Source of the DNA: Minisyncoccota bacterium
GTDB lineage: Bacteria > Patescibacteriota > Minisyncoccia > 2-02-FULL-40-12 > GWA2-44-9
Assembly: GCA_030583765.1 (NCBI GenBank)
Contig: CP129474.1
Coordinates: 331,921 to 395,920 of the forward strand
Length of the DNA: 64,000 nt
Reading direction: 5' to 3'
How positions within the stretch are numbered: position 1 is the first letter of the stretch; each line of letters starts with the position of its first letter. The position numbers were made by a program, and so were the translations under genes. Shown one piece after another: positions 1-64,000 of this stretch. The notes under the pieces were generated by a model. The model saw nothing but the letters and a program-made list of their open reading frames with translations, had not been told where the DNA came from and ran no database searches.

Positions 1-1569
1 GCCCTCTTCGGTGAGATCGTAGGTATCGTGCTCGAGAAGCGAGCTAATGATGAGGTTGCCGTCTTTGCCGCGAGTGGTCAGCCCGTGGCGGGCAAGCACG
101 AGGCGCGTTGGCTTTGTTGTGCGCAAACCGTCAAGATCTGCATATGAAGAAATAACGCGCATGTGCCGACACTCAGGCTTACCACACACCCACACCGGCA
201 ACGGCGTGCCCCAGTAGCGCTCACGCGAGAATGCCCAGTCTTTCCCTTCGCGGAGCCACTGTCCAAAACGACCATCTTTGATGTGCTCTGGATACCAGTT
301 GATCGTCTCATTATTTGCAAGAAGCTCTTTGTTAACCGCGGACATGCGGATGAACCACGATTCTTTTGCGTAGTACAACAACGGCTTGTGGCAACGCCAG
401 CAATGTGGGTACTCGTGCTCATACGGTTCAGTGCGCACCACGCGCCCCTGTGCCGCAAGCGTTTCGAGAATCAGCGCCTCGGTCTTTGGATCCTTCGCGT
501 AGCGGCCATCGAGTAGCTCACCCACACCGGTAAAGAACCCGGCCGCATCCACGGTGTGCACCTTTGGCAACCCCACGCGCGTGCCGAGCGCATAGTCATC
601 TTCTCCATACATCACCGCAGTGTGCACGATACCCGTACCATCTCCGGTTGTTACAAAGTCTGCGGCGTACACTTTATAGGAAGCATCAGATTGCAATGCG
701 GGGACAGAAAAGAGCGGCTCGTACGAGAGCCCGACAAGCTCTTTGCCAGAACACTCGCGCTCAATGACCGCGTCGGCACCATAGATTTTTTCTACGAGAT
801 CACGTGCAACAATGTGAAAGCCTTCTTCGCGTCGCACGAGCGCATAGGTAATATTCTCTCCCACTGCAAGCGCAACGTTCCCTGGAAGCGTCCACGGAGT
901 TGTTGTCCACGCAACGATTGCTGTTCCTTTTGGAAACGCAGATTCACCACGCAGAGGAAACAGCGCATACACGGAAGTGTCGGTCACCGTTTCATATCCC
1001 TGCGCAACTTCATGAGACGAGAGGCCCGTGCCACAGCGCGTGCAGAAAGGAATAACACGGTGCGCCTGGTACAAAAGCTGTTTATCCCAAATTTGCCCAA
1101 TGACATTCCAAAGAGACTCTACATAGTGAGCGCCGTAGGTGATGTAGGGATCGCGCATGTCGAGCCAGAAGCCCATGCGCTCAGTCATCTTCTCCCACAG
1201 ATCTCGATACTTCCACACGCTTGCCTTCGCCTTCGTATTAAATGCTGCGATACCGTATGCTTCAATGTCTTTCTTCCCCTTAAAGCCAAGTTCTTTTTCT
1301 ACTTCGAGCTCCACGGGGAGGCCGTGCGTATCCCATCCCGCCTTGCGGAGCACACGAAAACCGCGCATCGTTTTGTAGCGCCCATAGAGATCTTTAAAAA
1401 TGCGCGTGAGGAAGTGCCCAATATGCGGCAAACCGTTTGCCGTCGGTGGCCCCTCGAAGAACACGAATGGCTCTGCGCCTGCGCGACGATCGATGCTCTT
1501 TTGAAAAATGTGGTGATCTTTCCAAAAACGGCGGGTACGCTCTTCGCGGGTATGGAATGTCTCAGTCAT
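1..1569 (-). CDS. ileS: Isoleucine--tRNA ligase (type 2), C-terminal part outside window. Reverse-complement translation from ATG at 1569 gives MTETFHTREERTRRFWKDHHIFQKSIDRRAGAEPFVFFEGPPTANGLPHIGHFLTRIF...GWDTHGLPVE
   Basis: Own translation of the minus strand. Class I HIGH motif (PHIGH), WCISRQ-like and GWDTHGLP blocks typical of IleS type 2. The forward ORF 556..2052 in the track is antisense read-through. Confidence 0.8.
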   Translation of the reverse strand, partial: MTETFHTREERTRRFWKDHHIFQKSIDRRAGAEPFVFFEGPPTANGLPHIGHFLTRIFKDLYGRYKTMRGFRVLRKAGWDTHGLPVELEVEKELGFKGKKDIEAYGIAAFNTKAKASVWKYRDLWEKMTERMGFWLDMRDPYITYGAHYVESLWNVIGQIWDKQLLYQAHRVIPFCTRCGTGLSSHEVAQGYETVTDTSVYALFPLRGESAFPKGTAIVAWTTTPWTLPGNVALAVGENITYALVRREEGFHIVARDLVEKIYGADAVIERECSGKELVGLSYEPLFSVPALQSDASYKVYAADFVTTGDGTGIVHTAVMYGEDDYALGTRVGLPKVHTVDAAGFFTGVGELLDGRYAKDPKTEALILETLAAQGRVVRTEPYEHEYPHCWRCHKPLLYYAKESWFIRMSAVNKELLANNETINWYPEHIKDGRFGQWLREGKDWAFSRERYWGTPLPVWVCGKPECRHMRVISSYADLDGLRTTKPTRLVLARHGLTTRGKDGNLIISSLLEHDTYDLTEEG

Positions 1570-1659
1570 AAGAAATGTATTGTTACGCTAGCAAAAAAAG
1601 CGGAAAATCTCAACGCGAAAGCATTGCGCGAAAAGAGGAGTCTGTCGTACACTGCACGC

Positions 1660-2052
1660 ATGCATCTCCGCGCCCCTTTGGTGATACTCTTTGTAATCTT
1701 TGTGCTTGGCGTCTTTGTAACAGGCGCCACAAATCTTTACGACATCGTCCCGTGGTTCGATAAGCTCATGCACCTCACGGGCGGCGCAGCTATTGCGTGG
1801 CTCGCGCACCGGCATTTCTCACACCGCGCACAAGGAAACCACAATCCCCTTCATACATGGGCTATTCTCGGCGTTGTTGCCGTTGTCGGTATTGCTTGGG
1901 AAGTTGCCGAACATACTTCGAGTCTTTTCGGAGAGGTCTATTGGCCTTCTATCTATGCATACTTCCACGGCGGTGACCTTACCGATACGCTCGCTGATCT
2001 CGTTCTTGATCTCGCAGGAGCGCTTGCTGTTCTGCACCTTTCTCGTCGCTAG
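1660..2052 (+). CDS. Small integral membrane protein (130 aa), unknown function
   Basis: Only the C-terminal 130 aa of track ORF 556..2052 look protein-like: MHLRAPLVILFVIFVLGVF... with 3-4 hydrophobic helices. Start ATG at 1660. Confidence 0.45.
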   Translation: MHLRAPLVILFVIFVLGVFVTGATNLYDIVPWFDKLMHLTGGAAIAWLAHRHFSHRAQGNHNPLHTWAILGVVAVVGIAWEVAEHTSSLFGEVYWPSIYAYFHGGDLTDTLADLVLDLAGALAVLHLSRR

Positions 2053-3767
2053 ATCTGCTCGGGAGCTTGAATGCCCAAAAGGCCGAGCCCCGTTTTCAAC
2101 ACTTTCGCCACCGTTTCAATAAGAAGAAGCCGCGCATTCCGGCGTTGCGTTTGCGCGTCCTCTAAAATACGCACCTGTTCATAGAAGCGGTTTGCTTCAT
2201 TCGCAAGTTCAGCAATATATAACGCAAGGCCATTTGTTGTTCGCGATGTCGCGCTCTGACGCACAACATCAGTAAAGTGGAGAAGGTGCCGCATGAGGCG
2301 CTCTTCGCATGGCTCAGAGAGGAGCTCTAATTGTGGGCGCACTAACAATCGCGAAAGCCGCGCCCATGCACCAGCCTTACGCGCGATACTCATGAGTCGT
2401 GCATAGGTATATTGAATGTAGGGTCCACTTGAACCAGAGAAATCGAGCATACGATCCCAGTCAAAGCGAATATCCGATGTGCGCAATTCGCGAAGGTCAT
2501 TGTATTTAATAGCGCCAATGCCCACCGCTCGCGCAACACGAGCGCGCTCCTTCTCTGAAAGGCGTGGGTTTTTCTTTTGTACCACTGCGTCGGCGCGCTG
2601 AATTGCCTCAGCCAATACTTCAGTAAGTGGCGTCGCGTTCCCTTCGCGCGTGGATAGTTTTTGTCCTTGCGCATTCAGCACAAGTCCATACTTCACGTGC
2701 ATGAGATCCGCAGTACGCAGCCCGAGTATTTCCGCCACCGCAAAAAGTTGTTGGAAGTGGAGCGACTGTTCATTCCCCACTACATAGAGCATCGCTGTGG
2801 GGTTGTGGTGGTCAAGGCGCTTTTGAAGCCCCACGAGCTCCCGCGTGAGATACAGACTTGCTCCATCGGACTTGCGGATGAGTGCTGGCGGAAGGTTTTG
2901 CGCTGAAAGGTCCACAATGAGCGCACCCTCGCTTTCTTTCGCGATGCCCTGCGCTTCTAAAAACGCCACAAGCGCGGGCATGTCTTTTTGGAGATCGCTT
3001 TCGCCTGTCATAATAGAAAACCTGATGCCCAGCTGTGTGTAGGTGTGTTCAAATGCGCGCAGTGATTCTTTTTTAAACCACTGCCAAAGTTTTTTGTTTT
3101 CTCCATCGCCGCTCTCCAGCTTGCGGAATTCTTCTTGTCCGACCGCTTCAAGTGAAGCGTCAGTTTTCAGCTCTTCATGGAAGCGCACATACAACCTCAC
3201 GAGTGTGGCGATAGGATCTTTGCGCACATCATGCGGATTACCCCAACGCTTATACGCGGCGATGAGTTTTCCAAACTGCGTCCCCCAATCGCCCAAATAG
3301 TTCCACCGAATGACGCGGTAGCCGAGAAAGTCGTGGATATTCGCGAGCGCATCTCCGATTACCGTAGAGCGCACGTGCCCCACATGCATGGGCTTTGCAA
3401 TATTTGGAGATGAATATTCAACGATGATTGTTTTTCCCCTTCCCTCTTTTGTCGCCCCTGGCCGCTGAGCACTCGCGAGCGCACGGAGCGACGCGTGCAG
3501 TGCAGATGCACGAAGCGTGATATTAATAAACCCAGGCGCAGAAGCGGTGATAGATTCGCACGCGACGGAAAGCTCTGGGTCAGCGCGCAGCGCAGAAGCA
3601 ATGTGTTCAGCAACTTCCATGGGCGACTTCTTCTGCTCTTTCGCGAGTGGGAACGCAATATTTGTGGCAAAGTCACCCAGATCCGGAGTAGGCGGAACTG
3701 AGACATCAAAAGAAATGCCGGGCACATGTGTTGCGATACGAGCACGTATCCAAGAGATATCGTACAT
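2049..3767 (-). CDS. argS: Arginine--tRNA ligase
   Basis: 572-aa ORF. SPNIAKPMHVGHVRSTVIGDAL (HIGH-type motif of ArgS). DALR anticodon-binding-like C-terminus. Confidence 0.9.
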   Translation of the reverse strand: MYDISWIRARIATHVPGISFDVSVPPTPDLGDFATNIAFPLAKEQKKSPMEVAEHIASALRADPELSVACESITASAPGFINITLRASALHASLRALASAQRPGATKEGRGKTIIVEYSSPNIAKPMHVGHVRSTVIGDALANIHDFLGYRVIRWNYLGDWGTQFGKLIAAYKRWGNPHDVRKDPIATLVRLYVRFHEELKTDASLEAVGQEEFRKLESGDGENKKLWQWFKKESLRAFEHTYTQLGIRFSIMTGESDLQKDMPALVAFLEAQGIAKESEGALIVDLSAQNLPPALIRKSDGASLYLTRELVGLQKRLDHHNPTAMLYVVGNEQSLHFQQLFAVAEILGLRTADLMHVKYGLVLNAQGQKLSTREGNATPLTEVLAEAIQRADAVVQKKNPRLSEKERARVARAVGIGAIKYNDLRELRTSDIRFDWDRMLDFSGSSGPYIQYTYARLMSIARKAGAWARLSRLLVRPQLELLSEPCEERLMRHLLHFTDVVRQSATSRTTNGLALYIAELANEANRFYEQVRILEDAQTQRRNARLLLIETVAKVLKTGLGLLGIQAPEQI

Positions 3768-3867
3768 GCTTGTATGCTACCGCAGGCGCCGCTCCTTTAC
3801 TAGACCTCCGCAATCGCCTTGAAAAAGCAGCCCGCGACCCCCATAATGAAGGAGATACTTTTTTATT

Positions 3868-4896
3868 ATGTCCCTCAAAGAACACGACAAACACATCGTT
3901 GATATCGTCAAAGACATTTCGCCAGCCGTAGTAAGTATCGCGATCTCAAAGGAACTCCCCACAATGCGTGGGCGCCTTTCTGATTCCCTCTTCGGATCAT
4001 TCGCTCCGCCACGCGAAACAGAGAAAACAAAAGTAGGCGGTGGCTCTGGCTTCATCGTGCACGCAGATGGACTCGTACTCACCAACAAGCACGTCGTCAT
4101 CGACCCCGACGCCGCATACACTGTTATTATGGGTGACGATACCGAATACCCCGCGAAGGTGCTTTCACGTGACCCCGTCAACGACATTGCCGTATTGAAG
4201 ATAGAAGGCATGAATCTCCCCGTCGCACCGATGGGTGATTCAAAGAAGATTCAGCTCGGGCAAACAGTGCTCGCCATTGGCAACGCGCTGGGCATGTTCT
4301 CAAACACTGTTTCAAAGGGTATTGTTTCTGGTCTCGCACGGAGTATCGCCGCGGCGTTGGGCTCGGGCGAGCACATGGAAGAGCTTCGTGGTGTTATTCA
4401 AACGGACGTCGCTATCAACCAAGGAAACTCTGGAGGGCCGCTCATTGATTTAGACGGTAACGTCATCGCCATCAACACGGCGGTCATCTATGGCGCGCAG
4501 AATATCGGCTTTTCTATCCCCATTAATTGGGCAAAGCAAGACATCAAGGACATTTTAGAGCACGGGCGCATTCGCCGACCGTACATCGGCCTCACCTACA
4601 TTATGTTGGGCAAGGAAGCACAGAAGAAATATGCACTCGCCACAGATCACGGCGCGCTCGTAGCCCGCGACCACCTCCCCGGCTCTGTCGCTGTGGTCCC
4701 CGGCTCCCCCGCAGACAAGGCCGGCATTCGCGAGAACGACATCATCACTGAAGTGAATGGCGAACCGCTCACCGAGAAAACGACGCTCACCGAAGCGCTC
4801 CAGGTATTCGCCGTAGGAGAAACCGTGAAGCTCTCACTCATTCGCAACGAAAAACCGATGCACGTCTCTTTGACGCTTAAAGAGCGCACCGCATAG
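3868..4896 (+). CDS. htrA: HtrA/DegP-family serine protease with C-terminal PDZ domain
   Basis: Trypsin-like catalytic motifs (HADGLVLTNKHV, DIAVLKI, GNSGGPL). PDZ-like C-terminus. Confidence 0.85.
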   Translation: MSLKEHDKHIVDIVKDISPAVVSIAISKELPTMRGRLSDSLFGSFAPPRETEKTKVGGGSGFIVHADGLVLTNKHVVIDPDAAYTVIMGDDTEYPAKVLSRDPVNDIAVLKIEGMNLPVAPMGDSKKIQLGQTVLAIGNALGMFSNTVSKGIVSGLARSIAAALGSGEHMEELRGVIQTDVAINQGNSGGPLIDLDGNVIAINTAVIYGAQNIGFSIPINWAKQDIKDILEHGRIRRPYIGLTYIMLGKEAQKKYALATDHGALVARDHLPGSVAVVPGSPADKAGIRENDIITEVNGEPLTEKTTLTEALQVFAVGETVKLSLIRNEKPMHVSLTLKERTA

Positions 4897-4898
4897 CT

Positions 4899-5342
4899 AT
4901 GAAAGAGTACGCCTCAAACCCGCGGGCCGCATTCGACTTCGAGATTATCGAAACACTCGAGGCTGGTGTTGTGCTCACAGGCAATGAAGTGAAAGCAATT
5001 AAAACTGGTAAAGCAGCACTCCGCGGCACCTATGTGCGCATGATTCACGAGCGTCCGTTTCTTGTAGGCGCCACTATCACGCCCTACCAGCCCGCAAACA
5101 CACCACCCACCTATAACCCGCAGGCAGATCGCGCGCTCCTCATGTCCAAGAAACAGATTGCCGCACTCTCGGGTATCGGCAAGGCAGAAGGCCTTACGCT
5201 TGTTCCCCTGAAACTGTATGACAAGGGCGGGCGCATTAAACTGTTAGTAGGCATCGCGCGCGGGAAACGCAAATACGACAAGCGAGAAACGATAAAAAAG
5301 AAAGATCTCACACGAGCGAACCAACGCGGACTTGAGGATTAA
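4899..5342 (+). CDS. smpB: SsrA-binding protein SmpB
   Basis: 147 aa. FDFEIIETLEAGVVLTGNEVKA and KLLVGIARGKRKYDKRE are characteristic of SmpB. A tmRNA gene lies 3.6 kb downstream. Confidence 0.9.
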   Translation: MKEYASNPRAAFDFEIIETLEAGVVLTGNEVKAIKTGKAALRGTYVRMIHERPFLVGATITPYQPANTPPTYNPQADRALLMSKKQIAALSGIGKAEGLTLVPLKLYDKGGRIKLLVGIARGKRKYDKRETIKKKDLTRANQRGLED

Positions 5343-6501
5343 TATTCTCAGTATAATGCTGCGCTCCAATAGTGTCGTAAAACGAAAGTAGCTCGGTTAT
5401 TCTTTTTTTTATACAGTATGTTGTACGCACCTCTCGAGAAATATGTGGGGCGGTAAGACGCGCGCGAATAACACGACTGTAAAGCACCTTCTCAAGCGCA
5501 ATCGCTAAGGCATGTGCGTCTCCCAACGGGAATAATAGCCCACGCCGCCCACCATCCAAGAGCTCCGCGAGGCCTTCAATATCGCTCGCAACCACCGGGG
5601 TACCAAGTCCGAGCGCTTCCATCGCCACATTACACCAAGATTCTGTTCTCGACGGCACCGCGAGCACGTCGGTCGCGCGCAAGAAAGCGGGCATACGGTC
5701 ATGCGATATATAGCCCTCAAAACGCAAAAGTGAACCAACGCCAAGCTTCTGTGCCAGTGCCAGTAGCTTGCGCTCGTCCTGCCCCGCACCAATAACGCGA
5801 ACCGAGCGTGGCGATAAGACGCGTTTGAGCTTCACAAGCGCGCGCATGAGCACATCAACGCCCTTCATGTGAGAGAGCTCGCCAGCATATGTAATAGCCA
5901 CGCGCGGAATCACCGGCCCATGCAAAGCTTGTGTATCTAGCTCATCCCAGTCTTTGGCGTTATGAATAACGTGTACTCTTCGCAGGATACCAAGCTCGTC
6001 TAAGGACGCCTGCACGGCACTAGAAGGACCGGATATAATACACCGCGAATTGCGAAGATGCGCACAAAATTCATCAAGGAGCGCTTGCCGCATAATCAAC
6101 GGCAATTTCCCAATCCTTGAAAAGGGTATGTGTCTCACTGTCGTGCGGAGTGACACTACAAGGCGTGCGCCGCACCTATCGGCGCATCGCAAAGCAGTCA
6201 TCATACCATCACGCAAAGAAAACGTCGCCTGTACATGAATAACGTCAGCGCACCGCATAAGTTGCACGATGTCGGCTTCGGTACTCGCCTTCTCGAGGCA
6301 TAACCGTGGCGCTACAATATGCGGATATCGCACATGCGCATCAGTAGTAAATGTTTCTGATACGGTGCGCGTTGTCGCAATAGTGACCGAGTGCCCAAGA
6401 CTAGCTAGGGCACGAGCATCTTGAAATGTCTGCACCTCAACACCGCCGCCTTCAGCGTGTGGATAGTCGTGGATAAATAAAATATTAAGTGGGCGGTTCA
6501 T
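5308..6501 (-). CDS. Glycosyltransferase family 4 (GT-B, group 1)
   Basis: 397 aa. GT4 architecture with an EX7E-like C-terminal domain (VPSRTESWCNVAMEALGLGTPVVASD). Overlaps the downstream deacetylase gene by 4 nt. Convergent 35-nt overlap with smpB. Confidence 0.8.
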   Translation of the reverse strand: MNRPLNILFIHDYPHAEGGGVEVQTFQDARALASLGHSVTIATTRTVSETFTTDAHVRYPHIVAPRLCLEKASTEADIVQLMRCADVIHVQATFSLRDGMMTALRCADRCGARLVVSLRTTVRHIPFSRIGKLPLIMRQALLDEFCAHLRNSRCIISGPSSAVQASLDELGILRRVHVIHNAKDWDELDTQALHGPVIPRVAITYAGELSHMKGVDVLMRALVKLKRVLSPRSVRVIGAGQDERKLLALAQKLGVGSLLRFEGYISHDRMPAFLRATDVLAVPSRTESWCNVAMEALGLGTPVVASDIEGLAELLDGGRRGLLFPLGDAHALAIALEKVLYSRVIRARLTAPHISREVRTTYCIKKRITELLSFYDTIGAQHYTENINPQVRVGSLV

Positions 6502-7247
6502 GGTGTTCTAGGAGATCCAATCGCCACAAACTCGGCAAGAATTCCGGCCGATACCGCCGTTAAACGATACCATGGCGGGTTTACTATTCGGAACGCCTCG
6601 GCATATGTGCTTTTAGCACGCCCGCCGCGAAGCATGGCAAGCCCCTCATCAAAGCGGAGTAGGTCACGCCCCAAACGCTCTGCATACGCAGCACGCATAG
6701 CACGCATCTTTACGGCATACGTCTCAGAAATATCAAAGAGAATGAGCGGGTTCGCTAAAACGTTAAGGCCGTCGGTTTCCAGAATAATGCCGTGCTCAAG
6801 ACGCGCACCCAAGTGAAGGAGCGTTGAGCGAAATGCGATTTCTATTGCTCGTAGACCAATGGCGTGAGCCGCGCGATGTTCGAAGTGGTAGTCTCCGCGA
6901 TTGAGAAGAATACATACATCAGGCCGCACTTCGCGTAGATACGCCGCCAGCTCAAGCACTATATCTTCGGTCGGCGAGAGAAGTATATTCCCGCCAACAC
7001 GAATACGCGGTGGCTCCATGCCAACGTCACGTGAGAACAAGTCAATTTCTTTGCGACGATTATTTGCCATCATTGCCGTTCTCTCTCGCGCATTCGGCTT
7101 ACCATTACTACCATCGGTGCATACGAATTCGTGCACCTTCCATCCACGCGCCGCGAGCGCAGCAACAGTGCCGCCAACAAGCGTGTCGTCGTCAGGGTGC
7201 GCAGATATAATCACAGCTGTTCGAGTATTAGATTGTATTGTTTTCAT
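6498..7247 (-). CDS. PIG-L/LmbE-family N-acetylglucosaminyl deacetylase
   Basis: AVIISAHPDDDTLVGGT (HPDD motif of LmbE/PIG-L). True start taken at MKTIQ (ATG 7247). The upstream part of the track ORF is non-protein-like. ATGA-type overlap with the GT4 gene. Confidence 0.75.
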   Translation of the reverse strand: MKTIQSNTRTAVIISAHPDDDTLVGGTVAALAARGWKVHEFVCTDGSNGKPNARERTAMMANNRRKEIDLFSRDVGMEPPRIRVGGNILLSPTEDIVLELAAYLREVRPDVCILLNRGDYHFEHRAAHAIGLRAIEIAFRSTLLHLGARLEHGIILETDGLNVLANPLILFDISETYAVKMRAMRAAYAERLGRDLLRFDEGLAMLRGGRAKSTYAEAFRIVNPPWYRLTAVSAGILAEFVAIGSPRTP

Positions 7248-7302
7248 GTATAAAATAACGAGGATGTGTCGGAGCCCTATACAAGGGCTCCGACACGAAG
7301 AC

Positions 7303-8328
7303 CTAGGTGACAGTAATCGTGATGGTGCGGCCGTCAGAGATGAACGGGATGTCGGAGAGTGCCTTCCCCACCCTTGACGCATGGGCGTCCAGACAACGAC
7401 GGAGATCATCCCACCCGGCGTCCTTCTTGTCTGGCGTGACCACAGTTACCCTCGTGCTTACACTCAAGCGATCGCGCCACAGGGAAGTGAGGCTGTTGAG
7501 TGTCCCGCGCGAATCGCTATAGTCGCGCACATGCACGCGGGCGTCTGGAGACGTGATCTTTTTGATCGCAGCGTATGCGGCAAGCCCGTTGAGTACGAGC
7601 CCCGTCTTTCGCATGAGGAGACCGACGCTCGTATCGTCAGAGATACAGGCGGACAAGATCCGCGCCCCCTTACAGCGCATCGGCCGCGTACTATGAACAG
7701 CAGTAACCACGTACTGCCAATCCCAACGCACGCTATGGTACGACACCGTGTCCGCAGAGCACGCAGGGCATGGCACCCTGCAGATGGCTCGTCTAGACGG
7801 CAACGCCTCTCGAAGTTCACCGAGCGTGATGTTAATCAGGGCGCAGGTCAGGTCGCGCACACGGAGCGAACCGGCGGGCATCCCCGATGGGACAATGTGC
7901 TCCACCAGCCGCTCACGCACCTCCATGAAACGCGCCAAGCGCGTGGAGATAATCGTATCCACCGCATCTGGCAATAGCCCAATTGGTACGTGTGGGCGCA
8001 GACGCTCCTTTCCAATGAACGGAACATCTCCCCAGAACTCCTTCCACAAGTTGGAGCCGAAGTCGTCACAGTCGGCGTCCAAACCCCACTCCTGCCCGTA
8101 CTCGCCGACCGTACCAGCCGTACTGATGTCGGTCACCACAGTGCCGGGCAAACGCAGACTCGCCCATGCGGCAACGAGCAGTTCCGTTGCCCTACAGTTG
8201 GGCACGGGCGAAGAAGCGTCGCACACGTAGTGCGCGTCTTCGGTGAGCACATCACGCCGTACGTAACCGGCGCGCAAAGCTTCGTCAAGGCCACTGCCAA
8301 TATTGGAACGTCCGATTTCGCAGATCAT
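7303..8328 (-). CDS. Hypothetical protein (341 aa), high-GC gene
   Basis: Long ORF with an AGGAGGG RBS 8 nt upstream of ATG. GC content clearly higher than flanking genes. No family recognised. Confidence 0.45.
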   Translation of the reverse strand: MICEIGRSNIGSGLDEALRAGYVRRDVLTEDAHYVCDASSPVPNCRATELLVAAWASLRLPGTVVTDISTAGTVGEYGQEWGLDADCDDFGSNLWKEFWGDVPFIGKERLRPHVPIGLLPDAVDTIISTRLARFMEVRERLVEHIVPSGMPAGSLRVRDLTCALINITLGELREALPSRRAICRVPCPACSADTVSYHSVRWDWQYVVTAVHSTRPMRCKGARILSACISDDTSVGLLMRKTGLVLNGLAAYAAIKKITSPDARVHVRDYSDSRGTLNSLTSLWRDRLSVSTRVTVVTPDKKDAGWDDLRRCLDAHASRVGKALSDIPFISDGRTITITVT

Positions 8329-8645
8329 TCTAACTACCCTCCTGGATTTTCGTTAAAGAACAGTCGAGCCCCCGATCATCGGGGGCTCGTTGAGATATTT
8401 ATGTGGTGAATGTAGCTGTCTAAATTAATACCTTAATGAGCCTCCGATGTCGGAAGTAAACATAATAAAGGTATAGAGATGCCACTGGGCGGCGTGGCAC
8501 GATGGGATGTTGTCTGAAGCTGGAATCATAACTATTGAATTCTAGAAAATATACACGAGGCCATAGGCACCGTCAAGCCTGCCGCCTGGCTCACGTCACT
8601 CACGTGGTGGCGACGAATAAAGACCCCCGGCACGGTGCCGGGGGC

Positions 8646-8903
8646 TTACGGTTTGGTGAAAACGAGCGCACGCAAGTGCGCGGAGTCTGGCACATCGTTG
8701 CGCACGAGCACGCCATGCTCTTGCATGAGCTGCGCTTCTCTGGCTTGCGCCTCCTGAATGTGGCGCCGTTGGAGCGCGTTGTCTTTTTCCCACAGCGCAC
8801 GCGCTACGGGGAACAGATCAACGCAACGCGCAACGCTTGGCGCCCGCGGGCGCCGCGTGATGCCACGCACGAGCGTGCCAAGACGCGTTTCTCTCGTAGC
8901 CAT
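8646..8903 (-). CDS. Small hypothetical protein (85 aa)
   Basis: ATG preceded by AAGGAGGG. Followed by a strong bidirectional hairpin (ccccggcac/gtgccggggg). Divergent from the tmRNA promoter. Confidence 0.4.
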   Translation of the reverse strand: MATRETRLGTLVRGITRRPRAPSVARCVDLFPVARALWEKDNALQRRHIQEAQAREAQLMQEHGVLVRNDVPDSAHLRALVFTKP

Positions 8904-8956
8904 AGAGCCCTCCTTCATGGCGCAGTATAGGGATTTTTACGCACTATACAAGCACT

Positions 8957-8984
8957 TTGCAGGACTTCCGTTTTGTGGTATAAT
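8957..8984 (+). promoter_or_regulatory. tmRNA promoter: -35 TTGCAG (8957-8962), extended -10 TGgTATAAT (8976-8984)
   Basis: 16-nt spacer. The -10 lies 8 nt upstream of the tmRNA 5' GGGG. Confidence 0.6.
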
Positions 8985-8992
8985 GTGCCCTT

Positions 8993-9340
8993 GGGGATGA
9001 TCGGTTTCGACGAGGTCGTTCATTGATACATCGCTGTGCGCGGATGACTATCCCCCCGCGTAATAAATCTAGTCAACTCATATTTGGCAACTCTCAACCA
9101 GTTGTTGCATACGCCTAGCTTTAGCGCGTAAGCCATCCAGCTCGGATACTCGCTACGAGATTCCTGGGTGTCATCAGCGAGATGCTCGTTTGTGCGTCCG
9201 TCCGCACGAACGCTAAGACCTGACGGAAACCCATGCACGACGTTTGGCGAAGTCATACGTGCACGGATACCAAATCGCCTATCACAGTACACGCGGTATC
9301 AGTAACACTTTGGACTGGGGTTCGATTCCCCACATCTCCA
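8993..9340 (+). ncRNA. ssrA: tmRNA (SsrA), 348 nt
   Basis: 5' GGGGATGATCGGTTTCGACG matches the tmRNA 5' consensus (GGGGCTGATTCTGGATTCGACGGG). 3' end ...GGGGTTCGATTCCCCACATCTCCA has a T-arm plus 7-bp acceptor pairing with the 5' GGGGAUG, including the G3-U70 alanine identity pair. CCA is not encoded. Candidate tag frame ends ...PVVAYA* (stop TAG 9111-9113). Confidence 0.75.
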
Positions 9341-9346
9341 CTACAG

Positions 9347-9384
9347 AAAAACAAAGCGCCCCATCGGGGCGTTTTGTTTTTCTG
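9347..9384 (+). terminator. Intrinsic terminator after tmRNA
   Basis: aaaaacaaagcgcccc-atcg-gggcgttttgttttt: 16-bp stem plus T-run. Confidence 0.7.
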
Positions 9385-9453
9385 TCTTGAAGGAAGGGAA
9401 TCGAACGGGTAGCGATAGGCCGATGCATAAAAATATAGCGGAAGAATTCTTAT

Positions 9454-10374
9454 CTAGTTACAATTCAGCGCCTTGCGCCAGCCGGCACTAAGGGCTTCAC
9501 TTTCGCTACAAAACCATCGCTCGCCCGCATCTTCGTTAATTTTCGTGGCGTTGTAAGAACGGCACCCTTCCACGTGATAGATTTTCTCTCCTGACGAGCT
9601 AATGTTCCCTTTTATATCGCATGTGCCACTTTGTGGAGCTAAAGTAGGCGTAGCTGCCTGCGCCGGCGCAGGAGTGGTAGTAGTTGAACAGGCTACGCCC
9701 CACAAACCAGTAGCGCTATTTCGGGCTTCAGTCTGCGCCGCTAGAAATACAGAATCGTATTTTACATCTGGCGGATATGTATATACCTTCGCAAATCCAT
9801 TCTTTACCAGCTCGAGATTCACAAAGAAATCACCCACATATACATAGCGAAGTAGTCGGCCGTACGCATCGCGATCTGTAACGTCTTTTTCTAACCTCAC
9901 ACTTTTTCCCAATACTAGCTCCGTATTTCGGCGAGAAGCTTCTTTCCCAAAGCATTGGACGGGCTTTCGAGGGTCGACTGTTTCCGGCGTATCGATGCCG
10001 ATATAACGAACGCGTTCGATAGTTCCATTATAGTCCACGTCAATCGTATCCCCATCAACCACGCGCGTAACGATAAACACATTTGGCAAACTTTGCGGTG
10101 ATTGTGTTTGTAGGAAGGGCGGTGTTGATACTGGAGCACTCTGTTGAAGCGTCGGTTGTTGGGTGGAGCGTTCTGCCCGCGGCGTTAGTGTTGGGGTGCT
10201 TTTTGGTAGCACAGAAGGAGTAACCGACGGACTCAATGTTACATCGCCAGTTTCAATGGCTTGGATCAGCAGCGCGCTTTCCTCCCCTTCTTCTTTCGGA
10301 GACTCCGAAAACAACGTGAGAAACAGAACCCCTCCGAGAAGAATAAGGCCTATGTTTTTGAATAACATCACCAT
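9454..10374 (-). CDS. Secreted/membrane-anchored thermonuclease (staphylococcal nuclease-like)
   Basis: N-terminal signal/TM (MLFKNIGLILLGGVLFLTLF). SNase core VVDGDTIDV...YIGIDTPE...RLLRYVY...GLW. Cys-rich C-terminal tail. Confidence 0.75.
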   Translation of the reverse strand: MVMLFKNIGLILLGGVLFLTLFSESPKEEGEESALLIQAIETGDVTLSPSVTPSVLPKSTPTLTPRAERSTQQPTLQQSAPVSTPPFLQTQSPQSLPNVFIVTRVVDGDTIDVDYNGTIERVRYIGIDTPETVDPRKPVQCFGKEASRRNTELVLGKSVRLEKDVTDRDAYGRLLRYVYVGDFFVNLELVKNGFAKVYTYPPDVKYDSVFLAAQTEARNSATGLWGVACSTTTTPAPAQAATPTLAPQSGTCDIKGNISSSGEKIYHVEGCRSYNATKINEDAGERWFCSESEALSAGWRKALNCN

Positions 10375-10444
10375 GCGCCTAGAAGTATTGATTATTTGTT
10401 CAAGCACTGCAATATAAGCACGTTTTAGCCCTTTCAGAGGTCGG

Positions 10445-10474
10445 TTGACACGTATGCATATTATGTTGTATAAT
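10445..10474 (+). promoter_or_regulatory. Consensus sigma70 promoter: TTGACA, 18-nt spacer, TATAAT
   Basis: Exact -35 and -10 hexamers upstream of the small high-GC ORF 10497..10703. Confidence 0.6.
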
Positions 10475-10496
10475 TATAGCTTAGAGAGGTGTCGAG

Positions 10497-10703
10497 ATGA
10501 AGAAGGCCATCGCAGTCTACGGAGTGAATTCCGTTCTGGGTCCGGTGCTGGTCGGCATCAGACTCGACGAGGACGCAGAAGCGCTGGCGCGGCAGTGGGA
10601 GCTCACGGTGGAAAAGAAAGAAACCGTGGGCGGATCGATCCGCCTCATCGCGCGCGACGGAGACAACCGACTGCTGTACCTGGACGAAGTTCCCATCCTC
10701 TAG
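10497..10703 (+). CDS. Small hypothetical protein (68 aa), high-GC cassette
   Basis: GAGAGG RBS, ATG start. Terminator immediately downstream. Confidence 0.45.
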   Translation: MKKAIAVYGVNSVLGPVLVGIRLDEDAEALARQWELTVEKKETVGGSIRLIARDGDNRLLYLDEVPIL

Positions 10704-10713
10704 CCCACGCCGC

Positions 10714-10763
10714 CCCGCACAAGAAGCCCCTCGCTTCGTCTGTGCGGGGTTTCTTTATTTTTA
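10714..10763 (+). terminator. Intrinsic terminator (ccccgcaca...tgtgcgggg plus T-run)
   Basis: 9-bp GC stem followed by tttctttattttt. Confidence 0.65.
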
Positions 10764-10845
10764 AGAACTAGATGAGCGGGATCCCCCCCTCACCCATACT
10801 TGCCGCGCACCTCTCGCAGTGCTACCGTGCCGGAAGGAGGTAGGC

Positions 10846-11091
10846 ATGAGCACCAGTCCGAGCGGTCCCATCGCACCCGAAGCCCCGTCGCCATCCCTCT
10901 GGCAGATGTCTCAAGAGGAGCTCTTGGCGCTGGCGGTTGTCAGGCTGCAGCTCGCGTGCACAAACTACAAACTCGCGCTCGAAGCCTCCGATGCGGGCAC
11001 TCGAGATGCGATGCGGCTTGCCGCAGAGCTGCGCAAAACAGAAGCCGAAGAGATCCTCGCGATCTACCGCGAGAGACTCCACCTCGACTAA
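10846..11091 (+). CDS. Small hypothetical protein (81 aa), high-GC cassette
   Basis: Strong RBS GGAAGGAGGT, 6 nt, then ATG (MSTSPSGPIAPE...). The track ORF starts earlier at a weaker start. Confidence 0.45.
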   Translation: MSTSPSGPIAPEAPSPSLWQMSQEELLALAVVRLQLACTNYKLALEASDAGTRDAMRLAAELRKTEAEEILAIYRERLHLD

Positions 11092-11127
11092 CCTCCCCTC
11101 CCCCGCTCGTCACACCAGACGAACGGG
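11090..11127 (+). terminator. Terminator, copy 1 of an identical 38-nt element (cccccgctcgtcacaccagacgaacgggggcttcttt)
   Basis: GC hairpin plus T-run. Identical sequence recurs at 11825..11862. Confidence 0.6.
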
Positions 11128-11141
11128 GGCTTCTTTATATA

Positions 11142-11170
11142 TTGACATAATGCTGAAAGCAGCGTAATAT
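11142..11170 (+). promoter_or_regulatory. Near-consensus sigma70 promoter: TTGACA, 17 nt, TAATAT
   Basis: Upstream of the membrane protein gene, followed by RBS AAGGAGG. Confidence 0.6.
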
Positions 11171-11194
11171 ATACGTCAGCCAAGGAGGCGTGAA

Positions 11195-11821
11195 GTGTAT
11201 GAGATCGCCGTTCTAGGGACTATCGTTCTCATGCTGGTCTCGGCGGCGGACTACGTTCGTCGCGCATGGATCCGCGAAACAAACCCAGTACCCGCAACGT
11301 GGATCCTCATGATGGTCATGATGGGTCTGTCGTTCTGGATGTATTGGGACAGTCCTCGGAAGTCGTTGACCGCCAACATCGGCGTTACCGCTGGCGTAGT
11401 GAACATTGTGATCATTCTCTCGGGAGTGATCGCGGCGAACATTCGCTACGGAACGCTGTCGGTGGCCTTCGACAAAGTGCAGAAGTGGTGTCTCGCAGGC
11501 GGAGCGGGAGTTGTGGCGTTTTGGTCCTTCACGGACCAACCGCTCATCTCTTACGCCCTTGTGCAGTGCGTTGCTCTCATAGGCTACTTCGCTACAGTGA
11601 AGCGGCTGCTGAAAGCGGAACGGAGCACGGAGCCACTTTTTCTCTGGGTTGCGGTGCTGTTCGCAAACCTGTGCGCACTCTACCCCGCCTGGGTCAAGAA
11701 CGATCCGTTCTCGTGGATCTACCTCGGCCGCGCAGTGCCCTCAACAATCCTTGTGATCTTCTTGATCGCGAGGATCAAGGGTAGGATGCGCCGAACAAGA
11801 ACAAGAGAACTCGATGCATAA
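11195..11821 (+). CDS. Polytopic membrane protein (208 aa), unknown function
   Basis: GTG start 5 nt after AAGGAGG. About 6 predicted TM helices. High GC. Confidence 0.5.
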   Translation: MYEIAVLGTIVLMLVSAADYVRRAWIRETNPVPATWILMMVMMGLSFWMYWDSPRKSLTANIGVTAGVVNIVIILSGVIAANIRYGTLSVAFDKVQKWCLAGGAGVVAFWSFTDQPLISYALVQCVALIGYFATVKRLLKAERSTEPLFLWVAVLFANLCALYPAWVKNDPFSWIYLGRAVPSTILVIFLIARIKGRMRRTRTRELDA

Positions 11822-11824
11822 CCG

Positions 11825-11862
11825 CCCCCGCTCGTCACACCAGACGAACGGGGGCTTCTTTT
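11825..11862 (+). terminator. Terminator, copy 2 of the identical 38-nt element
   Basis: Exact repeat of 11090..11127. Confidence 0.6.
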
Positions 11863-11912
11863 TACACACCCTGCGCACCGCATCCGTCATAAATACAGTA
11901 CACTAGAGCGAT

Positions 11913-12329
11913 ATGAAACATCCTATCTTCTGGCTTCGCATCGCGCTTGGTTGGCTTTTCGCATACGCAGGGATCGTGAAGATCATCAACCCCGCATGGA
12001 GTGCGGCGGGCTATTTGATGAGCGCAAAAACATTTTCCGGATTCTACGCATGGCTCGCAGGACCCAGCATGATCGGTATCACCAACCTCCTCAATGAGTG
12101 GGGCCTTTTGTTGGTTGGCCTCGGGCTTTTGAGCGGCGTGCTCGCCCGCCCCGCAGCATACGCAGGCGCACTCATGATGGTCCTCTACTACTTCCCTGTT
12201 CTCGATTTCCCTTACATTGGCGAACACTCCTTGTTAGTGGATGAGCACATCATCTACGCATTCGCACTCCTCCTCATCGCGCGAGCACCGTCGCTCGGCC
12301 CCATTCTACGCATCCCTAGACGCTCCTAA
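11913..12329 (+). CDS. DoxX-family membrane protein
   Basis: 138 aa. LRIALGWLFAYAGIVKI... is a typical DoxX N-terminus with 3-4 TM helices. Confidence 0.6.
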   Translation: MKHPIFWLRIALGWLFAYAGIVKIINPAWSAAGYLMSAKTFSGFYAWLAGPSMIGITNLLNEWGLLLVGLGLLSGVLARPAAYAGALMMVLYYFPVLDFPYIGEHSLLVDEHIIYAFALLLIARAPSLGPILRIPRRS

Positions 12330-12331
12330 CC

Positions 12332-12787
12332 ATGCGCGTCCCCTCTTTTTCTCTCCAAGATCAGGATGGAGTCACTCACACCCCAGAAGAATGGATGGGC
12401 CAATGGCTGTTGATCTACGTTTACCCGAAAGATAACACGCCGGGATGCACGAAGGAGGCGTGCGCTATTCGCGATGACTTTGAAACATTCCGCACGCTTG
12501 GCATTGCGGTGGCAGGCATGAGCGGAGATTCCGTACAGAGCCACAAAAAGTTTGCCGACGCATACCAGCTACCGTTCCCACTGCTCTCTGACCCCACCAA
12601 AGAAACCATGAAAGCACTGGGCGCCATTGGAGAAAAGAAGTTCATGGGACGCACGTTCGAGGGCATTCAACGAAAATCCTTTTTAGTGAATCCGGAAGGT
12701 GAGATTGTGAAAACATACGAGAAAGTCACGCCCGCAGAGCATGCACAAGAAGTGCTCGCGGACGTTCGCGCTCTCCTAGACAAATAA
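12332..12787 (+). CDS. bcp: Peroxiredoxin Bcp (thiol peroxidase)
   Basis: YPKDNTPGCTKEAC peroxidatic Cys motif within a thioredoxin fold. Confidence 0.85.
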   Translation: MRVPSFSLQDQDGVTHTPEEWMGQWLLIYVYPKDNTPGCTKEACAIRDDFETFRTLGIAVAGMSGDSVQSHKKFADAYQLPFPLLSDPTKETMKALGAIGEKKFMGRTFEGIQRKSFLVNPEGEIVKTYEKVTPAEHAQEVLADVRALLDK

Positions 12788-12801
12788 CCGAAGACAGCGT
12801 A

Positions 12802-13311
12802 TTGTATGCCTTCTCAAGGAGGAGGCTTTTGAGTAAAAAGAAGGTCATCAAAGGCGTGCCACTCACGCCCCTGCATATCGAGATCATGTTGGCGGCACAC
12901 GCCGTATGCCGCTACCACAGGTTCAAGCTGGTCTGGGGAAGCCAGCAGACTGGGGCCGCCCACCCAAGCTACGTAATCTACCCGTGTGAAGATCCGAACA
13001 CGTGGCACGGCGCGAGCCACCTGTGCCGGATCAGCATCCCCGAATGGGGACGCGGGGGCGCGATCGAGCTCCCCATCGCGCACGACCAAGTCGGCTTCAC
13101 CAACGGGTGGACGCCCGTGCGCGTCCACATCGGATCCGAGGCTTCGTACGGCGTTTCGGATATCCCCCTCTATGGGCTCATCTGGGGTGTGGATCTCCGA
13201 CGCCTCGGGCCCGGGCCCTATCGCACCAGGAAGTCCAAAGAGTTTGAGTACCGGCGCCTTCTGGAGTTCCGCGTTCGCGGCCGTCGCTACCTCGGCCCCA
13301 TCCCCAGATAG
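12802..13311 (+). CDS. Hypothetical protein, high-GC segment. Start uncertain (possible TTG after AGGAGGAGG)
   Basis: ORF in a very high-GC stretch with an equally long antisense ORF. Followed by terminator 13314-13359. Confidence 0.3.
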   Translation: MYAFSRRRLLSKKKVIKGVPLTPLHIEIMLAAHAVCRYHRFKLVWGSQQTGAAHPSYVIYPCEDPNTWHGASHLCRISIPEWGRGGAIELPIAHDQVGFTNGWTPVRVHIGSEASYGVSDIPLYGLIWGVDLRRLGPGPYRTRKSKEFEYRRLLEFRVRGRRYLGPIPR

Positions 13312-13376
13312 CCTCTCGCCCGTCATGAGCACAGCTCGTGGCGGGCGCTGTCTTTTTTTGGTAGCATCTGGACACC

Positions 13377-13919
13377 ATGAGTACGCTCTCTCACCCCATC
13401 GCCATCACTGATATTGAGACATCGGGCCTGGACGCACGCATCCATGAGATCTTAGAGCTTGCGGTCATTGTGGTTGACCCGCACACGCTGGAGCCGCTCA
13501 CCACATACAGCACGAAGATTCGCCCCACGCGGATCGAACGCGGCGCTAAAAAGGCGCTTGAGGTGTGTGGCTACGCTCCCGCCTCATGGCGCTATGCCGT
13601 AAACCTCCGCACCGCAATGGAAAACTATGCGGAAGCATGCAAGGGGGCTATTTTTGCAGGGCACAACGTCTTTTTCACGTGGTCGTTCATTGCCGAAGCG
13701 TTCCAGCAGAGCGGCATTGAAGACCCCACGGATTACCACCGTCTTGATCTCTTCTCTGTAGCGTGGGCGCACCAAAACATTCTCAACCGTCCCCGTGCCA
13801 CCATGCGACTTGAAGACATTGCCAAAGCGCTCGATATAGACCCAGAGCCAAAGCCCCATAGAGCCATGCAGGGAGCCAAGCTCCAGCTCGCCATTCTGCA
13901 GAAACTCATGCGGCCGTAG
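13377..13919 (+). CDS. DEDDh 3'-5' exonuclease (DnaQ/PolIII epsilon-like)
   Basis: ITDIETSGLD Exo I motif and FAGHNVFF Exo II-like motif. Confidence 0.75.
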   Translation: MSTLSHPIAITDIETSGLDARIHEILELAVIVVDPHTLEPLTTYSTKIRPTRIERGAKKALEVCGYAPASWRYAVNLRTAMENYAEACKGAIFAGHNVFFTWSFIAEAFQQSGIEDPTDYHRLDLFSVAWAHQNILNRPRATMRLEDIAKALDIDPEPKPHRAMQGAKLQLAILQKLMRP

Positions 13920-13944
13920 CCCCTCTTCCCTTTTTTCTCAAGGC

Positions 13945-14541
13945 GTGGTACACTGCGGTCCGTTCACTTTTCCTGCATTGCAGAACAAACTTCGCATCAA
14001 CAATTTTATCCGAGCGCCTGAAGTTCAGGTCATTACTGACGAGGGCAAGCAGCTTGGCGTCATGAAGATTACTGACGCTCTGCGCATGTCCCGCGAAATG
14101 GACCTTGATCTGGTAGAGGTTGGGCCAAACGCTCAACCCCCTATCGTGAAGATCATGGACTATGGGAAGTACCAGTACCTGAAGTCGCGCCAGGAGAAAA
14201 AGACAAAAGCTAAGGCGAAAGACCAAGAGACAAAAACGGTCCGCGTTGGCTTCAAAACGGGCACTCACGACATTGAGACCAAGGCCCGAAAGACGGACGA
14301 GTTCTTGCAAGAAGGCCACCCGGTGAAAGTAGAGCTGACCCTGCGCGGACGTGAAAAAGCGCTTGCGCACATGGGACTTGAGAAGCTCAAAAGCTTCCTT
14401 GCCACCCTCTCACAGCCCTACGTCACGCAAGGCGAACCAAAGCGTTCTCCGTTCGGCTGGGTAGTGATGATTCAGTTTGATAAGAAACGAAACCATGGCT
14501 CGACACAGCAAAACAAGCAAACCGCGCAACAGCAAGACTAA
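13945..14541 (+). CDS. infC: Translation initiation factor IF-3
   Basis: INNFIRAPEVQVITDEGKQLGVM and the C-terminal domain are typical of IF-3. The true start may be a non-ATG codon near the annotated ATG. Confidence 0.8.
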   Translation: MVHCGPFTFPALQNKLRINNFIRAPEVQVITDEGKQLGVMKITDALRMSREMDLDLVEVGPNAQPPIVKIMDYGKYQYLKSRQEKKTKAKAKDQETKTVRVGFKTGTHDIETKARKTDEFLQEGHPVKVELTLRGREKALAHMGLEKLKSFLATLSQPYVTQGEPKRSPFGWVVMIQFDKKRNHGSTQQNKQTAQQQD

Positions 14542-14722
14542 CCGCTCGCTCAAAAAGCGCGTTAAGATCACGGGTCGCAAGAAGATTCTCAAGCGCCCAC
14601 CACACCAGAACCACTTCAACGCGAAGGAGTCTGGCGAGCGTGCCCGCAACAAGAAGGGACAGTTGCACGCGCCAAAAGAAGTGCTCAAAAAGGCACGCGC
14701 ACTGCTCGCAAACGAGTTTTAA
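14495..14722 (+). CDS. rpmI: 50S ribosomal protein L35
   Basis: Lys/Arg-rich 75-aa protein between infC and rplT (conserved infC-rpmI-rplT operon). Overlaps the infC end in another frame. Confidence 0.65.
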   Translation: MARHSKTSKPRNSKTNRSLKKRVKITGRKKILKRPPHQNHFNAKESGERARNKKGQLHAPKEVLKKARALLANEF

Positions 14723-14731
14723 TTATTCACC

Positions 14732-15073
14732 ATGACACGCGTAAAACGAGGAGTACAACAGCATAAGCGTCGCGAGCGAATCCTGAAGCAGACCAAGGGC
14801 TTCATGTGGACCCGCAAGACAAAGATCCGCCAAGCAAAAGAGGCGCTCTTGCACGCATGGTCCCATGCCTTTGCAGACCGCAAGAAAAAGAAGCGCACCT
14901 CTCGCCGCCTGTGGCAGATTCAACTCAATGCCGCGGCACGCGAACAGGGCATCTCCTACTCAAAGTTGATCGCCCAACTCAAGACCGCGCAGATCGCCCT
15001 GGACCGCAAAGTCCTCGCCGACATCGCCCAGAACCACCCCGAAGTATTCAGCAAGGTTCTCGCAACGAAGTAA
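14732..15073 (+). CDS. rplT: 50S ribosomal protein L20
   Basis: MTRVKRGVQQHKRRERILKQTKGF... is a canonical L20 N-terminus. Confidence 0.9.
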   Translation: MTRVKRGVQQHKRRERILKQTKGFMWTRKTKIRQAKEALLHAWSHAFADRKKKKRTSRRLWQIQLNAAAREQGISYSKLIAQLKTAQIALDRKVLADIAQNHPEVFSKVLATK

Positions 15074-15087
15074 GTAGCTCTCCAACC

Positions 15088-15121
15088 ACAACACCCGCCT
15101 CAAGCGGGTGTTGTTTATTAT
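15088..15121 (+). terminator. Intrinsic terminator after rplT
   Basis: acaacacccgc-ctcaa-gcgggtgttgt followed by ttattatt. Confidence 0.6.
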
Positions 15122-15131
15122 TGGTAGCCCT

Positions 15132-15520
15132 CTATCCCCTAAGACACAATAGGAGAAGTTGCGCGTCTTGCGGCTTCTTTACATGTCTCCAAAAGAGTAT
15201 CGAGGATCGGCACGTCGGGACAATCTTGACCAACCGACGCTTTATATAACGAGCGCCGGAAAAACCGTCCTCAATACCTATGATCAAATTAAACTTTTCC
15301 CTCTCATATCTTGCTTCCATTCTGCAAGCTCAAATCTGGAAGTCTGGGCATATGACCTCCCGCAGTCATGAGTAGACTCCTTCGCAAGCCAAAATAGAAT
15401 TGCTCCGTTCTTGGCGCTCTTATTTAAATATTCCGTCTCCCAATCTACCTGTTTTTCGTAGACAAATTCGTTATCGAGATACTCTCTGCGTGGGCTTGGC
15501 AATGTATATAGTGGGGTCAA
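15132..15520 (-). pseudogene. Two overlapping short ORFs in different frames (78 aa and 62 aa) in an AT-rich segment. Possibly one disrupted gene
   Basis: ORFs 15284..15520 and 15132..15320 overlap out of frame. Local GC is much lower than the neighbours. Confidence 0.25.
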
Positions 15521-15662
15521 TCGTGTGAATAATTTTTATGGCCTCGCTCTGCCAATCTGGCGCTCCCTGAACTGGCCTGCTAAGAAAATAATGGGGCCCG
15601 TCTAGTGTGTTTGCTTTCTGGTGGAAGAATTACTTTATCATTCATGGGAACACTCATGGTAG

Positions 15663-15734
15663 TAGCCCTACGGGGAATCGAACCCCGATTTCCACCGTGA
15701 AAGGGTGGCGTCCTAACCGTTAGACGATAAGGCC
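15663..15734 (-). tRNA. tRNA-Glu (anticodon TTC)
   Basis: Cloverleaf by hand: acceptor GGCCTTA/TAGGGCT, anticodon stem CCACC/GGTGG, loop CTTTCAC, T-loop GGTTCGATTCC. Confidence 0.8.
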
Positions 15735-15803
15735 ATTGAAACGGTTACGAGTATCGCATGAAAATTGAAGAAAATCAACGTGCGTGCTAGTTTGGTGGGA
15801 CAC

Positions 15804-16886
15804 ATGGCAACCATTCTGGCCATTGAGACCTCGTGCGACGAAACCGCTATTGCGGTTGTTCAAGGCGCTCCAGATCGCGTACGCGTGCTCTCTAATGTCA
15901 TCTCTTCGCAGATCCCCGTGCACGCAGAGTGGGGTGGTGTCGTACCGCACATCGCCTCTCGCGAGCATGCCGCAAACATTGAGCACGTGTTTCAGCAGGC
16001 AATCCGTGACGCAGGCGTTGCATTCCTCAAGACATTGATGCTATCGCAGTCACCCACGGTCCTGGCCTTGGGCCAGCACTCATCATCGGCCTCACGTTCG
16101 CAAAAACGCTCGCCGCAGAAACGGGGCTGCCACTCATCGGCGTAGACCACATGGATGGGCACATCCATTCCAATTGGCTCGACGCAGAACAACCCATGGA
16201 TGCTGTCTTTCCAGTGCTCAATCTCATTGTGTCCGGTGGGCACACGGAGCTTGTCGTCATGCGCGATCACGGTGACTATGAAGTGATCGGAGAAACGCAA
16301 GACGATGCCGTTGGCGAAGCATTTGATAAAGTGGCGCGCATGTTGGGACTTGGATACCCAGGAGGCCCCGCGATTTCAAAGCTGGCACAAGAGGGCAATC
16401 CACTTGCATTCCCCTTCCCTCAACCCATGCGCGATAGCAATTCGTTTCACTTCAGCTACTCGGGCCTTAAAACCGCGGTGCTCTACGCACTCCGCGACAT
16501 GGGAGACGCGTTGAAAGAATCTGCCCGCGCAGATGTTGCCGCATCGTTTCAAGAAGCAGCCATTGAAGTGCTCGTGCATAAAACTATTCGCGCAGCACAC
16601 GCAAACAGATGCGAAAACGGTTTTGCTCTCTGGCGGTGTTTCTGCAAACAAACTCCTCCGCGAGCGCCTCGCACAGCGCCTTGCCGAAGAAGGCATCGCC
16701 CACGTACAGCCGCTCATGAAATACACCACTGACAACGCCGCGATGATCGGAGCCGCAGGCTATTTCCGATTCCGTGCAGGCGCCATTGGGCCATGGCACA
16801 CGGTCACCATGCGCCCCAACCTCACGCTTGGCGAAACAACAAGAGATACGCTACAATCAACAGCACATGCCTCGCGAACTTCCTAA
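15804..16886 (+). pseudogene. tsaD: tRNA N6-threonylcarbamoyladenosine synthase TsaD (Kae1/YgjD), split over three frames by two frameshifts
   Basis: Frame 1 [13 protein letters not shown]...[16 protein letters not shown]. Frame 2 [13 protein letters not shown]...SGGHTELV...GEAFDKVARMLGLGYPGGP. Frame 3 LLSGGVSANKLLRERL...TDNAAMIGAAGYF. Shift 1 at about 16029-16031 fits a missing A in ctcaa(a)gac (LKDIDA restored). Shift 2 at about 16592-16608. Confidence 0.75.
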
Positions 16887-19039
16887 GCAATACGACCACA
16901 CAGGAACGGAGTCGGATATCTATGCACTCTGGGAAAAGAGTGGCTTTTTTAACCTGACAACTCCTCCGAACGCCACAAAGAACCATTCTCCATTGTTCTT
17001 CCCCCACCAAACGTAACGGGCGTGCTCCACATTGGACACGCATATGAGGACGCACTCCAGGACGCCATTATTCGCTACCAGCGCATGCGCGGCAAGCGCG
17101 CGCTGTGGGTGCCTGGCACCGATTCTGCGGCCATGGCAACGCAGCCAAAAGTAGAGAAGATCATCCAAAAGGAGGAGGGAAAGAACCGCCATGAGATCGG
17201 CCGCGAAGAGCTTCGTGCGTCGCGTTGCCGCATTTGCAAAGGCAAGCGAAAACACCATTCTCTCGCAGGTAAGAAAAATGGGGGCATCACTCGACTGGTC
17301 CCGCTATGCCTACACCATGGATGATGCGCGCAATACGGCGGTAGCAACCGCCTTTCAGCGCATGTATGAAGCAGGCCTCATCTACCGCGGGAATCGTATT
17401 GTGAACTGGATCCCAAGGGCCAAACGGTTATCTCAGACGATGAAGTAGTGCACGAAGAACGTGACGCGAAGCTCTACACGTTCACCTACTCAAAAGACGT
17501 TCCCCATTCCTATCGCCACCACGCGACTTGAAACAAAAGTGGGAGACACCTGCGGTTGCCGTGCACCCTGACGATCGCGCTACCAACAATACATCGGCAA
17601 AGAATACGATGCTGTCTTTTATGACGTCCCCATTCACATAAAGGTGGTCGCGGATAAGGGCGTGGACATGACTTTTGGCACTGGCGCGCTTGGCGTCACC
17701 CCAGCGCACAGCATGGCCGACTGGGACATCGCCGATAAAAATGACCTCCCGCGCCCACAGGTTATTAATGAATACGCAAAGATGAGCGTTGAGGGTGCGC
17801 TCAAAGACAAGAAAACAACGGAGGCGCGCGAGCTTATCGCAACGTGGCTTGCGGAGCAGGGCCTTTTGCAAAAAGTAGAAGACATAAAACAAAATGTATC
17901 GATTGCCCGAGCGCACGGGCGGCATTATTGAGCCACTTCCCAAATTGCAGTGGTTTATTGATGTCGACAAGCCATTCACCATCCCCCATTCACAGATCAC
18001 CGGCATCTCCAGCGGCTCAGAAACAACTCTGAAAGAGATTATGCGCGTTGCCGTCACCAGTGGCGACGTACACATGCCTCAAGAGAACTTCCGCAAGGCA
18101 TACATGCACTGGATTGATAATCTGCACGACTGGTGCATTAGCAGACAGATTTGGTTTGGGCACCGTATTCCTATTTGGTATCGCGGCGAAGAAATCTTTT
18201 GCGGCGTGAGCGCACCCAGTGGCGACGGATGGGAACAAGATCCCGATGTGCTCGACACGTGGTTCTCCTCGGCGTTGTGGACGTTCTCTACGCTTGGGTG
18301 GCCGAACGCGTCGCAAGACCTGAAGACTTTCCATCCCACCTCTCTCATGTCTCCTGCGTATGAGATCCTCTTCTTATGGGTTTCTCGCATGATCCTCATG
18401 AGCGGATTTCACCTCGGTCAAGCTCCTTTTCAATCCGTGCTCATCCATGGCCTTGTGCGCGATTCAAAGGGAAGAAAGTTTAGTAAGTCCCTTGATAATG
18501 GCGTCGACCCGCTCGATATTATCGGGAAATATGGCGCAGATGCACTGCGCATGGGCCTGTTGGTAGGAACGGCTATTGGTAATGATTTGAAATTTGATGA
18601 AAGTAAAGTAAAAGGCTATCGCAACTTTGCAAACAAACTCTGGAACATCGCCCGCTTTGTACTCATGAATGCGCCAGACCAAACAATAGCTGAAGCACCC
18701 AGTCTTACCAGTGAGGACGCGCAGGCGCTTGCCGAACTCGCCACCCTTACGAAAGACATCACCAAAGATATGGAAGAGCTGCGCCTCTATCTCGCAGCTG
18801 AAAAGACGTATCACTACATCTGGCACACCTTTGCGGACATTCTTGTAGAGCGCGCGAAGCCACACCTCACCGGAACCGACCCGACAGCAAAAGCATCCGC
18901 GCAGTGGCTCATGCAAGAAGTGCTCGCAACGTCTCTCATACTACTCCACCCATTCATGCCGTTTGTGACAGAGGCAATTTGGCATGAAGTATTCCCAAAC
19001 AAAGGGCTTCTCATGATTGAGCCGTGGCCTTTGTCCTAG
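16858..19039 (+). pseudogene. valS: Valine--tRNA ligase, 5' half broken by at least 7 frameshifts, 3' 381 codons intact
   Basis: Segments in three frames match ValS: [114 protein letters not shown], then intact WCISRQIWFGHRIP...KMSKS-region (GRKFSKSLDN). Shifts at about 16975, 17210, 17408, 17495, 17548, 17575 and 17905, several in short homopolymers. Confidence 0.75.
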
Positions 19040-19075
19040 AGCCTTCGCCGCTTTTGCTGTATACTAACGTACAGC

Positions 19076-19804
19076 ATGCATCCTGCACTTGAAGCTTTTC
19101 TGCTCGTTAGCCTCGGGCTCCTCCCGAGCCTTCTCTGGCTCGCGTTCTTTTTGAGAAACGACTGTCATCCAGAACCAAAAGATCTTATTGCTCGCGCCTT
19201 TCTCATGGGGATCATTATTTCTCCCCTCGCATTGGCAGTTCAGTGGGTCTTGTTTTCTTTTGGGCAGTCGCTGTACGGCGTTGGCTTAAGCCTCACCGAC
19301 CCACGGTTTCTCTTCTTGAGCGCCTTTGCCGAAGAAGCGATAAAACTCGGAGCAGTCTGGTTCGCCATTCTTCAACTCCCTGAATTTGATGAGCCCGTTG
19401 ATGGCATGATTTATCTCATCACCGCGGCAATGGGCTTTGCGGCGATGGAAAACATTCTGGTAATGTTCCGCGCAGCAGAGAGTGGCGCTGGACTCGCGTT
19501 AGGCACGCACCTTTGGTTTCTGCGCTTTGCTGGCGCCACGCTTCTTCATGGTCTGGCATCAGCGTTGGCGGGATACTTCCTTGCGCTTGCATGGTTCTTC
19601 TCTCGGCATCGCACGTGGCTCATCCTTACCGGCCTTGCCGCAGCGACCGGTTTTCATTTCGTCTTTAATGTGCTCATTGCACAGCAAACGGGCGGCACAC
19701 TCTTCCCTCTCACCGGCCTGTTGATATTCCTCGCATTCCTTGTTGCCATACTCTTTGTTAAAATACGAGAGCGTAGACAGCGAACTCACGTGCAACTTGC
19801 ATAA
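19076..19804 (+). CDS. PrsW-family intramembrane metalloprotease
   Basis: Polytopic membrane protein with the PrsW signature EExxK (AFAEEAIKLG), FxxxE (FAAMENIL) and a conserved His (LLHGLASALAGY). Confidence 0.6.
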   Translation: MHPALEAFLLVSLGLLPSLLWLAFFLRNDCHPEPKDLIARAFLMGIIISPLALAVQWVLFSFGQSLYGVGLSLTDPRFLFLSAFAEEAIKLGAVWFAILQLPEFDEPVDGMIYLITAAMGFAAMENILVMFRAAESGAGLALGTHLWFLRFAGATLLHGLASALAGYFLALAWFFSRHRTWLILTGLAAATGFHFVFNVLIAQQTGGTLFPLTGLLIFLAFLVAILFVKIRERRQRTHVQLA

Positions 19805-19810
19805 CACAGC

Positions 19811-20194
19811 ATGAACGACTACCACGCAGAACTTGCCATCTCTAAAACACGAGCGCCAGCAGAGCCTGAGGGCCAGCTCACCATCGACGTCTTCCAGAAT
19901 GAAGACAATATTGTCATACAATCAACGATTGCCGGTGTCGCTCCCGAGAATCTCGACATTTCCATTACCGATGACATGGTTACTATTCGTGGTACGCGCA
20001 CACCAGAGCAGCGTGTACGCCCCACGGACTACTACTACCAAGAGCTCTTCTGGGGCCCCTTTTCACGCTCTATTATTCTCCCCGTAGACATCGATCCCGA
20101 TAGCGCGAAAGCCTCAATGAAGAATGGCATCCTCACCATTACATTACCGAAACTTGAGAAAGTAAAAACCCGCAAGATACGGGTGATTGAATAG
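19811..20194 (+). CDS. Hsp20/alpha-crystallin family small heat-shock protein
   Basis: 127 aa with an alpha-crystallin domain (IDVFQNEDNIVIQS...ASMKNGILTITLPK). Confidence 0.85.
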   Translation: MNDYHAELAISKTRAPAEPEGQLTIDVFQNEDNIVIQSTIAGVAPENLDISITDDMVTIRGTRTPEQRVRPTDYYYQELFWGPFSRSIILPVDIDPDSAKASMKNGILTITLPKLEKVKTRKIRVIE

Positions 20195-20276
20195 TGCTCC
20201 CGGCAGGACTTGAACCTGCACCTCGTGAGAGACATGGTCCTAAGCCATGCGCGTCTGCCAATTCCGCCACGGGAGC
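20195..20276 (-). tRNA. tRNA-Leu (anticodon TAG), type II with long variable arm
   Basis: Minus-strand cloverleaf: acceptor GCTCCCG/CGGGAGC, anticodon stem CATGG/CCATG, loop CTTAGGA, long variable arm, T-arm GCAGGTTCAAGTCCTGC. Confidence 0.8.
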
Positions 20277-20304
20277 GTTTCCCTAGCATACCCCAGAACC
20301 CCCA

Positions 20305-20339
20305 AAACACACAACGCCCCATAAGGGCGTTGTGTGTTT
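20305..20339. terminator. Bidirectional hairpin terminator between tRNA-Leu and the pilin-like array
   Basis: aaacacacaacgccc-cataa-gggcgttgtgtgttt: 15-bp stem. Confidence 0.6.
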
Positions 20340-20357
20340 GCGTGATCACGCAGAGAA

Positions 20358-20729
20358 CTAACGGAGCGAGCCTCGAGAGATGAGGCTTGCCAACGTGTTC
20401 AAGATAAGACCAATTGCCAAGATAACCGCTGCGCCCTTGATACCGTTCCAGATCTGCTCTTTTGCAGCACCGGCACCCTTGTCATCAGCGGACATGATCC
20501 ATTTAATGCCACCGATACCGATGTAGATAACGGCCAAAATCAAACCAATCGTGAGAATGAAGTTCGCGATCTGCTTCAAGAGGTCCTCAAGTTTGGTAAG
20601 GTCCAGAGTCGTTGTTGACTGAACTGGAGGGGTGGGGATGTTGATCTCTGCAGCGAGTACCAAGGCAGGAGAGAAGACAGCAAGTGCCAAGAGTGCTCCA
20701 GCTAGAATTTTTATATTACGTTTATTCAT
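20358..20729 (-). CDS. Pilin-like paralog 1: secreted two-helix hairpin protein (VirB2/TrbC-like topology)
   Basis: Start ATG 20729 (MNKRNIKILAGALLALAVFSPALVLA, signal peptide) preceded by AAGGGGGTGG. Mature part has two hydrophobic helices separated by the loop SADDKGAGAAKEQ. Confidence 0.6.
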   Translation of the reverse strand: MNKRNIKILAGALLALAVFSPALVLAAEINIPTPPVQSTTTLDLTKLEDLLKQIANFILTIGLILAVIYIGIGGIKWIMSADDKGAGAAKEQIWNGIKGAAVILAIGLILNTLASLISRGSLR

Positions 20730-20761
20730 ACGCCACCCCCTTTCTAAGAAATCGTACGGAC

Positions 20762-21214
20762 CTATCGCACGCACGAGCCACTACTTGAGCAATAATAACC
20801 CGCGGGGCACTGCGAACTACTAGTACAAGGGCCGACAAACCCGCCCGAATTGAAGCTCTGTGACTGGATGATCTCGTCAATCGTTTTTACCACAATGCCA
20901 AAGCCGAGAATAATCGCGATACCAATAAGCGCAGCTTTTATTGTACTTTTTGCCCCTTCAACGGCCTTAGTATCGGTCGCCGAAGTAATCCAGAGAATTG
21001 CTCCATAAGCAATGTAGCCAATACCGATCACAAGGCCTATGCCGAGTAGGAAGTTCACTACTTGCACAATAAGCTCTCGGATTTTATCAAGGGTAAGCGG
21101 AGTTCCTGTCACCGTAATCCCCTGTGGAGCCACGGCAGCAACGAAACTTGGAAGAATAATGAACGACAGAGCGAGTGTGACAATAAGTCCAGTAGTAAAT
21201 TTCCGTAGTGTCAT
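20762..21214 (-). CDS. Pilin-like paralog 2 with Cys-rich C-terminal tail
   Basis: Signal peptide (MTLRKFTTGLIVTLALSFIILPSFVAA). Same two-helix core as paralog 1 (VNFLLGIGLVIGIGYIAYG ... ALIGIAIILGFGIVV). Tail GPCTSSSQCPAGYYCSSSGSCVR. The track start at 21235 is a TTG. Confidence 0.6.
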   Translation of the reverse strand: MTLRKFTTGLIVTLALSFIILPSFVAAVAPQGITVTGTPLTLDKIRELIVQVVNFLLGIGLVIGIGYIAYGAILWITSATDTKAVEGAKSTIKAALIGIAIILGFGIVVKTIDEIIQSQSFNSGGFVGPCTSSSQCPAGYYCSSSGSCVR

Positions 21215-21224
21215 AGTGTGTATA

Positions 21225-21566
21225 TTATAAACCAACGCATGAAGGAAGTGAAGGCGTAGGCGCGCCGATAAACGCCGCGACGGTTAAAATAATCGTCCCC
21301 GCCCCCAAGATAACCGCCAGAGCAGTAAAGGCCCATATGAGTCCAGCTTTTGCCGAGCTAAACGGCCCAGGAGAACCCTGGCTCATAATCATCTTAATGC
21401 CGTACCATGCGATTCCTCCAATGACAAGAATGATGCTGACGCGGAGAAAAAAGCACATGAGCCCCGTGGCGATGATAATCACTCGCTCGTAGCCAAGATC
21501 CATTCCCGGAGTTTCTTGTATCCCCTCGGTAAGCGCTCCCGCCGCCATGTAGATAGGGTTGCTCAT
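21225..21566 (-). CDS. Pilin-like paralog 3 (no cleavable signal; two TM helices)
   Basis: ATG 21566 overlaps the TGA stop of paralog 4 (gaATGAgc), indicating translational coupling. Two long hydrophobic helices with a Pro/Gly-rich loop. Confidence 0.5.
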   Translation of the reverse strand: MSNPIYMAAGALTEGIQETPGMDLGYERVIIIATGLMCFFLRVSIILVIGGIAWYGIKMIMSQGSPGPFSSAKAGLIWAFTALAVILGAGTIILTVAAFIGAPTPSLPSCVGL

Positions 21567-22033
21567 TCTAAGATAACGCACGTACCATCACGGCACACCG
21601 CCCCTCCTGTGCACGGTGGATTACAGGCTGGGATTGGCGTTGGAGACGTGCCACTACCCCCAATATTCAACACACTCTCCACTAAATCTACGAACCCCCT
21701 GCCAATAAAGATGATAGCGAGACCGATCACTACTGACCAAATAATGTTATTCGCCTCTCCGATGGCTTTTGGATTTGATCCCGCGGTAAGGTATTTAATC
21801 CCCGCCCAGATGATCATAATAACCGCGATAGGAATAGCGATGGCGGTGATAAAGCGCAGTGCGGCGTTGATGAGATCAATAACGTTACCTGATGCAAGCG
21901 GATTTCTAAGACACAGAGAGCCCTCTGGACATGGGTCCGCGGCAAACGCAGAGCTAGAGCTAAACAGGAGAACGCCAACAAGAAGAGTCATAAGCAGTAC
22001 TCGCATCATATTAGTTATTATATCACGCCTCAT
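21563..22033 (-). CDS. Pilin-like paralog 4 with Cys-rich N- and C-terminal segments
   Basis: Signal peptide MMRVLLMTLLVGVLLFSSSSAFA. Motif AALRFITAIAIPIAV shared with the fusion protein. Tail ACNPPCTGGAVCRDGTCVILE. Confidence 0.6.
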   Translation of the reverse strand: MRRDIITNMMRVLLMTLLVGVLLFSSSSAFAADPCPEGSLCLRNPLASGNVIDLINAALRFITAIAIPIAVIMIIWAGIKYLTAGSNPKAIGEANNIIWSVVIGLAIIFIGRGFVDLVESVLNIGGSGTSPTPIPACNPPCTGGAVCRDGTCVILE

Positions 22034-22038
22034 TTAAG

Positions 22039-22989
22039 CTAATTTAATTGCCAGTGAATATGATTCGTTTGCGAAACCGCGCAGTCTGCGACAACCGCAC
22101 CGCCCGCCGCTTCACAAATAACGTATCCCCCACGCAATGCGAGAAAATCACGGGCCGCTCGCCATTTTGCTGAGTCGCCGCTCGGGATAGTAATGTCAAC
22201 CGCAGTGCCGCGATAATGCTGACTATTGGCGCTATGGCTTCCAGTCGTAAGCGACGATACGACAAATTGGTGCCCATTCTGAGAAAGGGCTATAAGACCG
22301 TCAAGGATGCGTTGGTCAACGGTAACCGTACCCGACGCGCCACCTGGAGTGCATCCAGCAGCGCATCGGTTACTACACACCGACGGAAGTTGTCCCGCTG
22401 CCAGCGAATCTATATTCCCCCGCGCATGATTTGGAGCACCACAATCGGCACTTGTAGAGAATGTAACGCCACCCTGCGTAAGAAGACGTTGAGCTGCGGC
22501 CTGCACCGACGAAGATGGCGGCACCGAAACGGTATTCGTCGGAGCTGGAGGAAGATTTATATTCTCATCGGGCGTACAGGTAATCGGTTCATACCATTTT
22601 ACATTCGCGCCGAAATAGTTACTCGCCACAAATTTTAAGAATGTATTCACCACCATCCATGCAAGCATAATCACCACAAGCCCAATAATTGCATTTGAAA
22701 AAAGCGTATTGCTCTGTGAGACGCTCTTTGTGTTTGTTGCTCCCGCAACCCGGATAAAACCGGCAATGATAAAAAGAATAGTGGCTACCAGGGGCGCCGC
22801 AACAAACATCACGAATCGAAGAGCAGAATCTGCTGCCTCAACGAGATGGCACGTCTGACACATCGCATTCACCCCTGTGTCAGTCGACTTCCCACAAGGG
22901 ACCACAGCAGCCTCTACGGGAAGAGCAAAGACTCCACTGAACATGACTGCGAGTACCGCCCCCGACATGATGCGAGTGAGTGTGCTCAT
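22039..22989 (-). CDS. Fusion protein: N-terminal pilin-like two-helix domain plus C-terminal peptidase M15 (LAS/VanY-like) peptidoglycan hydrolase domain
   Basis: N-terminus (signal, CxxxC, SALRFVMFVAAPLVA, second TM) is paralogous to the small proteins. C-terminal about 180 aa carry the Zn-ligand pattern of LAS/M15 peptidases: SHSANSQHYRGTAVDI (H-x6-D) and NHIHWQ (HxH). ATG overlaps the stop of the upstream SBP gene (ATGA). Confidence 0.6.
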   Translation of the reverse strand: MSTLTRIMSGAVLAVMFSGVFALPVEAAVVPCGKSTDTGVNAMCQTCHLVEAADSALRFVMFVAAPLVATILFIIAGFIRVAGATNTKSVSQSNTLFSNAIIGLVVIMLAWMVVNTFLKFVASNYFGANVKWYEPITCTPDENINLPPAPTNTVSVPPSSSVQAAAQRLLTQGGVTFSTSADCGAPNHARGNIDSLAAGQLPSVCSNRCAAGCTPGGASGTVTVDQRILDGLIALSQNGHQFVVSSLTTGSHSANSQHYRGTAVDITIPSGDSAKWRAARDFLALRGGYVICEAAGGAVVADCAVSQTNHIHWQLN

Positions 22990-24347
22990 GGTTTACGGCG
23001 AAGTTCCTGCATGAGGACTGATACACGAGCCTCTGCGTTGCGCAGCGCCTCACGCACTGAAGATCTACCGAAATTGACACTATCAATCATCTCCGCAAAG
23101 ATCGTTTCGATTGCCGAAAAATCCGCCTGGAACCAACTTTGCGCAGTGAGCGCTTGATCTGCAAATACGCCAAGATCGGGATCGGTTTTTTGGCGTGTAA
23201 TGATGCTCCGCAACGCCGCGGGACGGCGCGCCTCTGATAGATACAACGTTGCCCCCTCCTCTGACGCCAAGAAGTCGACGAACTCCCACGCCTGATCCAC
23301 ATACGGCGACGCCGCAGACACAACAGGAGTCCAGTAGTTTGCGTATGTGCGCACATCGTTGCGCGCCAACTGCTGTGCGTGTTGTGGCATCGGCGCAACT
23401 GCGATATTCAAACGCGGCGCACGAGCACGAATCGCGTCAATTTGGTGAGCATAGTTAAACATCATCGCCGCATTTCCTTCCACAAAAGCATCGATCGAGT
23501 AGTGTTGCGAATCGTTCCACGTGTACGAAACTTTCCCCGGATTAGTAAAGTCAGTGTAGTATTGCAGTGCAACCTCCCCTACGGCCTGATTATTCACCGA
23601 GCGACCAAACGTTGCTTCTGTGCGGTCAGCGTCCGTCATTTGAACGCCGCTCTGCAGCATCAGTGCCGCAAGAATATCGGTTGAACGATTAATATTGCGC
23701 GCAGAGCCGATCGCCGCCCCCGCGCGAACGATATTCTGCCGATCGTCTCGTGTTGTCAGCTTCTCAACCGCCTGATTAAATTCCTCCCACGTACGCGGAG
23801 GGTTTTCTATGCCCGCAGCGTTGAAAAGGTCGCGGTTCCAGTAGAGCGCAAGAGAATCAACGTACAGTGGCAGTGAATAGATTTTGCCATCAGCGATAAG
23901 GTCCCTCTGGGCGACGTCGACAAAAGATTCTTGAAATTCACGCTGTGTCATAAGCGGCCCGTCGGCGCCAGACACACGTTCTGGCATGGGGGCCAGTTTC
24001 GCCTTATGCTTCGGGAGCCAAGTGTGGTGAATCATCCACACGTCCGGACCGCGACCAGACGCGAGCGCTTCAATTACGTCACGCTCATATGTTGCATAAG
24101 AAAACAGTTTGTAGGTAACGCGTATGTTTGGGTGAAGCGACTGGAACTTGTCGAGCGCGGGGCGCATGATGCGCGGATCGTCGAATACTCCCCAGAACGT
24201 AATTTCAGCTCGCGCTTCTTGCTCATTACCCCCTCCTCCAAAACCACGGAGTACAAGAATGGCGGTGAGAAAAACGAGTAGCCCAACAGAAATGCCAAGA
24301 ACATATACGAGACGATTTGGGCTAGTAAGCGTTTGAAAAATACTCAT
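22986..24347 (-). CDS. Membrane-anchored extracellular solute-binding protein (SBP family 1-like)
   Basis: N-terminal TM (LVYVLGISVGLLVFLTAILVL) then a periplasmic-binding-protein fold typical of sugar ABC SBPs. No permease or ATPase genes adjacent. Confidence 0.65.
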   Translation of the reverse strand: MSIFQTLTSPNRLVYVLGISVGLLVFLTAILVLRGFGGGGNEQEARAEITFWGVFDDPRIMRPALDKFQSLHPNIRVTYKLFSYATYERDVIEALASGRGPDVWMIHHTWLPKHKAKLAPMPERVSGADGPLMTQREFQESFVDVAQRDLIADGKIYSLPLYVDSLALYWNRDLFNAAGIENPPRTWEEFNQAVEKLTTRDDRQNIVRAGAAIGSARNINRSTDILAALMLQSGVQMTDADRTEATFGRSVNNQAVGEVALQYYTDFTNPGKVSYTWNDSQHYSIDAFVEGNAAMMFNYAHQIDAIRARAPRLNIAVAPMPQHAQQLARNDVRTYANYWTPVVSAASPYVDQAWEFVDFLASEEGATLYLSEARRPAALRSIITRQKTDPDLGVFADQALTAQSWFQADFSAIETIFAEMIDSVNFGRSSVREALRNAEARVSVLMQELRRKP

Positions 24348-24898
24348 GACGTCTTTTTAAAAATGAGAATGTAGTGAAATGCCCCTGCGTCCGCATTCCG
24401 CTCAAAAACAAAACCCTCTTTTTGCACGATAGTGCGCATATCGTCCACGCTCGTGCGCATATCGTCCACGGGCCCCATGCCACCGGCCCCCTTTGCCCAT
24501 TCTATAACCACTAGGCGCCCGTCTAACTTGAGTACCCGATGCGCTTCTTGAAGAATGTTTTCTTTTTTTTGAGATTGGAAGAGGACGTTTGCGATTGTCA
24601 CCATATCGAGGGCACCGTCTGGAATGCCGGTGCTCTTAGGAACCTCAAGATCCGCTCGAACAGTCCGAATATTTTCAAGCCCAGCCGCTTGCGCACGAGT
24701 TCGCACGCTTTCGAGCGGTGGATTTTGCACATCGATCGCAACAACCTCGCCGCGTGATCCCACGCGTTGGCCAAGCTGAATCGTATAAAAACCTGTGCCG
24801 CATCCAAAGTCGGCAACGCGCATCCCCTCACGAACGCCGACGTCCTTCAGAGATGCTGATGTATCTAAAAACGGCCGCTGTGCATGTTCTGACATCAC
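24344..24898 (-). CDS. Class I SAM-dependent methyltransferase
   Basis: VADFGCGTGFYT motif I. Contains an in-frame 21-nt tandem duplication (VDDMRTS/VDDMRTI). Stop overlaps the SBP start. Confidence 0.75.
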   Translation of the reverse strand: MMSEHAQRPFLDTSASLKDVGVREGMRVADFGCGTGFYTIQLGQRVGSRGEVVAIDVQNPPLESVRTRAQAAGLENIRTVRADLEVPKSTGIPDGALDMVTIANVLFQSQKKENILQEAHRVLKLDGRLVVIEWAKGAGGMGPVDDMRTSVDDMRTIVQKEGFVFERNADAGAFHYILIFKKTS

Positions 24899-24936
24899 CT
24901 ACAGTGTATCATGCTTTTGCAACCGCGGTATCAACA

Positions 24937-27405
24937 CTATGCGAGAACAACCGAAACAACACGATCGCCCGCTTCAAGTTTCATCACACGAACTCCCTGC
25001 GTTGCGCGGCCTAAGAGCGAAACAGCGTCGATGGTTGTGCGGATGACCTGCCCCTTGCTCGAAACGGCGATGAGCTCCTTGAATTCTTCAGACGCAATGT
25101 GCGCCGATACTAGGCTTCCCGTTTTTTCAGTGATCTTTGCCGTCATAATGCCCTTGCCGCCACGCTTTTGCACTTTATATGCCTTGAGTTCCGTACGCTT
25201 TCCATAACCCCGCTCCATTACCGCCAAGAGTTGCAGGCCCTTTTCTGATCCTGCAGGAACACAATCTGCGCCCACCAGCCGCTCGCCCGCTTCGATACGA
25301 ACACCGATCACGCCGCCGGCGGTACGGCCCATTGGACGAACTTCTTTTTCTTCAAACCGAATAGCATTCCCTCCAGAGGTTGTCATGATAATCTGGTCTT
25401 TTCCTGATGTGACGAGCACCCAGCGCAATGCATCGCCCGGCTTGAGGTTCATGGCGATCATGCCGTTCTTTCGCACATTTGCGAAAGCGTCGAGAGGAAC
25501 TTTTTTCACCACGCCCTGTTCGGTCGTCATGAAGAGGAACCCACCCTGTCCTTTTTTGCTCTTTGGGACAGGAACCACCGCGGTGATCACATCGCTTGAA
25601 GAGACCTGTAGGAAGTTTGCGATTGCTCGTCCCTTCGATTGGCGCGAAGACTCAGGGACTTCGTATCCCTTCGTTTGGAATACCTTACCTGACTGCGTGA
25701 AGAACAAGATGTTGTCATGTGTATTCGCAAGGAAGAACTGGGTAACGACATCTTCTTCTTTTGTAGCAATGCCAACAAGTCCCTTACCGCCGCGCTTCTG
25801 GGCACGCAAATCTTCTGGGGCAAGACGCTTGATGTACCCGCCATGCGTCATCATGAAGAGGGCGCTCTCTTCGGGGACAAGCTCTTCGTCTCCAATCTCT
25901 CGGAGAGCCGACTTCACAACATTCGTGCGGCGATCGTCGCCGTACACATCTGCGATGTGCTGAAATTCTTCTTTAATAACTGCGAGAATCTTTTTCGGAT
26001 GCTTGAGTAGGTCTTCAAGATATGCGATGAGCTTACGCTTCTCCGCGAGCTCGTCATCGATCTTTTTCCGCTCAAGGCCGGCGAGCGTCTGTAGGCGCAT
26101 GTCCAAAATTGCGTCGGCCTGCCGCTCCGAAAAAGCAAACTTCTTCATCAAATTTACACGCGCATCTTCGCGTGCCTGAGACTTTTTAATAGTCTCGATG
26201 ATCTTATCAATGTGGTCGAGCGCCTTACTCAATCCTTCAAGGATGTGCGCCCTGTCCTTTGCTTTTGCAAGATCGTATTCTGTGCGGCGCGTTACCACCA
26301 CCTTGCGATGAGAAATAAACTGCTCCAACAGGGGCTTTAGCCCGAGCACATTGGGCTGAATGCCGTCCACAAGCGCCAACATGTTAAAGTGAAACGTTTT
26401 TTGGAGTTCCGTAAACTTGTAGAGCTGGTTGAGGATCTTCTTTGGAAATGCGTCCTGCTTTAATTCAATGACAACACGAATATCGCGACCTGATTCATCG
26501 CGCACATCCTTAATACCCTCAACCTTCTTTTCTTTCACGAGATCTGCGATCGCGACAACGAGATCGGACTTGTTCACCTGATACGGAATCTCGCTAATGA
26601 TAATGTCAAAGCCACGCTTTGATTCCACAATCTCCGCTCGCCCACGCATCACTACTGGACCGCGGCCAGTTGCATATGCATTAATAATGTCCTTCTCGTT
26701 ATAAATGGTGCCGCCCGTTGGAAAGTCTGGGCCCTTCACAAATTCCATGAGGTCTGTGACGTCGGCATCAGGGTTGTCGATAAGATGCACGAGCGCCTGA
26801 CACACCTCACGTAGATTGTGTGGAGGAATGTTAGTCGCCATACCGACGGCAATGCCCATCGAGCCGTTCACGAGCAGATTAGGAATGCGCGCCGGAAGAA
26901 CCGCTGGCTCCTTACGGGATCCATCGTAGTTGTCTCGAAATTCAACAGTGTCTTTTTCGATATCCGTAAGGAGTTCGTCACTGATGCGTGCGAGACGTGC
27001 CTCAGTGTAGCGCATAGCTGCGGCGTTATCGCCGTCAATTGAACCAAAGTTTCCCTGTCCTTGTACGAGCGGGTAGCGGAGTGAGAAGTCTTGCGCCATG
27101 CGCACCAAGGCATCATAGATCGCAGAGTCACCGTGCGGATGGTAGCGGCCCATCACCTCACCAACGGTGTTCGCAGACTTGCGGAGCTTTGCCCCCGCAA
27201 CATTCCCCGACTCCCACATGCCCCACAGAATGCGGCGATGCACTGGCTTAAGACCGTCGCGCGCGTCAGGAAGTGCGCGCGAAATAATAACGCTCATCGC
27301 GTATTCCAAATATGAACGTTGTACTTCTTCGGTGATATCCCGGGGAAGTACGTTGCTCGTGCGCTCTATGTGGTCGTCAGAGGATGCCATAGCTGAAGTA
27401 TTCAA
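24937..27405 (-). CDS. gyrA: DNA gyrase subunit A
   Basis: 822 aa. Active-site region [30 protein letters not shown] is the QRDR-like region. C-terminal beta-pinwheel repeats. Confidence 0.9.
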
Positions 27406-27413
27406 TCATAGGC

Positions 27414-27776
27414 TCATTGAGAGCGCAACGACCTGTCAGGCGTTGTAGGGAAAGTATACACGGGAGCGTTGGTTTCCACTTCTTCTTCTCGCTCGCCTGC
27501 AGTGGAAAAGCCAAAAAGTGAAGCGAGGTTGGCGCGCAACGATGCGAGCATATTCGCCAAGCCACCAGTAGCACCGTCGCCCACGAGCGCTGGAGATTCT
27601 TGTGCCACCGCGGGCGCGTCAGTGGCTACAGGCGGATGAAGAAGCGCGTACATGTCGCTCCGAAACCCCCGAAACCACAGTGCGCCAACAAGTGCGACAG
27701 TCAGCACGACCGCGAGAAAAAAGATCAGCTCGCGAACATGTTGTGGTTGGCCTTGAATGTCTTGAATGAATGACAT
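27414..27776 (-). CDS. Small membrane protein (120 aa), unknown
   Basis: Single N-terminal TM (LIFFLAVVLTVALVGALWF). Lies between gyrA and the MBL hydrolase gene. Confidence 0.4.
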   Translation of the reverse strand: MSFIQDIQGQPQHVRELIFFLAVVLTVALVGALWFRGFRSDMYALLHPPVATDAPAVAQESPALVGDGATGGLANMLASLRANLASLFGFSTAGEREEEVETNAPVYTFPTTPDRSLRSQ

Positions 27777-27787
27777 ACCAAAAGCTG

Positions 27788-28426
27788 CTACAGAGTAAAC
27801 ACGAATAGCTTCGTTTCATCTACCGGCAAATCTTTGGCGGTCACGCGCAACGTTTCTCCTTTATCTGGAGAAAGGCCCACCTCTTTAAGAAAGCGCTCTG
27901 GCCCATCTAGGTTTGGAATAGAGAGGCCATCAACCGCATAATGCATCGGGATGATAATTTTAGGCTCAATTGCGCTGACAATGGCGGCCGCCTCTTTCCC
28001 ATCAATAGTATATGTACCTCCAACCGGAACAAAAAGTACATCTACGTCACCAATCGCCTCAATCTGTTCAGTGGAGAGCTCTGTCTGACCAAAATCTCCC
28101 AAATGACAGAGCGTTACGTCTTCAACGCGCACGCGATATATGGTGCTCATACCCCGCTCTGCGCCTTCTTTCTTGTCATGAAACGCGCGTATGCCCTGAA
28201 TAGCAACGCCCTTGCGCTCATACTCGCCAGGATTGCGAATGATAAACGTCTCTCCATCCGCCCCGTCGGTTGCATTGTGGTCATAGTGCTCATGAGACAC
28301 GAGAATAATGTCATCACGAATGCGCGGCGGCCGAAGACCAATCTCCTTAGAGAATGGATCAAAGAGGATGTTCACCCCTTTCGCTTCCACGCGAAAACAA
28401 CTATGCCCAAACCACGTAATTGTCAT
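27788..28426 (-). CDS. MBL-fold metal-dependent hydrolase (UPF0173-like)
   Basis: LVSHEHYDHN metallo-beta-lactamase motif. Confidence 0.75.
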   Translation of the reverse strand: MTITWFGHSCFRVEAKGVNILFDPFSKEIGLRPPRIRDDIILVSHEHYDHNATDGADGETFIIRNPGEYERKGVAIQGIRAFHDKKEGAERGMSTIYRVRVEDVTLCHLGDFGQTELSTEQIEAIGDVDVLFVPVGGTYTIDGKEAAAIVSAIEPKIIIPMHYAVDGLSIPNLDGPERFLKEVGLSPDKGETLRVTAKDLPVDETKLFVFTL

Positions 28427-28524
28427 ACCCGTAGCCTATCATAGCCCCCCGCTCCCTTCAATATGGGACGGGGCTCAAAAGGGTTGCTTTTTTCAGTCTT
28501 TTTCGATACACTCGTGCGTACCTT

Positions 28525-29583
28525 ATGTTTATGACGACACCTAATGTAAAAACGATGAAAGACCTCCTGACGCGGGACGAATTTCGCCTCCCAAAGCCAG
28601 GATCCATCCTTTCCGGCACAATTGTAAGCGTTTCTAAAGGAAGCGTTCTTGTTGATCTTGGGCCGGTGGGCATGGGCATCGTCTACCCTGGCGAATTTCT
28701 TGATAGCCCAGATCGCATGCGCGCATTGGCGCCCGGCCACACCGTTTCGGCCGTGCTCCTTGAGCTTGAAAATGAGGACGGGTACCGCGAGCTCTCGCTA
28801 CGCTCCGCCCAAATGACAACCGCTTGGCAACGTATCCGCCAAGCAAAAGAAGAGGGCACTATTATCTCAGCCCCCGTTACAAACATTAATAAGGGCGGGC
28901 TTATTGTTGAGGTTGAAGGCGTCCAAGGTTTCCTTCCTCTCTCACAGCTCTCTGCGGAGCACTACCCAAAGGTAGAAGGCGGCGACACTGCAAAGATCGT
29001 CCAAGCACTCCAGAAGTTTAAGGGCGCTGAAATGAAGGTAAAGGTGCTCGACTTCATCGAAGAAGAGAAAAAGCTCATCGTTTCAGAGCGAGCCATTCGC
29101 GATGAAGCGGTTCGCGAAGAAATCGCGAAGCTTTCTGTTGGCGCGGAAGTAACGGGCACTATTTCAGAAGTGACCGACTTCGGTGCATTTTTAAAGATCT
29201 CGGACACCCTCGACGGACTCATCCATGCGTCGGAGATGTCGTGGGGCTACGTTGAAGACCCGCGCACCCTCCTTGAAGTTGGCGCTGAGGTAAAGGCGAA
29301 GATCATTGGCTTGGACGGTGGTCGTGTATCTCTCTCCATGAAGGCGCTCACACCGGATCCATGGCTTAACGTTGCGGATCGCTACAGTGTTGGCGCACAG
29401 GTCACCGGAACCGTCGTGAAGCTTCGCTCACACGGCGCATTTGTTGCACTTGATAAAGACATTGTCGGCATGGTCCCAATGGCAGAACTCGAAAAGACTC
29501 CCCTCATCGCGGGAGAAAAGCGAACGTTCACGATATCAGCCATCGAACCGGCGGAGCACAAGCTGCTCCTTGCAACGCAGTAA
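28525..29583 (+). CDS. rpsA: 30S ribosomal protein S1 (short form, 4 S1 domains)
   Basis: Repeated S1 domain blocks (G.IV.V..GGL.V...G..GFLP.S.L). Confidence 0.85.
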   Translation: MFMTTPNVKTMKDLLTRDEFRLPKPGSILSGTIVSVSKGSVLVDLGPVGMGIVYPGEFLDSPDRMRALAPGHTVSAVLLELENEDGYRELSLRSAQMTTAWQRIRQAKEEGTIISAPVTNINKGGLIVEVEGVQGFLPLSQLSAEHYPKVEGGDTAKIVQALQKFKGAEMKVKVLDFIEEEKKLIVSERAIRDEAVREEIAKLSVGAEVTGTISEVTDFGAFLKISDTLDGLIHASEMSWGYVEDPRTLLEVGAEVKAKIIGLDGGRVSLSMKALTPDPWLNVADRYSVGAQVTGTVVKLRSHGAFVALDKDIVGMVPMAELEKTPLIAGEKRTFTISAIEPAEHKLLLATQ

Positions 29584-29649
29584 GAAAAAGACGCGTTGCT
29601 CGCTCCGCCGCTTCCGTGATACACTCGCGAAGCGGCGGTTTCGTTTCAT

Positions 29650-31464
29650 ATGATGAAGCTTATTCGTTCAATTGCCCTCACATTCCTCGTCTTTTTGGCG
29701 CTCTCCGGACTCGCCTCTTTTTTCCTTGGGGGGCCAGAGCCTGAGCGCATTTCGCTCACTGAGTTGGCTCAGAAAATAAATGCAAAGGAGGTAAAAGAGG
29801 TGGTCATCGAATACGACCGGCTCGCTATTACCCTTGCCGATGATTCGCGCGCCGTCTCACAAAAAGAGCTCAACACTCCCCTTACCGAAACCCTTGTTGC
29901 GCTCGGTGCAAAACCAGAGCTTCTAAGCGGTATCTCGGTGCGAGTCCAGGATCCTAGCGGCGTAGGAACATGGCTTGGTGCAATTCTCCCCAGCCTGATC
30001 CCCATTCTCATTACCGTTGGCATTTTGTGGTATTTCTTCCGCCAAGCACAGCGTGGCTCTCTACAAACCAATAGCTTTACTAAAACAAAAGCGAAGCTCG
30101 CCGTAGGATCCCAAAACGGCAAAGCGATCACCTTCAAAGATGTTGCGGGGCTCATTGAAGCAAAAGAAGAGGTCAGCGAAGTGGTTGAGTTCCTCAAGGA
30201 GCCAGAGCGATTCCATAAATTAGGTGCGCGCATTCCTCGAGGAGTGCTCCTTGTGGGCACGCCGGGAACTGGTAAAACACTCCTCGCAAAAGCCGTTGCG
30301 AACGAGGCGGGCGTCCCCTTCTATTATGTCTCTGGCTCTGACTTCGTAGAGCTCTTTGTGGGCGTGGGCGCAAATCGCGTGCGCGACACCTTTGAAATCG
30401 CGAAAAAGACCGCCCCTTCTATTATCTTCATCGATGAAGTTGATGCTGTCGGTCGCCAGCGCGGCGCGGGACTTGGCGGCGGACACGATGAGCGCGAACA
30501 GACGCTCAACCAGATTCTTGTAGAGATGGATGGCTTTGAGGGCAAAGACGCGGTTGTGGTGATGGCAGCGACAAACCGCCCTGACATTCTTGACCCGGCC
30601 CTTCTCCGCCCAGGTCGCTTTGACCGTCGCGTCATCTTGGATGAACCCTCGCTCAATGATCGTGAAGCGATTCTCAAAATCCATTCGGAAGACAAGCCGC
30701 TCGCACAAGATGTCGATCTCCGCCTTGTCGCTGAGCGCACGCCTGGATTCTCGGGCGCAGACCTCGCTAATCTCATTAATGAAGCGGCTATTCTCGCCGC
30801 GCGATCACGACGCACCGAAATCCTTCAAATTGACGTCCTGCAGGCAATTGAAAAGGTTATGCTTGGCCCCGAACGCCGCTCCCACGCACTTTCGGTGCGC
30901 GAAAAAGAGATCACCGCATACCACGAAGCAGGCCACGCTCTTGTTGCATACTCACTCCCCCACACAGATCCCGTGCATAAAGTGTCTATTGTTTCGCGTG
31001 GACGGGCAGGCGGCTACACATTGAAACTCCCCTCTGAGGATAAGCACATGAAAACACGAGCAGAATTTGAATCAGAGCTCGCAGTGCTCATGGGTGGATA
31101 TACGGCAGAGCAAATAATTTTTGGCGACATCACCACGGGGGCCTCAAACGACCTTCGTGTTGCATCAAACATCGCGCGCCACATGGTAACGCAGTACGGC
31201 ATGTCCACGAAGATTGGCCCCGTCTCTTACCCAGAGCCAAGTGGTGAGATATTCTTAGGGAGAGATTTGGCGACGGGGCGCGAATATTCAGAAACGATCG
31301 CTGCACAGATTGATGACGAGGTGCGAACACTCCTCCTGCACGCGCAAAAAACAGCAAAGGAAACAATTACCAAGCACCGTGAGCAGTTGGAAAAAATTGC
31401 AAAGACGTTGATAGAAAAAGAAACGATAGAACAGCAGGAGTTCTACGCCCTCATGAAGGGCTAA
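29650..31464 (+). CDS. ftsH: ATP-dependent zinc metalloprotease FtsH
   Basis: N-terminal TMs, AAA+ Walker [12 protein letters not shown], and the zinc motif HEAGHAL. Confidence 0.9.
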
Positions 31465-31537
31465 CGGCCCGTAGCTCAGTTGGTAGAGCAGGCGTCTTAT
31501 ACACGCCGGGTCCCTGGTTCGAGTCCAGGCGGGCCGA
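31465..31537 (+). tRNA. tRNA-Ile with anticodon TAT (UAU, reads AUA). First pair C1-G72
   Basis: Hand-folded: acceptor CGGCCCG/CGGGCCG, D-arm GCTCAGTTGGTAGAGC, anticodon stem GGCGT/ACGCC, loop CTTATAC, T-arm CCTGGTTCGAGTCCAGG. Confidence 0.65.
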
Positions 31538-31585
31538 CTATATACTCAATACAATGCCCACTGCTGGGCGTTGTATAGAAAAGAA

Positions 31586-31620
31586 GACGCCCCTCGTGCA
31601 AAGCACGTGGGGCGTTTTTG
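31586..31620 (+). terminator. Intrinsic terminator after tRNA-Ile
   Basis: gacgcccc...ggggcgt followed by ttttt. Confidence 0.55.
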
Positions 31621-31635
31621 TCGTCGCCCGGTCCA

Positions 31636-32001
31636 CTAGGGGCCGGTCGGCGCAGAGGTCGGGGGCGTGGTGGGCGCTCCGCCACGGGGACGGCGCTGAC
31701 CGTTCTTGCGCCGCTCCTCCGCGCGACGCTTGAACTCGGCTTCCATGGTACGACGCACCGCTTCGTCCATGGACCCACTGTTGAGACGGGCCTCGAAGGC
31801 CTCTCTGAAGCGCTCGTCGAACCTCGCACTGAGGTCGCGCTCGAAGGCCTCGAAGCGATCAGCCTCCGTCGCCGAAGGCGGCACAGGAGAACTTCCCGCG
31901 GCCGGAGTGGCCGGCGGGGTGGCAGCGGCCACCGCCTCCTTCGGCCAGAACACCGCGGCCAGCAACAGAAGCGCAGCACACAACAAAAGGAATGGGGCCA
32001 T
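31636..32001 (-). CDS. Small secreted Pro/Ala-rich protein (121 aa), very high GC
   Basis: Signal peptide MAPFLLLCAALLLLAAVFW, then an acidic/basic helical region. Several overlapping antisense ORFs here are GC-driven artefacts. Confidence 0.4.
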   Translation of the reverse strand: MAPFLLLCAALLLLAAVFWPKEAVAAATPPATPAAGSSPVPPSATEADRFEAFERDLSARFDERFREAFEARLNSGSMDEAVRRTMEAEFKRRAEERRKNGQRRPRGGAPTTPPTSAPTGP

Positions 32002-32269
32002 CAGACACCTCTCTTTCGCTCAATAGTATACAATATAAAATGCATAGTTGTCAATCTCGCTTTTCAGCTCCAAAAAAGCGAAAGGCCTAGTGATACCGGT
32101 ATCACTAGGCCTTGGTGGCTTATCTTTTACAAGCGAGCAAGCTTGGATGTTTGAGCGCATCACGCTACGGCGTTTTAGAGATTATCCCCTCTCAAGCGCG
32201 CACGCTGTGGGGTACGAATCGGACGAAGTCGCTACTACCGAAGAACGACGTCGGCAGTTCTAGGGCGGT

Positions 32270-33526
32270 TCACGCGTTTACATCACGGAGCCACTCCTTA
32301 TTTACACGCTCGCGAGCGGCGACAAGTCGCGCCTCCACGCTCGCGATATCCTCACGAGACGACGCGGACGATGCGTCGGCGAGTAGTTGCTTGAGTTCAC
32401 TCGATGTTCCTGCATCTTTTCGTGCCTCAGCCTTCACAAAAAGATCGTAGATCTCTTCGTAGATCGGCTGGCGGTCTGCGTGTGGTAAGAGTGATGGCCC
32501 CGCTGGAGAGCTCCGCCACAACGACTCGGCAGCAAGAGATCCGGACGTCCTCAGAGCAACCTCATCGGCAGCGCGCTCCTCCAGTTTTTCAGCTTGAAGA
32601 ATGGGGCCGGTCGCCATCGTGAGGGCAACCGTTTCACCGCCAGCCCCTTCTTCAGGTACCTGCGGCTCAAGAGCTGCGATCGCAGCGAGTTCCTCGGGAG
32701 AGAGGTCGCGGATCGTCGAGGGCTCTAGTTGTTCGCTCTTGGTGGGAGCCACCTCCTCTTTCGGAAGTTCCGGCTCGCCCGACGGCGGAACCGAAAAGAT
32801 GGGAAGCTCTTCGGTTGTCGGCTTACGCACCTCGTCAGCGCGCAGACCTTCGTGAGTGAGCTTGCGCTCCCCTCCATCGGGCCCACGCGGACCTTGTGGA
32901 GGATCATCACCGCCCCTGCGGCCCGACCCCCGCATGAAGACAAGGGCGACGGCCATGCCGAGCATGATGGACAGAATTCCGACCACGAACCACATCGGGC
33001 GCGCGAGCTTTTCATCGCGATCCTCAGCAAGAGCTCGATTCTGTTCGAGTGCCTGCCGAGTGAGCGCGTTTGCGGTCAGCTCACGCTGTACCGCAGCGCG
33101 AGCTTCGGCTTCCAGTTGCGCAACGCGACGCTGTAGGGGCTCGACCTTCGCAGCAACCGCCGCGTCGATCTTCTCCTGCAGAAGCCTGTCGGCTTCCGCC
33201 TTGGCCGCCTCGGCACGCGCCTTGCGCACCGCAGCAGCCTTTTGAATCTGCTCGGGAGTGAGTCGCTTGCGCGGCTCCTGGCCCTTGAAAACTCGGGTCG
33301 GAACCCGTTCTGCGTTCAGGACACATAGGTCGTTTTCGGCGACCTGATAGTCCTTCGAGACTCCGGCGCAGTATCGCACCGAAGCAAGGACGTCCTGCAA
33401 CCCAGCGGGCCCCAGGGCATCCAACGGCGACTGGGCGCGCGCCACGGGGGCGGCGACCAGTGCCAACATCATCGCGACCATCGCGATGAGTCCGATCCTT
33501 CTCAACCTCATCATTGTCATTGTCAA
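32270..33526 (-). CDS. Secreted/membrane-anchored coiled-coil protein (418 aa), very high GC
   Basis: Signal peptide, long Ala/Glu/Arg-rich coiled coil, a central TM (MWFVVGILSIMLGMAVALVFM), and a Pro/Glu-rich C-terminal domain. Confidence 0.45.
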   Translation of the reverse strand: MTMTMMRLRRIGLIAMVAMMLALVAAPVARAQSPLDALGPAGLQDVLASVRYCAGVSKDYQVAENDLCVLNAERVPTRVFKGQEPRKRLTPEQIQKAAAVRKARAEAAKAEADRLLQEKIDAAVAAKVEPLQRRVAQLEAEARAAVQRELTANALTRQALEQNRALAEDRDEKLARPMWFVVGILSIMLGMAVALVFMRGSGRRGGDDPPQGPRGPDGGERKLTHEGLRADEVRKPTTEELPIFSVPPSGEPELPKEEVAPTKSEQLEPSTIRDLSPEELAAIAALEPQVPEEGAGGETVALTMATGPILQAEKLEERAADEVALRTSGSLAAESLWRSSPAGPSLLPHADRQPIYEEIYDLFVKAEARKDAGTSSELKQLLADASSASSREDIASVEARLVAARERVNKEWLRDVNA

Positions 33527-33625
33527 AGACCTCCTCTATCCCCTTAGGGAGACAGTCATATCTTTTAACATAAAAACAGACTGGCGTCAATGCCCTTCTC
33601 GTGCTATACTCTCTACATCTTTTTT

Positions 33626-33699
33626 GGGCGCTTAGCTCAGTTGGTTAGAGCGACTCGTTTACACCGAGTAGGCCGGGGGTTCGAATCCCTCAGCGCCCA
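33626..33699 (+). tRNA. tRNA-Val (anticodon TAC)
   Basis: Acceptor GGGCGCT/AGCGCCC, anticodon stem ACTCG/CGAGT, loop TTTACAC, T-arm GGGGGTTCGAATCCCTC. Confidence 0.85.
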
Positions 33700-33868
33700 C
33701 AACTTATGATGAAGCCGCCGTTTGGCGGGTTTATCACAAGAGGTTATATATGCTGAGGATTCGAACGCCGGAGCGATGTCCCGCAAGCTTGTGGGACCGC
33801 GAGGCGGTGCCTAGCCTGAGTCGAGCGACGGCGAGACGAAAGGCGAAGGAGAATCCCTCAGCGCACAC
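33700..33868 (+). repeat. tRNA-linked element copy A (about 169 nt), ending in a 14-18-nt direct repeat of the tRNA-Val 3' end
   Basis: gaatccctcagcgc (33851-33864) repeats tRNA-Val 33682-33695. Contains blocks GAACGCCGGAGC, GAGGCGGTG, AGCCTGAGTC and AGGCGAAGG shared with the element after tRNA-Arg. A 7-bp stem gctgagg/cctcagc (33762-33768 / 33854-33860) encloses the core. Confidence 0.6.
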
Positions 33869-33871
33869 CCC

Positions 33872-34564
33872 ATGACACCTCCGACTGTTCTTTTAGAAAC
33901 GCCCGATCTCCTCTTTATAGACAAGCCGTCTGGGCTTACCGTCCATAAAAAGACGGCGGAAGATCCCCAACACACTCTTGCGGATTGGGTTGTCGAACGC
34001 TATCCCGATATTCGAAATGTTGGCGAAGACCCACTTCGCCCAGGTATCGTCCACCGCCTCGATAAAGAAACGTCCGGCGTGATGGTTGTCGCAAAAACAA
34101 ACGCGGCATTCTTTTCATTAAAAAAACAGTTTCAAGACCACATTATTGAGAAAGAATATTGGGCCCTGGTACATGGGACTCCTCGCCCACCTCAGGGCAC
34201 CATAGATGCTCCCATTGGAGCCCTTGGAAACAAGCGCACTACACGCATCCATGGCAAGCGAACCCTTGTGGCCCACGAAGCCATCACTGATTATAGAACC
34301 CTCAAAACCTTTGATCGGTTTTCACTCATCGCCGCCCACCCTCGCACGGGGCGCACGCACCAAATTCGAGTGCACTGCAAGCACATGGGGACGCCAATCG
34401 CAGGAGACCTGCTCTATACCACATCTGCCCCAATCCCCCAGGGCCTCTCTCGCCTTTTTCTCCACGCCCACTCCCTTTCCGTTGCCGCCCCAGACAGTTC
34501 TCGTGTAAGCGTTCAGGCCCCCCTCCCAGGGGATTTACAAAACGTTCTTGATGCGTTACACTAG
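33872..34564 (+). CDS. RluA-family pseudouridine synthase
   Basis: HRLDKETSGVMVVAK catalytic Asp motif. Also FIDKPSGLTVH. Confidence 0.85.
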   Translation: MTPPTVLLETPDLLFIDKPSGLTVHKKTAEDPQHTLADWVVERYPDIRNVGEDPLRPGIVHRLDKETSGVMVVAKTNAAFFSLKKQFQDHIIEKEYWALVHGTPRPPQGTIDAPIGALGNKRTTRIHGKRTLVAHEAITDYRTLKTFDRFSLIAAHPRTGRTHQIRVHCKHMGTPIAGDLLYTTSAPIPQGLSRLFLHAHSLSVAAPDSSRVSVQAPLPGDLQNVLDALH

Positions 34565-34576
34565 GCCTCGCTTATT

Positions 34577-34996
34577 ATGACGAACGCAACCAACCAATTC
34601 ATCGCAAAGTACGCCCCCGCAAAGCGCTTTGAAGACATCCGCGTCGGCTGGACCGTCCGCGTCTCTCAAAAGATTATTGAAAAGGGCAAGTCAAAGAATA
34701 GCATCTTTGAAGGCATTGTTATTGCTCGCAAACACGGCACCGGGCCTGGCGCAACCATCACCGTCCGCAAGGTTTCCAATGGCATCGGCGTCGAGAAGGT
34801 TCTCCCGCTCGCTCTCCCAACCATTGAGAAAATCGAAGTTGTAAAGAAATCCCGCGTCCGTCGCGCAAAGCTCTACTATCTCCGCACCAAGTCTGCTCGC
34901 GAAATTCGTAAGAAGACTCGCGCCCTTTCGGCAGCCATCGCCCCAGAACCAGTAGTAGAGGCGCCGGAACCAGAAGAGACTCCTGCAGCAGAATAA
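34577..34996 (+). CDS. rplS: 50S ribosomal protein L19
   Basis: Conserved L19 core (RVGWTVRVSQKIIEKGKSKNSIFEGIVIARKHGTG...ITVRKV) with a Pro/Glu-rich C-terminal extension. Confidence 0.9.
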   Translation: MTNATNQFIAKYAPAKRFEDIRVGWTVRVSQKIIEKGKSKNSIFEGIVIARKHGTGPGATITVRKVSNGIGVEKVLPLALPTIEKIEVVKKSRVRRAKLYYLRTKSAREIRKKTRALSAAIAPEPVVEAPEPEETPAAE

Positions 34997-35193
34997 CCGG
35001 CCGGCGCCCACAAGGGCGCCGTTCTGTTCTCCTCTGGAAAAGGTTTGCAAAATGCGGTATCCTCTCTTCCTGTTAGGATGGTAGGTTATTTGTTTTTTAA
35101 ATTATGCGCGGGTGGGCCGAATGTGAGCGGGTGAACATTCGGCGGGTTTCAAAAGAAACCCAGGTCGACACCCGCAACAGTTTTTTAAATTAT

Positions 35194-35277
35194 GCGCGGG
35201 TGGCGAAATTGGCAGACGCACTACCTTGAGGTGGTAGCGCCCGCAAGGGCATGGAGGTTCAAGTCCTCTCCCGCGCA
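35194..35277 (+). tRNA. tRNA-Leu (anticodon GAG), type II
   Basis: Acceptor GCGCGGG/CCCGCGC, anticodon stem CTACC/GGTAG, loop TTGAGGT, long variable arm, T-arm GGAGGTTCAAGTCCTCT. Confidence 0.8.
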
Positions 35278-35290
35278 CAGTATAGTTTTG

Positions 35291-35364
35291 GGGCGGTTAG
35301 CTCAGTTGGCTAGAGCGACTCATTGACGTTGAGTAGGTCATAGGTTCAAGTCCTATACCGCCCA
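35291..35364 (+). tRNA. tRNA-Val (anticodon GAC)
   Basis: Acceptor GGGCGGT/ACCGCCC, anticodon stem ACTCA/TGAGT, loop TTGACGT, T-arm ATAGGTTCAAGTCCTAT. Confidence 0.8.
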
Positions 35365-36006
35365 CTATCGCAGTATCTCTCTGATTCTCTGAATAGCGAG
35401 TGGCATATTACGCCTCCCTTGTCCCACTGGATAGTGGGTAGGGTATACGCAGTACGTAGCCCCACCGACGCTCAGGCGCTCGCACGTAGCGCCAGAATAG
35501 CCACTGACGCTAATATTCTTCTTTAATAACACCGAGGATACCTGATTGCCAAAGGTAATAATCTTTTTAGGATTAATCATCTCAATCTCTTGATACATTA
35601 GATCAAGGTAGTCTCTAAACACGCCGTTGTTCAGGGGCCTGGCGTCAAGCTGTGTGCACTTAGCGAGATTGGTTATAAAGATTGATTTTGATTCTATATC
35701 TTTGTACACAAGGTTTGTAAACCTTACATCCCATTGTTGTTTTAATTTAATTGCATCGTAGAGGCTTGTGTTAATTAGGTTAAGCTCATTAAAAATATCC
35801 CACACGTGCCTTGTCCCAACCCAGGGAGCTCTTAGCCCGCCCCAATCAGGGTGGCTTGAGATGTTCCTCCCCGTTGGGTTCATAAACACAAACATAGCCG
35901 CTGGGCTATCTATACATCCGGCGCCATAAATTGGACGGAGGAGAGGCGCTCCGTGCTTCTTCTGTAAAGAATCATACAACTTGTGGAGCTGAGTAACTTG
36001 TCGCAT
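35365..36006 (-). CDS. Uracil-DNA-glycosylase-superfamily-like protein (tentative), AT-rich gene
   Basis: GAGCIDSPAAMFVFMNPTG and ITNLAKC blocks loosely resemble UDG-fold motifs. Start assumed at an internal Met (MRQVTQL, ATG 36006); the track ORF extends to 36138. Stop abuts the tRNA-Val(GAC) 3' end. Confidence 0.35.
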   Translation of the reverse strand: MRQVTQLHKLYDSLQKKHGAPLLRPIYGAGCIDSPAAMFVFMNPTGRNISSHPDWGGLRAPWVGTRHVWDIFNELNLINTSLYDAIKLKQQWDVRFTNLVYKDIESKSIFITNLAKCTQLDARPLNNGVFRDYLDLMYQEIEMINPKKIITFGNQVSSVLLKKNISVSGYSGATCERLSVGGATYCVYPTHYPVGQGRRNMPLAIQRIREILR

Positions 36007-36042
36007 AATGCGCACTATACAGCATAGGGCTGCTACTAGACA

Positions 36043-36522
36043 ATGAAGATAGCCTGGAAAAAACCAAGGGACAGCCACATTATCTACGAAGCGCTCTCTG
36101 CGCTTGCTGATGGCAGGCTTAAGCTTATCGATAGCCATAAAGCAACTTGCGAATCTACGTCCCGAGGAAAATCTTATGAGATCGAGTTCGACCCCGCAAC
36201 CAGCTCCATTATGTCAAACGACAACATGGCGTACTATGCCAGAGAAGTGAGCTATCCGATGGCGGCAATGTTTCTAATAAAAGAGATCTATGCCTTTGAT
36301 AAAAATATCCTTCACTATTTTAAAGATATAAGATGGAAAGACATAAATCAGAAGAATGGTAATAATTATATGAAATCTGTCGACGAGGTATTAAGGGGCC
36401 TAGAGAAACAGGGCGTTGCTACTGGATATATTAAAAAGATGGCACAGAAGATTTATGACGACATCTCAAGCGCAACCTGGTATATGCTTGGAGAAAGAAG
36501 GGCGCCGCCAAATGTATATTAG
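36043..36522 (+). CDS. Hypothetical protein (159 aa), AT-rich
   Basis: ORF only. Followed by hairpin gagccgcccgcggctc. Confidence 0.35.
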   Translation: MKIAWKKPRDSHIIYEALSALADGRLKLIDSHKATCESTSRGKSYEIEFDPATSSIMSNDNMAYYAREVSYPMAAMFLIKEIYAFDKNILHYFKDIRWKDINQKNGNNYMKSVDEVLRGLEKQGVATGYIKKMAQKIYDDISSATWYMLGERRAPPNVY

Positions 36523-36629
36523 TTAAGAATCAGAGCCGCCCGCGGCTCAGTATTCGTGCTGCAAGCTTGGGTGCAACGCCCCCACCACATGCCTTCCTTT
36601 TTCTCAAGAGACCTGCTACGGTGTAGGCC

Positions 36630-37262
36630 ATGAAAAAAGGCATCTCCGAAAAACATTCACGTACTCCCCTACAGCGAGTCGCGGGGTTCATCTACGAAAC
36701 CAGCATCCACAGCAGAACGCCCCGATCGGGGCTTTGGTTTTTAGGAACTGGCTCCCAGTCAGTCGCCGAACACCTCTTTCACACTGCCATGATCGCATAC
36801 GCGATGTGCTCCTTCTTTCCTAAGATCAACAAGGAGAAAGTGCTCCTTATGAGCTTAGTCCACGATATTGGCGAGGGTCGCACCTCTGATCTCAACTACG
36901 TCCACCAGCGCTACGGACGGCTCGCAGAAGCGCACGCGGTCAAAGATATTGCGAAAAGCGTCCCCTTCGGACAAGAAATTGAAGACCTCTATCACGAAGA
37001 GCAGGCGCGGATTACCCTCGAAGCTAAGGTGGTAAAAGATGCAGACCAGCTTGAATGGATGGCAACGTTGCGCGCAGAAGAAGTGAAGGGAAATAAAAAG
37101 GCGGGCACGTGGGCCCGTATTGCGCTCAAGCGCCTCAAAACGCCCGTTGGAAAGCAGCTTGGGAAACTCCTCCTCTCCACCAGCCCAGATGGCTGGTGGT
37201 TCGATGCTCATGACTCATGGTTTGTTGATCGCGATCCAAATGACCGCACGTGGAAGAAGTAG
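36630..37262 (+). CDS. HD-domain phosphohydrolase (YfbR-like 5'-deoxynucleotidase family)
   Basis: H...HD motif (AEHLFHTAMIAY...LVHDIGEGRTSD) and a downstream metal-binding Asp (DADQLE). Confidence 0.75.
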   Translation: MKKGISEKHSRTPLQRVAGFIYETSIHSRTPRSGLWFLGTGSQSVAEHLFHTAMIAYAMCSFFPKINKEKVLLMSLVHDIGEGRTSDLNYVHQRYGRLAEAHAVKDIAKSVPFGQEIEDLYHEEQARITLEAKVVKDADQLEWMATLRAEEVKGNKKAGTWARIALKRLKTPVGKQLGKLLLSTSPDGWWFDAHDSWFVDRDPNDRTWKK

Positions 37263-37286
37263 GGCTCTTGGGTATTTTAAACGGCA

Positions 37287-37312
37287 AAAAGCGACCTTGT
37301 AGGTCGCTTTTT
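37287..37312. terminator. Bidirectional terminator hairpin (aaaagcgacc-ttgt-aggtcgctttt)
   Basis: Sits between the HD hydrolase gene and the minus-strand tRNA-Phe. Confidence 0.6.
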
Positions 37313-37315
37313 AAC

Positions 37316-37390
37316 TGGTGCCGCGGGAGGGAATTGAACCCCCGACGCCATCCTCTTCAGGGATGCGCTCTACCACTGAGCTACCGCGGC
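37316..37390 (-). tRNA. tRNA-Phe (anticodon GAA), CCA encoded
   Basis: Reverse complement GCCGCGGTAGCTCAGTGGTAGAGCGCATCCCTGAAGAGGATG...GGTTCAATTCCCTCCCGCGGCACCA. Confidence 0.85.
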
Positions 37391-46323: not shown

Positions 46324-47325
46324 ATGGATGTCAAGACGTCCCCAATCGCCCCAACCCCCACCCAAGACGACCGCTCTCTTGATCTTGCCCTGCGCCCAAA
46401 GCTCTTCTCAGAGTATGTAGGACAAGAGAATATAAAAGAGAATCTACGGGTCCTTTTGGGCGCCGCGAAGCAGCGTGGCGACCCGGCAGAACACATCCTC
46501 CTCCATGGTCCATCCGGACTTGGTAAAACAACGCTCGCCTACCTTATTGCATATGAGCTCGGAGCCCAGCTAAAGATCACCTCAGGTACTGCGCTCGAAA
46601 AAGCCGGCGACGTAGGGGCGATTCTTACAGGGCTCTCCGATGGCGATGTGCTTTTTATTGACGAAGTCCACCGCCTCAACTCTTCCGTTGAAGAAGTTAT
46701 CTATCCCGCAATGGAAAACTTTAAGCTCGACATCGTTATCGGCAAAGGGAATGCGGCAAAGACCCTTCAAATAGACCTGCCACGCTTTACGCTTGTCGCG
46801 GCTACAACAAAAATATCCGCCCTCTCGGCGCCGTTTCGCTCTCGGTTTGGCGCACACTATCGCCTCGACTTCTATACTGAAGCGGATATCGCTCATATTA
46901 TTGATCGCTCTGCGAAGCTTCTTCAGATACCCCTAGATCCTGGCGCTCGGGAAGCATTAAGCGTCGCATCGCGCTTCACGCCACGCGTTGCAAACCGCCT
47001 TCTCAAGCGAGTTCGTGATTTCGCCCAGGTGCATGGACATTCGGTCGTTTCTACCGATGTCGCACGAAGCGCGCTCGCAATGCTCCACATTGACGAACGC
47101 GGGCTTGAAGAAACAGATCGCAATATCCTCAAGGTAATTCATCGCCAGTTTCAAGGCGGCCCCGTAGGACTCAAGTCGATAGCGGCCACGCTTGCAGAGG
47201 AAGAGTCGACGCTTGAGGAAGTATACGAACCATATCTTATGCGTATCGGGTTCCTCGCGCGGACACCAAAGGGCCGCATCATAACACCTGATGGAAAAAC
47301 CCACATTGAGCCACGCAGCTCGTAG
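46324..47325 (+). CDS. ruvB: Holliday junction branch migration helicase RuvB
   Basis: AAA+ Walker A GPSGLGKTT, Walker B VLFIDEVHR, sensor and winged-helix C-terminus. Confidence 0.9.
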   Translation: MDVKTSPIAPTPTQDDRSLDLALRPKLFSEYVGQENIKENLRVLLGAAKQRGDPAEHILLHGPSGLGKTTLAYLIAYELGAQLKITSGTALEKAGDVGAILTGLSDGDVLFIDEVHRLNSSVEEVIYPAMENFKLDIVIGKGNAAKTLQIDLPRFTLVAATTKISALSAPFRSRFGAHYRLDFYTEADIAHIIDRSAKLLQIPLDPGAREALSVASRFTPRVANRLLKRVRDFAQVHGHSVVSTDVARSALAMLHIDERGLEETDRNILKVIHRQFQGGPVGLKSIAATLAEEESTLEEVYEPYLMRIGFLARTPKGRIITPDGKTHIEPRSS

Positions 47326-47815
47326 GCCATCTCTCGTTAGGATTTTGGGCATTGATCCCGGCACTCACCGAATCGGTTTTGGCGTTATAGAGCTTGAGGG
47401 GCAAAGGCTTTCCCCTCTCGCATTTAACACCTTAGAATATACCGCGTCGTCTCATGGGGATCGCCTCGTGGCGCTTGAAAAAGATGTCGAAGCGCTCATA
47501 AAAAAGCACCGCCCACATGCAGTCGCTATGGAACGACTCTTTTTTGCACAGAACAAAACGACCGCACTAAGCGTTAGCGAAGCTCGAGGTGTTGTCTCCT
47601 TATGCGTTGCGCGGCGCGGCCTAACACTCCTGGAGTTTACTCCGTCACAAGTAAAACAGGCCGTCGCCTCCCACGGAAAGGCTGACAAGCACCAGGTTAC
47701 ACACATGGTAAAACTCCTCCTCCGCATCACCGACAAGATCGCTTACGACGACACAACAGACGCTCTCGCCGTTGCGATTTGTGGCGCAAGTGCGTATCGC
47801 CCAGAATATCGTTGA
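47291..47815 (+). CDS. ruvC: Holliday junction resolvase RuvC
   Basis: ILGIDPGTHRIGFGV and the catalytic acidic residues. Overlaps the ruvB end by 35 nt. Confidence 0.8.
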   Translation: MEKPTLSHAARRPSLVRILGIDPGTHRIGFGVIELEGQRLSPLAFNTLEYTASSHGDRLVALEKDVEALIKKHRPHAVAMERLFFAQNKTTALSVSEARGVVSLCVARRGLTLLEFTPSQVKQAVASHGKADKHQVTHMVKLLLRITDKIAYDDTTDALAVAICGASAYRPEYR

Positions 47816-47839
47816 CATAGAATTTAGAAGCACTACAAT
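47812..47839 (+). promoter_or_regulatory. Near-consensus sigma70 promoter: TTGACA, 16 nt, TACAAT
   Basis: Upstream of the acidic-repeat small ORF. Confidence 0.5.
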
Positions 47840-47871
47840 ATCGACACACTGATTCGTAACGCTGCGTTGGT

Positions 47872-48132
47872 ATGGGGGCCCACGCACCCATACACGTCGC
47901 TCCGTTGCGCTCCATGATGTACGCGTTTGAAGAGTTGTGGCTCCACGCCGTTGCACGCCTTGAAGAGGGAGAAGAATCCTTTGAACTTGGCGACGACGAA
48001 GACGATCTTGATGATGAGGATCTCGACGAGGAAGAAGATGAGGACGAAGAGGAAGACGACGAAGACGATCTTGATGATGAGGATCTCGACGAGGAAGAAG
48101 ATGAGGACGAAGAGGAAGAGCTGCTTGCCTAA
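47872..48132 (+). CDS. Small highly acidic protein with a perfect 63-nt tandem repeat (DDEDDLDDEDLDEEEDEDEEE x2)
   Basis: Repeat units 47992-48054 and 48055-48117. Promoter upstream, terminator downstream. The 163-aa antisense ORF is a repeat artefact. Confidence 0.4.
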   Translation: MGAHAPIHVAPLRSMMYAFEELWLHAVARLEEGEESFELGDDEDDLDDEDLDEEEDEDEEEDDEDDLDDEDLDEEEDEDEEEELLA

Positions 48133-48167
48133 ACATAAACCCCCAGCATTGCTGGGGGTTTATGTTT
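48131..48167. terminator. Bidirectional terminator (aaacataaaccccc-agcattgc-tgggggtttatgttt)
   Basis: 14-bp stem shared by the acidic ORF (+) and tyrS (-). Confidence 0.65.
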
Positions 48168-49365
48168 ACTTTATTTTTCGAAACTCACGGCCCACTTGAA
48201 CAACATCTCCGCTTTTTAGATCCAACCGCGCGGCCCAGTCGGTTATTTTTTCTCCATTCAGACGTACCGCTCCCTGCTCAATGAGGCGCTTCGCTGCTGC
48301 CTTTGATTCAGCAAGACCCCATATAACGAGAGCTTCGGGCAACACTTGCTCAGGGCCGGCCACAGCCTCCTGCATGTCGCTCGGGAGCTCCCCTCTCGCA
48401 AAAACGCTCTCAAAAGATTCTTGCGCGTTTCGCGCAGCATCTTCCCCGTGATAGAGCGTTACGATTTCTTTCGCAACTTCTTGTTTTATGTTTTTAGGAT
48501 TCTCTGTCTTCAGGCGCTTCTCAGCATCATGAACGCGCTCAATCGGTGCCGCGGTTGCATAGGTAAAGAGCGGGATGATGGTAGTATCTGGCATTGCCAT
48601 AATCTTCCCAAACATATCAGAGGCAGAATCTCGGAGTGAAACATATCGCCCCTCGCTCTTGTTCATAATCTTCTTGCCCGTCACCGGATCTTCAAGTAGT
48701 TTTGTCGTGATCACAAGCTTGTCTTTGTGTTTCAGTGCTTGGAGGAGCTCCCGGCCCATCATCATATTAAAGAATTGATCATTCCCCCCGACTTCTGCGT
48801 CGGTATCGAGCGCCACGGAGTCATACCCTTGCATGAGGGGGTAGAAAAATTCGTGCAGGTGAATGGGGTTGCCCGCCTCAATGCGTCGCTGAAACATGTC
48901 TCGAACGATCATCTGTTGCACCGTCACATGGCTCGCAAGTTGAATGACGTCGGTAAATGTCATCGGACCCAGCCAGTCGCTGTTATAAGCAACCTGAAAC
49001 GAACCTGGGGTAAGTATTTTGTGCACCTGGTCCAAATATGAACCCATGTTTTGTTCTACTTGGGCACGCGTCAGGGCGGCTCGAGCGGCGTCCTTACCTG
49101 TCGGATCTCCTATTTGTGCAGTAAAATCCCCTATAAGAAGAACTGCTTTCTGTCCCGCCGCGATCCACTCCCGCAACCAAAGAAGATTTGTCGAGTGCCC
49201 GAGATGGATATCGGGTCCCGTAGGATCAATGCCCAAATACACCGTAAGAGGGTGAGAGGACGAGGAAATGCGTCGGATCGCCTCTTCTTTCGAAGGAATT
49301 ACCGTGTGTACGTAGCGCTCAAAAAGAGCTTCGATATTTGTCATAACAATACCCCATTGTACCAT
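48166..49365 (-). CDS. tyrS: Tyrosine--tRNA ligase
   Basis: HIGH motif (IHLGHS), KMSKS-like region (KFGKIMAMPD context) and a C-terminal S4 domain (VRLNGEKITDW...VGREFRKIK). Confidence 0.9.
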   Translation of the reverse strand: MVQWGIVMTNIEALFERYVHTVIPSKEEAIRRISSSSHPLTVYLGIDPTGPDIHLGHSTNLLWLREWIAAGQKAVLLIGDFTAQIGDPTGKDAARAALTRAQVEQNMGSYLDQVHKILTPGSFQVAYNSDWLGPMTFTDVIQLASHVTVQQMIVRDMFQRRIEAGNPIHLHEFFYPLMQGYDSVALDTDAEVGGNDQFFNMMMGRELLQALKHKDKLVITTKLLEDPVTGKKIMNKSEGRYVSLRDSASDMFGKIMAMPDTTIIPLFTYATAAPIERVHDAEKRLKTENPKNIKQEVAKEIVTLYHGEDAARNAQESFESVFARGELPSDMQEAVAGPEQVLPEALVIWGLAESKAAAKRLIEQGAVRLNGEKITDWAARLDLKSGDVVQVGREFRKIK

Positions 49366-49396
49366 ACGCGCGTTTCTTGTGTGCTAGCTCTTTTTA

Positions 49397-51526
49397 TTGT
49401 ATAGTTTCTCAATGCTTTCTCCCGCCGTGCGGCACGCACTTAACCAAATTCTTTGGCTCTTTGTTTGGATTATAACTCTTGGCATTATTGCCGGGCTTCT
49501 TTTTTTTATCTACATTCAGGCGACACTTCCCGATCCTCAGACAATTATCGACCGACGAGTTGATCAGTCAACGAAAATTTACGATCGCACCGGAACCGTT
49601 CTCTTGTACGACATTTACAAGGAGGAGCGCCGCACAATCATTCCGTGGGACAAGATTCCACAAAACGTTCGTGATGCAACGGTCGCAACTGAAGACGCAA
49701 ACTTCTATAACCATCGCGGCATTGATGTAAAAGGCATTCTCCGCGCATTTATCGAAAACCTCAAAGAAGGGCGGCTCTCTCAGGGTGGATCGACGATCAC
49801 TCAGCAGCTTATCAAAAAGGCTCTCCTCGGAGATCAAAAAACATTCTCTCGCAAGGTTCGGGAAGCCATGCTTGCGCTTGAAATTGAGCGCCAGTTTACA
49901 AAAGACCAAATCCTTGAGATGTATCTAAACCAAATCCCGTACGGATCAAATGCTTACGGAATCGAGGCTGCGAGCCAGACGTTTTTTAAAAAGCCGGCAA
50001 GCGACCTTACCACAGCGGAAGCGGCGCTATTAGCTGCCCTGCCTCAGTCCCCGTCGCGGCTCTCGCCCTACGGCTCTCGCACGGACGAACTGTATGCTCG
50101 CCAAGCGTATATTCTCCGGCGCATGTATGAGCTTTCCTTTTTAACAGATCAAGAGTATGCGAGCGCACAAGCAGAAAAGCTCACCTTCGCTCCAAAGGGA
50201 GCAACTATTTCAGCTCCCCACTTCGTTATTATGGCTCGAGAATATGTACTCCAGAAATATGGAGAGGAAACAGCACAAAGTGGCGGTCTAAAAATCATCA
50301 CTTCCCTTGATGCCACTCTCCAAAAAACAGCCGAGGAGTTGGTTGCCAAGCACGGCGAAGCAAATGAAAAAAAGCATGGGGCAACAAACGCAGCCCTTGT
50401 CGCCATCGATCCAAAAACAGGAGATGTCTTAGCGCTTGTCGGTTCAAGAAACTATTTTGACGTAGAACGAGAAGGAAACTTTAATGTGGCAACCGCTCTC
50501 CGTCAGCCGGGCTCTGCCTTCAAGCCGTTCGCGTACGCTGCGGCGGTCCAAAAAGGCTACCCCGATGGGACAATTCTCTTTGATGTAAAGACGGAATTCA
50601 ACCCCCTTTGCAGCGCAGAGGCAACCCAGCGAAAAGACTCTCGCGGAAACGACTGCTACCATCCACAAAACTATGATGGGCGCTATCGCGGTCCGGTTTC
50701 TCTACGCCAGTCGCTCGCGCAGTCTCTTAACACTACGTCTGTGAAAACGCTTTACCTCGCGGGGATTCAAGAAACCATTTCTCTTGCAGAGCGTATGGGC
50801 ATCACCACTCTTCAGGATCGCTCCCGCTTTGGACTCGCCCTAGTACTTGGTGGCGCAGAGGTTCGTCTTATCGATCTCGTTTCAGCATATGGCGTGTTTG
50901 CAAACGACGGTCTGAGGGCGCCTTGGGCTCTTATTAATAAAATCGAGCGCGCTGACGGATCTGCGCTCGAAGAACGCGTGGTGCAAGCAGCGCGGGCGCT
51001 CGATCCACAAACGGCGCGCATGATCTCTGATATTCTCTCTGATAACGCTGCGCGAGCACCCGTTTTTGGAGCATCAAGCCCCCTTGTTATTAGCGGGAGA
51101 CAGGTTGCTGCAAAAACAGGAACGACACAGGAGAATCGCGACGCATGGATCGTTGGCTATACTCCATCCCTCGTTGTTGGTGCGTGGGCCGGCAACAATA
51201 ACAACACTCCAATGAATCGAACAGGAACGGGTGTTGGCGTCTCAGCTCCTTTGTGGAATGAGTTTATGCGCTCAGCTCTCTCTGGTAAGCCCGCAGAGAC
51301 CTTTATTCCTCCCGATCCAATGTCCTCAGAGAAAATGATGCTCAACGGCCTCTGGCAGTCGTTTAACACCTCTACAGGGACCCCTGAGGCGCATTCTATT
51401 CTCTACTACGTTCAGAAGAATAATCCTCTCGGTCCAACGCCCACAAATCCGGAAGCGGACGATCAATTCTCTAACTGGGAAAGAGCGGTACAGCTCATGT
51501 ATCCGCCTTCACCGAGCGTCTTGTGA
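49397..51526 (+). CDS. Class A penicillin-binding protein (PBP1A: GT51 transglycosylase plus transpeptidase)
   Basis: N-terminal TM. GT51 motifs ATVATEDANFYNHRGID and GGSTITQQLIKK. Transpeptidase SAFKPF (SxxK). Confidence 0.9.
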   Translation: MYSFSMLSPAVRHALNQILWLFVWIITLGIIAGLLFFIYIQATLPDPQTIIDRRVDQSTKIYDRTGTVLLYDIYKEERRTIIPWDKIPQNVRDATVATEDANFYNHRGIDVKGILRAFIENLKEGRLSQGGSTITQQLIKKALLGDQKTFSRKVREAMLALEIERQFTKDQILEMYLNQIPYGSNAYGIEAASQTFFKKPASDLTTAEAALLAALPQSPSRLSPYGSRTDELYARQAYILRRMYELSFLTDQEYASAQAEKLTFAPKGATISAPHFVIMAREYVLQKYGEETAQSGGLKIITSLDATLQKTAEELVAKHGEANEKKHGATNAALVAIDPKTGDVLALVGSRNYFDVEREGNFNVATALRQPGSAFKPFAYAAAVQKGYPDGTILFDVKTEFNPLCSAEATQRKDSRGNDCYHPQNYDGRYRGPVSLRQSLAQSLNTTSVKTLYLAGIQETISLAERMGITTLQDRSRFGLALVLGGAEVRLIDLVSAYGVFANDGLRAPWALINKIERADGSALEERVVQAARALDPQTARMISDILSDNAARAPVFGASSPLVISGRQVAAKTGTTQENRDAWIVGYTPSLVVGAWAGNNNNTPMNRTGTGVGVSAPLWNEFMRSALSGKPAETFIPPDPMSSEKMMLNGLWQSFNTSTGTPEAHSILYYVQKNNPLGPTPTNPEADDQFSNWERAVQLMYPPSPSVL

Positions 51527-51808
51527 GACTCGTATAGAGATTCGGTATTCTGAAAAGGTCGCTCGCTCAAGCTCATATTGAATTTTTGGAACAAGAAGCG
51601 CTAACTCTTGAGCATAGACACTCTGTGGAACCGTGAGGATAATGTGCTTCGCCTGAGAATCCAGCGAGCACCGAACTCTCCTTTCAAGCATTGGGCTTTC
51701 TTGTCTATAAATCTCCCCAAGAAGACTCTCGATAGCAGCCTCATCTTTCATGTGGCGCGCGTACGTGTTTAGTTTTTTCGAGAGAATATACTGAATTGAT
51801 CGTACCAT
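51509..51808 (-). CDS. DUF721-like small protein downstream of dnaN
   Basis: 99 aa. Positional equivalent of the DUF721/YaaA-like gene that follows dnaN and recF in many bacteria. Confidence 0.5.
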   Translation of the reverse strand: MVRSIQYILSKKLNTYARHMKDEAAIESLLGEIYRQESPMLERRVRCSLDSQAKHIILTVPQSVYAQELALLVPKIQYELERATFSEYRISIRVSQDAR

Positions 51809-51813
51809 AACTC

Positions 51814-52905
51814 CTAAGTTCTCAGTGGCATAATAATATACTGCGTCCCGCCCTGTTCTTGGGTCGGTTTTAGAATAATGGGGCTTGTGGGGCTTGTGAA
51901 TTCCAATACAAGCGCATCGGTATCAATAACTTTTATCCCATCAAGTACGTACCGAAAGTTTGCAGAAATTAAAAACCCATCCCCCTGTATTGTAGCTGGT
52001 ATCTTCGTCTCCACCTCTCCCCTCTCTGTGTTCTTTGCTTGAATAATACATTCGTCTTTTTCAGCGCGAATAAGAATGTCTGAAATACGAGAAGAAAACA
52101 GTCCTCCTAAGCGAATTGATTGCTCAAAGTCTCCTTTTTGCACCAACAATTTACTCTGTGGACGATCTGGTATAACCCGCGCATAGTCTGGGTATACTCC
52201 ATCAATAACACGCGTCACACATACGCACGAATCGTGAACAAATGCGACTTGATGCTCATGTATATAAATTGCCACATCACCCTCAAGATCTCCGGCGATA
52301 CGAGAAACTTCTAATATAGCTGACCGAGGAATAATGACGCTCGTTTCTCGGTTTGTCTGCGCCGGAATTCTCTTTTCTACAAGACGGAAGCTATCCGTTG
52401 CGGCAACAATACACTCTTTCCCTGTAAATCTCATATATGCGCCGGAAAGTTCTGGGCGCGCATCAGAAAGAGCCATGGTATCGTGGGTGACTTGAAGTAG
52501 TTTTTGTAAATCTCCAGAATGCAAGACAGACACTTTTCCTTCAGTAATATTTGGAATGATAGGAAAATCTTTTGCATCAACGCCGAGGAGCGTTGTTCGA
52601 GCGCTCTTTCCCTTTATAATAATCTTTTGATCTTTTACAGAAAGCTCTAAAACGTCGTCGTGGATACTGTGAAGAAACTCATGAATGACTTTCCCCGACA
52701 CTGCTACACTCCCCTCTTCATCGACTCGCGCACCAAGGGTTGCGGTAATGCCCACCTCAAGATTTGTGCCAACACATTCAATCTTTCCCGGACGAGCTCG
52801 AATGAGGACATATGAGAGAATAGGAAGCGCCCCTGCCTTAGCGGTTGTTCTCTCAACATAGGAGAGAGCTCTTAAAAAGTGGTCTCTGGAAAAGTGTGCT
52901 TTCAT
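51814..52905 (-). CDS. dnaN: DNA polymerase III beta sliding clamp
   Basis: Three-domain beta clamp (MKAHFSRDHFLRALSYVERTT...). Start taken at MKAHF. Confidence 0.85.
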   Translation of the reverse strand: MKAHFSRDHFLRALSYVERTTAKAGALPILSYVLIRARPGKIECVGTNLEVGITATLGARVDEEGSVAVSGKVIHEFLHSIHDDVLELSVKDQKIIIKGKSARTTLLGVDAKDFPIIPNITEGKVSVLHSGDLQKLLQVTHDTMALSDARPELSGAYMRFTGKECIVAATDSFRLVEKRIPAQTNRETSVIIPRSAILEVSRIAGDLEGDVAIYIHEHQVAFVHDSCVCVTRVIDGVYPDYARVIPDRPQSKLLVQKGDFEQSIRLGGLFSSRISDILIRAEKDECIIQAKNTERGEVETKIPATIQGDGFLISANFRYVLDGIKVIDTDALVLEFTSPTSPIILKPTQEQGGTQYIIMPLRT

Positions 52906-53162
52906 AGCGTAGTAGTTACTATAGTATATATACAAACTATTATCATTATTATAGGAGAGGTTGTCCGTGTATAATTCTGTGAATAACACCCTACCCCTCT
53001 CATATTTCCTTGATTATTTTTCATACGACTCGTGTTGATAGAATGTGTAAATGTCGGTGGTAGTGTGGGGAATGTGCGGGGCGAGTCATGGATATCTTTT
53101 GTATTCTACTCAGATACACTGAAGTAATCACTCCGCTAAACACAGGGATATCAACAAGATAC

Positions 53163-54545
53163 TCACGACTTTAAAAGTGAATCGTTATAGACACGTTCTC
53201 GAATAAGGGTGAGTTCTTGTTTTACAGACTCGTCTTCTGATTCCTCCTTCTTTATTTTCTCGCAAGCATGAATAACAGTTGAATGGTCTCTTCCGCCGAG
53301 CTTCGCTCCAATTTCCGGGAACGAAAGCTTCACCTCTTCGCGGAGAAGGAACATAGCAATCTGTCGTGGTTTTACAACCTCTTTCTTTCTACTCCGCTTC
53401 AAGAGGTCGTTTTGAGAGATGCTGTAAAAATCAGCGACGGATTTTAAGATCGACTGAGGCGACGTTTTTCTATAAGGAACGCTGAGATATGCCGTGAGAA
53501 TGTTTTTTACCTCTTTTACGTCTGGGAGCTTGTTATATATTTGAGCGAACGCAAGAACTCTATTAAGAGCCCCCTCAAGCTCGCGAACATTTTTTTGAAT
53601 ATGTGTGGCGATGTAGACAAGAACCTCATCATCTGCTGCGTAACCCTTTTCTGTGCACTTGGAGCGTAAAATCGCGAGACGTGTTTCAAAATCGGGCATT
53701 CCAATATCAGCCATCATGCCCCCTTCGAAACGTGAGCTCAGGCGCTCTTCAAGGGTCGGGATTGCTTTAGGAAGACGGTCTGACGTGAGAATTACCTGCT
53801 TATTTCTTACGTGAAGCTCATTGAATATAGAGAATACAATTTCCTGTGTTTTGTCTTTTCCAGCTATAAACTGAATATCGTCGATAATGAGCAAATCGAG
53901 GCGGGCATACGTATTTTTTATATCCTCTATCGTTCTTAGGCGAATACTTTCTAGAATAGTTGCGGTGAGTTTTTCCGCGGAAATATATAAGACGCGTCGC
54001 TGGGGATTTTCTGTAAGAAGTTTGTTTCCCACCGACTGCACGAGGTGTGTTTTTCCAAGCCCAACACCGCCGTATAAGAACAGGGGGTTATAAAGTTTGC
54101 CAGGATTTTTTGCTACTGCCTGGGCGGCCGCGAATGCAAGCTCATTATTGGACCCGACAATAAAGGACTCAAAGGAATACTTTCTATTGAGATGGGTTGT
54201 TTTGTCGATATCCGAGCTAATTTGGGCGCTATTTTCCTCAATCTCCTTCTCTAAAATAATCTTAGAAATATCTTGCTTTGTAATATCTTGCTTTGGCTGC
54301 CCGATAATGTAGCGAACGTCACGAACTTCCGGGGCATGCTTTCGAATAAGTTGAATAATTTGCTTATGAAACTTGTTTTCAAGCCACTCGCGCACAAAGC
54401 CATTTGGAACGCTTACAAAAACACCATTCTGATCACGCGAAACTATTAGGGTGTTTTTAAACCAAGTTGTAAAGTGTGCGCGAGAAAGAGACAACTCCAT
54501 TTCAGCGAGGACGGCTTTCCAAAGTTGCTCGTTCGTCATTTGCAT
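53163..54545 (-). CDS. dnaA: Chromosomal replication initiator DnaA
   Basis: AAA+ Walker A NPLFLYGGVGLGKTHL, Walker B LLIIDDIQF, and the C-terminal DNA-binding HTH (GGRDHSTVIHACEKI). Confidence 0.9.
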   Translation of the reverse strand: MQMTNEQLWKAVLAEMELSLSRAHFTTWFKNTLIVSRDQNGVFVSVPNGFVREWLENKFHKQIIQLIRKHAPEVRDVRYIIGQPKQDITKQDISKIILEKEIEENSAQISSDIDKTTHLNRKYSFESFIVGSNNELAFAAAQAVAKNPGKLYNPLFLYGGVGLGKTHLVQSVGNKLLTENPQRRVLYISAEKLTATILESIRLRTIEDIKNTYARLDLLIIDDIQFIAGKDKTQEIVFSIFNELHVRNKQVILTSDRLPKAIPTLEERLSSRFEGGMMADIGMPDFETRLAILRSKCTEKGYAADDEVLVYIATHIQKNVRELEGALNRVLAFAQIYNKLPDVKEVKNILTAYLSVPYRKTSPQSILKSVADFYSISQNDLLKRSRKKEVVKPRQIAMFLLREEVKLSFPEIGAKLGGRDHSTVIHACEKIKKEESEDESVKQELTLIRERVYNDSLLKS

Positions 54546-54593
54546 GGAGATGGGCTCAAACCAGACCGTGCTCAACCCTACCGCGCCCTCCAA

Positions 54594-54727
54594 AAATCAC
54601 AACACGATACAAAGTTGATAACTTGTTTATAACAGGTGGAGAATCGCTGTAAATATTGACGGACGATTTTATCCGTTGTTTTGTCCCGTTTGACCCAATA
54701 TCAGCAGCTGTGATATTCTATGAACAC
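54594..54727. promoter_or_regulatory. Candidate oriC / dnaA promoter region with degenerate DnaA boxes
   Basis: rpmH-dnaA divergent intergenic region. TGTTTATAA, TTATCCGTT and TTGATAAC (7/9 matches to TTATCCACA). AT-rich. Confidence 0.4.
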
Positions 54728-54865
54728 ATGAAATCAACATTGTTTCGTCCTAAAAAGACAAAACGGAAGCGTAAACACGGCTTTCTTTCTCGTATGCAAA
54801 GCGCCTCGGGGCGCAAAGTTCTTGCGCGCCGCCGAGCAAAGGGTCGCTCGCGCCTCTCGGTTTAA
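54728..54865 (+). CDS. rpmH: 50S ribosomal protein L34
   Basis: [45 protein letters not shown] matches the L34 consensus. Confidence 0.85.
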
Positions 54866-54866
54866 T

Positions 54867-55178
54867 ATGCCCCGGCGAATAACTCGCTTTGGCTCTGAGC
54901 GCGCGGTGCGCCTTTTTCTTCGCTCAAATCCAAGCGTGAGAAGGGGTTCGGTGCAGTGCTGGTATGCACACGATAATCAGGGGCGGCTCGCTATTGTTAT
55001 CCCAGCCAAAGTGGCTCCCCGAGCAGTAGATCGCACAAAACTTCGGCGCGTCATTAGAGAGATAGTCCAAAGTATTGCAAAGCCGCCACTTCAAGACTCG
55101 TCGCTCTGTGTTCGGGTGATTGGTGACTCCGAGAGTGTTGCAAGTGACCTTCGAGAACTGTTCGTCAAGTCGCTATGA
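54867..55178 (+). CDS. rnpA: RNase P protein component
   Basis: Basic small protein directly after rpmH with an RNR-like motif region. Confidence 0.7.
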   Translation: MPRRITRFGSERAVRLFLRSNPSVRRGSVQCWYAHDNQGRLAIVIPAKVAPRAVDRTKLRRVIREIVQSIAKPPLQDSSLCVRVIGDSESVASDLRELFVKSL

Positions 55179-55396
55179 GGCACGTTGTACTATTTTTTAT
55201 CCGAGCCTATCAAGCCATCTCCCCCGTCCTTTGGTCTGCGCGGATTGTTCCCGTTGTCAGTGGGTGCCGATTCTCTCCGTCGTGCAGCGAGCGCCTTGCT
55301 CAAGAGATTCATTCACATGGAATTACTCGCGGAATAGCGGCAGCACTACCTCAGCTTTCCTCTTGTCATCCTTGGCATAACACAAAAACATCCTGA
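55175..55396 (+). CDS. yidD: Membrane protein insertion efficiency factor YidD
   Basis: CRFSPSCSE motif. Position between rnpA and yidC. Confidence 0.75.
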   Translation: MRHVVLFFIRAYQAISPVLWSARIVPVVSGCRFSPSCSERLAQEIHSHGITRGIAAALPQLSSCHPWHNTKTS

Positions 55397-56076
55397 TGTT
55401 CGAAACCCTTCTTCATAAACCAGTAGTTAACATCCTTATTGGGATTACTGGTAGCGTCTCAGGCGGCTCTCTCGGCGCAGCAATCATTATTCTGACGGTT
55501 GTTGTAAGGCTTTTTCTTGCGCCCCTCTCAATAAAAACACTACGATCACAGCAAAAGCTTCAAGAGCTCTCAGATAAAACAAAGGCATTGCGTGACAAGC
55601 ACGCAAATGATCCAGCCGCGCAAAACGCGGCAATTCTTCAGCTGTATAAAGATCACAACGTCAATCCACTTTCAGGATGCCTTCCGCTGCTTATACAATT
55701 CCCACTCATTATCGCTCTTTATAAAGGATTTCTTTCCGTGCTGAGCGGTACGTATGCCTCTCTGCTATATGCGTTCACTCCTCAGCCAGAGCAGCTTGTT
55801 ACCACGTTTGTTGGCATAGTGCTTACGGCGCCGAACCATTTACTCGCCATTATCGCAGGGGTTGCGCAATTTGCGCAGCTTTGGGTTAGCGCGCGCTATC
55901 AAGCCCCCTCCGCGACCCCCAACCCACTGCAATCAAAGCAGTTTCTCATTCTTTTCCCCGCGCTCGTTGTTGTTATCGGTTGGAATTTGCCCGCCGGGCT
56001 CTCGCTCTACTGGGCTATTTCAACCCTTCTCTCTATTGGAGAGCAGCACTACGCTCGAGTTACTGCAGGCCGCTAA
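55396..56076 (+). CDS. yidC: Membrane protein insertase YidC (short form)
   Basis: Five-TM core with the conserved LYKDHNVNPLSGCLPLLIQFPLIIALY region. Confidence 0.8.
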   Translation: MFETLLHKPVVNILIGITGSVSGGSLGAAIIILTVVVRLFLAPLSIKTLRSQQKLQELSDKTKALRDKHANDPAAQNAAILQLYKDHNVNPLSGCLPLLIQFPLIIALYKGFLSVLSGTYASLLYAFTPQPEQLVTTFVGIVLTAPNHLLAIIAGVAQFAQLWVSARYQAPSATPNPLQSKQFLILFPALVVVIGWNLPAGLSLYWAISTLLSIGEQHYARVTAGR

Positions 56077-57133
56077 GAGGAACTGTATATATCCCAACGC
56101 CGCTTGCTGGGACCACGAACGCACTCGTCTCGAGCGTGTTGATCGCTATAGACCGGACTCCCATGGCCGTTACTGTGTCTGAGGGAATCGTAGAAACCTT
56201 TTCTGTACCAAGCGCGTATGACACAAAACGTGTTTCTTGGCCGCTTTTAACCACACAAAGAATGCCGGCGGAGTTTTTTCTCCAAGCACATAGGTGTGGC
56301 GAGGTTGCAACCCCCACCTCGTAAGATCCAGTGAGTGTAGTAATAAAAAGATTGGACGCTTCCCCTCCCTGTTGTGCGGTGTGTAAGAGCGCTTCGCCAT
56401 TCGGCGCCCAGAGTAATTGGGGTGATCTATGATGCGCTATAACACGACCAAGCTCCCCGCTTCTAGATATTAACAGTACGTCACCGGTCTGCGAGCTCTG
56501 GTTCTTTACGAGAAGACTCAACGTGTTTTGTTGTGGCCAAAAAAGATCTCCACCTAGGGCGCGCGTTTGTGTCCACTGAACGCGCTCGGACCCATCAAGC
56601 TTCTGGGTAAAGATACCACCAGGCTCCCCAGGCTCCAGCGTTGCTATGGAAAGGCCGTCGGGAGAAAACGCCGCCGCTACTGCTTTTTGCAATACTGAAG
56701 TTTTCTGCTCGCCAAGTCGAACAAACTTGAGCTGCTCGCCTTGGGGCGTGCGAACCCTTGCGATGAGGCTCGTTTTGAGTGGCGACCACCGTACATCAAT
56801 AAGGTCTGGTATGCGCAAGGAAAGAGGAACCTCTTCTCTTGTTTCTGTATCTATTCGATAAACGCGACCTGATGGAGTATCTACAAACAACACCGAAGTG
56901 CTTGTGGGGCCAGCGGTCATAAACGAGACGGTGCGCTCTGTGACGAGGGTGCCGGAGCTTTGTTGGGGCGACGGCGTCGGCCCTTCTTTACTGGGGACGT
57001 ATGCGGCGCCCTGCTGGAGCGTCAAAGCGACACCAGGTGTCTCGTTTGGGGTGTTTATAATATACCAACCAAGTCCGCCAGATGCGGAGAGAGAAAGCGC
57101 TATGAGTGCCAAGAGAAGGTTTCGTTGATTCAT
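56060..57133 (-). CDS. Signal-anchored beta-propeller-like (TolB/WD40-like) extracytoplasmic protein
   Basis: N-terminal TM MNQRNLLLALIALSLSASGG, then repetitive beta-strand-rich segments. 4-nt overlap with the upstream gene. Confidence 0.45.
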   Translation of the reverse strand: MNQRNLLLALIALSLSASGGLGWYIINTPNETPGVALTLQQGAAYVPSKEGPTPSPQQSSGTLVTERTVSFMTAGPTSTSVLFVDTPSGRVYRIDTETREEVPLSLRIPDLIDVRWSPLKTSLIARVRTPQGEQLKFVRLGEQKTSVLQKAVAAAFSPDGLSIATLEPGEPGGIFTQKLDGSERVQWTQTRALGGDLFWPQQNTLSLLVKNQSSQTGDVLLISRSGELGRVIAHHRSPQLLWAPNGEALLHTAQQGGEASNLFITTLTGSYEVGVATSPHLCAWRKNSAGILCVVKSGQETRFVSYALGTEKVSTIPSDTVTAMGVRSIAINTLETSAFVVPASGVGIYTVPLSGLQ

Positions 57134-57696
57134 GAAGCTGGTTTCTTTGGTGTTTCCGGCGTCATTCCGACCATTCCCGCTGCTTGCTGCGAGGCTTTCT
57201 TTACAACTGGGCTTTTCAGTACTGGAGCAATGATACTCGCCCCCTCCACCGCCCTCGCTGCCGTTTTCTTCACTATATCGCGAGAGGAGAAGAACATCCA
57301 GATAAGCACAATGCTTCGGATTGGAAGGGCTGAAGGAAGTGTCGGAATCTTTTCAATTCCCGCCGATATAAGAAACTTTCGCATCTGCGATTTCGATGCT
57401 GAAGTGACGCTAAAGAGTACATAAAGGAGGATGTCTGCACAGAGCCCCACGAGCCACCCCAATGTTCCGCCGGTAAAAAATTCTGCAGCATCAGCGGGGA
57501 TTGCAAGAAACGTGAGTCCAAAAAGAAAGCTCACAACTCCCATTTTTTTCTCCTCCTCGCCCCCCTCCTCTTCTACGACGCTCTCTGCCCTCTTTTGCGC
57601 AACGGCCCGTGCAAGCGCCTGCGCTCTGCGGGCTTCTTCGGCGAGCTCTTGTCGTTCCCAGTCTTCCATGGCTATGAGGCGTTCAGCTGGGCCCAC
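57130..57696 (-). CDS. Membrane protein with charged cytoplasmic N-terminus and 3 TM helices; T4SS-associated by position
   Basis: Glu/Ala/Arg-rich N-terminus, then TM helices. Overlaps the virB4 3' end by 25 nt. Confidence 0.4.
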   Translation of the reverse strand: MGPAERLIAMEDWERQELAEEARRAQALARAVAQKRAESVVEEEGGEEEKKMGVVSFLFGLTFLAIPADAAEFFTGGTLGWLVGLCADILLYVLFSVTSASKSQMRKFLISAGIEKIPTLPSALPIRSIVLIWMFFSSRDIVKKTAARAVEGASIIAPVLKSPVVKKASQQAAGMVGMTPETPKKPAS

Positions 57697-60055
57697 TCCT
57701 TTTTAGCCTTCTCAATTTCAAGCAGTTGGCGTGGATCGGAGGTGATGACCTGGTCTTCTGCGTATGACGCGACAACTCGAATGCCGATGTGGCTCTGTCC
57801 CAAGAAGAAGAGGCCAAATCCGACGCGGGCCTCAAGGAGGTAGTATTTTTCAGCATCGGTGAGATTAAATGTTTCTTTTACGACCTCGATTGCTGCCGTC
57901 GATTGTTTCATGAGGATTTGCATCGATGAGTTGGTCACAATTGCTTTTCCTTGAGGGCTCGCCATAAAGTCCGGAATATCTTGGGAGATGGTGGTGAGGC
58001 CGACATAGTATTTGCGGCCGCGTTTTGCGATATTGAACAAGAACTCAGCCCCGACGGGATATTTCATGAGCCACCACGCTTCGTCCACTACAAGAATGCG
58101 CTTTTTAAGCTCTCGGCGCACCTGTGTCCATACGTGGTTGAGCACGAGATACATTGCGATTGGGCGGAGCTCTTCTTCCATGTCTCTAATACCAAAGACG
58201 ACAAGCTGACTCTTGAGAGAAACGTTCGTGGGACGATTTAAAAATCCGCCGAACGTCCCCTCGGTAAACTTCTTCAAACGTGTTGCCATGGCCTCTGCGC
58301 CGGTCATGCCCTCAAGAATCTGCTGAAGGTCGCCGAGCACGGGGGCTTGGGCTTGTGAGAAGTCTGTTTCGGGAGAAATGTCTCTGATTGCGTATGTCTG
58401 AATGAGCGCCTCGTCTAAGAGCGAATCTTCTTGGGGGGTAAGCTGTCCCAAAAGAAGCTTCATGAGGCCTGCAAGATTGAGAATGTGGGAGTGAAACACG
58501 TCAGCCGGCGACTCTCCTGGGAGGAGGGCTGGAAGATCAAACGGATTAATGTGTTGGTCTGAGTTAATGGAGATGCGGACATTTGTCCCACCAACCGTTT
58601 CCGCAAGGAATCGATATTCGTCTTCGGGGTCAATAACAACGACCTGCGATCCAAACATGAGAGATCTCAAAATTTCGAGCTTTACCGTATAGCTCTTTCC
58701 CCCACCTGATGTTCCAAAGACTACCGCATTCGCATTGGGGAGGCTAAAGCGGTCGAACAAAACGAGGGAGTTGTTGTGTGTGTTAATGCCGTAGAGAATG
58801 CCCGTGCTTGATGTGAGGTCGAACGACGTGAACGGAAAAACCGACGAGAGCGGCTCTGTGTTGAGGGGTGTGCGCGCTTCAATCTTGTCTTCGTGGAGCG
58901 GTAGTGTGGTGAGAAAGCCGTCGAGCATTCGAAACGTTGCTTGCCTGGTGGTGATGAGTTGGTATTCCAAAAGGCTTCGCGCCTTACTCTCTGCCTCATC
59001 GAGCTCCTTTACGCTATTTTCAAAGAGTGTGACGTATACGCCAAGTTCAAAAAACTTATCCGTTCCTTGTTGGAGGCGGTCGCGAAGGTCTTCGATGTCC
59101 ACCATAGCTGTTTCAAGCACAGGATCGCGCACCTTTCCTTTTGCCGTGTCTTCAATAACCTGTGACTGGAGCCTCGTGAGTTGGTTGCGGAGCTCTTTAA
59201 GAACTGCTGCCGTGTCTTTGGGTACGACATAAATACCGATATCAAATGTGCGATCAAGGTTAATAAGCGGCGAAAGCCAGCTCGTATGAAGGTAGCGCGG
59301 GAAGGTTCCAAGGAATAATGTTCTTGCGAACCGATCCCCCACCTGAATGTAGTTGGGGGTTACTTGTATGCCGGATGGGGCAACGCTGTCGGCGATTTTT
59401 TGTTCTTGTGCGGTGGTCATACGTTTTTTTGTAGCTCGACGCGTTCTTTTGGATTGTACCACTCCGCAAGTAGTGAGCGGAGCTCGTCTTGAGTGAGTAT
59501 TCGTCCGCGCACCCCGATACTCACAAGCCCACTGATCAAAAGCTCTGCGCGTTGCGCAAGTTGGTTTTTATACGTAGCAAACTGTTGGTCATCAAACTTT
59601 GGCGCCTCAGTTTTTGCACTACGAAAAACATTTTTTATATTCGACAGCACTCCCTGCGACCCGGAGAGCTCGAGGACATAGAGCGGAATGACGATGTAAA
59701 ACTTTTTCGTCATGATGTTGGAGAGCGTAGAAAGCTCCTGCACGAATTTTGCATATTCACTTGCCTGTATGCGCAAGAGTTCGTTTTGCTGTTCCCCGAC
59801 CATAGTCTCCACCTCTTTTATATAGGCATCGAGAGAGAGTTTACGTGAATTAATCACGATTTCTATGGGGAAGTCGACAGAGTTTAAGATCCCCTGAAAT
59901 CCTTGGAGGATGGCCGCCTGTTCGTCTGGAGATCGGAGTTCAAAGTTTACCGCACTCACTTCGAGCACAGAGCGCAGCGAGCCGTTTTCAAGGACGATGA
60001 TGCCGTCTCGGATGTCGGCGACGTTTACAATTGTTTTAGTGGACTGTTCGGCCAT
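57672..60055 (-). CDS. virB4: VirB4/TrbE/CagE-family T4SS ATPase (Gram-positive PrgJ/ConE-like), split in two ORFs by a frameshift in an A7 run
   Basis: N-domain ORF 60055→59417 (DGIIVLENGSLRSVLEVSAVNFELRSPDEQ) and ATPase ORF 59462→57672 (Walker A VVFGTSGGGKS, Walker B VVDEAWWL). Adding one A to aaaaaaa at 59424-59430 (plus strand t7) joins them as ...RVELQKKRMTTAQEQ.... Confidence 0.8.
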
Positions 60056-60330
60056 TATTTGTATAGATACTTTTTAGGATTAAGCCCATACGAGAGCGCG
60101 TATGCAACATAGTTAATGAGCGGCATGTCCTCTATTTTTAAGAACGCGAACGCGAGAGAGGTAAATGCCGCAAGCGCCGCTACGGCAATAAAGGCGATTC
60201 CGTTAAGGAGCGCAAAGGCGATGAAAACTATAGAGCCCCCCATGGCGACCCACAAAAATTGGCGAAGCGTAAATGGCCCCACGAGGCGTGGCTCCGTCTC
60301 AATAAATTGTGGGACTTGGAATCGGGCCAT
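60055..60330 (-). CDS. PrgI/VirB3-like small T4SS membrane protein
   Basis: MARFQVPQFIETEPRLVGPFTLRQFLW then two TM helices. Located immediately upstream of virB4, as in Gram-positive and CPR T4SS loci. Confidence 0.55.
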   Translation of the reverse strand: MARFQVPQFIETEPRLVGPFTLRQFLWVAMGGSIVFIAFALLNGIAFIAVAALAAFTSLAFAFLKIEDMPLINYVAYALSYGLNPKKYLYK

Positions 60331-60336
60331 AATGTA

Positions 60337-60738
60337 TTATACCCCACTCTTGTTCCGGAGATCGACCACATTGTTTGTTACCTGTTCAGCGCTACCCGTT
60401 GGTGTGCCTAAGATGTTTTCGATTTCTTTTGCCGCGGCGATAGCAATATCATTTTGCAGCCCCCGCGCGACAAGGAACGACGGAACTTTTTCTAGTGCGA
60501 TGGTGCGCGTAGCTACTTCGCGGAGCGCGAAGGCAATGTCTTCGACTACATCATATTTAAGATTATATTGATCGCCGAATGCGACAAGTTTTTCAGCGGT
60601 TTCCTGCGCTACTAAGATAGCCTTTATGTTTTGAGGAAGGGTTCCAAATACAGCGATAAAAGCGCCCCTAGTCTTCGGATCCTCTTTTAGGCGTTTTGCC
60701 AAGTATGGCGCCGCAAAGTAGTAATTCAATATAGACAT
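60337..60738 (-). CDS. Hypothetical soluble protein (133 aa) within the T4SS cluster
   Basis: ORF with a tight 1-6-nt spacing to its neighbours. Confidence 0.4.
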   Translation of the reverse strand: MSILNYYFAAPYLAKRLKEDPKTRGAFIAVFGTLPQNIKAILVAQETAEKLVAFGDQYNLKYDVVEDIAFALREVATRTIALEKVPSFLVARGLQNDIAIAAAKEIENILGTPTGSAEQVTNNVVDLRNKSGV

Positions 60739-60739
60739 G

Positions 60740-63094
60740 TTAAACGATTATTCCAGCCGCATTGAGTTTGTCGCGATTCTCTTGGAGAGATAGTTTCTCA
60801 TGTACGGCGCGCAGGTCAGCAGAAGCCTTCTTCAGCGCATCTTCTTTTGCGGATAGCTTTTTATTCAGTGAATTTATCTTCCTTTGCGCGTCGCGTGCCA
60901 CCTGTTGGGCTTGTGGCGCATTATTCCCTTGATTTGTAGATAGCCTCTGCTCCTCTGCATTAAGTTCTTGCTGCAGGTCTTGGAATTCTGAGCCAAGGTC
61001 TTGGATACTGCTCGTGAGGGCGTACGTTTGTGCTACGTCTAGCCATAGCTCAAGTTTTCGTAGCTGTTCCGGAGTAGCGTCGTCCATGATTTTTTCAATT
61101 CGGTGACCTTCTTGAGAGAGCATCTTTACAAGCTGTTCGATAAAGACGCGATTTTCTGGCTTCGGATCGAGCGCGCTCGACGGAAGCTCCCGTATTGTAT
61201 TGTTGTTTAAGCCGGCGATAGCTGCTTCAAGGCCTTGTTCGAGTTCTTGCTCGGGCGTGAGGCCGCCAGGGACTTCTCGGAGCTTCTCGCCGAGCACGTT
61301 CTTAACAGTAATATAGTCTTTTATCTGTGGGACTCCCTGCTCATCTTTCTCCTCATAGGTTTGCCGTAAGATCTGCCTCTCCGTGGCCCAGTTCGGATCT
61401 TTCTTCTTTGCTTTCTTGAGGAGTTCTTTTATGCGATCGCGTGCAATCTCCGTTTTTTGTTCAAATGCAACGATCCGCTTTTCACGCTCCTGCTCGGTCT
61501 CTCCGGCGGCAAGCGGTGCGAGTGTTGTCTTGTCTGCGCCCGAGATTTGCGCCATGAGCTCAAGGGCTTTGTTAAGGTTTGGCGCGCCAGTAATCTCTCC
61601 GTCCTCAACCTGCTTGTTTACCTTTTCAGCGATCTTATCACCAAAAGCCTTTGCGGCGCGCGGAGATATCTCCGCGTACTTTTGATACACGTCGCGCATG
61701 CCGTCGAGAGAGAGCTTTCCTTTATCCAAAAGAATTTGTGCAGCAGCAAACGTCTCCGGGTCTTCGTAATTTTTCTTACGTAGAATATCGCGCAGCGCTT
61801 CAATAGAAGCGTCTTTGTCCTGGAGCGACTTCTTTTCGTCTCCAATATTCTTAGCAAACTGAGACTCACTTGCGCCAAAGCGTTTTGCGTTAGTCCACCA
61901 CTTCTGCCACTCCTCATTGGCCTTCTCTCCTTTATAAAGTCTTCCGAGCGTTGCGTCGCTCGCTCTCCCAACCCAACTCGTGCCAACCTGTCCCTTGAGC
62001 CCGCTCTTTTCTATCTCCTTTACTTTTGCTTGCCATGCGCGCTGGGCCCCCGTAATGCCAAGCGCGTCATAGGTCATCTGCTTTGCCTTTGTTGCGCCCC
62101 ACACAGCCCCCGACCCTGCCACGATGCCACCACTAATTGCGGCTGCTGTCCCACCGAGAAAGATAAAGCCAACAAGGAGGTAGAAGAAAACGACGCTAAG
62201 TGGGAAGCCAAGGATTCCGGCCCCGTTGCCGTATGGTTGCTGGACCTTAATAATGGCATCTTGTTGTGCAAGTACGTAAAGGCCAACATATAGACATAGT
62301 AAAAAGATTGGGAGAAAGGTGTTCCATCTGATATATTCACTCAGCCAACGATCCCACACCTTCTTCTTTAGGCTTGGAATTAGGTATGAAAAAAGTGCCA
62401 CCGGAGAGGATATAAGCAGTGCCCACAAAATGGGAATTTTTATAAGGACAAAAACAAATGCGATGAAAAATGAAACTCCAACGAATCCGTACATTAGTAT
62501 AGAAAAGAAAGACTTTGGGATACTCGCTGTATTGCTGTATGGGTCAAAGCTAAGGAAGGTTTTTATAGAAAGAGCCGGCGCGATGCGATCCATGGCGTCC
62601 TGCATGTTCGCCAGGAGTGTTGTGCTTATTGAATCAAAAATTTCAACCCCAGTTATTGTGATGGCGAAACTAAAATTCATAAGAATTGCTACCGCAAGCA
62701 CCTGAGGCAGCATTTTTTGGATGGTGTAGTTTGGCCAGAGCTTAAGAATGCTCGCATACGCCATAGTGATCATGGCGAGAATGAAGAGCATATTGACGAA
62801 GTTTCGCGCCAATATCCAAATATCTCGAATAAACGTGTATTCGTGAGTTGTTGTAGCGTAAACCAGCGCAAAGCCTAGGCCTTTAGCGAGCCAGGCGACA
62901 ATGCCTCCAACTATAAGTAATAGCGCCTTCAAGAATCCAGCTATAAAACCCGTGGCATTGCCAGTAAAAAACTCAGCAATAGTGAGTATGCCGTCAGTCC
63001 AGCTAGCTTGCGCGCCGGTCGGCATGAAAAAGACTACTCCTCCGAGAGTGATTATCCCCACTAAAGCTATCCTTTTTGCTGAAAGCAGTTTCAT
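60740..63094 (-). CDS. VirB6-like polytopic membrane protein with long C-terminal coiled-coil/charged extension (784 aa)
   Basis: Signal peptide, about 8-10 TM helices over residues about 30-330, then a Lys/Glu-rich coiled coil. Size and position match VirB6/TrbL/PrgH-type channel subunits. Confidence 0.5.
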   Translation of the reverse strand: MKLLSAKRIALVGIITLGGVVFFMPTGAQASWTDGILTIAEFFTGNATGFIAGFLKALLLIVGGIVAWLAKGLGFALVYATTTHEYTFIRDIWILARNFVNMLFILAMITMAYASILKLWPNYTIQKMLPQVLAVAILMNFSFAITITGVEIFDSISTTLLANMQDAMDRIAPALSIKTFLSFDPYSNTASIPKSFFSILMYGFVGVSFFIAFVFVLIKIPILWALLISSPVALFSYLIPSLKKKVWDRWLSEYIRWNTFLPIFLLCLYVGLYVLAQQDAIIKVQQPYGNGAGILGFPLSVVFFYLLVGFIFLGGTAAAISGGIVAGSGAVWGATKAKQMTYDALGITGAQRAWQAKVKEIEKSGLKGQVGTSWVGRASDATLGRLYKGEKANEEWQKWWTNAKRFGASESQFAKNIGDEKKSLQDKDASIEALRDILRKKNYEDPETFAAAQILLDKGKLSLDGMRDVYQKYAEISPRAAKAFGDKIAEKVNKQVEDGEITGAPNLNKALELMAQISGADKTTLAPLAAGETEQEREKRIVAFEQKTEIARDRIKELLKKAKKKDPNWATERQILRQTYEEKDEQGVPQIKDYITVKNVLGEKLREVPGGLTPEQELEQGLEAAIAGLNNNTIRELPSSALDPKPENRVFIEQLVKMLSQEGHRIEKIMDDATPEQLRKLELWLDVAQTYALTSSIQDLGSEFQDLQQELNAEEQRLSTNQGNNAPQAQQVARDAQRKINSLNKKLSAKEDALKKASADLRAVHEKLSLQENRDKLNAAGIIV

Positions 63095-64000
63095 TAGAAT
63101 TGCGGTGGGATACAGATGGCGTTTGGAATGAAGCGCCGAATGAACCCAGTCCCAGTGTCGCGGAGTGCGGAGATGTCAGAGTTCTCTTGGAAGTTGTCTC
63201 CTGAGCGGTACATGTTCACTTCTTCGCCATCGTGTTGGGCTGTAAATCCTGCAGCCCGCATTTCACTAATGACCGCAGTGTGGAATTTGGTAGCGTTTAC
63301 ATCTCCCGGCGCCTCAATCTCGTTTGGATTTCCAGGATTAAGACCAACGTCCTCCCCTGCGCGCGCCTTGTCCTGTACGCGGTCAATGGCGAGCGAGAGG
63401 TCGTCTAAATATTGGAACCGTGCCTTAAAAAGTTCGTATGCAGGATCTCCTGGGCCGCCAGGTGGCTTACATTCGCACCCTGGACCACAGTTAACCTGTG
63501 GAGGTGTTGATGCCGTTGGGGTGGGGCTGGTTGTCTGTGTTGGCATTGGAACACATCCGCTCGTTTGCCCGGGCGCACATGGCGGTAGCGGTGTTGGTAC
63601 GGTGTAGTCGCTGTCCGTTTCCGATTCATCAAAGACTCGCTCCACCAATCTGCGCGCAATGTTGCTTACCACAAGTTCAAGCTTCTCATCTACGACAGTG
63701 ACCCAGTCAACCTCTCCTTGGTAGCGGAGATTGTCTATATTCCCCACCGTTGTCCCTGGCGTTTTAATCTTTGCATACACTAAGCATCCAGTGTTGAAGA
63801 GTCCGGGCACTAAACAGCTTGATTCTTTCGTGTCGCCGCGCACCCCACGAAATCCTTGATTTGCAATAACCTCATTCATCTCGGCGCCTTCTATGGCAGC
63901 AACCTGACGACTCATCTCGTCGCGGAGGATCGCCTGAAGTCCCGCGGGGTTGTTTTGCGGTTCGGCGAAAAGTTTATATACCGTATCCCAGCCGCCAGCA
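63094..64000 (-). CDS. Secreted Pro/Thr-rich protein with paired Cys; N-terminus lies beyond the window end
   Basis: The reading frame stays open to position 64000 (...AGGWDTVYKLFAEPQNNPAGLQAILRDEMSRQVAAIEGAEMNEV...). TPTPLPPCAPGQTSGCVPMPTQTTSPTPTASTPP linker and CGPGCEC. Confidence 0.45.
   Translation of the reverse strand, partial: AGGWDTVYKLFAEPQNNPAGLQAILRDEMSRQVAAIEGAEMNEVIANQGFRGVRGDTKESSCLVPGLFNTGCLVYAKIKTPGTTVGNIDNLRYQGEVDWVTVVDEKLELVVSNIARRLVERVFDESETDSDYTVPTPLPPCAPGQTSGCVPMPTQTTSPTPTASTPPQVNCGPGCECKPPGGPGDPAYELFKARFQYLDDLSLAIDRVQDKARAGEDVGLNPGNPNEIEAPGDVNATKFHTAVISEMRAAGFTAQHDGEEVNMYRSGDNFQENSDISALRDTGTGFIRRFIPNAICIPPQF

What the first reader, a model, noticed from the sequence alone, without database searches (positions are those of the whole stretch)
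10440..11870. Three tandem high-GC mini-cassettes downstream of tmRNA, each a small ORF with its own near-consensus promoter, strong SD and terminator; two terminators are an identical 38-nt sequence
At 10445 (TTGACA, 18 nt, TATAAT) and 11142 (TTGACA, 17 nt, TAATAT) there are textbook sigma70 promoters followed by GGAGG-type RBSs. The 68-aa, 81-aa and 208-aa TM-protein ORFs have about 60 % GC, well above the about 50 % of the surrounding core genes. The hairpin cccccgctcgtcacaccagacgaacgggggcttcttt is present twice (11090-11127, 11825-11862). Similar stand-alone units occur at 39567-40037 and 47812-48167. tmRNA 3' ends are classical island integration sites, and with the secreted nuclease gene this looks like an acquired accessory block. 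No att repeat of the tmRNA end was found.
Basis: seen in the sequence. Interest (0 to 1): 0.55.

Follow-up and report, generated by a model that had tools for sequence, protein, structure and literature searches.

The report
Gene insertion flanked by duplicated terminator
Next to the tmRNA gene of a tiny uncultivated (Patescibacteria) bacterium lies a fairly ordinary variable stretch of three small genes; one of them, a widely shared gene for a membrane protein shaped like a SWEET/PQ-loop transporter, differs from the nearest relatives by a one-gene insertion sitting just behind its neighbour's transcription stop signal and bracketed by two copies of that signal.

Summary
The sequence features are real, with corrections. 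The exact repeat is 37 nt, at 11100-11136 and 11825-11861. Only ORF1 and ORF2 are about 60% GC; ORF3 is 56%. Only two of the three units have near-consensus promoters. Such promoters and terminators are the normal style in this genome.

The "one acquired block" reading is only partly right. Two close relatives (about 86% backbone identity) show that ssrA-doxX is a mosaic hot spot, and the three ORFs have three different histories.
- **ORF1** is present, but fast-evolving, in one relative.
- **ORF2** is present in both relatives and has unusually few synonymous changes.
- **ORF3** is absent from both. They carry a single terminator copy exactly where the window has terminator-promoter-ORF3-terminator.

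The twin hairpins therefore mark a one-gene indel, most likely a recent insertion with a 43-nt target duplication.

The parts
8993..9343 (+). tmRNA gene (ssrA), the left anchor of the variable segment. Homology with relative L013 continues to about 9413. In L010 it stops exactly at 9343.
   Evidence: ARAGORN; Rfam RF00023, 106 bits; blastn map; sequence comparison
9454..10407 (-). Secreted staphylococcal-type nuclease with a C-terminal 'sunset' domain. This is variable content: absent at this position in L013, and only about 70% nt-identical over part of the gene in L010.
   Evidence: Pfam SNase 4.5e-25; NCBIfam sunset domain 1.1e-10
10445..10474 (+). ORF1 promoter-like site (TTGACA-18-TATAAT). 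It is conserved in L013 as TTGACA-18-TACAAT.
10497..10703 (+). ORF1, 68 aa. A small soluble beta-beta-alpha-beta-beta-beta protein of unknown function. The only small homologue found is a 71-aa protein (42-44% identity) at the same position in L013.
10712..10761 (+). ORF1 intrinsic terminator: a bulged 10+5-bp hairpin followed by a T-tract. It is conserved in L013.
10798..10845 (+). Conserved leader with a GGAGG RBS, 98% identical to L010. In L010 and L013 it serves a 76-81-aa CxxC zinc-ribbon ORF that is missing from the window. In the window it is fused directly to the ORF2 ATG.
10846..11091 (+). ORF2, 81 aa, helical, function unknown. It lies directly upstream of doxX in L010 and L013. It is 94-96% nt-identical to them, against an 86% backbone, and has very few synonymous changes.
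11097..11139 (+). Terminator copy 1 (exact core 11100-11136). This is ORF2's own intrinsic terminator. Its orthologue is the single copy present in L010 and L013.
11137..11821 (+). Segment present in the window but absent from both close relatives. It holds the promoter (11142-11170), the RBS and ORF3.
   Evidence: alignment A2; blastn map; left junction identical in the independent assembly L009
11195..11821 (+). ORF3, 208 aa, with a GTG start. A 7-TM protein with a PQ-loop/SWEET/KDEL-receptor-like fold, from a conserved and horizontally mobile Patescibacteria family with no Pfam match.
11822..11864 (+). Terminator copy 2 (exact core 11825-11861). It starts immediately after the ORF3 stop codon. 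Its 3' flank continues into the doxX upstream region exactly as the single copy does in the relatives.
11913..12787 (+). doxX (11913-12329) and bcp/prxQ (12332-12787). They form the right-hand syntenic backbone, about 86% nt-identical to L010 and L013.

Best explanation
The 1.4-kb stretch is three independent monocistronic genes, not one acquired block. They lie in the hypervariable interval between ssrA and doxX of a Candidatus Paceibacterota (Patescibacteria/CPR) genome. Each gene is expressed from ordinary sigma-70-type signals and ends at an intrinsic terminator.

**ORF1 and ORF2.** These are lineage-restricted small proteins that already occupy this position in the nearest relatives. ORF1 evolves fast. 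The ORF2 unit is nearly identical across lineages, which most likely reflects recent recombinational exchange.

**ORF3.** This is a one-gene indel, most likely a recent insertion. A unit of about 685 bp (promoter, RBS and coding sequence) sits immediately 3' of the T-tract of ORF2's terminator. The 43-nt terminator is present again at its 3' end.
- The two identical hairpins are therefore the target duplication left by the insertion.
- The second copy now terminates the new gene.

**ORF3 product.** It is a 7-TM membrane protein with the 3+1+3 fold of PQ-loop/SWEET/KDEL-receptor proteins. I infer a small-solute facilitator or secondary transporter, which would be useful to an auxotrophic CPR cell. 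The gene spreads horizontally among Patescibacteria as a single-gene unit.

**Shown**
- Presence or absence of ORF3, with exact boundaries.
- Duplication of the terminator.
- The fold.
- Context diversity and compositional mismatch of family members.
- Recurrence of flanking direct repeats in the family.

**Inferred**
- The direction of the event (gain rather than loss).
- Transport function and substrate.
- The enzymology of insertion. Candidates are a staggered break with fill-in, or Campbell-type insertion-duplication. The recombinase is unknown.
For: **Comparative map**
- The backbone is 83-86% nt-identical to L010 and L013. The alignment jumps from window 11136 straight to 11822 in both.
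- Alignment A2 shows one terminator in the relatives. It carries the left flank of copy 1 and the right flank of copy 2.
- The two window copies are identical, including the loop ACACCA. The orthologous copies differ only in the loop (ACGCCA, ACCGCA). This argues that the duplication is younger than the lineage split.
- The left junction is 100% reproduced in an independent sample.

**ORF3 family**
- 133 homologues at E <= 0.001; the 120 listed are 54-95% identical. None has a Pfam domain.
- 22 GTDB species representatives span several CPR classes.
- All contexts differ.
- Gene GC exceeds flank GC by up to 0.15, for example a 93%-identical copy in a 41% GC context.
- Nucleotide homology to the 88-90%-identical copies runs only from 11182 to about 11799.
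- ORF3 is 82-83% aa-identical to L004 and L017. SmpB, IF3, L20 and FtsH from the same pairs are 44-69% identical.

**Flanking direct repeats in the family**
- Repeats are seen in the window (43 nt), L033 (82 nt), L058/59/60 (50 nt), L031/56 (70 nt) and L041 (37 nt).
- Apart from L031 and L033, which share one repeat family, the repeat sequences are unrelated between loci. Except in L041, the left copy lies 4-20 nt after the stop codon of an unrelated upstream ORF.
- Frequency is 5 of about 43 ORF3 loci against 7 of 323 control genes (Fisher p = 0.008).

**Fold**
- AlphaFold2 pLDDT is 95.2, with 7 helices.

**ORF1 and ORF2 histories:**
Against: - The tree is ((L010, L013), window). Parsimony therefore cannot polarise gain in the window against a single loss in the L010+L013 ancestor. 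Gene conversion could keep the two copies identical.
- No recombinase, transposase or terminal inverted repeats accompany the unit in the window. A 43-nt target duplication fits no well-known bacterial transposition chemistry.
- The promoter-bearing 45 nt at the 5' end of the insert has no match in the other ORF3 loci, so no donor is identified.
- In L031 and L033 the same terminator family flanks ORF3 although the upstream genes differ. That fits repeats travelling with the gene better than pure target duplication.
- The enrichment of flanking repeats is moderate. Similar duplications flank other genes in the same loci.
- Transport function rests on fold alone. No PQ-loop or MtN3 Pfam match was found, and no solved homologue by sequence.
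Confidence: 0.62

Rival explanations
1. The nuclease gene plus all three small ORFs form one horizontally acquired island that integrated at the 3' end of ssrA.
For: - ssrA is a classical island target.
- Relative L010 has a serine-recombinase island beginning exactly at the ssrA 3' end (PMC3146451).
- The nuclease gene is variable.
- The three ORFs have the three highest GC3 values of 64 ORFs in the window.
Against: - ORF1 is present in L013, and ORF2 in both L010 and L013, in the same syntenic position. Both keep conserved promoter, leader and terminator.
- The three units have different divergence levels (71%, 94-96%, absent) and so different histories.
- No serine recombinase was found in the 64 kb, no integrase among the ten nearby ORFs scanned, and no ssrA-end repeat.
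Confidence: 0.08
2. ORF3 is ancestral at this site. The ancestor of L010 and L013 lost it by recombination or slippage between the two directly repeated terminators. The identity of the two copies in the window is maintained by gene conversion.
For: - The tree ((L010, L013), window) allows a single loss.
- Perfect 37-nt direct repeats 725 nt apart are good deletion substrates.
- A more distant syntenic relative (L004) also has an ORF3 homologue in the ssrA to RNase T/infC interval, although directly after ssrA.
Against: - This does not explain how two identical terminators arose in the first place.
- The loop nucleotides differ among orthologues but not between the window's paralogous copies.
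- ORF3 copies about 88-90% nt-identical occur in contigs with unrelated flanks of 41-55% GC, so recent transfer of this allele is independently supported.
- Young, unrelated flanking repeats recur in other lineages.
Confidence: 0.2
3. The units are integron-like (CALIN-like) cassettes. The hairpin is an attC-like recombination site used by a trans-acting recombinase, which excises and inserts ORF-plus-hairpin circles.
For: - The filled site is hairpin-ORF-hairpin, and the empty site has a single hairpin.
- Several related loci show arrays of genes separated by the same repeat of 50-135 nt (L054, L055, L039, L067).
- Large serine recombinases lie next to ORF3 homologues in L040 and L065.
Against: - By reading, there are no RYYYAAC/GTTRRRY core sites and no extrahelical-base architecture.
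- The hairpins are canonical GC-rich terminators with T-tracts.
- ORF1 and ORF3 have their own near-consensus promoters.
- The ORF1 hairpin is unrelated in sequence.
- The repeat is derived from the local upstream gene's 3' end and differs in nearly every lineage.
- No recombinase was found by the checks run near the window locus.
Confidence: 0.07
4. The duplicated terminator and the ORF3 insertion are an assembly artefact, a chimeric path through a repeat in a mixed population.
For: Four Logan contigs of the same organism end about 38 nt after the ORF2 stop codon, that is, at the first repeat copy. This is the expected behaviour of a k-mer assembler at a 37-nt repeat.
Against: - An independent sample (DRR779145, L009) reads straight through ORF2-terminator-promoter-ORF3 at 100% identity.
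- Analogous structures in other lineages are reproduced in two or three independent assemblies (L058/59/60 and L031/56).
Confidence: 0.02

Closest known systems
ssrA/tRNA-targeted genomic islands, especially the Dehalococcoides ssrA-specific islands with the DsiB serine recombinase (PMC3146451; Islander database PMC4383910)
   Same: The segment directly downstream of ssrA differs in gene content between close relatives. Relative L010 has a 536-aa large serine recombinase on the reverse strand whose 3' end overlaps ssrA. This is the DsiB arrangement described in that paper.
   Different: [quoted passage not shown] ORF1 and ORF2 are syntenically conserved rather than island cargo. The ORF3 indel lies 1.8 kb from ssrA and is bounded by a terminator, not by an ssrA fragment.
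Integron gene cassettes and CALIN arrays
   Same: Single-ORF units each end in a hairpin-forming repeat. The filled site has two copies of the hairpin and the empty site has one.
   Different: There is no IntI and no attC core motifs. The hairpins are ordinary intrinsic terminators. Two of the three units carry their own near-consensus promoters. The repeat is copied from the local target rather than carried by the cassette.
Target-site duplications of transposable elements, casposons, and repeat duplication at CRISPR spacer integration; also laboratory Campbell-type insertion-duplication
   Same: An insert is flanked by a direct duplication of target sequence that is single-copy in the empty site.
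   Different: The duplication is 37-82 nt, or up to about 135 nt around neighbouring genes. That is far longer than typical bacterial TSDs of 2-15 bp. There is no transposase, Cas1 or terminal inverted repeat, and the cargo is a single ordinary gene.
PQ-loop / SWEET / KDEL-receptor 7-TM proteins (MtN3-like clan): cystinosin, AtSWEET13, KDELR2
   Different: There is no significant sequence match to PF04193 or PF03083, or to any PDB chain. No Pro-Gln motif lies inside TM1; the conserved prolines sit at the starts of TM2 and TM6. Most bacterial relatives of SWEETs are 3-TM SemiSWEETs, and 6-7-TM bacterial forms are the minority (PMC5742349).

Membership tests
ssrA/tRNA-integrated genomic island | Integrase (tyrosine or serine recombinase) gene at the island edge next to the target gene | tested here: not met
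   A tblastn of the L010 and L040 large serine recombinases against the 64-kb window matches only the antisense of ssrA. The neighbours are SNase, DoxX, Bcp and RNase T. Tyrosine recombinases were not scanned across the whole window. The feature is met in relative L010.
ssrA/tRNA-integrated genomic island | Direct repeat of the 3' end of the target gene at the distal boundary | tested here: not met
   Searches with 14-24-nt tails and internal 18-mers of the ssrA 3' end, allowing mismatches, found only tRNA T-arms in the window, L010, L013 and L004.
ssrA/tRNA-integrated genomic island | Presence/absence polymorphism of the whole block among close relatives | tested here: not met
   The block is not gained or lost as a unit. 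The SNase gene, ORF1, a CxxC ORF and ORF3 vary independently, and ORF2 is always present.
ssrA/tRNA-integrated genomic island | Atypical base composition or codon usage | tested here: inconclusive
   GC3 ranks 1-3 of 64 ORFs (z 1.9-2.9). However, total GC of ORF3 (0.561) equals that of the core gene doxX (0.554), and codon bias is unremarkable (9th of 48).
Integron cassette / CALIN | attC site with R''/L''-L'/R' architecture and RYYYAAC...GTTRRRY cores | tested here: not met
   By reading, the repeats are GC-rich near-perfect stems followed by T-tracts, and no GTTRRRY core is present. No attC covariance model was available to run.
Integron cassette / CALIN | Promoterless cassettes expressed from a common Pc next to intI | tested here: not met
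   ORF1 and ORF3 have their own 12/12 and 10/12 promoter matches. No intI was seen among the neighbours scanned.
Integron cassette / CALIN | Filled site = repeat-ORF-repeat; empty site = one repeat | tested here: met
   Alignment A2 and the blastn map.
Rho-independent (intrinsic) terminator | GC-rich stem-loop directly followed by a T-tract, placed just after a stop codon on the coding strand | tested here: met
   One search lists the ORF1 hairpin. One search gives -20 to -26 kcal/mol and z of -4.8 to -7.7 for all three. Differences among the orthologous hairpins are confined to the loop; the T-tail also varies. Termination activity itself cannot be tested here.
PQ-loop / SWEET (MtN3-like) transporters | 7-TM 3+1+3 triple-helix-bundle fold | tested here: met
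PQ-loop / SWEET (MtN3-like) transporters | Significant match to the family HMMs (PF04193 PQ-loop, PF03083 MtN3_slv) | tested here: not met
   There is no such hit for ORF3 or any of 38 family members, even at E <= 1. Only sub-threshold LAB_N (8 members) and YibE_F hits appear.
PQ-loop / SWEET (MtN3-like) transporters | Conserved Pro-Gln (PQ) hinge motif in TM1 and TM5 | tested here: inconclusive
   No Pro occurs within helix 1 (residues 2-25). P31 is invariant and P147 nearly invariant; they lie at the starts of helices 2 and 6, in NPVPATW and TEPLFLW. No residue-level structural alignment was available.
PQ-loop / SWEET (MtN3-like) transporters | Solute transport activity | not testable with these tools
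   Requires an expression or uptake assay.
Transposable element with target-site duplication | Transposase and terminal inverted repeats | tested here: not met
   The insert holds only a promoter and ORF3. No inverted repeats were found at its ends.

The most novel reading that the evidence does not exclude
ORF3-family genes, and some of their neighbours, may be moved in Patescibacteria by a previously undescribed cassette-like process. In it, a single gene would be inserted in the intergenic spacer just 3' of a resident gene's terminator, and 37-135 nt of that spacer would be duplicated. The newcomer would thereby gain a terminator. This would be either a recombinase-in-trans system or a break-repair system distinct from integrons and transposons. 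Its cargo would be a bacterial 7-TM SWEET/PQ-loop-fold transporter that is conserved more strongly than housekeeping proteins such as SmpB, IF3, L20 and FtsH.
Probability: 0.15. Interest if true: 0.8.

Novelty: new variant of a known kind. Interest (0 to 1): 0.5.

Why it matters
- **Gene turnover.** How CPR/Patescibacteria with very small genomes gain and lose genes is poorly understood. This locus gives a base-pair-resolved example: an ssrA-adjacent hot spot with four independent indels among three close relatives. One is a clean single-gene insertion whose footprint is a duplicated terminator.
- **Possible new route of gene gain.** If the recurring long flanking duplications around ORF3-family genes reflect a dedicated mechanism, this would be a new way to add single genes to streamlined genomes.
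- **The protein family.** ORF3 defines an unannotated, very strongly conserved and horizontally mobile 7-TM family with a SWEET/PQ-loop fold. It is a good candidate for a nutrient-uptake function in host-dependent bacteria, and it can be tested by heterologous expression.

Tried and rejected
- **Exact look-up of ORF3** in the contig index found nothing.
- **Regulatory RNA.** Rfam at gathering threshold on the window and on 26 ORF3 loci found only tmRNA, tRNA and rRNA. No riboswitch appears in the long leaders of some homologues. An E-value-mode scan of 9300-12000 found only tmRNA.
- **ORF2 as a structured RNA,** to explain its low synonymous divergence, was rejected. Folding z-scores are -1.5 and -0.15.
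- **Phage or defence origin.** PHROGs and PADLOC gave no hits for ORF1-3 or for the L010 island proteins. No ORF3 relative was found in IMG/VR.
- **ORF1 function.**
  - A full HMMER scan gave one true small homologue, plus additive weak matches to Ig-like repeat proteins. I treat those weak matches as non-informative.
- **ORF3 sequence matches.** A profile search against PDB sequences found nothing.
- **att repeat of the ssrA end:** none found.
- **Dispersed REP-like element.** The hairpin occurs only twice in 64 kb. The rest of the genome could not be searched.
- **Shared upstream partner gene for ORF3.** The upstream ORFs in four loci are unrelated to one another.
- **Literature.** A search for terminator duplication at gene insertions found nothing relevant.
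Full report
**1. Source organism and local gene order**

The window is 52.4% GC. It carries a tmRNA gene at 8993-9343 and ten tRNA genes.

ORF1 is 100% identical to a protein that NCBI names as from a "Candidatus Paceibacterota bacterium" (QY311_01770), seen on a 615-kb contig. The nuclease next door has the "sunset" domain. From memory, that domain is typical of Patescibacteria.

The gene order around the finding is as follows:
- smpB
- GT4 glycosyltransferase (-)
- PIG-L (-)
- a 341-aa hypothetical (-)
- an 85-90-aa ORF (-)
- ssrA
- SNase-sunset nuclease (-)
- ORF1, ORF2, ORF3
- doxX, then bcp/prxQ
- a hypothetical
- a DEDD/RNase T exonuclease
- infC

**2. Checking the observation**

Confirmed:
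- The promoter scan finds TTGACA-18-TATAAT at 10445 (12/12) and TTGACA-17-TAATAT at 11142 (10/12). The 5-kb region has 7 promoter-like sites against 2.7 expected.
- The three ORFs exist and have GAGG or GGAGG ribosome-binding sites.
- Each is followed by a hairpin plus T-tract: -25.9, -20.4 and -24.7 kcal/mol, with no shuffle of 200 folding as well.
- The sequence CCCCCGCTCGTCACACCAGACGAACGGGGGCTTCTTT occurs exactly twice, at 11100-11136 and 11825-11861. No other match with up to 3 mismatches exists in 64 kb, and none is expected by chance. Extended, the repeat is 43 nt at 41/43.

Composition:
- GC is 0.604 for ORF1, 0.618 for ORF2 and 0.561 for ORF3.
- The window mean is 0.524 and doxX is 0.554.
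- For 207-246-nt windows the 95th percentile is about 0.60-0.61.
- Other patches of 0.60 GC or more exist.
- At third codon positions the three ORFs rank 1-3 of 64 ORFs, with z = 2.9, 2.2 and 1.9. The fourth is the 341-aa hypothetical, which is also missing from a close relative.

- ORF2 has no near-consensus promoter.
They are the normal signal style here and do not mark cassettes.

**3. Comparison with relatives**

ORF2 has two homologues, at 93% and 88% identity, in groundwater contigs. Their loci (L010-L015) are syntenic with the window. The order is ORF2 homologue, doxX, bcp, a hypothetical, RNase T, infC, rpmI, rplT, tRNA-Glu and tsaD.

Backbone identities are 0.859 (window-L010), 0.857 (window-L013) and 0.893 (L010-L013).

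The blastn map and direct reading show a mosaic:
- **(a) Window 5343 to about 8860** (GT4, PIG-L, 341-aa ORF) has no counterpart in L013.
- **(b) Homology after ssrA.** It runs to about 9413 in L013 but stops exactly at the ssrA 3' end in L010.
  - L010 then has a roughly 7-kb island. It contains a 536-aa large serine recombinase on the reverse strand that overlaps ssrA by 88 nt, a 135-aa ORF, a divergent SNase, a SLFN/AlbA-domain protein and others.
  - This matches the published description of Dehalococcoides ssrA islands. [quoted passage not shown]
- **(c) The SNase gene** (window 9414-10444) is absent from L013.
- **(d) ORF1** with its promoter and terminator is present in L013, at 71% nt and 42% aa identity. 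It is absent from L010.
- **(e) A 76-81-aa CxxC zinc-ribbon ORF** lies between a shared leader and ORF2 in both relatives. It is missing from the window, where the leader's GGAGG is fused directly to the ORF2 ATG.
- **(f) ORF2** with its leader and terminator is 94-98% identical.
- **(g) Window 11137-11821** is absent from both relatives.
- **(h) From 11822 onward** the backbone resumes.

The three "cassettes" thus have three different histories.

**4. What the identical hairpins are**

In L010 and L013 a single copy of the terminator lies between the ORF2 stop codon and doxX. Its 5' flank matches that of window copy 1, and its 3' flank (ACACACCC...) matches that of window copy 2 (alignment A2).

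The window therefore reads [ORF2]-T-[promoter-RBS-ORF3]-T-[doxX], where the relatives read [ORF2]-T-[doxX]. The insert begins right after the T-tract of copy 1. Copy 2 begins right after the ORF3 stop codon.

The two window copies share the loop ACACCA. The orthologues have ACGCCA and ACCGCA, with unchanged stems. The paralogous copies are therefore younger than the lineage split, or else they are homogenised.

An independent assembly from another sample reads through ORF1-ORF2-T-promoter-ORF3 at 100% identity. Four other assemblies stop about 38 nt after the ORF2 stop codon, at the first repeat copy.

Because L010 and L013 are sister lineages, parsimony alone cannot separate gain in the window from loss in their common ancestor.

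**5. The ORF3 family**

*Distribution and context*
- ORF3 has 133 homologues at E <= 0.001. The 120 listed are 54-95% identical, mostly about 200 aa, and none has a Pfam domain.
- A scan of GTDB species representatives returned 22 loci. They are labelled Harrisonbacteria, Uhrbacteria, Jorgensenbacteria, Moraniibacteriota, Microgenomatus and so on.
- A metagenome scan returned 36 loci. A viral scan returned none.
- The genomic contexts are all different.
- Only L004 is broadly syntenic. There the homologue sits 39 nt after ssrA, in the same ssrA to RNase T/infC interval.

*Composition and conservation*
- The gene is usually richer in GC than its surroundings. A 93%-identical copy has GC 0.563 and GC3 0.745 against flanks of 0.414. 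Differences reach +0.15.
- Copies about 88-90% nt-identical to the window's occur in contigs of 42-55% GC. Homology runs only from the RBS (11182) to about 22 nt before the stop codon.
- Between the window and L004, ORF3 is 82% aa-identical, while SmpB, IF3, L20 and ArgRS are 50-69% identical. Against L017, ORF3 is 83% identical, while SmpB is 44% and FtsH 61%.
- Together these results show a gene under very strong constraint that is also exchanged horizontally.

*Flanking direct repeats recur*
- A Smith-Waterman comparison of upstream and downstream flanks, with shuffled controls, gives the following:

| Locus | z-score | Repeat |
|---|---|---|
| L033 | 48 | 82 nt, 49 nt exact |
| L058/59/60 | about 30 | 50 nt, 49/50, three independent assemblies |
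| window | 28 | 43 nt |
| L031/L056 | 20-27 | about 70 nt, diverged |
| L041 | 15 | 37 nt, not a hairpin |

- Apart from L031 and L033, which share one repeat family, the repeat sequences are unrelated between loci.
- In four loci the left copy starts 4-20 nt after the stop codon of a same-strand upstream ORF. Those upstream ORFs are unrelated to one another.
- The frequency is 5 of about 43 distinct ORF3 loci, against 7 of 323 other genes in the same loci (p = 0.008).
- Some of the control hits are immediate neighbours of ORF3.
  - In L054 the whole 135-nt intergenic spacer is duplicated at 99% identity on either side of the gene just upstream of ORF3.
  - In L055 three copies of a 50-nt repeat follow ORF3.
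- One caveat applies. L031 and L033 share the same repeat family although their upstream genes differ.
- In L040 a 95%-identical ORF3 lies between 161-nt inverted repeats. It sits next to a 551-aa large serine recombinase whose 3' coding end is repeated beyond ORF3.

*My reading*
- ORF3 is a frequently mobilised single-gene unit.
- Long flanking duplications are a recurrent footprint of its arrival.
- The enzymology is not identified.

**6. What ORF3 encodes**
- With a 38-sequence alignment, AlphaFold2 gives pLDDT 95.2 and seven transmembrane helices.
- Foldseek's top probable matches are cystinosin, the KDEL receptor and SWEET.
- No Pfam family reaches threshold. Eight of 38 members give weak LAB_N hits.
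- A profile search against PDB sequences finds nothing.
- Invariant residues are rich in Trp, Tyr, Asn, Gln, Asp and Glu inside the helices. That is compatible with a polar-solute binding pocket, but this is inference only.
- I therefore assign the fold with confidence, the transporter function as likely, and the substrate as unknown.
- Most bacterial SWEET relatives are 3-TM SemiSWEETs. Bacterial forms with 6-7 TM helices are reported as the minority (PMC5742349).

**7. ORF1 and ORF2**
- **ORF1.** It has one small homologue, the L013 protein. Its confident small beta-beta-alpha-beta-beta-beta model has no significant structural neighbour.
- **ORF2.** It is a predicted helical 81-aa protein.
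  - Over its last 65 codons it shows only 2-5 synonymous and 4 non-synonymous codon differences in each of the three pairwise comparisons. doxX and bcp show 34-52 synonymous differences over 139-152 codons.
  - It does not fold better than shuffled sequence on either strand.
  - The simplest reading is recent recombinational exchange of the ORF2 unit among these lineages.
- Neither ORF matches phage or defence libraries.

**8. Verdict**
- The island interpretation is right about the neighbourhood, which is an ssrA-adjacent hot spot with a bona fide recombinase island in a relative. It is wrong about the three ORFs forming a single acquired block.
- The most informative element is the twin terminator. 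It marks a one-gene indel of a mobile, unannotated gene whose product has a SWEET/PQ-loop-like fold.
- Whether the recurrent long flanking duplications reflect a dedicated mechanism remains open. I rate that reading at about 15%.

Noticed in passing
window 5343-8860: A segment of about 3.5 kb lies between smpB and ssrA. It holds a GT4 glycosyltransferase, a PIG-L deacetylase and a 341-aa hypothetical (GC 0.60, no Pfam). It is absent from the close relative L013, where smpB is followed almost directly by the 85-aa ORF and ssrA. This is a second indel at the same hot spot.
   Followed up: partly
window 10798-10848; L010 7684-8003; L013 7690-8003: A 76-81-aa CxxC zinc-ribbon ORF lies between a shared leader/RBS and ORF2 in both relatives. 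It is precisely missing from the window, so the leader's GGAGG now serves ORF2.
   Followed up: partly
window 10897-11091: ORF2 shows 2-5 synonymous codon differences over 65 codons against its relatives. About 21 would be expected from neighbouring genes. Non-synonymous changes are about as frequent as synonymous ones, and no RNA structure signal is present. This suggests very recent exchange of the small unit between lineages.
   Followed up: partly
L010 375-7684: Relative L010 has a roughly 7-kb island that starts exactly at the ssrA 3' end. It carries a 536-aa large serine recombinase (reverse strand, overlapping ssrA by 88 nt), a 135-aa ORF, an SNase, a SLFN/AlbA_2 protein and three hypotheticals. 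The layout matches Dehalococcoides DsiB-type ssrA islands, but I found no ssrA-end direct repeat.
   Followed up: partly
L040 697-4141 (also L016): A 95%-identical ORF3 copy lies between 161-nt inverted repeats (2481-2641 and 3746-3906). It is next to a 551-aa large serine recombinase. The recombinase's C-terminal coding segment is repeated once inverted (2370-2496) and once direct (3983-4141, 89% identical). This could be an invertible or excisable 3-kb recombinase-plus-ORF3 element.
   Followed up: partly
L054 1498-2992; L055 3650-4862; L039 6778-7792; L067 285-1038: Other single genes in these Patescibacteria loci are also flanked by near-identical direct repeats of 50-135 nt of intergenic sequence (terminator plus leader). 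In L054 the duplicated spacer is the one that precedes ORF3.
   Followed up: partly
L016 150-396; L017 7710-7826; L018 4845-5000; L031 4900-5000; L033 4760-5000: Several ORF3 homologues have 95-230-nt leaders between a consensus-like promoter and the start codon. L031 and L033 share a conserved leader segment (...TCGCAAGAC..CGGCAGGG.CAGCCG.GTTCTTTCAAGGAG). No Rfam family matches. The window copy has only a leader of about 20 nt.
   Followed up: partly
window 39399-39429: A 31-nt sequence 87% identical to the 3' end of tRNA-Arg (39238-39268) lies 161 nt downstream of that tRNA, just before tRNA-Lys. It looks like an att-type remnant of a past integration.
   Followed up: no
window 35092-35115 and 35180-35203: An exact 24-nt direct repeat (GTTTTTTAAATTATGCGCGGGTGG) occurs 88 nt apart. 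The second copy includes the 5' end of tRNA-Leu(GAG).
   Followed up: no
window 47917-48132: A stand-alone unit encodes a very acidic D/E-rich small ORF built from a 63-nt internal repeat (47992-48117). It has an 11/12 promoter match, a long leader and an 18-bp terminator stem.
   Followed up: no
L027 5001-5600: An ORF3 homologue about 68-70% identical to the window's sits on a contig that the depositor labels Candidatus Nanoarchaeia (DPANN archaeon). Six neighbouring ORFs have no Pfam hit, so I could not tell whether this is a binning error or a cross-domain transfer.
   Followed up: partly
L013 11683-12976: A reverse-transcriptase (RVT_1) gene, possibly a group II intron, is inserted between rplT and tRNA-Glu/tsaD in L013. 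It is absent from the window and from L010.
   Followed up: no
window 12802-13332: The 63% GC stretch between bcp and the exonuclease gene carries two almost coextensive ORFs on opposite strands (169 aa on + and 172 aa on -). Neither has a family match. Relatives have a + strand gene called here.
   Followed up: no

Follow-up and report, generated by a model that had tools for sequence, protein, structure and literature searches.

Bacterial genes that are truly decaying are expected to accumulate substitutions and, eventually, in-frame stop codons, together with indels that vary in length and are biased towards deletion. The tracts at which slippage is known to occur are far longer than 1-3 nt. 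Sequencing is a further source of broken reading frames: PMC8812927 describes the residual errors of long reads as mostly changes in homopolymer length, which outlast short-read polishing in repeats, and PMC12007338 describes false frameshifts and pseudogenes arising from long-read errors. The locus considered here lies in a 64-kb window, meaning the whole stretch of DNA that was analysed, and its frameshifts are very probably (about 0.95, judging from comparisons with other assemblies) consensus or polishing errors local to this assembly, in an organism whose nucleoside 2-deoxyribosyltransferase-like (Ndt-like), TsaD and ValRS proteins would all be intact.

The gene order in this part of the window runs infC-rpmI-rplT, then a tRNA-Glu gene on the minus strand, then tsaD and valS on the plus strand. 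The features discussed are as follows.

15114 to 15171, no strand: structural-variant junction at the left edge of the patch, from alignment with contig L081
15139 to 15657, minus strand: Nuc_deoxyri_tr2-like gene (PF15891; nucleoside 2-deoxyribosyltransferase-like), with six one-base indels
15171 to 18366, no strand: segment free of SNPs, identical in all Logan contigs of at least 99.8% identity
15234 to 17906, no strand: apparent error patch, with 17 one-base indels and 0 substitutions
15662 to 15734, minus strand: tRNA-Glu(UUC), called by ARAGORN, within the patch
15804 to 16886, plus strand: tsaD, with apparent one-base errors at 16025 (a missing C) and 16603 (an extra A)
16867 to 19039, plus strand: valS, with nine apparent one-base errors

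Six-frame ORFs of the window contain tsaD and valS only in pieces, which match the Pfam families TsaD, tRNA-synt_1 and Anticodon_1. Frameshift-aware protein-to-DNA alignment of homologues 61-68% identical made valS continuous once one-base shifts were allowed, and placed these shifts near 17214, 17411, 17499, 17551, 17577 and 17908; in the same alignment conservation was high, and no in-frame stops were found in the shift-corrected valS. Comparison with near-identical contigs resolved the individual sites. In tsaD, CCC is read as CC at 16025, in the context ttc(c)ctc, and AA is read as AAA at 16603. In valS, a C is missing at 16955 and again at 16961, a T is added at 16965 and another at 17212, a G is missing at 17408, a G is added at 17499, a C is added at 17549, a C is missing at 17576 and a C is added at 17906; the three changes at 16955, 16961 and 16965 fall within 11 nt, and are seen as a single net shift. 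From 17907 onward, over the last 1.1 kb of valS, no indels were found relative to the near-identical contigs. The Ndt-like gene lacks a C at 15234 and at 15314, gains a C at 15495, lacks a G at 15574, and gains a C at 15599 and a G at 15609. Between 15609 and 16025, an interval that includes tRNA-Glu(UUC), there are no differences from the other assemblies.

Applying the 17 corrections to the window gives three complete ORFs, encoding an Ndt-like protein of 172 aa, a TsaD of 360 aa and a ValRS of 723 aa. The Ndt-like gene is also whole in contigs L081, L088 and L089, where it encodes 173 aa, and the last few residues of this protein differ between the forms of the locus with and without an adjoining NUDIX gene. 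Corrected TsaD reaches 404.5 bits against TIGR03723, for which the cutoff is 296.1. Corrected ValRS reaches 858.3 bits against NF004349, valine--tRNA ligase (cutoff 704), and has the class I motifs HIGH (residue 55) and KFSKS (residue 537). The corrected genes are TsaD and ValRS, both above the NCBIfam equivalog cutoffs.

An earlier note, made from the window alone, had described tsaD as readable only with two frame switches, valS as needing at least seven, and the downstream 1.1 kb of valS as clean. All of this agrees with the present results: the six-frame ORFs, Pfam matches and frameshift-aware alignment give two switches in tsaD, which contig comparison places at 16025 and 16603, seven switches are visible in valS, with nine indels by contig comparison, and its downstream part has none. 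The cluster that the note reported is likewise real, and far beyond chance, but the limits it was given (16020-17910, under 2 kb) have to be redrawn as 15234-17906, or 2.7 kb, and the statement that all flanking genes are intact was mistaken, as the Ndt-like gene upstream has six indels. Two of four proposed sites were correct, namely tgg(g)atccc (17408) and gat c(c)g cgc (17576). The other two were misplaced: the first shift in tsaD is not at ctcaa(a)gac but at ttc(c)ctc (16025), and instead of an extra C in gtt ccc(c)att there is an extra G at 17499, gac[g]ttc.

The evidence that carries the main reading comes from independent assemblies of the same population. Logan contigs were found by exact look-up of the window's intact neighbouring proteins, in runs SRR26372211, SRR26372204, SRR26372205, SRR26372209, SRR24881069, DRR859381 and SRR31091725, and those of the same population match the window at 98.3-100% identity. 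The patch is covered, partly or in full, by six contigs from five runs (L081, L082, L084, L088, L089 and L093). These are mutually identical over 15171-18366, and the 17 one-base indels are their sole differences from the window in that interval. Gene calls on the Logan contigs recover both TsaD (360 aa) and ValRS (723 aa) intact. The more distant L085 (98.3% identity, 1.7% diverged) also lacks the insertion at 17906, and the only further small indels between it and the window are at 29584 and within a pilin-like gene that is hypervariable. The corrected sequence with continuous ORFs that the earlier note had named as the mark of an assembly or polishing error is therefore available in substance, from the contigs of the five runs and, at the last site, from L085.

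Away from the patch, no indels were found relative to contigs of at least 98.8% identity in 1-11129, 11832-15114, 17907-32111, 35221-46138 and 48090-59365, the comparison being made without window positions 11130-11831, 32112-35220, 46139-48089 and 59366-64000; look-ups for 44307-46082, 60743-63094 and 33872-34561 found no matching assembly. Same-strain contigs over about 51 kb of flanks have 0 indels, and only strain SNPs. Contigs from SRR24881069 are 100% identical to the window at 5252-8632, 11885-15114 and 24253-32111, and another from this run has a single mismatch over 35221-46138; on sequence, this run appears to come from the window's own sample or from one very similar to it. In L093 (window 15171-24176), the contig of this run that covers the patch, tsaD and valS are intact and all 17 indels are absent. 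Over 18367-19703 L093 has the haplotype of another strain, with 38 SNPs relative to the window, and is not strictly the window's genome; L081, L082 and L084 match the window across those positions, and tsaD and valS are intact there also.

The composition of the patch points the same way. Base by base against the near-identical Logan contigs, it contains 17 one-base indels and 0 substitutions, divided into nine insertions and eight deletions, every one exactly 1 nt, with six in the Ndt-like gene, two in tsaD and nine in valS. The bases affected are C in 10 cases, G in four, T in two and A in one, meaning C or G is involved in 14 of the 17. Run-length changes account for 13 of the 17 (the longer allele having 2-3 identical bases), and the other four lie outside runs; no motif common to the 17 contexts was found, and shifts of +1 and -1 are mixed. 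The patch makes up about 2.7 kb of the approximately 53.5 kb compared, yet holds all 17 indels, for which the rough probability under random placement is P ~2.5e-20. Against L081, the flanks have 17 SNPs and 0 indels, whereas the patch has 17 indels and 0 SNPs (Fisher P = 8.6e-10).

Firstly, then, the other assemblies are free of the indels and agree with one another; secondly, the spectrum of differences is that of error, as one-base changes in both directions, in short runs and unaccompanied by substitutions, match the signature of residual long-read consensus error; thirdly, the ORFs are restored once these changes are removed. Among the three options that the earlier note had left unranked, the intact contigs strongly support a mis-polished or low-coverage region. 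Nothing favours decaying paralogs, as there is no second copy in the window, the indels are absent from other assemblies and there are zero substitutions, and unusual recoding fares no better, with no other assembly of the population containing the indels and, again, zero substitutions.

Variation between strains around the patch offers a candidate cause. At 15114-15171 the window is without about 448 nt of L081 (3283-3784) that include a NUDIX gene of 118 aa; a divergent stretch of 57 nt stands there instead. This NUDIX hydrolase gene is present in the SRR263722xx contigs, and missing from the window and from L091 (DRR859381), which has the same NUDIX-less junction and matches window 13357-15200. 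In SRR24881069, contig L090 stops exactly at 15114 and L093 begins exactly at 15171, breaks that would be the product of a variant bubble, with both forms present in one sample. Towards the right, co-occurring haplotypes first differ by a SNP at 18367. The patch falls within the 3.2-kb segment between these bounds, 15171-18366.

Beyond that bound, the 38 SNPs that separate the window from L093 are confined to 18367-19703 and are densest at 19546-19660, with identity on both sides; most fall at every third base in a PrsW-like gene. The pattern resembles a tract of recombination, or haplotypes that are mosaic between strains. The window is itself a haplotype mosaic, with flanks like L090 and L086, and a stretch like L081 at 17907-19703. 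A small T4SS-pilin-like gene, at window 21510-21630, is hypervariable relative to L085: its SNPs are dense, and it has small indels that compensate for one another.

Long reads were probably used for this assembly. The 2.7-kb stretch would then have retained the uncorrected one-base errors of noisy long reads, with the rest of the contig accurate. In a strain-resolved metagenome assembly, a segment identical between co-occurring strains would act like a repeat, and ambiguous read mapping, or bridging by few reads, could lead polishing to skip it. Polishing may have failed at this patch because the segment is identical among strains, being bounded by the NUDIX junction and the SNP at 18367, a link suggested by the coincidence of these boundaries.

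An artefact of another origin is possible, though we hold it only tentatively: a gap between short-read contigs may have been closed by a few low-quality reads, or the assembly may have followed a low-coverage path through a minor strain. The exact breaks of the SRR24881069 contigs at 15114 and 15171 would fit such a gap, as would the haplotype mosaic of the window, and the involvement of plus-strand C in 10 of the 17 indels hints at few reads in one orientation. However, the right end of the patch, at 17906, is at no observed contig break, and L093 continues through it to 24176. This explanation is a variant of the preferred one, and leads to the same verdict of an artefact.

That tsaD, valS and the Ndt-like gene are real decaying pseudogenes, whose working copies lie at another place in the genome or come from a host or partner, is very improbable. 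The indels are present in the sequence as given, and CPR bacteria are reduced symbionts in which gene loss is conceivable. Yet 17 indels with 0 substitutions over 2.7 kb, beside flanks that have substitutions only, are not what decay should produce; nor is a set in which all indels are 1 nt, with insertions about as frequent as deletions and no deletion bias. The corrected frame is fully conserved and has no in-frame stops, such that none of the marks of real decay (substitutions, variable-length and deletion-biased indels, in-frame stops) was seen in the patch. Furthermore, the conspecific contigs encode exactly the corrected protein, all other assemblies of the population are intact, among them one from the run that is 100% identical elsewhere, and no second copy of tsaD or valS was found within the 64-kb window.

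We give as little credence to the possibility that the window's strain truly carries the 17-indel tract, whether through recent local mutagenesis that made indels only or through a dead duplicate replacing the live copy; if it did, this would be a CPR line without its own TsaD and ValRS, reliant on a partner or a second locus. Least probable of all, to the point of being scarcely credible, is that programmed ribosomal frameshifting, transcriptional slippage or insertional RNA editing restores the frames, for although many of the sites are short runs of C or G, and the essential tsaD and valS would need rescue if the DNA were real, the shifts are both +1 and -1 in contexts without a common motif, the runs are of 1-3 nt only, and the same genes in the same population are unshifted, so no recoding system is needed.

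The window belongs to a Parcubacteria/Kaiserbacteria-like CPR bacterium, its best ValRS homologues coming from genomes named Kaiserbacteria, Parcubacteria or Yonathbacteria. More distant relatives have single-frame valS genes, several with tsaD directly upstream, and the shifts are absent in most related genomes. Compared with 185,579 GTDB species representatives, the ValRS C-terminus has a best match of only 66% identity. The idea that valS is commonly split in this clade, raised by top ValRS database matches that are all of 665 aa or fewer, was rejected because relatives and the Logan contigs have full-length, single-frame valS genes; the short matches reflect fragmentary contigs. Several pairs of ORFs that overlap on the same strand in other parts of the window were also considered as possible further frameshifts, and no indels were found where comparison was possible. 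Exact look-ups of a 381-aa valS fragment and a 193-aa tsaD fragment returned no record, and thus no public assembly in the collection searched with the shifted version, which is a weak result since gene callers may pick other starts, a scan of JGI metagenomes with a pattern allowing either version of 17499 gave no match, and no literature on the run accessions was found. In a public metagenome-assembled genome, Candidatus Yonathbacteria MHUS01000023.1 (L001, at about 2906-3027), valS lies in two frames, with residues 1-143 in frame 1 and those from 95 in frame 2, so this record too may contain a frameshift or an assembly error.

Other features of the window were observed in passing. An isoleucyl-tRNA synthetase gene (window 1-1569, minus strand; L094 9561-13007) encodes 1148 aa, with only its 5' part in the window, and has a His_Phos_1 (PF00300) match between its tRNA-synt_1 matches, an insertion or fusion of domains that would be unusual. 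A tmRNA gene at 8993-9341 encodes the tag peptide GNSQPVVAYA; smpB lies close by, at about 4.9-5.3 kb. At 20358-22989, five small minus-strand genes with weak TrbC/T4SS_pilin matches lie beside a solute-binding protein gene, an arrangement common in CPR genomes. GC content falls to 0.43-0.46 at about 52000-54600, around dnaA and dnaN (genes on L099), and this is probably the replication-origin region.

The value of recognising the patch as an artefact is for curation only. Annotation of this CPR genome would falsely list tsaD, valS and the Ndt-like gene as pseudogenes, which would lower completeness estimates, and false claims that reduced symbionts have lost t6A synthesis or Val-tRNA charging could follow. 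Indel-only patches in strain-shared segments of otherwise accurate metagenome assemblies are a failure mode worth screening for.

The comparison with known systems is consistent with this assessment. The pseudogene clusters of reduced symbionts resemble this locus in having multiple frameshifts in adjacent genes; however, this locus lacks substitutions and larger deletions, no in-frame stops remain once it is corrected, and its genes are essential and intact in all conspecific assemblies. The rescue of frameshifted genes by programmed frameshifting or transcriptional slippage, as in endosymbionts with long poly-A tracts, likewise involves frameshifts at mononucleotide runs in essential genes, but the runs at this locus are of 1-3 nt rather than nine or more, the directions are mixed, and the shifts are absent elsewhere in the population. 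The residual indels of long reads, from ONT or PacBio CLR, differ from those seen here in some respects, as the present runs are very short (1-3 nt), four of the 17 changes are outside runs, and the "repeat" would be a segment shared by strains in a metagenome instead of an intragenomic repeat. Nevertheless, they share with this patch one-base gains and losses, largely within short runs and without substitutions, genes that are fully restored once the changes are removed, and a position where the placement of reads would be ambiguous.

Follow-up and report, generated by a model that had tools for sequence, protein, structure and literature searches.

What does a gene block do that sets a row of small two-helix proteins behind an SBP and a methyltransferase, and that joins one of these small proteins to a peptidase fold? 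An earlier note on the window (the whole 64-kb stretch of DNA analyzed here) had read the minus-strand block at 20358-24898 as an operon of pilin paralogs with such a fusion; the observation itself was confirmed, and its interpretation was partly supported. The block comprises seven genes, namely a methyltransferase, an SBP, a 316-aa fusion, and four small paralogs, and its features are as follows:

24344-24895/24898, minus strand, methyltransferase of 183-184 aa, first gene after gyrA
22986-24347, minus strand, SBP of 453 aa
22039-22989, minus strand, pilin-LAS fusion of 316 aa
22612-22854, minus strand, pilin hairpin of the fusion (aa 46-126)
22042-22512, minus strand, LAS/Hedgehog-DD-peptidase domain of the fusion (aa 160-316)
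21563-22033, minus strand, pil4, 156 aa
21225-21566, minus strand, pil3, 113 aa
20762-21214, minus strand, pil2, 150 aa
20358-20729, minus strand, pil1, 123 aa
20304-20337, minus strand, terminator-like hairpin after pil1, a 13-bp perfect stem followed by UUUU
20194-20276, tRNA-Leu, beyond the terminator-like hairpin

Judged by their sequences, the small proteins are VirB2/TrbC-type (PF18895/PF04956) T4SS pilin paralogs, as had been proposed. In Pfam, pil4 matched TrbC (36.0 bits) and PF18895 (34.4 bits), each above the curated cut-off, and pil1 exceeded the gathering score of PF18895 (T4SS_pilin, 26.6 bits) with 32.3 bits and matched TrbC at 25.6 bits. The pilin part of the fusion (25.7 bits) and pil2 (24.9 bits) fell slightly under the PF18895 cut-off, and pil3 gave no Pfam match. 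Leave-one-out pilin profiles, made from related loci and run on the window ORFs of at least 50 aa, recovered pil4 (3e-19), pil3 (1.5e-13), pil2 (7e-23), and pil1 (2e-20), and the fusion matched leave-one-out and independent pilin profiles at 1e-7 to 1e-10, so that all five genes match T4SS_pilin/TrbC or these profiles. As these profiles matched nothing else among the ORFs of 50 aa or more across the 64-kb window, the recovery of the five paralogs is far beyond chance. Their common architecture is a signal peptide followed by two hydrophobic helices, and of the five only pil3 lacks the signal peptide, in line with the one exception in the earlier note; the probable start of pil3 is an ATG overlapping the pil4 stop. 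Three Cys-rich tails had been described: those of pil4 (signal peptide, hairpin, and tail ACNPPCTGGAVCRDGTC) and pil2 (C-terminal CTSSSQCPAGYYCSSSGSC) were found, and the fusion contains 10 Cys; pil1, a signal peptide and hairpin, is Cys-free. Pairwise identity among the paralogs is 25-37%, and their number ranges from 3 to 6 among relatives. Orthologs of pil3 in close relatives are 86-92% identical; those of pil2 in the two closest genomes are just 58-61% identical and lack the Cys-rich tail.

The largest paralog ends in a LAS fold with intact catalytic residues, in agreement with the zinc peptidase of M15 type attributed to it. It consists of a signal peptide (aa 1-27), a Cys-containing N-terminal stretch, a hairpin of two long hydrophobic helices whose short polar loop carries R80 and K88 (aa 46-126), a Pro/Ser/Thr-rich linker (aa 127-159), and the LAS domain (aa 160-316). 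Its AF2 model has a mean pLDDT of 88.8, exceeding 95 in the LAS domain, and its 100% identical NCBI entry is a hypothetical protein (QY311_01885, Candidatus Paceibacterota). The H-x6-D (H258-D265) and HxH (H310-I-H312) zinc motifs are invariant or nearly so across the fusion family; the predicted ligand and catalytic residues are H252, H258, D265, E293, H310, and H312, and the conserved Cys of the domain are 183, 205, 213, 292, and 303. The family profile matched ShhN at 3e-7, with the equivalents of H135, H141, D148, E177, H181, and H183 conserved (roles of H141, D148, H183, and E177 in ShhN from PMC6027127). Structural matches to the head include the M15-family proteins LdcB, MepA, and VanX, and the nearest ones outside Hedgehog include phage endolysins, e.g., T5, LysB4, and Ply500; the fusion itself had no Pfam M15 match, and a phage-family (PHROG) search returned none. 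The head would be a peptidase directed at peptidoglycan; however, an intact LAS site is not proof of peptidoglycan hydrolysis, since Hedgehog has, to our knowledge, no accepted peptidase substrate.

The earlier note had called this fusion unusual, and we found no paper describing a pilin-peptidase fusion, but it appears to be a large, conserved, unnamed family that has escaped description rather than a one-off. The family forms 359 clusters at 50% identity (E<=1e-3); among 126 members scanned, 110 contain PF18895, 4 reach Peptidase_M15_3, and 2 reach Peptidase_M15_4. SLT, PG_binding_1, GH46, or phage lysozyme domains occur in some members as well and suggest that the family's role is directed at peptidoglycan. 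Both the fusion and the SBP-fusion-pilin order are widely conserved. Of two close genomes, whose GyrA is 96% identical, one has a fusion head of 66% identity and the other a different LAS variant in its place (37% identity), while the hairpins are 83-92% identical across these genomes and the fusion heads and pil2 tail differ. We count the divergence of heads and tails, against stable hairpins, as support for their probable surface exposure.

The gene preceding the fusion encodes a full-length SBP fold (SBP_bac_1, 8.5e-34; SBP_bac_8, 6e-28), and its best solved relatives are sugar-binding SBPs (E ~1e-15). It had been described as an SBP-like lipoprotein; the SBP assignment stands, and the lipoprotein does not, because the sequence contains no cysteine. 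It has a single N-terminal hydrophobic anchor (TM residues 11-40). As anticipated, no ABC permease or ATPase partner is encoded anywhere in the 64-kb window. The SBP gene overlaps the fusion gene at an ATGA, which couples their translation, and usually precedes it: in the suggested search of related CPR genomes, it lay directly upstream of the fusion in ~20 loci, even at only 29-36% SBP identity. The SBP has more than 1000 homologs, with 54-62% identity among the matches listed, and is absent from fusion loci L025, L026, L028, L064, and L066.

The ATGA start/stop overlaps reported at the methyltransferase/SBP, SBP/fusion, and pil4/pil3 junctions were all read in the sequence, and the remaining intergenic gaps of the block are 5-32 nt. 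The hairpin 3' of pil1 folds at -30.6 kcal/mol (z = -6.4; 0 of 200 shuffles equally stable). Consensus scans for promoters and terminators at the locus gave nothing above background, and a promoter-like TTCACT-17-TATAAT just 5' of pil2 (21252-21224) lay within the shuffle background. The tight packing and the terminator-like hairpin at the end suggest that the block is co-transcribed, as the operon claim had it; the methyltransferase's membership of that operon is inseparable from lineage-wide synteny. This protein is a class I SAM-dependent, cytoplasmic enzyme of the UbiE/Methyltransf_11-31 type (Methyltransf_31, 5e-20; Ubie_methyltran, 2e-17). Its gene lies upstream of that of the SBP in L001-L005, L008-L010, L027, L029, L061-L063, and L065, and all relatives whose contigs are long have it between gyrA and the SBP gene. 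Were the enzyme integral to the system, e.g., modifying the pilins or the SBP, this would explain its ATGA overlap and the methyltransferase-SBP-fusion order, which is kept wherever a relative's sequence reaches far enough upstream, L065 with its pilin-LAS-SLT variant among them. However, gyrA and the wider FtsH-S1-MBL-GyrA...HSP20-PrsW-tRNA-synthetase block are equally syntenic in those relatives, so that adjacency does not show system membership and the order may be inherited synteny. The overlap is also not kept (gaps of 10-80 nt in L008, L009, and L027), the enzyme is a generic cytoplasmic one whereas its putative targets are exported, and the contigs of distant SBP-fusion loci end too soon to show the upstream gene. 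Membership of the methyltransferase is thus uncertain, and we regard an integral role as doubtful.

Probable partner machinery for the pilin cassette is encoded ~35 kb away, adjoining dnaA, dnaN, and yidC:

57672-63094, minus strand, whole probable partner cluster
57672-59462, minus strand, VirB4-like ATPase
59417-60055, minus strand, TraC-like ORF
60055-60330, minus strand, PrgI/VirB3-like ORF
60740-63094, minus strand, 784-aa protein

This cluster matches P-loop_TraG, AAA_10, and CagE_TrbE_VirB in Pfam, and its genes are collinear with those of the T4SS cluster in another CPR genome, L066. There, a fusion is physically linked to virB4: a pilin-2xLAS protein is encoded 2 kb downstream of it, within the T4SS cluster.

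Taken together, we consider it fairly probable that the block is the pilin cassette of a Patescibacterial T4SS, in which one pilin tethers a LAS peptidoglycan peptidase and the orphan SBP is a functional partner. The cassette of this Paceibacteria lineage would comprise five VirB2-like pilins: four small, divergent ones and one with a Hedgehog/DD-peptidase (LAS, M15A-like) head on a flexible linker. The proteins would be exported by Sec, with pil3, which has no signal peptide, inserting directly, and each pilin would form a membrane helical hairpin with both ends outside. Recruitment by the VirB4-type machine beside dnaA would hold the peptidase head at the outward face of the membrane or on the pilus, where it might cut peptide stems or cross-links of peptidoglycan, either in the cell's own wall, letting the pilus through as a VirB1 substitute, or in the wall of the host cell contacted by the epibiont. 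There is room for such a substitute, since most VirB2-bearing Patescibacteria have no recognisable VirB1 (PMC12102498), and the fusion could be the wall-cutting component so far missing from the secretion pilus of these ultrasmall CPR/Patescibacteria. The anchored SBP, outside any ABC importer, may serve as a receptor, sensor, or adhesin whose ligand would be glycan or muropeptide. Packing a 160-aa globular head into a VirB2-type filament may be difficult unless the fusion is a minor subunit or one at the tip or base, and we know of no experiment in a CPR bacterium that shows a pilus built of PF18895 proteins. Against the proposal, the cassette lies far from virB4, inside a housekeeping block syntenic across the lineage, and the SBP is missing from several fusion loci. 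The earlier note had gone further and joined the cassette with a secreted nuclease and a "3D-domain protein" in one host-wall-penetrating apparatus. The nuclease was recovered (staphylococcal type by Pfam, 9454-10407), the 3D domain at 38391-39098 found no Pfam support, and the joint apparatus is speculation.

The location of the cassette, in a conserved core block from gyrA to hsp20/prsW in all relatives and with virB4 not adjacent in the window, would also suit housekeeping wall remodelling, a reading that we hold to be unlikely. PF18895 would then be a mere two-helix anchor and the fusion a tethered LD/DD-peptidase (LdcB/CwlK-like) trimming the peptidoglycan of its own cell as it grows or divides; the SBP would sense or recycle wall fragments, and the small paralogs, unrelated to secretion, would never polymerise. 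The M15-family structural matches, the strong conservation of the SBP among the matches listed, and a class A PBP encoded in the window, which indicates a wall to remodel, agree with this. Yet the same fusion family sits within the virB4 cluster of L066, the Southlakia pilin arrays lie within a T4SS cluster and are essential (PMC10633639), and the paralog count varies between relatives; heads and tails change much more quickly than housekeeping genes do, and the head is swapped between near-identical genomes, a pattern atypical for a housekeeping enzyme. Still less likely is an anti-host lytic effector or bacteriocin-like system (a LAS toxin, secreted or delivered by contact, lysing the host wall for nutrients, with Cys-rich tails as host-binding or toxin modules and an SBP capturing freed sugars or muropeptides), which would account for the rapid diversification and head swapping, the SLT, GH46, and phage lysozyme domains, the secreted nuclease, and the endolysin matches, but not for the lack of an evident immunity gene, of an ABC permease or ATPase for uptake in the window, and of PHROG matches, nor for a head that is covalently joined to a membrane hairpin and has no evident site of cleavage.

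The pilin cassette proposed here can be compared with several known systems. Like VirB1-type hydrolases (VirB1, TraG of pIP501, and PrgK of pCF10), it ties a putative peptidoglycan-directed enzyme genetically to a T4SS, and SLT or lysozyme domains occur in some fusion relatives. The VirB1 enzymes are stand-alone lytic transglycosylase or CHAP proteins, neither LAS peptidases nor fused to a pilin, whereas here a LAS peptidase is joined to one. With the bacterial Hh-like domains of the Hedgehog/DD-peptidase family, which form a subgroup within MEROPS M15A (Roelink 2018, PMC6027127; PMC8052667), the head shares H-x6-D, H-x-H, and the catalytic Glu, and ShhN is its best match in both sequence and fold; however, identity to ShhN is ~27-28% over ~100 residues, against >50% for the described "bacHh", and the fusion differs in its extra Cys-rich N-terminal subdomain and in having a T4SS pilin hairpin as N-terminal partner. 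Identity to solved M15 peptidases (Streptomyces albus Zn DD-peptidase 1lbu, T5/Ply500 L-Ala-D-Glu peptidases, LdcB, VanX, and MepA) is only 11-17%. The SBP has the full-length SBP_bac_1/SBP_bac_8 fold of carbohydrate ABC SBPs (MalE/TMBP/UgpB type, SBP_bac_1) and differs in its helix anchor, in lacking a permease and ATPase in the window, and in having pilins instead of transporter subunits as partner genes. The array as such is not new, contrary to the earlier note: VirB2-like arrays of 2-11 genes are present in 383 Patescibacteria assemblies (PMC12102498), and in Southlakia epibionticum an array of six pilins is essential (PMC10633639, PMC12857230). Our array resembles these (Wang et al. 2023, PMC10633639; Quinonero-Coronel et al. 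2025, PMC12102498) in its tandem divergent PF18895/PF04956 genes, in a paralog identity close to the published array mean of 25% at its lower end (PMC12102498), and in a monoderm-type VirB4 cluster near dnaA, with no relaxase or coupling protein seen in the window. It differs in lying 35 kb from virB4 and in the LAS head on one member and the preceding orphan SBP, neither of which is mentioned in PMC10633639 or PMC12102498.

In the window, gyrA is followed downstream by seven tightly packed minus-strand genes, five of which encode VirB2/TrbC-type pilins. The largest of these, hereafter the fusion, carries a C-terminal domain of the LAS fold (the head):

24937-27405: gyrA
24344-24895/8, minus strand: methyltransferase, class I SAM, UbiE-type
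22986-24347, minus strand: substrate-binding protein (SBP), SBP_bac_1/SBP_bac_8
22039-22989, minus strand: fusion, 316 aa
21563-22033, minus strand: pil4, small ORF
21225-21566, minus strand: pil3, small ORF
20762-21214, minus strand: pil2, small ORF
20358-20729, minus strand: pil1, small ORF

In NCBI the fusion has a 100% identical counterpart, 'hypothetical protein QY311_01885' from a Candidatus Paceibacterota MAG, which places the window in a CPR/Patescibacteria genome. The three ATGA overlaps claimed for the block (methyltransferase/SBP, SBP/fusion, and pil4/pil3) are all present in the sequence, and the other junctions leave 5-32 nt between genes. Beyond the 3′ end of pil1 there is a perfect 13-bp hairpin with UUUU (-30.6 kcal/mol, z = -6.4, fold vs shuffles), and a tRNA-Leu is next after it. 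This hairpin was established by a separate fold test and not by the consensus scan for sigma-70 promoters and terminators, which gave no score above shuffles in the region. The best sigma-70-like site of the region (TTCACT-17-TATAAT, 10/12 matches, window 21224-21252, minus strand) lies directly 5′ of pil2 and hints at an internal promoter that would serve the last two pilin genes, pil2 and pil1.

The pilin assignment made in the earlier note is borne out by Pfam matches and by leave-one-out profiles. PF18895 (T4SS_pilin, cut-off 26.6) is matched by pil1 at 32.3 bits and by pil4 at 34.4 bits, with the fusion (25.7 bits) and pil2 (24.9 bits) about 1-2 bits under the cut-off; on TrbC/VirB2 (PF04956, cut-off 27.9), pil4 reaches 36.0 bits, and pil3 has no Pfam match. 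Small ORFs from related loci then served to build profiles, with one window paralog at a time omitted together with its orthologs, and these profiles recovered all five proteins (pil3 1.5e-13, pil1 2e-20, pil2 7e-23, pil4 3e-19, and the fusion 1e-7 to 1e-10) and none of the other window ORFs of at least 50 aa. Pairwise identity among the five is 25-37%. Their common layout is a signal peptide, then two hydrophobic helices with a short polar/basic loop, as seen in hydropathy, the paralog alignment, and, for the fusion, an AF2 model; the one paralog said to lack the signal peptide is pil3, as hydropathy agrees. A holin or immunity reading of the five, named in the earlier note among the outcomes that would speak against pilins, was rejected, as was a phage-protein reading, with no PHROG match and no Pfam holin or immunity family.

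The second central claim, a LAS/M15 peptidase with the pattern H-x6-D...HxH, was also correct: H258-x6-D265 and H310-I-H312 are present. Compared with the PDB, the C-terminal 174 aa alone match only Sonic hedgehog (Shh) N-domains, at E ~0.05, and a 126-member family profile reaches ShhN at E=3e-7. The family-vs-Shh alignment (GsHsanSkHYqGrAvDi...cE...HIH) contains the equivalents of Shh H135, H141, D148, E177, H181, and H183, and at these positions the window fusion has H252, H258, D265, E293, H310, and H312; the LAS/M15 reading follows from these residues. In Shh, zinc is bound by H141, D148, and H183, and E177 serves as the Hh/DD-peptidase (LAS) family's catalytic base (PMC6027127). A loss of the zinc ligands on careful alignment had been named as a possible failing of the claim, and the predicted ligands H258, D265, and H312 do align with those of Shh. 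All 126 family members share H258, G261, D265, and H310; H252 and H312 are each at least 90% conserved, and E293 sits in a conserved C-E motif that is invariant in a 17-sequence domain alignment. The window fusion has no match to the Pfam M15 and HH_signal models even at E<=0.1, and few family members have one (HH_signal in 7/126, Peptidase_M15_3 in 4/126, Peptidase_M15_4 in 2/126). For this reason, judged from sequence, the head is best placed in a divergent, unmodelled subfamily, a branch near Hedgehog that no Pfam model captures. Pfam likewise gave no match in the window fusion to SLT or CHAP domains, the mark of VirB1-type hydrolases. Zinc binding and peptidoglycan peptidase activity of the head are predicted.

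The AF2 model of the fusion, made with 126 sequences, comprises a signal helix, a hairpin (46-82 and 87-126), a Pro/Ser/Thr linker (127-159) of low confidence, and the globular head. As the standard VirB2 topology puts both termini outside, the head would face the wall, and its many conserved cysteines fit an extracytoplasmic place. Word-indexed homolog searches were nearly empty (4 matches with the fusion, 6 fragments with the domain profile), and a related-locus search with a 5-sequence alignment reached few CPR loci; it took an exhaustive comparison with 1.84 billion cluster representatives to obtain 359 clusters (E<=1e-3; 95 of them at E<=1e-10), almost all with H-Y-x-G-x-x-x-D and a C-terminal H-x-H. 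PF18895 is found in 110/126 head-family representatives and TrbC in 12/126, so the pilin-LAS fusion is a family and not an accident. Some members add further lytic domains, namely, SLT besides LAS (6/126, including one locus discussed below, L065), PG_binding_1 (2/126), GH46, and phage lysozyme, and others add Ig-like domains. One contig in a 'Bdellovibrionales' bin also encodes a pilin-LAS protein (L012, 9083-10471), perhaps through misbinning or transfer. By itself, the LAS head ends a 1502-aa protein of a Frankiaceae MAG (L011, 5957-10465), and its core motif is present in several Solirubrobacteraceae MAGs.

The protein encoded directly upstream of the fusion matches SBP_bac_1 at 118 bits over nearly the full model, as well as SBP_bac_8, and its nearest solved relatives are sugar-binding SBPs (PDB, E ~1e-15). 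It has a single N-terminal hydrophobic segment. The description of this SBP as a lipoprotein did not survive, because the sequence has no cysteine and hence no lipobox Cys. Its lack of ABC partners did: no ORF of the 64-kb window has an LSGGQ signature, its neighbours are the methyltransferase and pilin genes, and no permease or ATPase gene adjoins the SBP gene in six homologous loci (L061-L063, L065, L067, and L069). The SBP has >1000 homologs, with 54-62% identity among the matches listed, and so exceeds the neighbouring pilins in conservation. The methyltransferase, a generic UbiE-type enzyme of the cytoplasm, is a possible member of the system. Elsewhere in the window, the secreted nuclease (9454-10407) is a genuine SNase-domain protein (4.5e-25), and the supposed 3D-domain protein (38391-39098) has no Pfam 3D-domain match, a weak one to DUF7373 being its sole match. 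The window also carries a tmRNA (8993-9341, tag GNSQPVVAYA) and a tRNA-Ile with a UAU anticodon (31465-31538, ARAGORN).

The order methyltransferase-SBP-fusion-pilins, for which the earlier note proposed a search of related CPR genomes, is common to close relatives (GyrA ~96%) and more distant Paceibacteria/Yanofskybacteria genomes. However, the wider block (FtsH, S1, MBL, GyrA ... HSP20, PrsW, tRNA synthetase, TsaD) is equally kept in the same genomes, so the order alone proves little, least of all for the methyltransferase. More informative are loci that keep the order at low identity, fusions without an SBP, and a linkage to virB4. SBP-fusion-pilin order persists in L006 and L031-L033 despite 29-36% (SBP) and 25-32% (fusion) identity to the window proteins, and is also found in L065 (a pilin-LAS-SLT variant), L067, L068, and L069. 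In three SBP-less fusion loci, a divergently transcribed coiled-coil gene takes the place of the SBP gene; it encodes a secreted protein with the conserved motif QKQIEEIQRQIE (L025 3-1025, L026 1-1110, L028 4734-6113) that may be M23/EnvC-like. Another fusion without an SBP (L064) is accompanied by a pilin and an SLT_2 gene. Depending on the genome, 3 to 6 pilin genes follow the fusion, and in several relatives large C-terminal extensions bring pilins to ~290-380 aa. Two features of the surrounding block were seen in single relatives. The gyrA ORF of L008 (2627-6523) is ~1298 aa long, vs 811-822 aa in the window and other relatives, possibly through an insertion such as an intein. Between tsaD and rplT, the H41 relative carries an RVT_1 reverse-transcriptase gene (L001, 17376-18473) that probably represents a group II intron or retron; the H51 relative (L004) has none at that place.

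The virB4 linkage was found in L066 (GCA_001793865.1), where a pilin with two LAS domains is encoded 2 kb downstream of virB4, with a nucleotidyltransferase/HepT-like toxin-antitoxin pair in between (9382-10001). The L066 cluster (734-aa protein, PrgI, TraC-like, VirB4) is collinear with the window cluster at 57.6-63.1 kb, which lies 35 kb from the pilin genes and supplies a VirB4-type assembly machine:

51814-52989: dnaN
53163-54593: dnaA
55396-56076: yidC
56060-63915, minus strand: monoderm-type T4SS cluster, adjoining these three genes
57672-59462, minus strand: VirB4-like ATPase
59417-60055, minus strand: TraC-like ORF, 46-nt overlap with the VirB4-like ORF
60055-60330, minus strand: PrgI/VirB3-like ORF

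As the same TraC-like/VirB4 split occurs in L066, that of the window is probably genuine and no frameshift. The 784-aa and 273-aa proteins of the window cluster have no Pfam match. A monoderm-type VirB4 system near dnaA has been reported for Patescibacteria, Paceibacteria included (PMC12102498), and the window cluster is likewise placed. A PilB/GspE-type ATPase (T2SSE, MshEN) is encoded at window 44307-46085, and therefore the genome also has T4P machinery, distinct from the VirB2-like pilins.

Identity of window proteins to those of the two closest genomes, with GyrA (96%) as yardstick
SBP: 90-92%
Methyltransferase: 85-86%
Fusion hairpin: 83%
Fusion head: 66% in one genome; another LAS variant (37%) in the second, H...D and HVH kept
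pil4: 73-81%
pil3: 86-92%
pil2: 58-61%
pil1: 88-89%

The Cys-rich tail of pil2 is found in the window only and not in the two closest genomes. In L004 (10001-10882, protein P0003; GyrA 96-97%), the pilin half of the fusion is 83% identical but the head only 37%, with a longer H...D spacing and HVH, which suggests a recent exchange of the head domain. Going by these comparisons, the exposed parts appear to diversify and be exchanged, and the membrane parts to be kept.

The original observation is thus real and significant, with its pilin and LAS assignments confirmed. We favour, as the probable function, a pilin-tethered peptidoglycan peptidase of a CPR T4SS/pilus apparatus, with the orphan SBP as partner; the wall that it opens would be the bacterium's own or that of the host. 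The same wall-facing head could belong to a housekeeping membrane-anchored wall peptidase, which we consider unlikely, or to a lytic anti-host effector, for which the chances seem slimmer still. A more specific form of the pilin-tethered peptidase is, in our estimate, improbable: a CPR T4SS pilus would bear its own enzyme, a minor VirB2-like pilin placing its Hedgehog-like zinc peptidase at the tip of the filament or elsewhere on it, a dedicated, transporter-independent SBP would recognise wall glycan, and host peptidoglycan would be cut for the epibiotic connection. If true, conjugative-type pilins would have their first enzyme-bearing example, swappable heads and variable Cys-rich tails would set host range, and the Hedgehog/DD-peptidase fold would gain a defined role at the bacterial cell-cell interface. 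No demonstration of pilus polymerisation by any CPR bacterium was found in three reports (PMC12102498, PMC12857230, PMC10633639). A pilin-peptidase fusion and a linked SBP are absent both from these and from the other literature found; as coverage was incomplete, this is absence of evidence only. To that extent the claim that the system had never been described stands for the fusion and the SBP link, but not for the pilin array, which is already published.

The fast-evolving, exchangeable head is a candidate host-specificity determinant, and its family enlarges the bacterial side of the Hedgehog/DD-peptidase fold, a branch that is still poorly understood. A substrate-binding protein that acts with no transporter is suggested by the conserved orphan SBP. 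A large part of bacterial diversity belongs to the Patescibacteria, whose lifestyle appears to be one of attachment to other microbes, and in their sole genetically tractable species the T4SS and pilin array are essential. That array, in Southlakia epibionticum, has six pilins (PMC10633639; PMC12857230). According to a 2025 survey, most Patescibacteria genomes with VirB2-like pilins have no VirB1 hydrolase (PMC12102498); a large and conserved family in which a pilin is covalently joined to a wall peptidase, sometimes with more lytic domains, is a concrete, testable candidate for this missing activity. In 383 Patescibacteria assemblies the same survey found divergent VirB2-like pilin genes arrayed in sets of 2-11 (PMC12102498), which the window paralogs, at 25-37% identity, resemble in their divergence.

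What the first reader, a model, noticed from the sequence alone, without database searches (positions are those of the whole stretch)
31465..31537. tRNA-Ile with a genomically encoded UAU anticodon (AUA decoder)
The anticodon loop folds as CTTATAC (anticodon TAT). Most bacteria decode AUA with tRNA-Ile(CAU) modified to lysidine by TilS. A UAU-anticodon tRNA-Ile is an alternative solution known from a minority of bacteria and from archaea and eukaryotes. Its presence would predict absence of tilS in this genome.
Basis: partly seen in the sequence, partly recalled or inferred. Interest (0 to 1): 0.5.

Follow-up and report, generated by a model that had tools for sequence, protein, structure and literature searches.

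The report
Genomic tRNA-Ile(UAU) in a Patescibacteria genome
This is a real, working isoleucine tRNA whose gene carries the anticodon UAU and reads the AUA codon directly; the solution is known but counted as rare in bacteria, and here it is conserved right after the ftsH gene across a whole group of ultra-small groundwater bacteria.

Summary
ARAGORN and Rfam both call a 73-nt tRNA at 31465-31537(+) with anticodon TAT at 31498-31500. It folds as a perfect cloverleaf with A37 and A73.

The organism is a Patescibacteria (CPR) bacterium of the Paceibacteria/Yanofskybacteria type. Its closest relatives come from Hainich groundwater.

The gene starts at the base after the ftsH stop codon. All nine distinct relatives examined have a tRNA-Ile(UAU) downstream of ftsH. 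So do 26 of 120 metagenomic UAU-tRNA loci, 20 of them on the same strand.

In 31 distinct ftsH-linked copies, 99.4% of stem cells pair and 16 of 21 pairs show compensatory changes, while the anticodon stays fixed. AUA is used at 5.5 per 1000 codons in confident genes. It aligns to Ile in homologues, as AUU and AUC do, and not to Met.

The window also holds the N-terminal half of a type-2 (eukaryote/archaea-like) IleRS. Bifidobacterium and Neorickettsia, which lack tilS, also carry a eukaryotic-type IleRS.

No tilS and no CAU tRNA were found in the window or in 0.37 Mb of non-redundant related loci. The whole genome could not be searched, so tilS loss is inferred, not shown.

Verdict: a new member of a known kind, of moderate interest.

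The parts
31465..31537 (+). tRNA-Ile(UAU) gene, positions 1-73, with C1-G72 and A73; no CCA is encoded
   Evidence: ARAGORN; Rfam tRNA at 67.2 bits; cloverleaf minimum-free-energy fold; flanking sequence; covariation in 31 homologues
31498..31500 (+). anticodon T-A-T (U34 A35 U36) within the loop CTTATAC at 31496-31502
   Evidence: read; ARAGORN places the anticodon at position 34; invariant in all homologues. In the 31-sequence set this is partly by design of the search pattern, but the loci found through FtsH were retrieved independently of it
29650..31464 (+). ftsH (AAA plus M41 protease); its TAA stop codon (31462-31464) directly abuts base 1 of the tRNA, so this is the probable co-transcription unit
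   Evidence: Pfam; 100% and 94% homologues; ftsH followed by tRNA-Ile(UAU) in all relatives; no promoter-like site on the + strand between 31000 and the tRNA
31592..31622 (+). terminator-like hairpin plus T-run, 55 nt after the tRNA
   Evidence: consensus scan only
1..1569 (-). N-terminal 523 aa of isoleucyl-tRNA synthetase, type 2 (IleRS2), cut by the window edge; the presumed charging enzyme. Its last ~40 aa enter an inserted His_Phos_1 domain
   Evidence: tblastn with E. coli IleRS; PDB matches to IleRS2 at 494-514 bits against IleRS1 at 212-248 bits; TIGR00392, MupA and MupB; homologues
15765..16886 (+). tsaD (t6A37 synthesis; A37 of this tRNA is the expected substrate), interrupted by two frameshifts in this sequence
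   Evidence: NCBIfam TIGR03723 hits on two ORF pieces; three-frame reading
33626..33699 (+). tRNA-Val(UAC), the conserved downstream neighbour in the cluster ftsH, tRNA-Ile(UAU), tRNA-Val(UAC), RluA-family gene, rplS
33872..34564 (+). RluA-family pseudouridine synthase (closest to RluD), a conserved neighbour; no link to the tRNA has been shown
   Evidence: Pfam; NCBIfam TIGR00005 at 193 bits; synteny

Best explanation
This is a functional, chromosomally encoded minor isoleucine tRNA (tRNA-Ile2) of a Patescibacteria (Paceibacteria-type) bacterium. Its gene encodes the anticodon UAU.

It is most likely transcribed with ftsH, cut out by RNase P and a 3' nuclease, and given CCA post-transcriptionally. 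It is then charged with isoleucine by the organism's type-2 IleRS and used to read AUA codons by U34-A pairing.

It most likely arose from a lysidine-type tRNA-Ile2(CAU) by a C34-to-T change. In this lineage it probably replaces the TilS/lysidine system.

Shown here: the gene, its fold, its conservation and covariation, its synteny, the reading of AUA as Ile, and the presence of an IleRS2.

Inferred: co-transcription, charging by IleRS2, the state of U34 (unmodified, or modified so as to avoid AUG), and loss of tilS. I put tilS loss at about 0.7.
For: The gene and fold are supported.

The organism is identified by FtsH homologues named Yanofskybacteria, Paceibacterota and Patescibacteria; the closest relatives (94%) come from Hainich groundwater assemblies.

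Synteny: a tRNA-Ile(UAU) lies downstream of ftsH in L007, L008-L013, L014/15, L016/17, L018, L019, L143 and L144. Of 120 metagenome UAU-tRNA loci, 26 have ftsH within about 1 kb (one at 1.7 kb), 20 of them on the same strand.

Selection: in 31 distinct copies 99.4% of stem cells pair, 16 of 21 pairs have changes on both sides, and the covariation score is 0.757 against 0.18 in shuffles and about 0.09 for slid controls. A73 is invariant although it was not part of the search pattern.

Decoding: AUA occurs at 5.5 per 1000 codons in 26 confident genes, and in 42 of 48 ORFs of at least 150 aa. Forty AUA sites align to I 55%, L 21%, V 8% and M 4%. AUU sites give I 56% and AUC sites I 52%, whereas AUG sites give M 38%.

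[quoted passage not shown] Taniguchi 2013 (PMC3575796) reports that the tilS-less Bifidobacterium and Neorickettsia also have the eukaryotic-type IleRS.

Origin: the closest E. coli tRNA gene is ileX, a tRNA-Ile2(CAU), at 82% identity.

No PP-loop SGGxDS ORF, no tblastn hit to E. coli TilS and no CAU tRNA were found in the window or in the CPR-type loci.
Against: The rest of the genome was not available. The absence of tilS and of tRNA-Ile2(CAU) is therefore untested beyond 64 kb plus about 0.37 Mb of related loci.

IleRS2 is not diagnostic: the IleRS2 preprint 10.64898/2026.02.03.703510 points out that many bacteria use IleRS2, so the type does not tell against lysidine.

The IleRS C-terminal domain, which reads position 34, lies outside the window.

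No RNA-level data exist for expression, charging or the state of U34.

tsaD, needed for t6A37, is frameshifted in this sequence, probably through local sequence error.

Invariance of the D arm, anticodon loop and T loop in the 31-sequence set is partly imposed by the search pattern.
Confidence: 0.85

Rival explanations
1. Redundant decoder. The genome also keeps tilS and a tRNA-Ile2(CAU), and AUA is read by both LAU and UAU tRNAs, as proposed for Lactobacillus casei, Cyanothece and Ferrimonas.
For: Taniguchi 2013 (PMC3575796) documents bacteria with both systems. Only 64 kb of this genome was seen. IleRS2 is compatible with lysidine tRNAs.
Against: No tilS-like ORF and no CAU tRNA were found in the window or in about 0.37 Mb of related CPR loci. 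The UAU gene is kept with a fixed anticodon across relatives whose FtsH is only 48-68% identical, which indicates that it is the working decoder. Keeping two systems is unlikely in strongly reduced genomes; this last point is inference.
Confidence: 0.22
2. Foreign or decaying gene. On this reading the tRNA is a phage- or mobile-element-derived copy, or a pseudo-tRNA, and is not part of the host's decoding set.
For: Many of the 120 metagenomic UAU-tRNA hits sit in multi-tRNA arrays typical of phages. BLAST against phage genomes gives only 77-82% matches, to tRNA genes labelled Met, Lys or Ile.
Against: The gene sits in a conserved housekeeping block: gyrA, the S1 protein gene, ftsH, tRNA-Ile, tRNA-Val, an RluA-family gene and rplS. 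That block is shared by all relatives. All 21 stem pairs are intact and show covariation. GC content in this part of the window is 0.54, within the window's range of 0.46-0.56. No phage hit is close.
Confidence: 0.02
3. Different identity. On this reading the tRNA is charged with another amino acid, for example Lys (its acceptor stem and D arm resemble those of the window's tRNA-Lys(CUU)) or Met, so that AUA would be recoded.
For: The window's tRNA-Lys(CUU) shares the D arm and a nearly identical acceptor stem, including the unusual C1-G72 pair. UAU is one base away from UUU.
Against: AUA sites align to Ile, Leu and Val exactly as AUU and AUC sites do, not to Met or Lys. A35, U36, A37 and A73 are all present, and C4-G69 occurs in 26 of 31 copies. 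The closest E. coli gene is tRNA-Ile2. In relatives with C1 in tRNA-Lys, the tRNA-Ile has G1, so the two do not co-vary.
Confidence: 0.02

Closest known systems
Mycoplasma mobile tRNA-Ile2(UAU) (Taniguchi et al. 2013, PMC3575796)
   Same: It is a bacterial, genomically encoded UAU anticodon with A37 and A73 that serves as a dedicated AUA decoder. Its body resembles lysidine-type tRNA-Ile2, which fits the C34-to-T origin proposed in that paper.
   Different: M. mobile uses a bacterial type-1 IleRS in which Arg865 replaces the conserved Trp in the zinc-binding domain. The organism here has a type-2 IleRS. Unmodified U34 and discrimination against AUG by the ribosome are shown for M. mobile and unknown here. 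The lineage also differs: Patescibacteria rather than Mollicutes.
Bifidobacterium and Neorickettsia species that lack tilS and carry a tRNA-Ile TAT gene plus a eukaryotic-type IleRS (Taniguchi et al. 2013, discussion and Table S1)
   Same: The combination is the same: a tRNA-Ile(UAU) gene with a type-2 (eukaryote/archaea-like) IleRS. This is the closest match in how the system probably works.
   Different: The phylum is unrelated. Loss of tilS is documented there and only inferred here. The IleRS here carries an inserted histidine-phosphatase domain, a feature the papers read here do not mention for those species.
Canonical bacterial TilS/lysidine system (tRNA-Ile2 CAU to LAU)
   Same: It does the same job of reading AUA as Ile. 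The tRNA body is related, with 82% identity to E. coli ileX.
   Different: The gene here has T, not C, at position 34, so TilS has no substrate in this tRNA. No tilS was found in the sequence available.
Eukaryotic cytoplasmic tRNA-Ile(UAU), and phage-encoded tRNA-Ile(UAU) genes
   Same: The anticodon is the same. Eukaryotes also pair it with a type-2 IleRS.
   Different: The eukaryotic tRNA has an intron and pseudouridines at positions 34 and 36 (my own knowledge, not tested here). The phage copies found here sit in multi-tRNA arrays, whereas this gene lies in a conserved chromosomal housekeeping block.

Membership tests
Bacterial tRNA-Ile2 with genomically encoded UAU anticodon (AUA decoder) | Canonical tRNA cloverleaf with anticodon 5'-UAU-3' at positions 34-36, plus U33 and A37 | tested here: met
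   ARAGORN, Rfam and the fold; loop CTTATAC read
Bacterial tRNA-Ile2 with genomically encoded UAU anticodon (AUA decoder) | Isoleucine identity, so that AUA is read as Ile | tested here: met
   The test is indirect. Forty AUA sites align to I 55%, L 21%, V 8% and M 4%, like AUU and AUC sites and unlike AUG sites (FtsH alone). A73 is invariant and C4-G69 is present in 26 of 31 copies. No aminoacylation data exist.
Bacterial tRNA-Ile2 with genomically encoded UAU anticodon (AUA decoder) | The gene is under purifying selection as a tRNA, not a pseudogene | tested here: met
   99.4% of stem cells pair, 16 of 21 pairs show compensatory changes, and no shuffle of 500 reaches the observed covariation score
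Bacterial tRNA-Ile2 with genomically encoded UAU anticodon (AUA decoder) | An IleRS able to accept U34 (Arg/Lys variant of IleRS1, or a type-2 IleRS) | tested here: inconclusive
   The IleRS in the window is type 2 by its catalytic half. [quoted passage not shown] The anticodon-reading C-terminus of this organism's enzyme lies outside the window, and its specificity has not been measured.
Bacterial tRNA-Ile2 with genomically encoded UAU anticodon (AUA decoder) | Absence of tilS and of tRNA-Ile2(CAU) from the genome (the 'life without TilS' subgroup) | tested here: inconclusive
   None was found in the window or in 35 non-redundant related loci totalling 0.37 Mb.
Bacterial tRNA-Ile2 with genomically encoded UAU anticodon (AUA decoder) | U34 is unmodified, or specially modified, so that AUG is not misread | not testable with these tools
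   This needs tRNA mass spectrometry and ribosome-binding assays
TilS/lysidine system | A tRNA-Ile2 gene with C34 (CAT anticodon) as the TilS substrate | tested here: not met
   Position 34 is T. There are no CAT tRNAs among the window's 10 tRNAs.
Phage-encoded tRNA-Ile(UAU) | Located in a phage genome or tRNA array, without conserved host synteny | tested here: not met
   The chromosomal block from gyrA to rplS is conserved. The best phage matches are 77-82% identical and are labelled tRNA-Met, -Lys or -Ile.
Type-2 isoleucyl-tRNA synthetase (IleRS2) | The catalytic (HUP) domain is closer to IleRS2 than to IleRS1 | tested here: met
   Matches to 8c8u (514 bits) and 1ile (494 bits), against 1ffy (248), 8c9e (227) and 8wnf (212); MupA and MupB at about 489 and 486 bits

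The most novel reading that the evidence does not exclude
An entire major class of Patescibacteria (Paceibacteria and perhaps beyond) may have abandoned TilS/lysidine and read AUA with an encoded tRNA-Ile(UAU). That tRNA is kept in a fixed unit with ftsH and is charged by an unusual IleRS2 that carries an inserted histidine-phosphatase domain. If so, what the literature still calls 'rare cases' (bioRxiv 10.64898/2026.02.03.703510) would be the rule for a sizeable share of bacterial diversity. These cells would then need their own way of keeping U34 from reading AUG: a ribosomal adaptation or an unknown U34 modification, possibly made by the neighbouring RluA-family synthase.
Probability: 0.45. 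Interest if true: 0.55.

Novelty: new member of a known kind. Interest (0 to 1): 0.38.

Why it matters
Telling AUA (Ile) from AUG (Met) is a classic decoding problem. Bacteria are taught to solve it with lysidine, and UAU tRNAs are treated as scattered exceptions: nine species in 2013 and nineteen in tRNADB-CE.

Here the exception is conserved, with covariation and fixed synteny, across many Paceibacteria-type genomes. This points to a large natural group in which life without TilS could be studied.

Three questions follow. How is U34 kept from misreading AUG? How does IleRS2 accept U34? Is tilS, an antibiotic-target candidate, dispensable there?

For this single window, however, the finding is an ordinary, correctly read gene of a known kind.

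Tried and rejected
1. Looking up the exact FtsH product found nothing because the start codon I chose differed. L19 gave only Logan contigs under 2 kb.

2. The single genome-contig scan used a pattern fixed on this tRNA's D loop and T loop. It returned one distant MAG (L007). The pattern was too narrow, because relatives have other D loops, so it says nothing about how common the gene is. The source species is not among the scanned representative genomes.

3. Four literature searches for CPR, Patescibacteria, Parcubacteria or Saccharibacteria together with lysidine, TilS or tRNA-Ile found no paper that makes the link. The library is open-access only, so this is not proof that the link is unpublished.

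4. It traced to ORF 21516-22037(+), a wrong-strand shadow of a pilin-type gene. Once that ORF was removed, the excess disappeared.

5. I considered that the tRNA was recruited from tRNA-Lys, because the two share an acceptor stem, a D arm and C1-G72. I rejected the idea: C1 does not co-vary between the two tRNAs across genomes, the closest E. coli gene is tRNA-Ile2, and AUA sites are not Lys.

6. I found no way to search a named relative's whole genome for tilS with the tools on hand. One protein search was left unused because it could not be aimed at this clade.

Full report
**Observation.** ARAGORN finds eleven RNA genes in the window, among them tRNA-Ile with anticodon (tat) at 31465-31538(+). 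Rfam's tRNA model matches 31465-31537 at 67.2 bits (gathering score 29, E = 1.8e-12, full model length), in the same range as the other nine tRNAs of the window. The 74-nt stretch folds on its own into the textbook cloverleaf: -33.9 kcal/mol, z = -2.95, and none of 200 shuffles fold as well. Read, the anticodon loop is CTTATAC at 31496-31502, with T-A-T at 31498-31500, U33, A37 and discriminator A73.

The acceptor stem starts with C1-G72. CCA is not encoded, which is true of nine of the ten tRNAs here.

**Organism and context.** The gene starts at the base after the TAA stop codon of ftsH (29650-31464; Pfam AAA plus Peptidase_M41). Upstream lie a four-domain S1 protein gene, a metallo-beta-lactamase-fold gene and gyrA. 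Downstream lie tRNA-Val(UAC), an RluA-family pseudouridine synthase gene and rplS.

A search with FtsH returns a 100% match from a Logan assembly and two 94% matches from Hainich groundwater assemblies and NCBI MAGs. It then returns hundreds of hits at 64-70% identity. Their source names are Candidatus Yanofskybacteria, Paceibacterota, Taylorbacteria, Colwellbacteria and 'Patescibacteria group'. The window therefore comes from a CPR/Patescibacteria bacterium of the Paceibacteria type.

It returned a single distant MAG (L007). That MAG also has ftsH (there with a LAGLIDADG intein), then a small ORF, then tRNA-Ile(UAU).

**Conservation.** I fetched the ftsH neighbourhood of eight further relatives. 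Each has a tRNA-Ile(UAU) 0-180 nt after ftsH, usually followed by tRNA-Val(UAC):

- L008-L013, where the tRNA is identical to the window's
- L014/L015
- L016/L017 (Yanofskybacteria RIFCSPHIGHO2)
- L018 (Colwellbacteria)
- L019 (a 733-kb scaffold)
- L143
- L144 (Taylorbacteria)

Of those 120 loci, 26 contain ftsH, within about 1 kb in all but one (1.7 kb), and 20 have the tRNA downstream on the same strand; FtsH there is 48-68% identical to the window's. Many of the remaining hits are multi-tRNA arrays of the phage kind.

I aligned thirty-one distinct ftsH-linked copies (A2) and scored them on the cloverleaf. 99.4% of cells form standard pairs, against 69.5% in shuffles and 26-43% when the partners are slid. 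Sixteen of 21 pairs have changes on both sides. The covariation score is 0.757, against 0.18 for shuffles and about 0.09 for slid controls.

The D stem, anticodon loop and T loop were fixed by the search pattern, so their invariance is not evidence. The acceptor, anticodon and T stems and A73 were free. This is a tRNA under long-term purifying selection with its anticodon held at UAU.

**Decoding.** AUA is in regular use: 10 per 1000 codons over all ORFs of at least 150 aa, in 42 of 48 of them. In the 26 genes that have detectable homologues it is 5.5 per 1000, or 8.5% of Ile codons.

To see what AUA means, I tabulated the residues that homologues of less than 85% identity carry at the window's AUN codons. 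A first pass showed excess Met at AUA sites. The excess came entirely from ORF 21516-22037(+), a wrong-strand shadow of a pilin-type gene. Without that ORF the profiles are as follows:

| Codon | Residues in homologues |
|---|---|
| AUA (40 sites) | I 55%, L 21%, V 8%, M 4% |
| AUU | I 56% |
| AUC | I 52% |
| AUG | M 38%, L 21% |

The AUA profile is indistinguishable from AUU and AUC and quite unlike AUG. In FtsH alone, against 117 homologues, the five AUA sites give I 48%, L 30%, V 18% and M about 0. AUA is read as isoleucine.

**The charging enzyme.** A tblastn with E. coli IleRS, taken from MG1655, hit the minus strand at the left edge of the window. Window 1-1569(-) encodes the first 523 residues of an IleRS that runs off the window. 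ORF 556-2052(+) is its shadow.

Against solved structures the fragment scores 514 bits with Priestia megaterium IleRS2 (8c8u) and 494 bits with Thermus thermophilus IleRS (1ile). Against type-1 enzymes it scores only 212-248 bits (1ffy, 8c9e, 8wnf). NCBIfam gives ileS at 533 bits and the IleRS2-type MupA and MupB at about 489 and 486 bits.

[quoted passage not shown] Taniguchi et al. (PMC3575796) showed that type-1 E. coli IleRS rejects UAU through Trp905 and that M. mobile escaped this with Arg865. They also noted that the tilS-less Bifidobacterium and Neorickettsia have the eukaryotic-type IleRS. The system here resembles that second route.

This is permissive rather than decisive. Many bacteria have IleRS2, so it is not a marker of tilS loss (bioRxiv 10.64898/2026.02.03.703510), and the domain that reads base 34 lies outside the window.

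**Origin.** The best match in every one of 5,426 E. coli genomes is a gene annotated tRNA-Ile. In the copy I inspected, next to mug, it carries a CAT anticodon, i.e. ileX, the lysidine-type tRNA-Ile2, at 82% identity. This fits the C34-to-T route proposed by Taniguchi et al.

The window's tRNA-Lys(CUU) shares the D arm, a near-identical acceptor stem and the unusual C1-G72 pair. Among the CPR-locus tRNAs, C1 occurs only in Ile(UAU) (13 of 32), Lys(CUU) (3 of 4), Pro and one Ser. However, C1 does not co-vary between Ile and Lys across genomes. I therefore reject recruitment from tRNA-Lys.

**The tilS prediction.** There is no SGGxDS PP-loop motif in any frame of the window or of 133 fetched loci. 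There is no tblastn hit to E. coli TilS. There is no CAU tRNA in the window or in the CPR-type loci.

That covers 64 kb plus about 0.37 Mb of non-redundant related sequence, not a genome. Taniguchi et al. also list bacteria that keep both systems. So tilS loss is plausible, at about 0.7, given the deep conservation of the UAU gene in strongly reduced genomes. It remains unproven.

**Transcription (inferred).** No sigma-70-like site lies on the + strand between 31000 and the tRNA. A hairpin plus T-run follows at 31592-31622. Together with the zero-nucleotide spacer, this suggests that ftsH and the tRNA share a transcript. RNase P would then cut exactly after the stop codon. The zero spacer is specific to this genus; other relatives have 11-180 nt.

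**Comparison and verdict.** This is a genuine tRNA-Ile(UAU) that decodes AUA. It works like the known bacterial UAU systems, and most like the Bifidobacterium/Neorickettsia combination with IleRS2. It is a new member of a known kind.

What goes beyond the textbook is the scale: the gene is the norm, with fixed synteny, across Paceibacteria-type genomes. Meanwhile the literature I could search still speaks of rare cases and contains no paper linking CPR with lysidine or TilS.

Interest is moderate (0.38). The clade-wide replacement reading, if confirmed by a simple genome survey, would be a useful though not revolutionary result.

Noticed in passing
window 1-1569 (-); L145 6001-9428; proteins P0121-P0240: The IleRS of this organism and of about 60 of its 120 best homologues (Yanofsky-, Lipton-, Jorgensen-, Azam- and Nomurabacteria names) has a histidine-phosphatase domain (Pfam PF00300). 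It is inserted in the catalytic domain after the 'WVC..C' zinc knuckle. The window's fragment ends just inside it (LVLARHG). In the complete genome CP064973.1 the gene is also split into two ORFs of 780 and 358 aa, 8 nt apart and in different frames. The papers read here do not describe this insertion.
   Followed up: partly
window 15765-19039 (+): Two adjacent essential genes are broken by frameshifts: tsaD (two shifts) and valS (at least three shifts, in pieces at 16774-17016, 17022-17324, 17191-17448, 17644-17931 and 17894-19039). The rest of the window reads cleanly. This could be local sequence error or real decay; it is unresolved.
   Followed up: partly
window 31462-31465: The ftsH stop codon TAA is directly followed by base 1 of the tRNA. 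RNase P cleavage would therefore leave an ftsH mRNA that ends exactly at its stop codon. This is seen only in this genus (window and L008-L013); other relatives have 11-180 nt spacers.
   Followed up: partly
window 31465 and 39439; alignment A2: An unusual C1-G72 first base pair occurs in tRNA-Ile(UAU) (13 of 32 CPR copies) and tRNA-Lys(CUU) (3 of 4). Nearly all other tRNAs in these loci start with G. The acceptor stem of L007's tRNA-Ile is identical to that of the window's tRNA-Lys.
   Followed up: partly
window 556-2052 (+) and 21516-22037 (+): These are long ORFs with no family hits and many ATA codons (11 and 14). They are wrong-strand shadows of ileS and of a pilin/TrbC-type gene, and they inflate naive AUA counts and distort codon-site statistics.
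   Followed up: yes
window, all tRNA genes: Nine of ten tRNA genes lack an encoded CCA end; only tRNA-Phe has it. The organism therefore depends on a CCA-adding enzyme.
   Followed up: no
window 8993-9343 (+): A tmRNA gene with the tag peptide GNSQPVVAYA (ARAGORN; Rfam 106 bits).
   Followed up: no
L007 1405-4770: The ftsH of the distant MAG WY4.bin98 carries an intein with a LAGLIDADG homing-endonuclease domain inside the AAA module (1121 aa).
   Followed up: no
window 51814-54593 (-) and 52000-56000: dnaN and dnaA lie side by side next to the lowest-GC stretch of the window (0.456), where the cumulative GC skew reaches its minimum. This is probably the replication origin region.
   Followed up: no
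window 20358-22989 and 56060-63915 (-): There is a cluster of T4SS-pilin/TrbC-like small genes. A second block holds a TraG/VirB4-type ATPase (57672-59462) and large proteins with no family hit (784 aa at 60740-63094), in lower-GC DNA rich in ATA codons. This may be a conjugation-like or type IV apparatus, as seen in relatives.
   Followed up: no
loci L024, L025, L034, L077, L084, L097, L098, L134 and others: Many metagenomic tRNA-Ile(UAU) genes sit in arrays of 5-25 tRNA genes typical of large phages. Phage genomes are thus a second common home of UAU isoleucine tRNAs.
   Followed up: no
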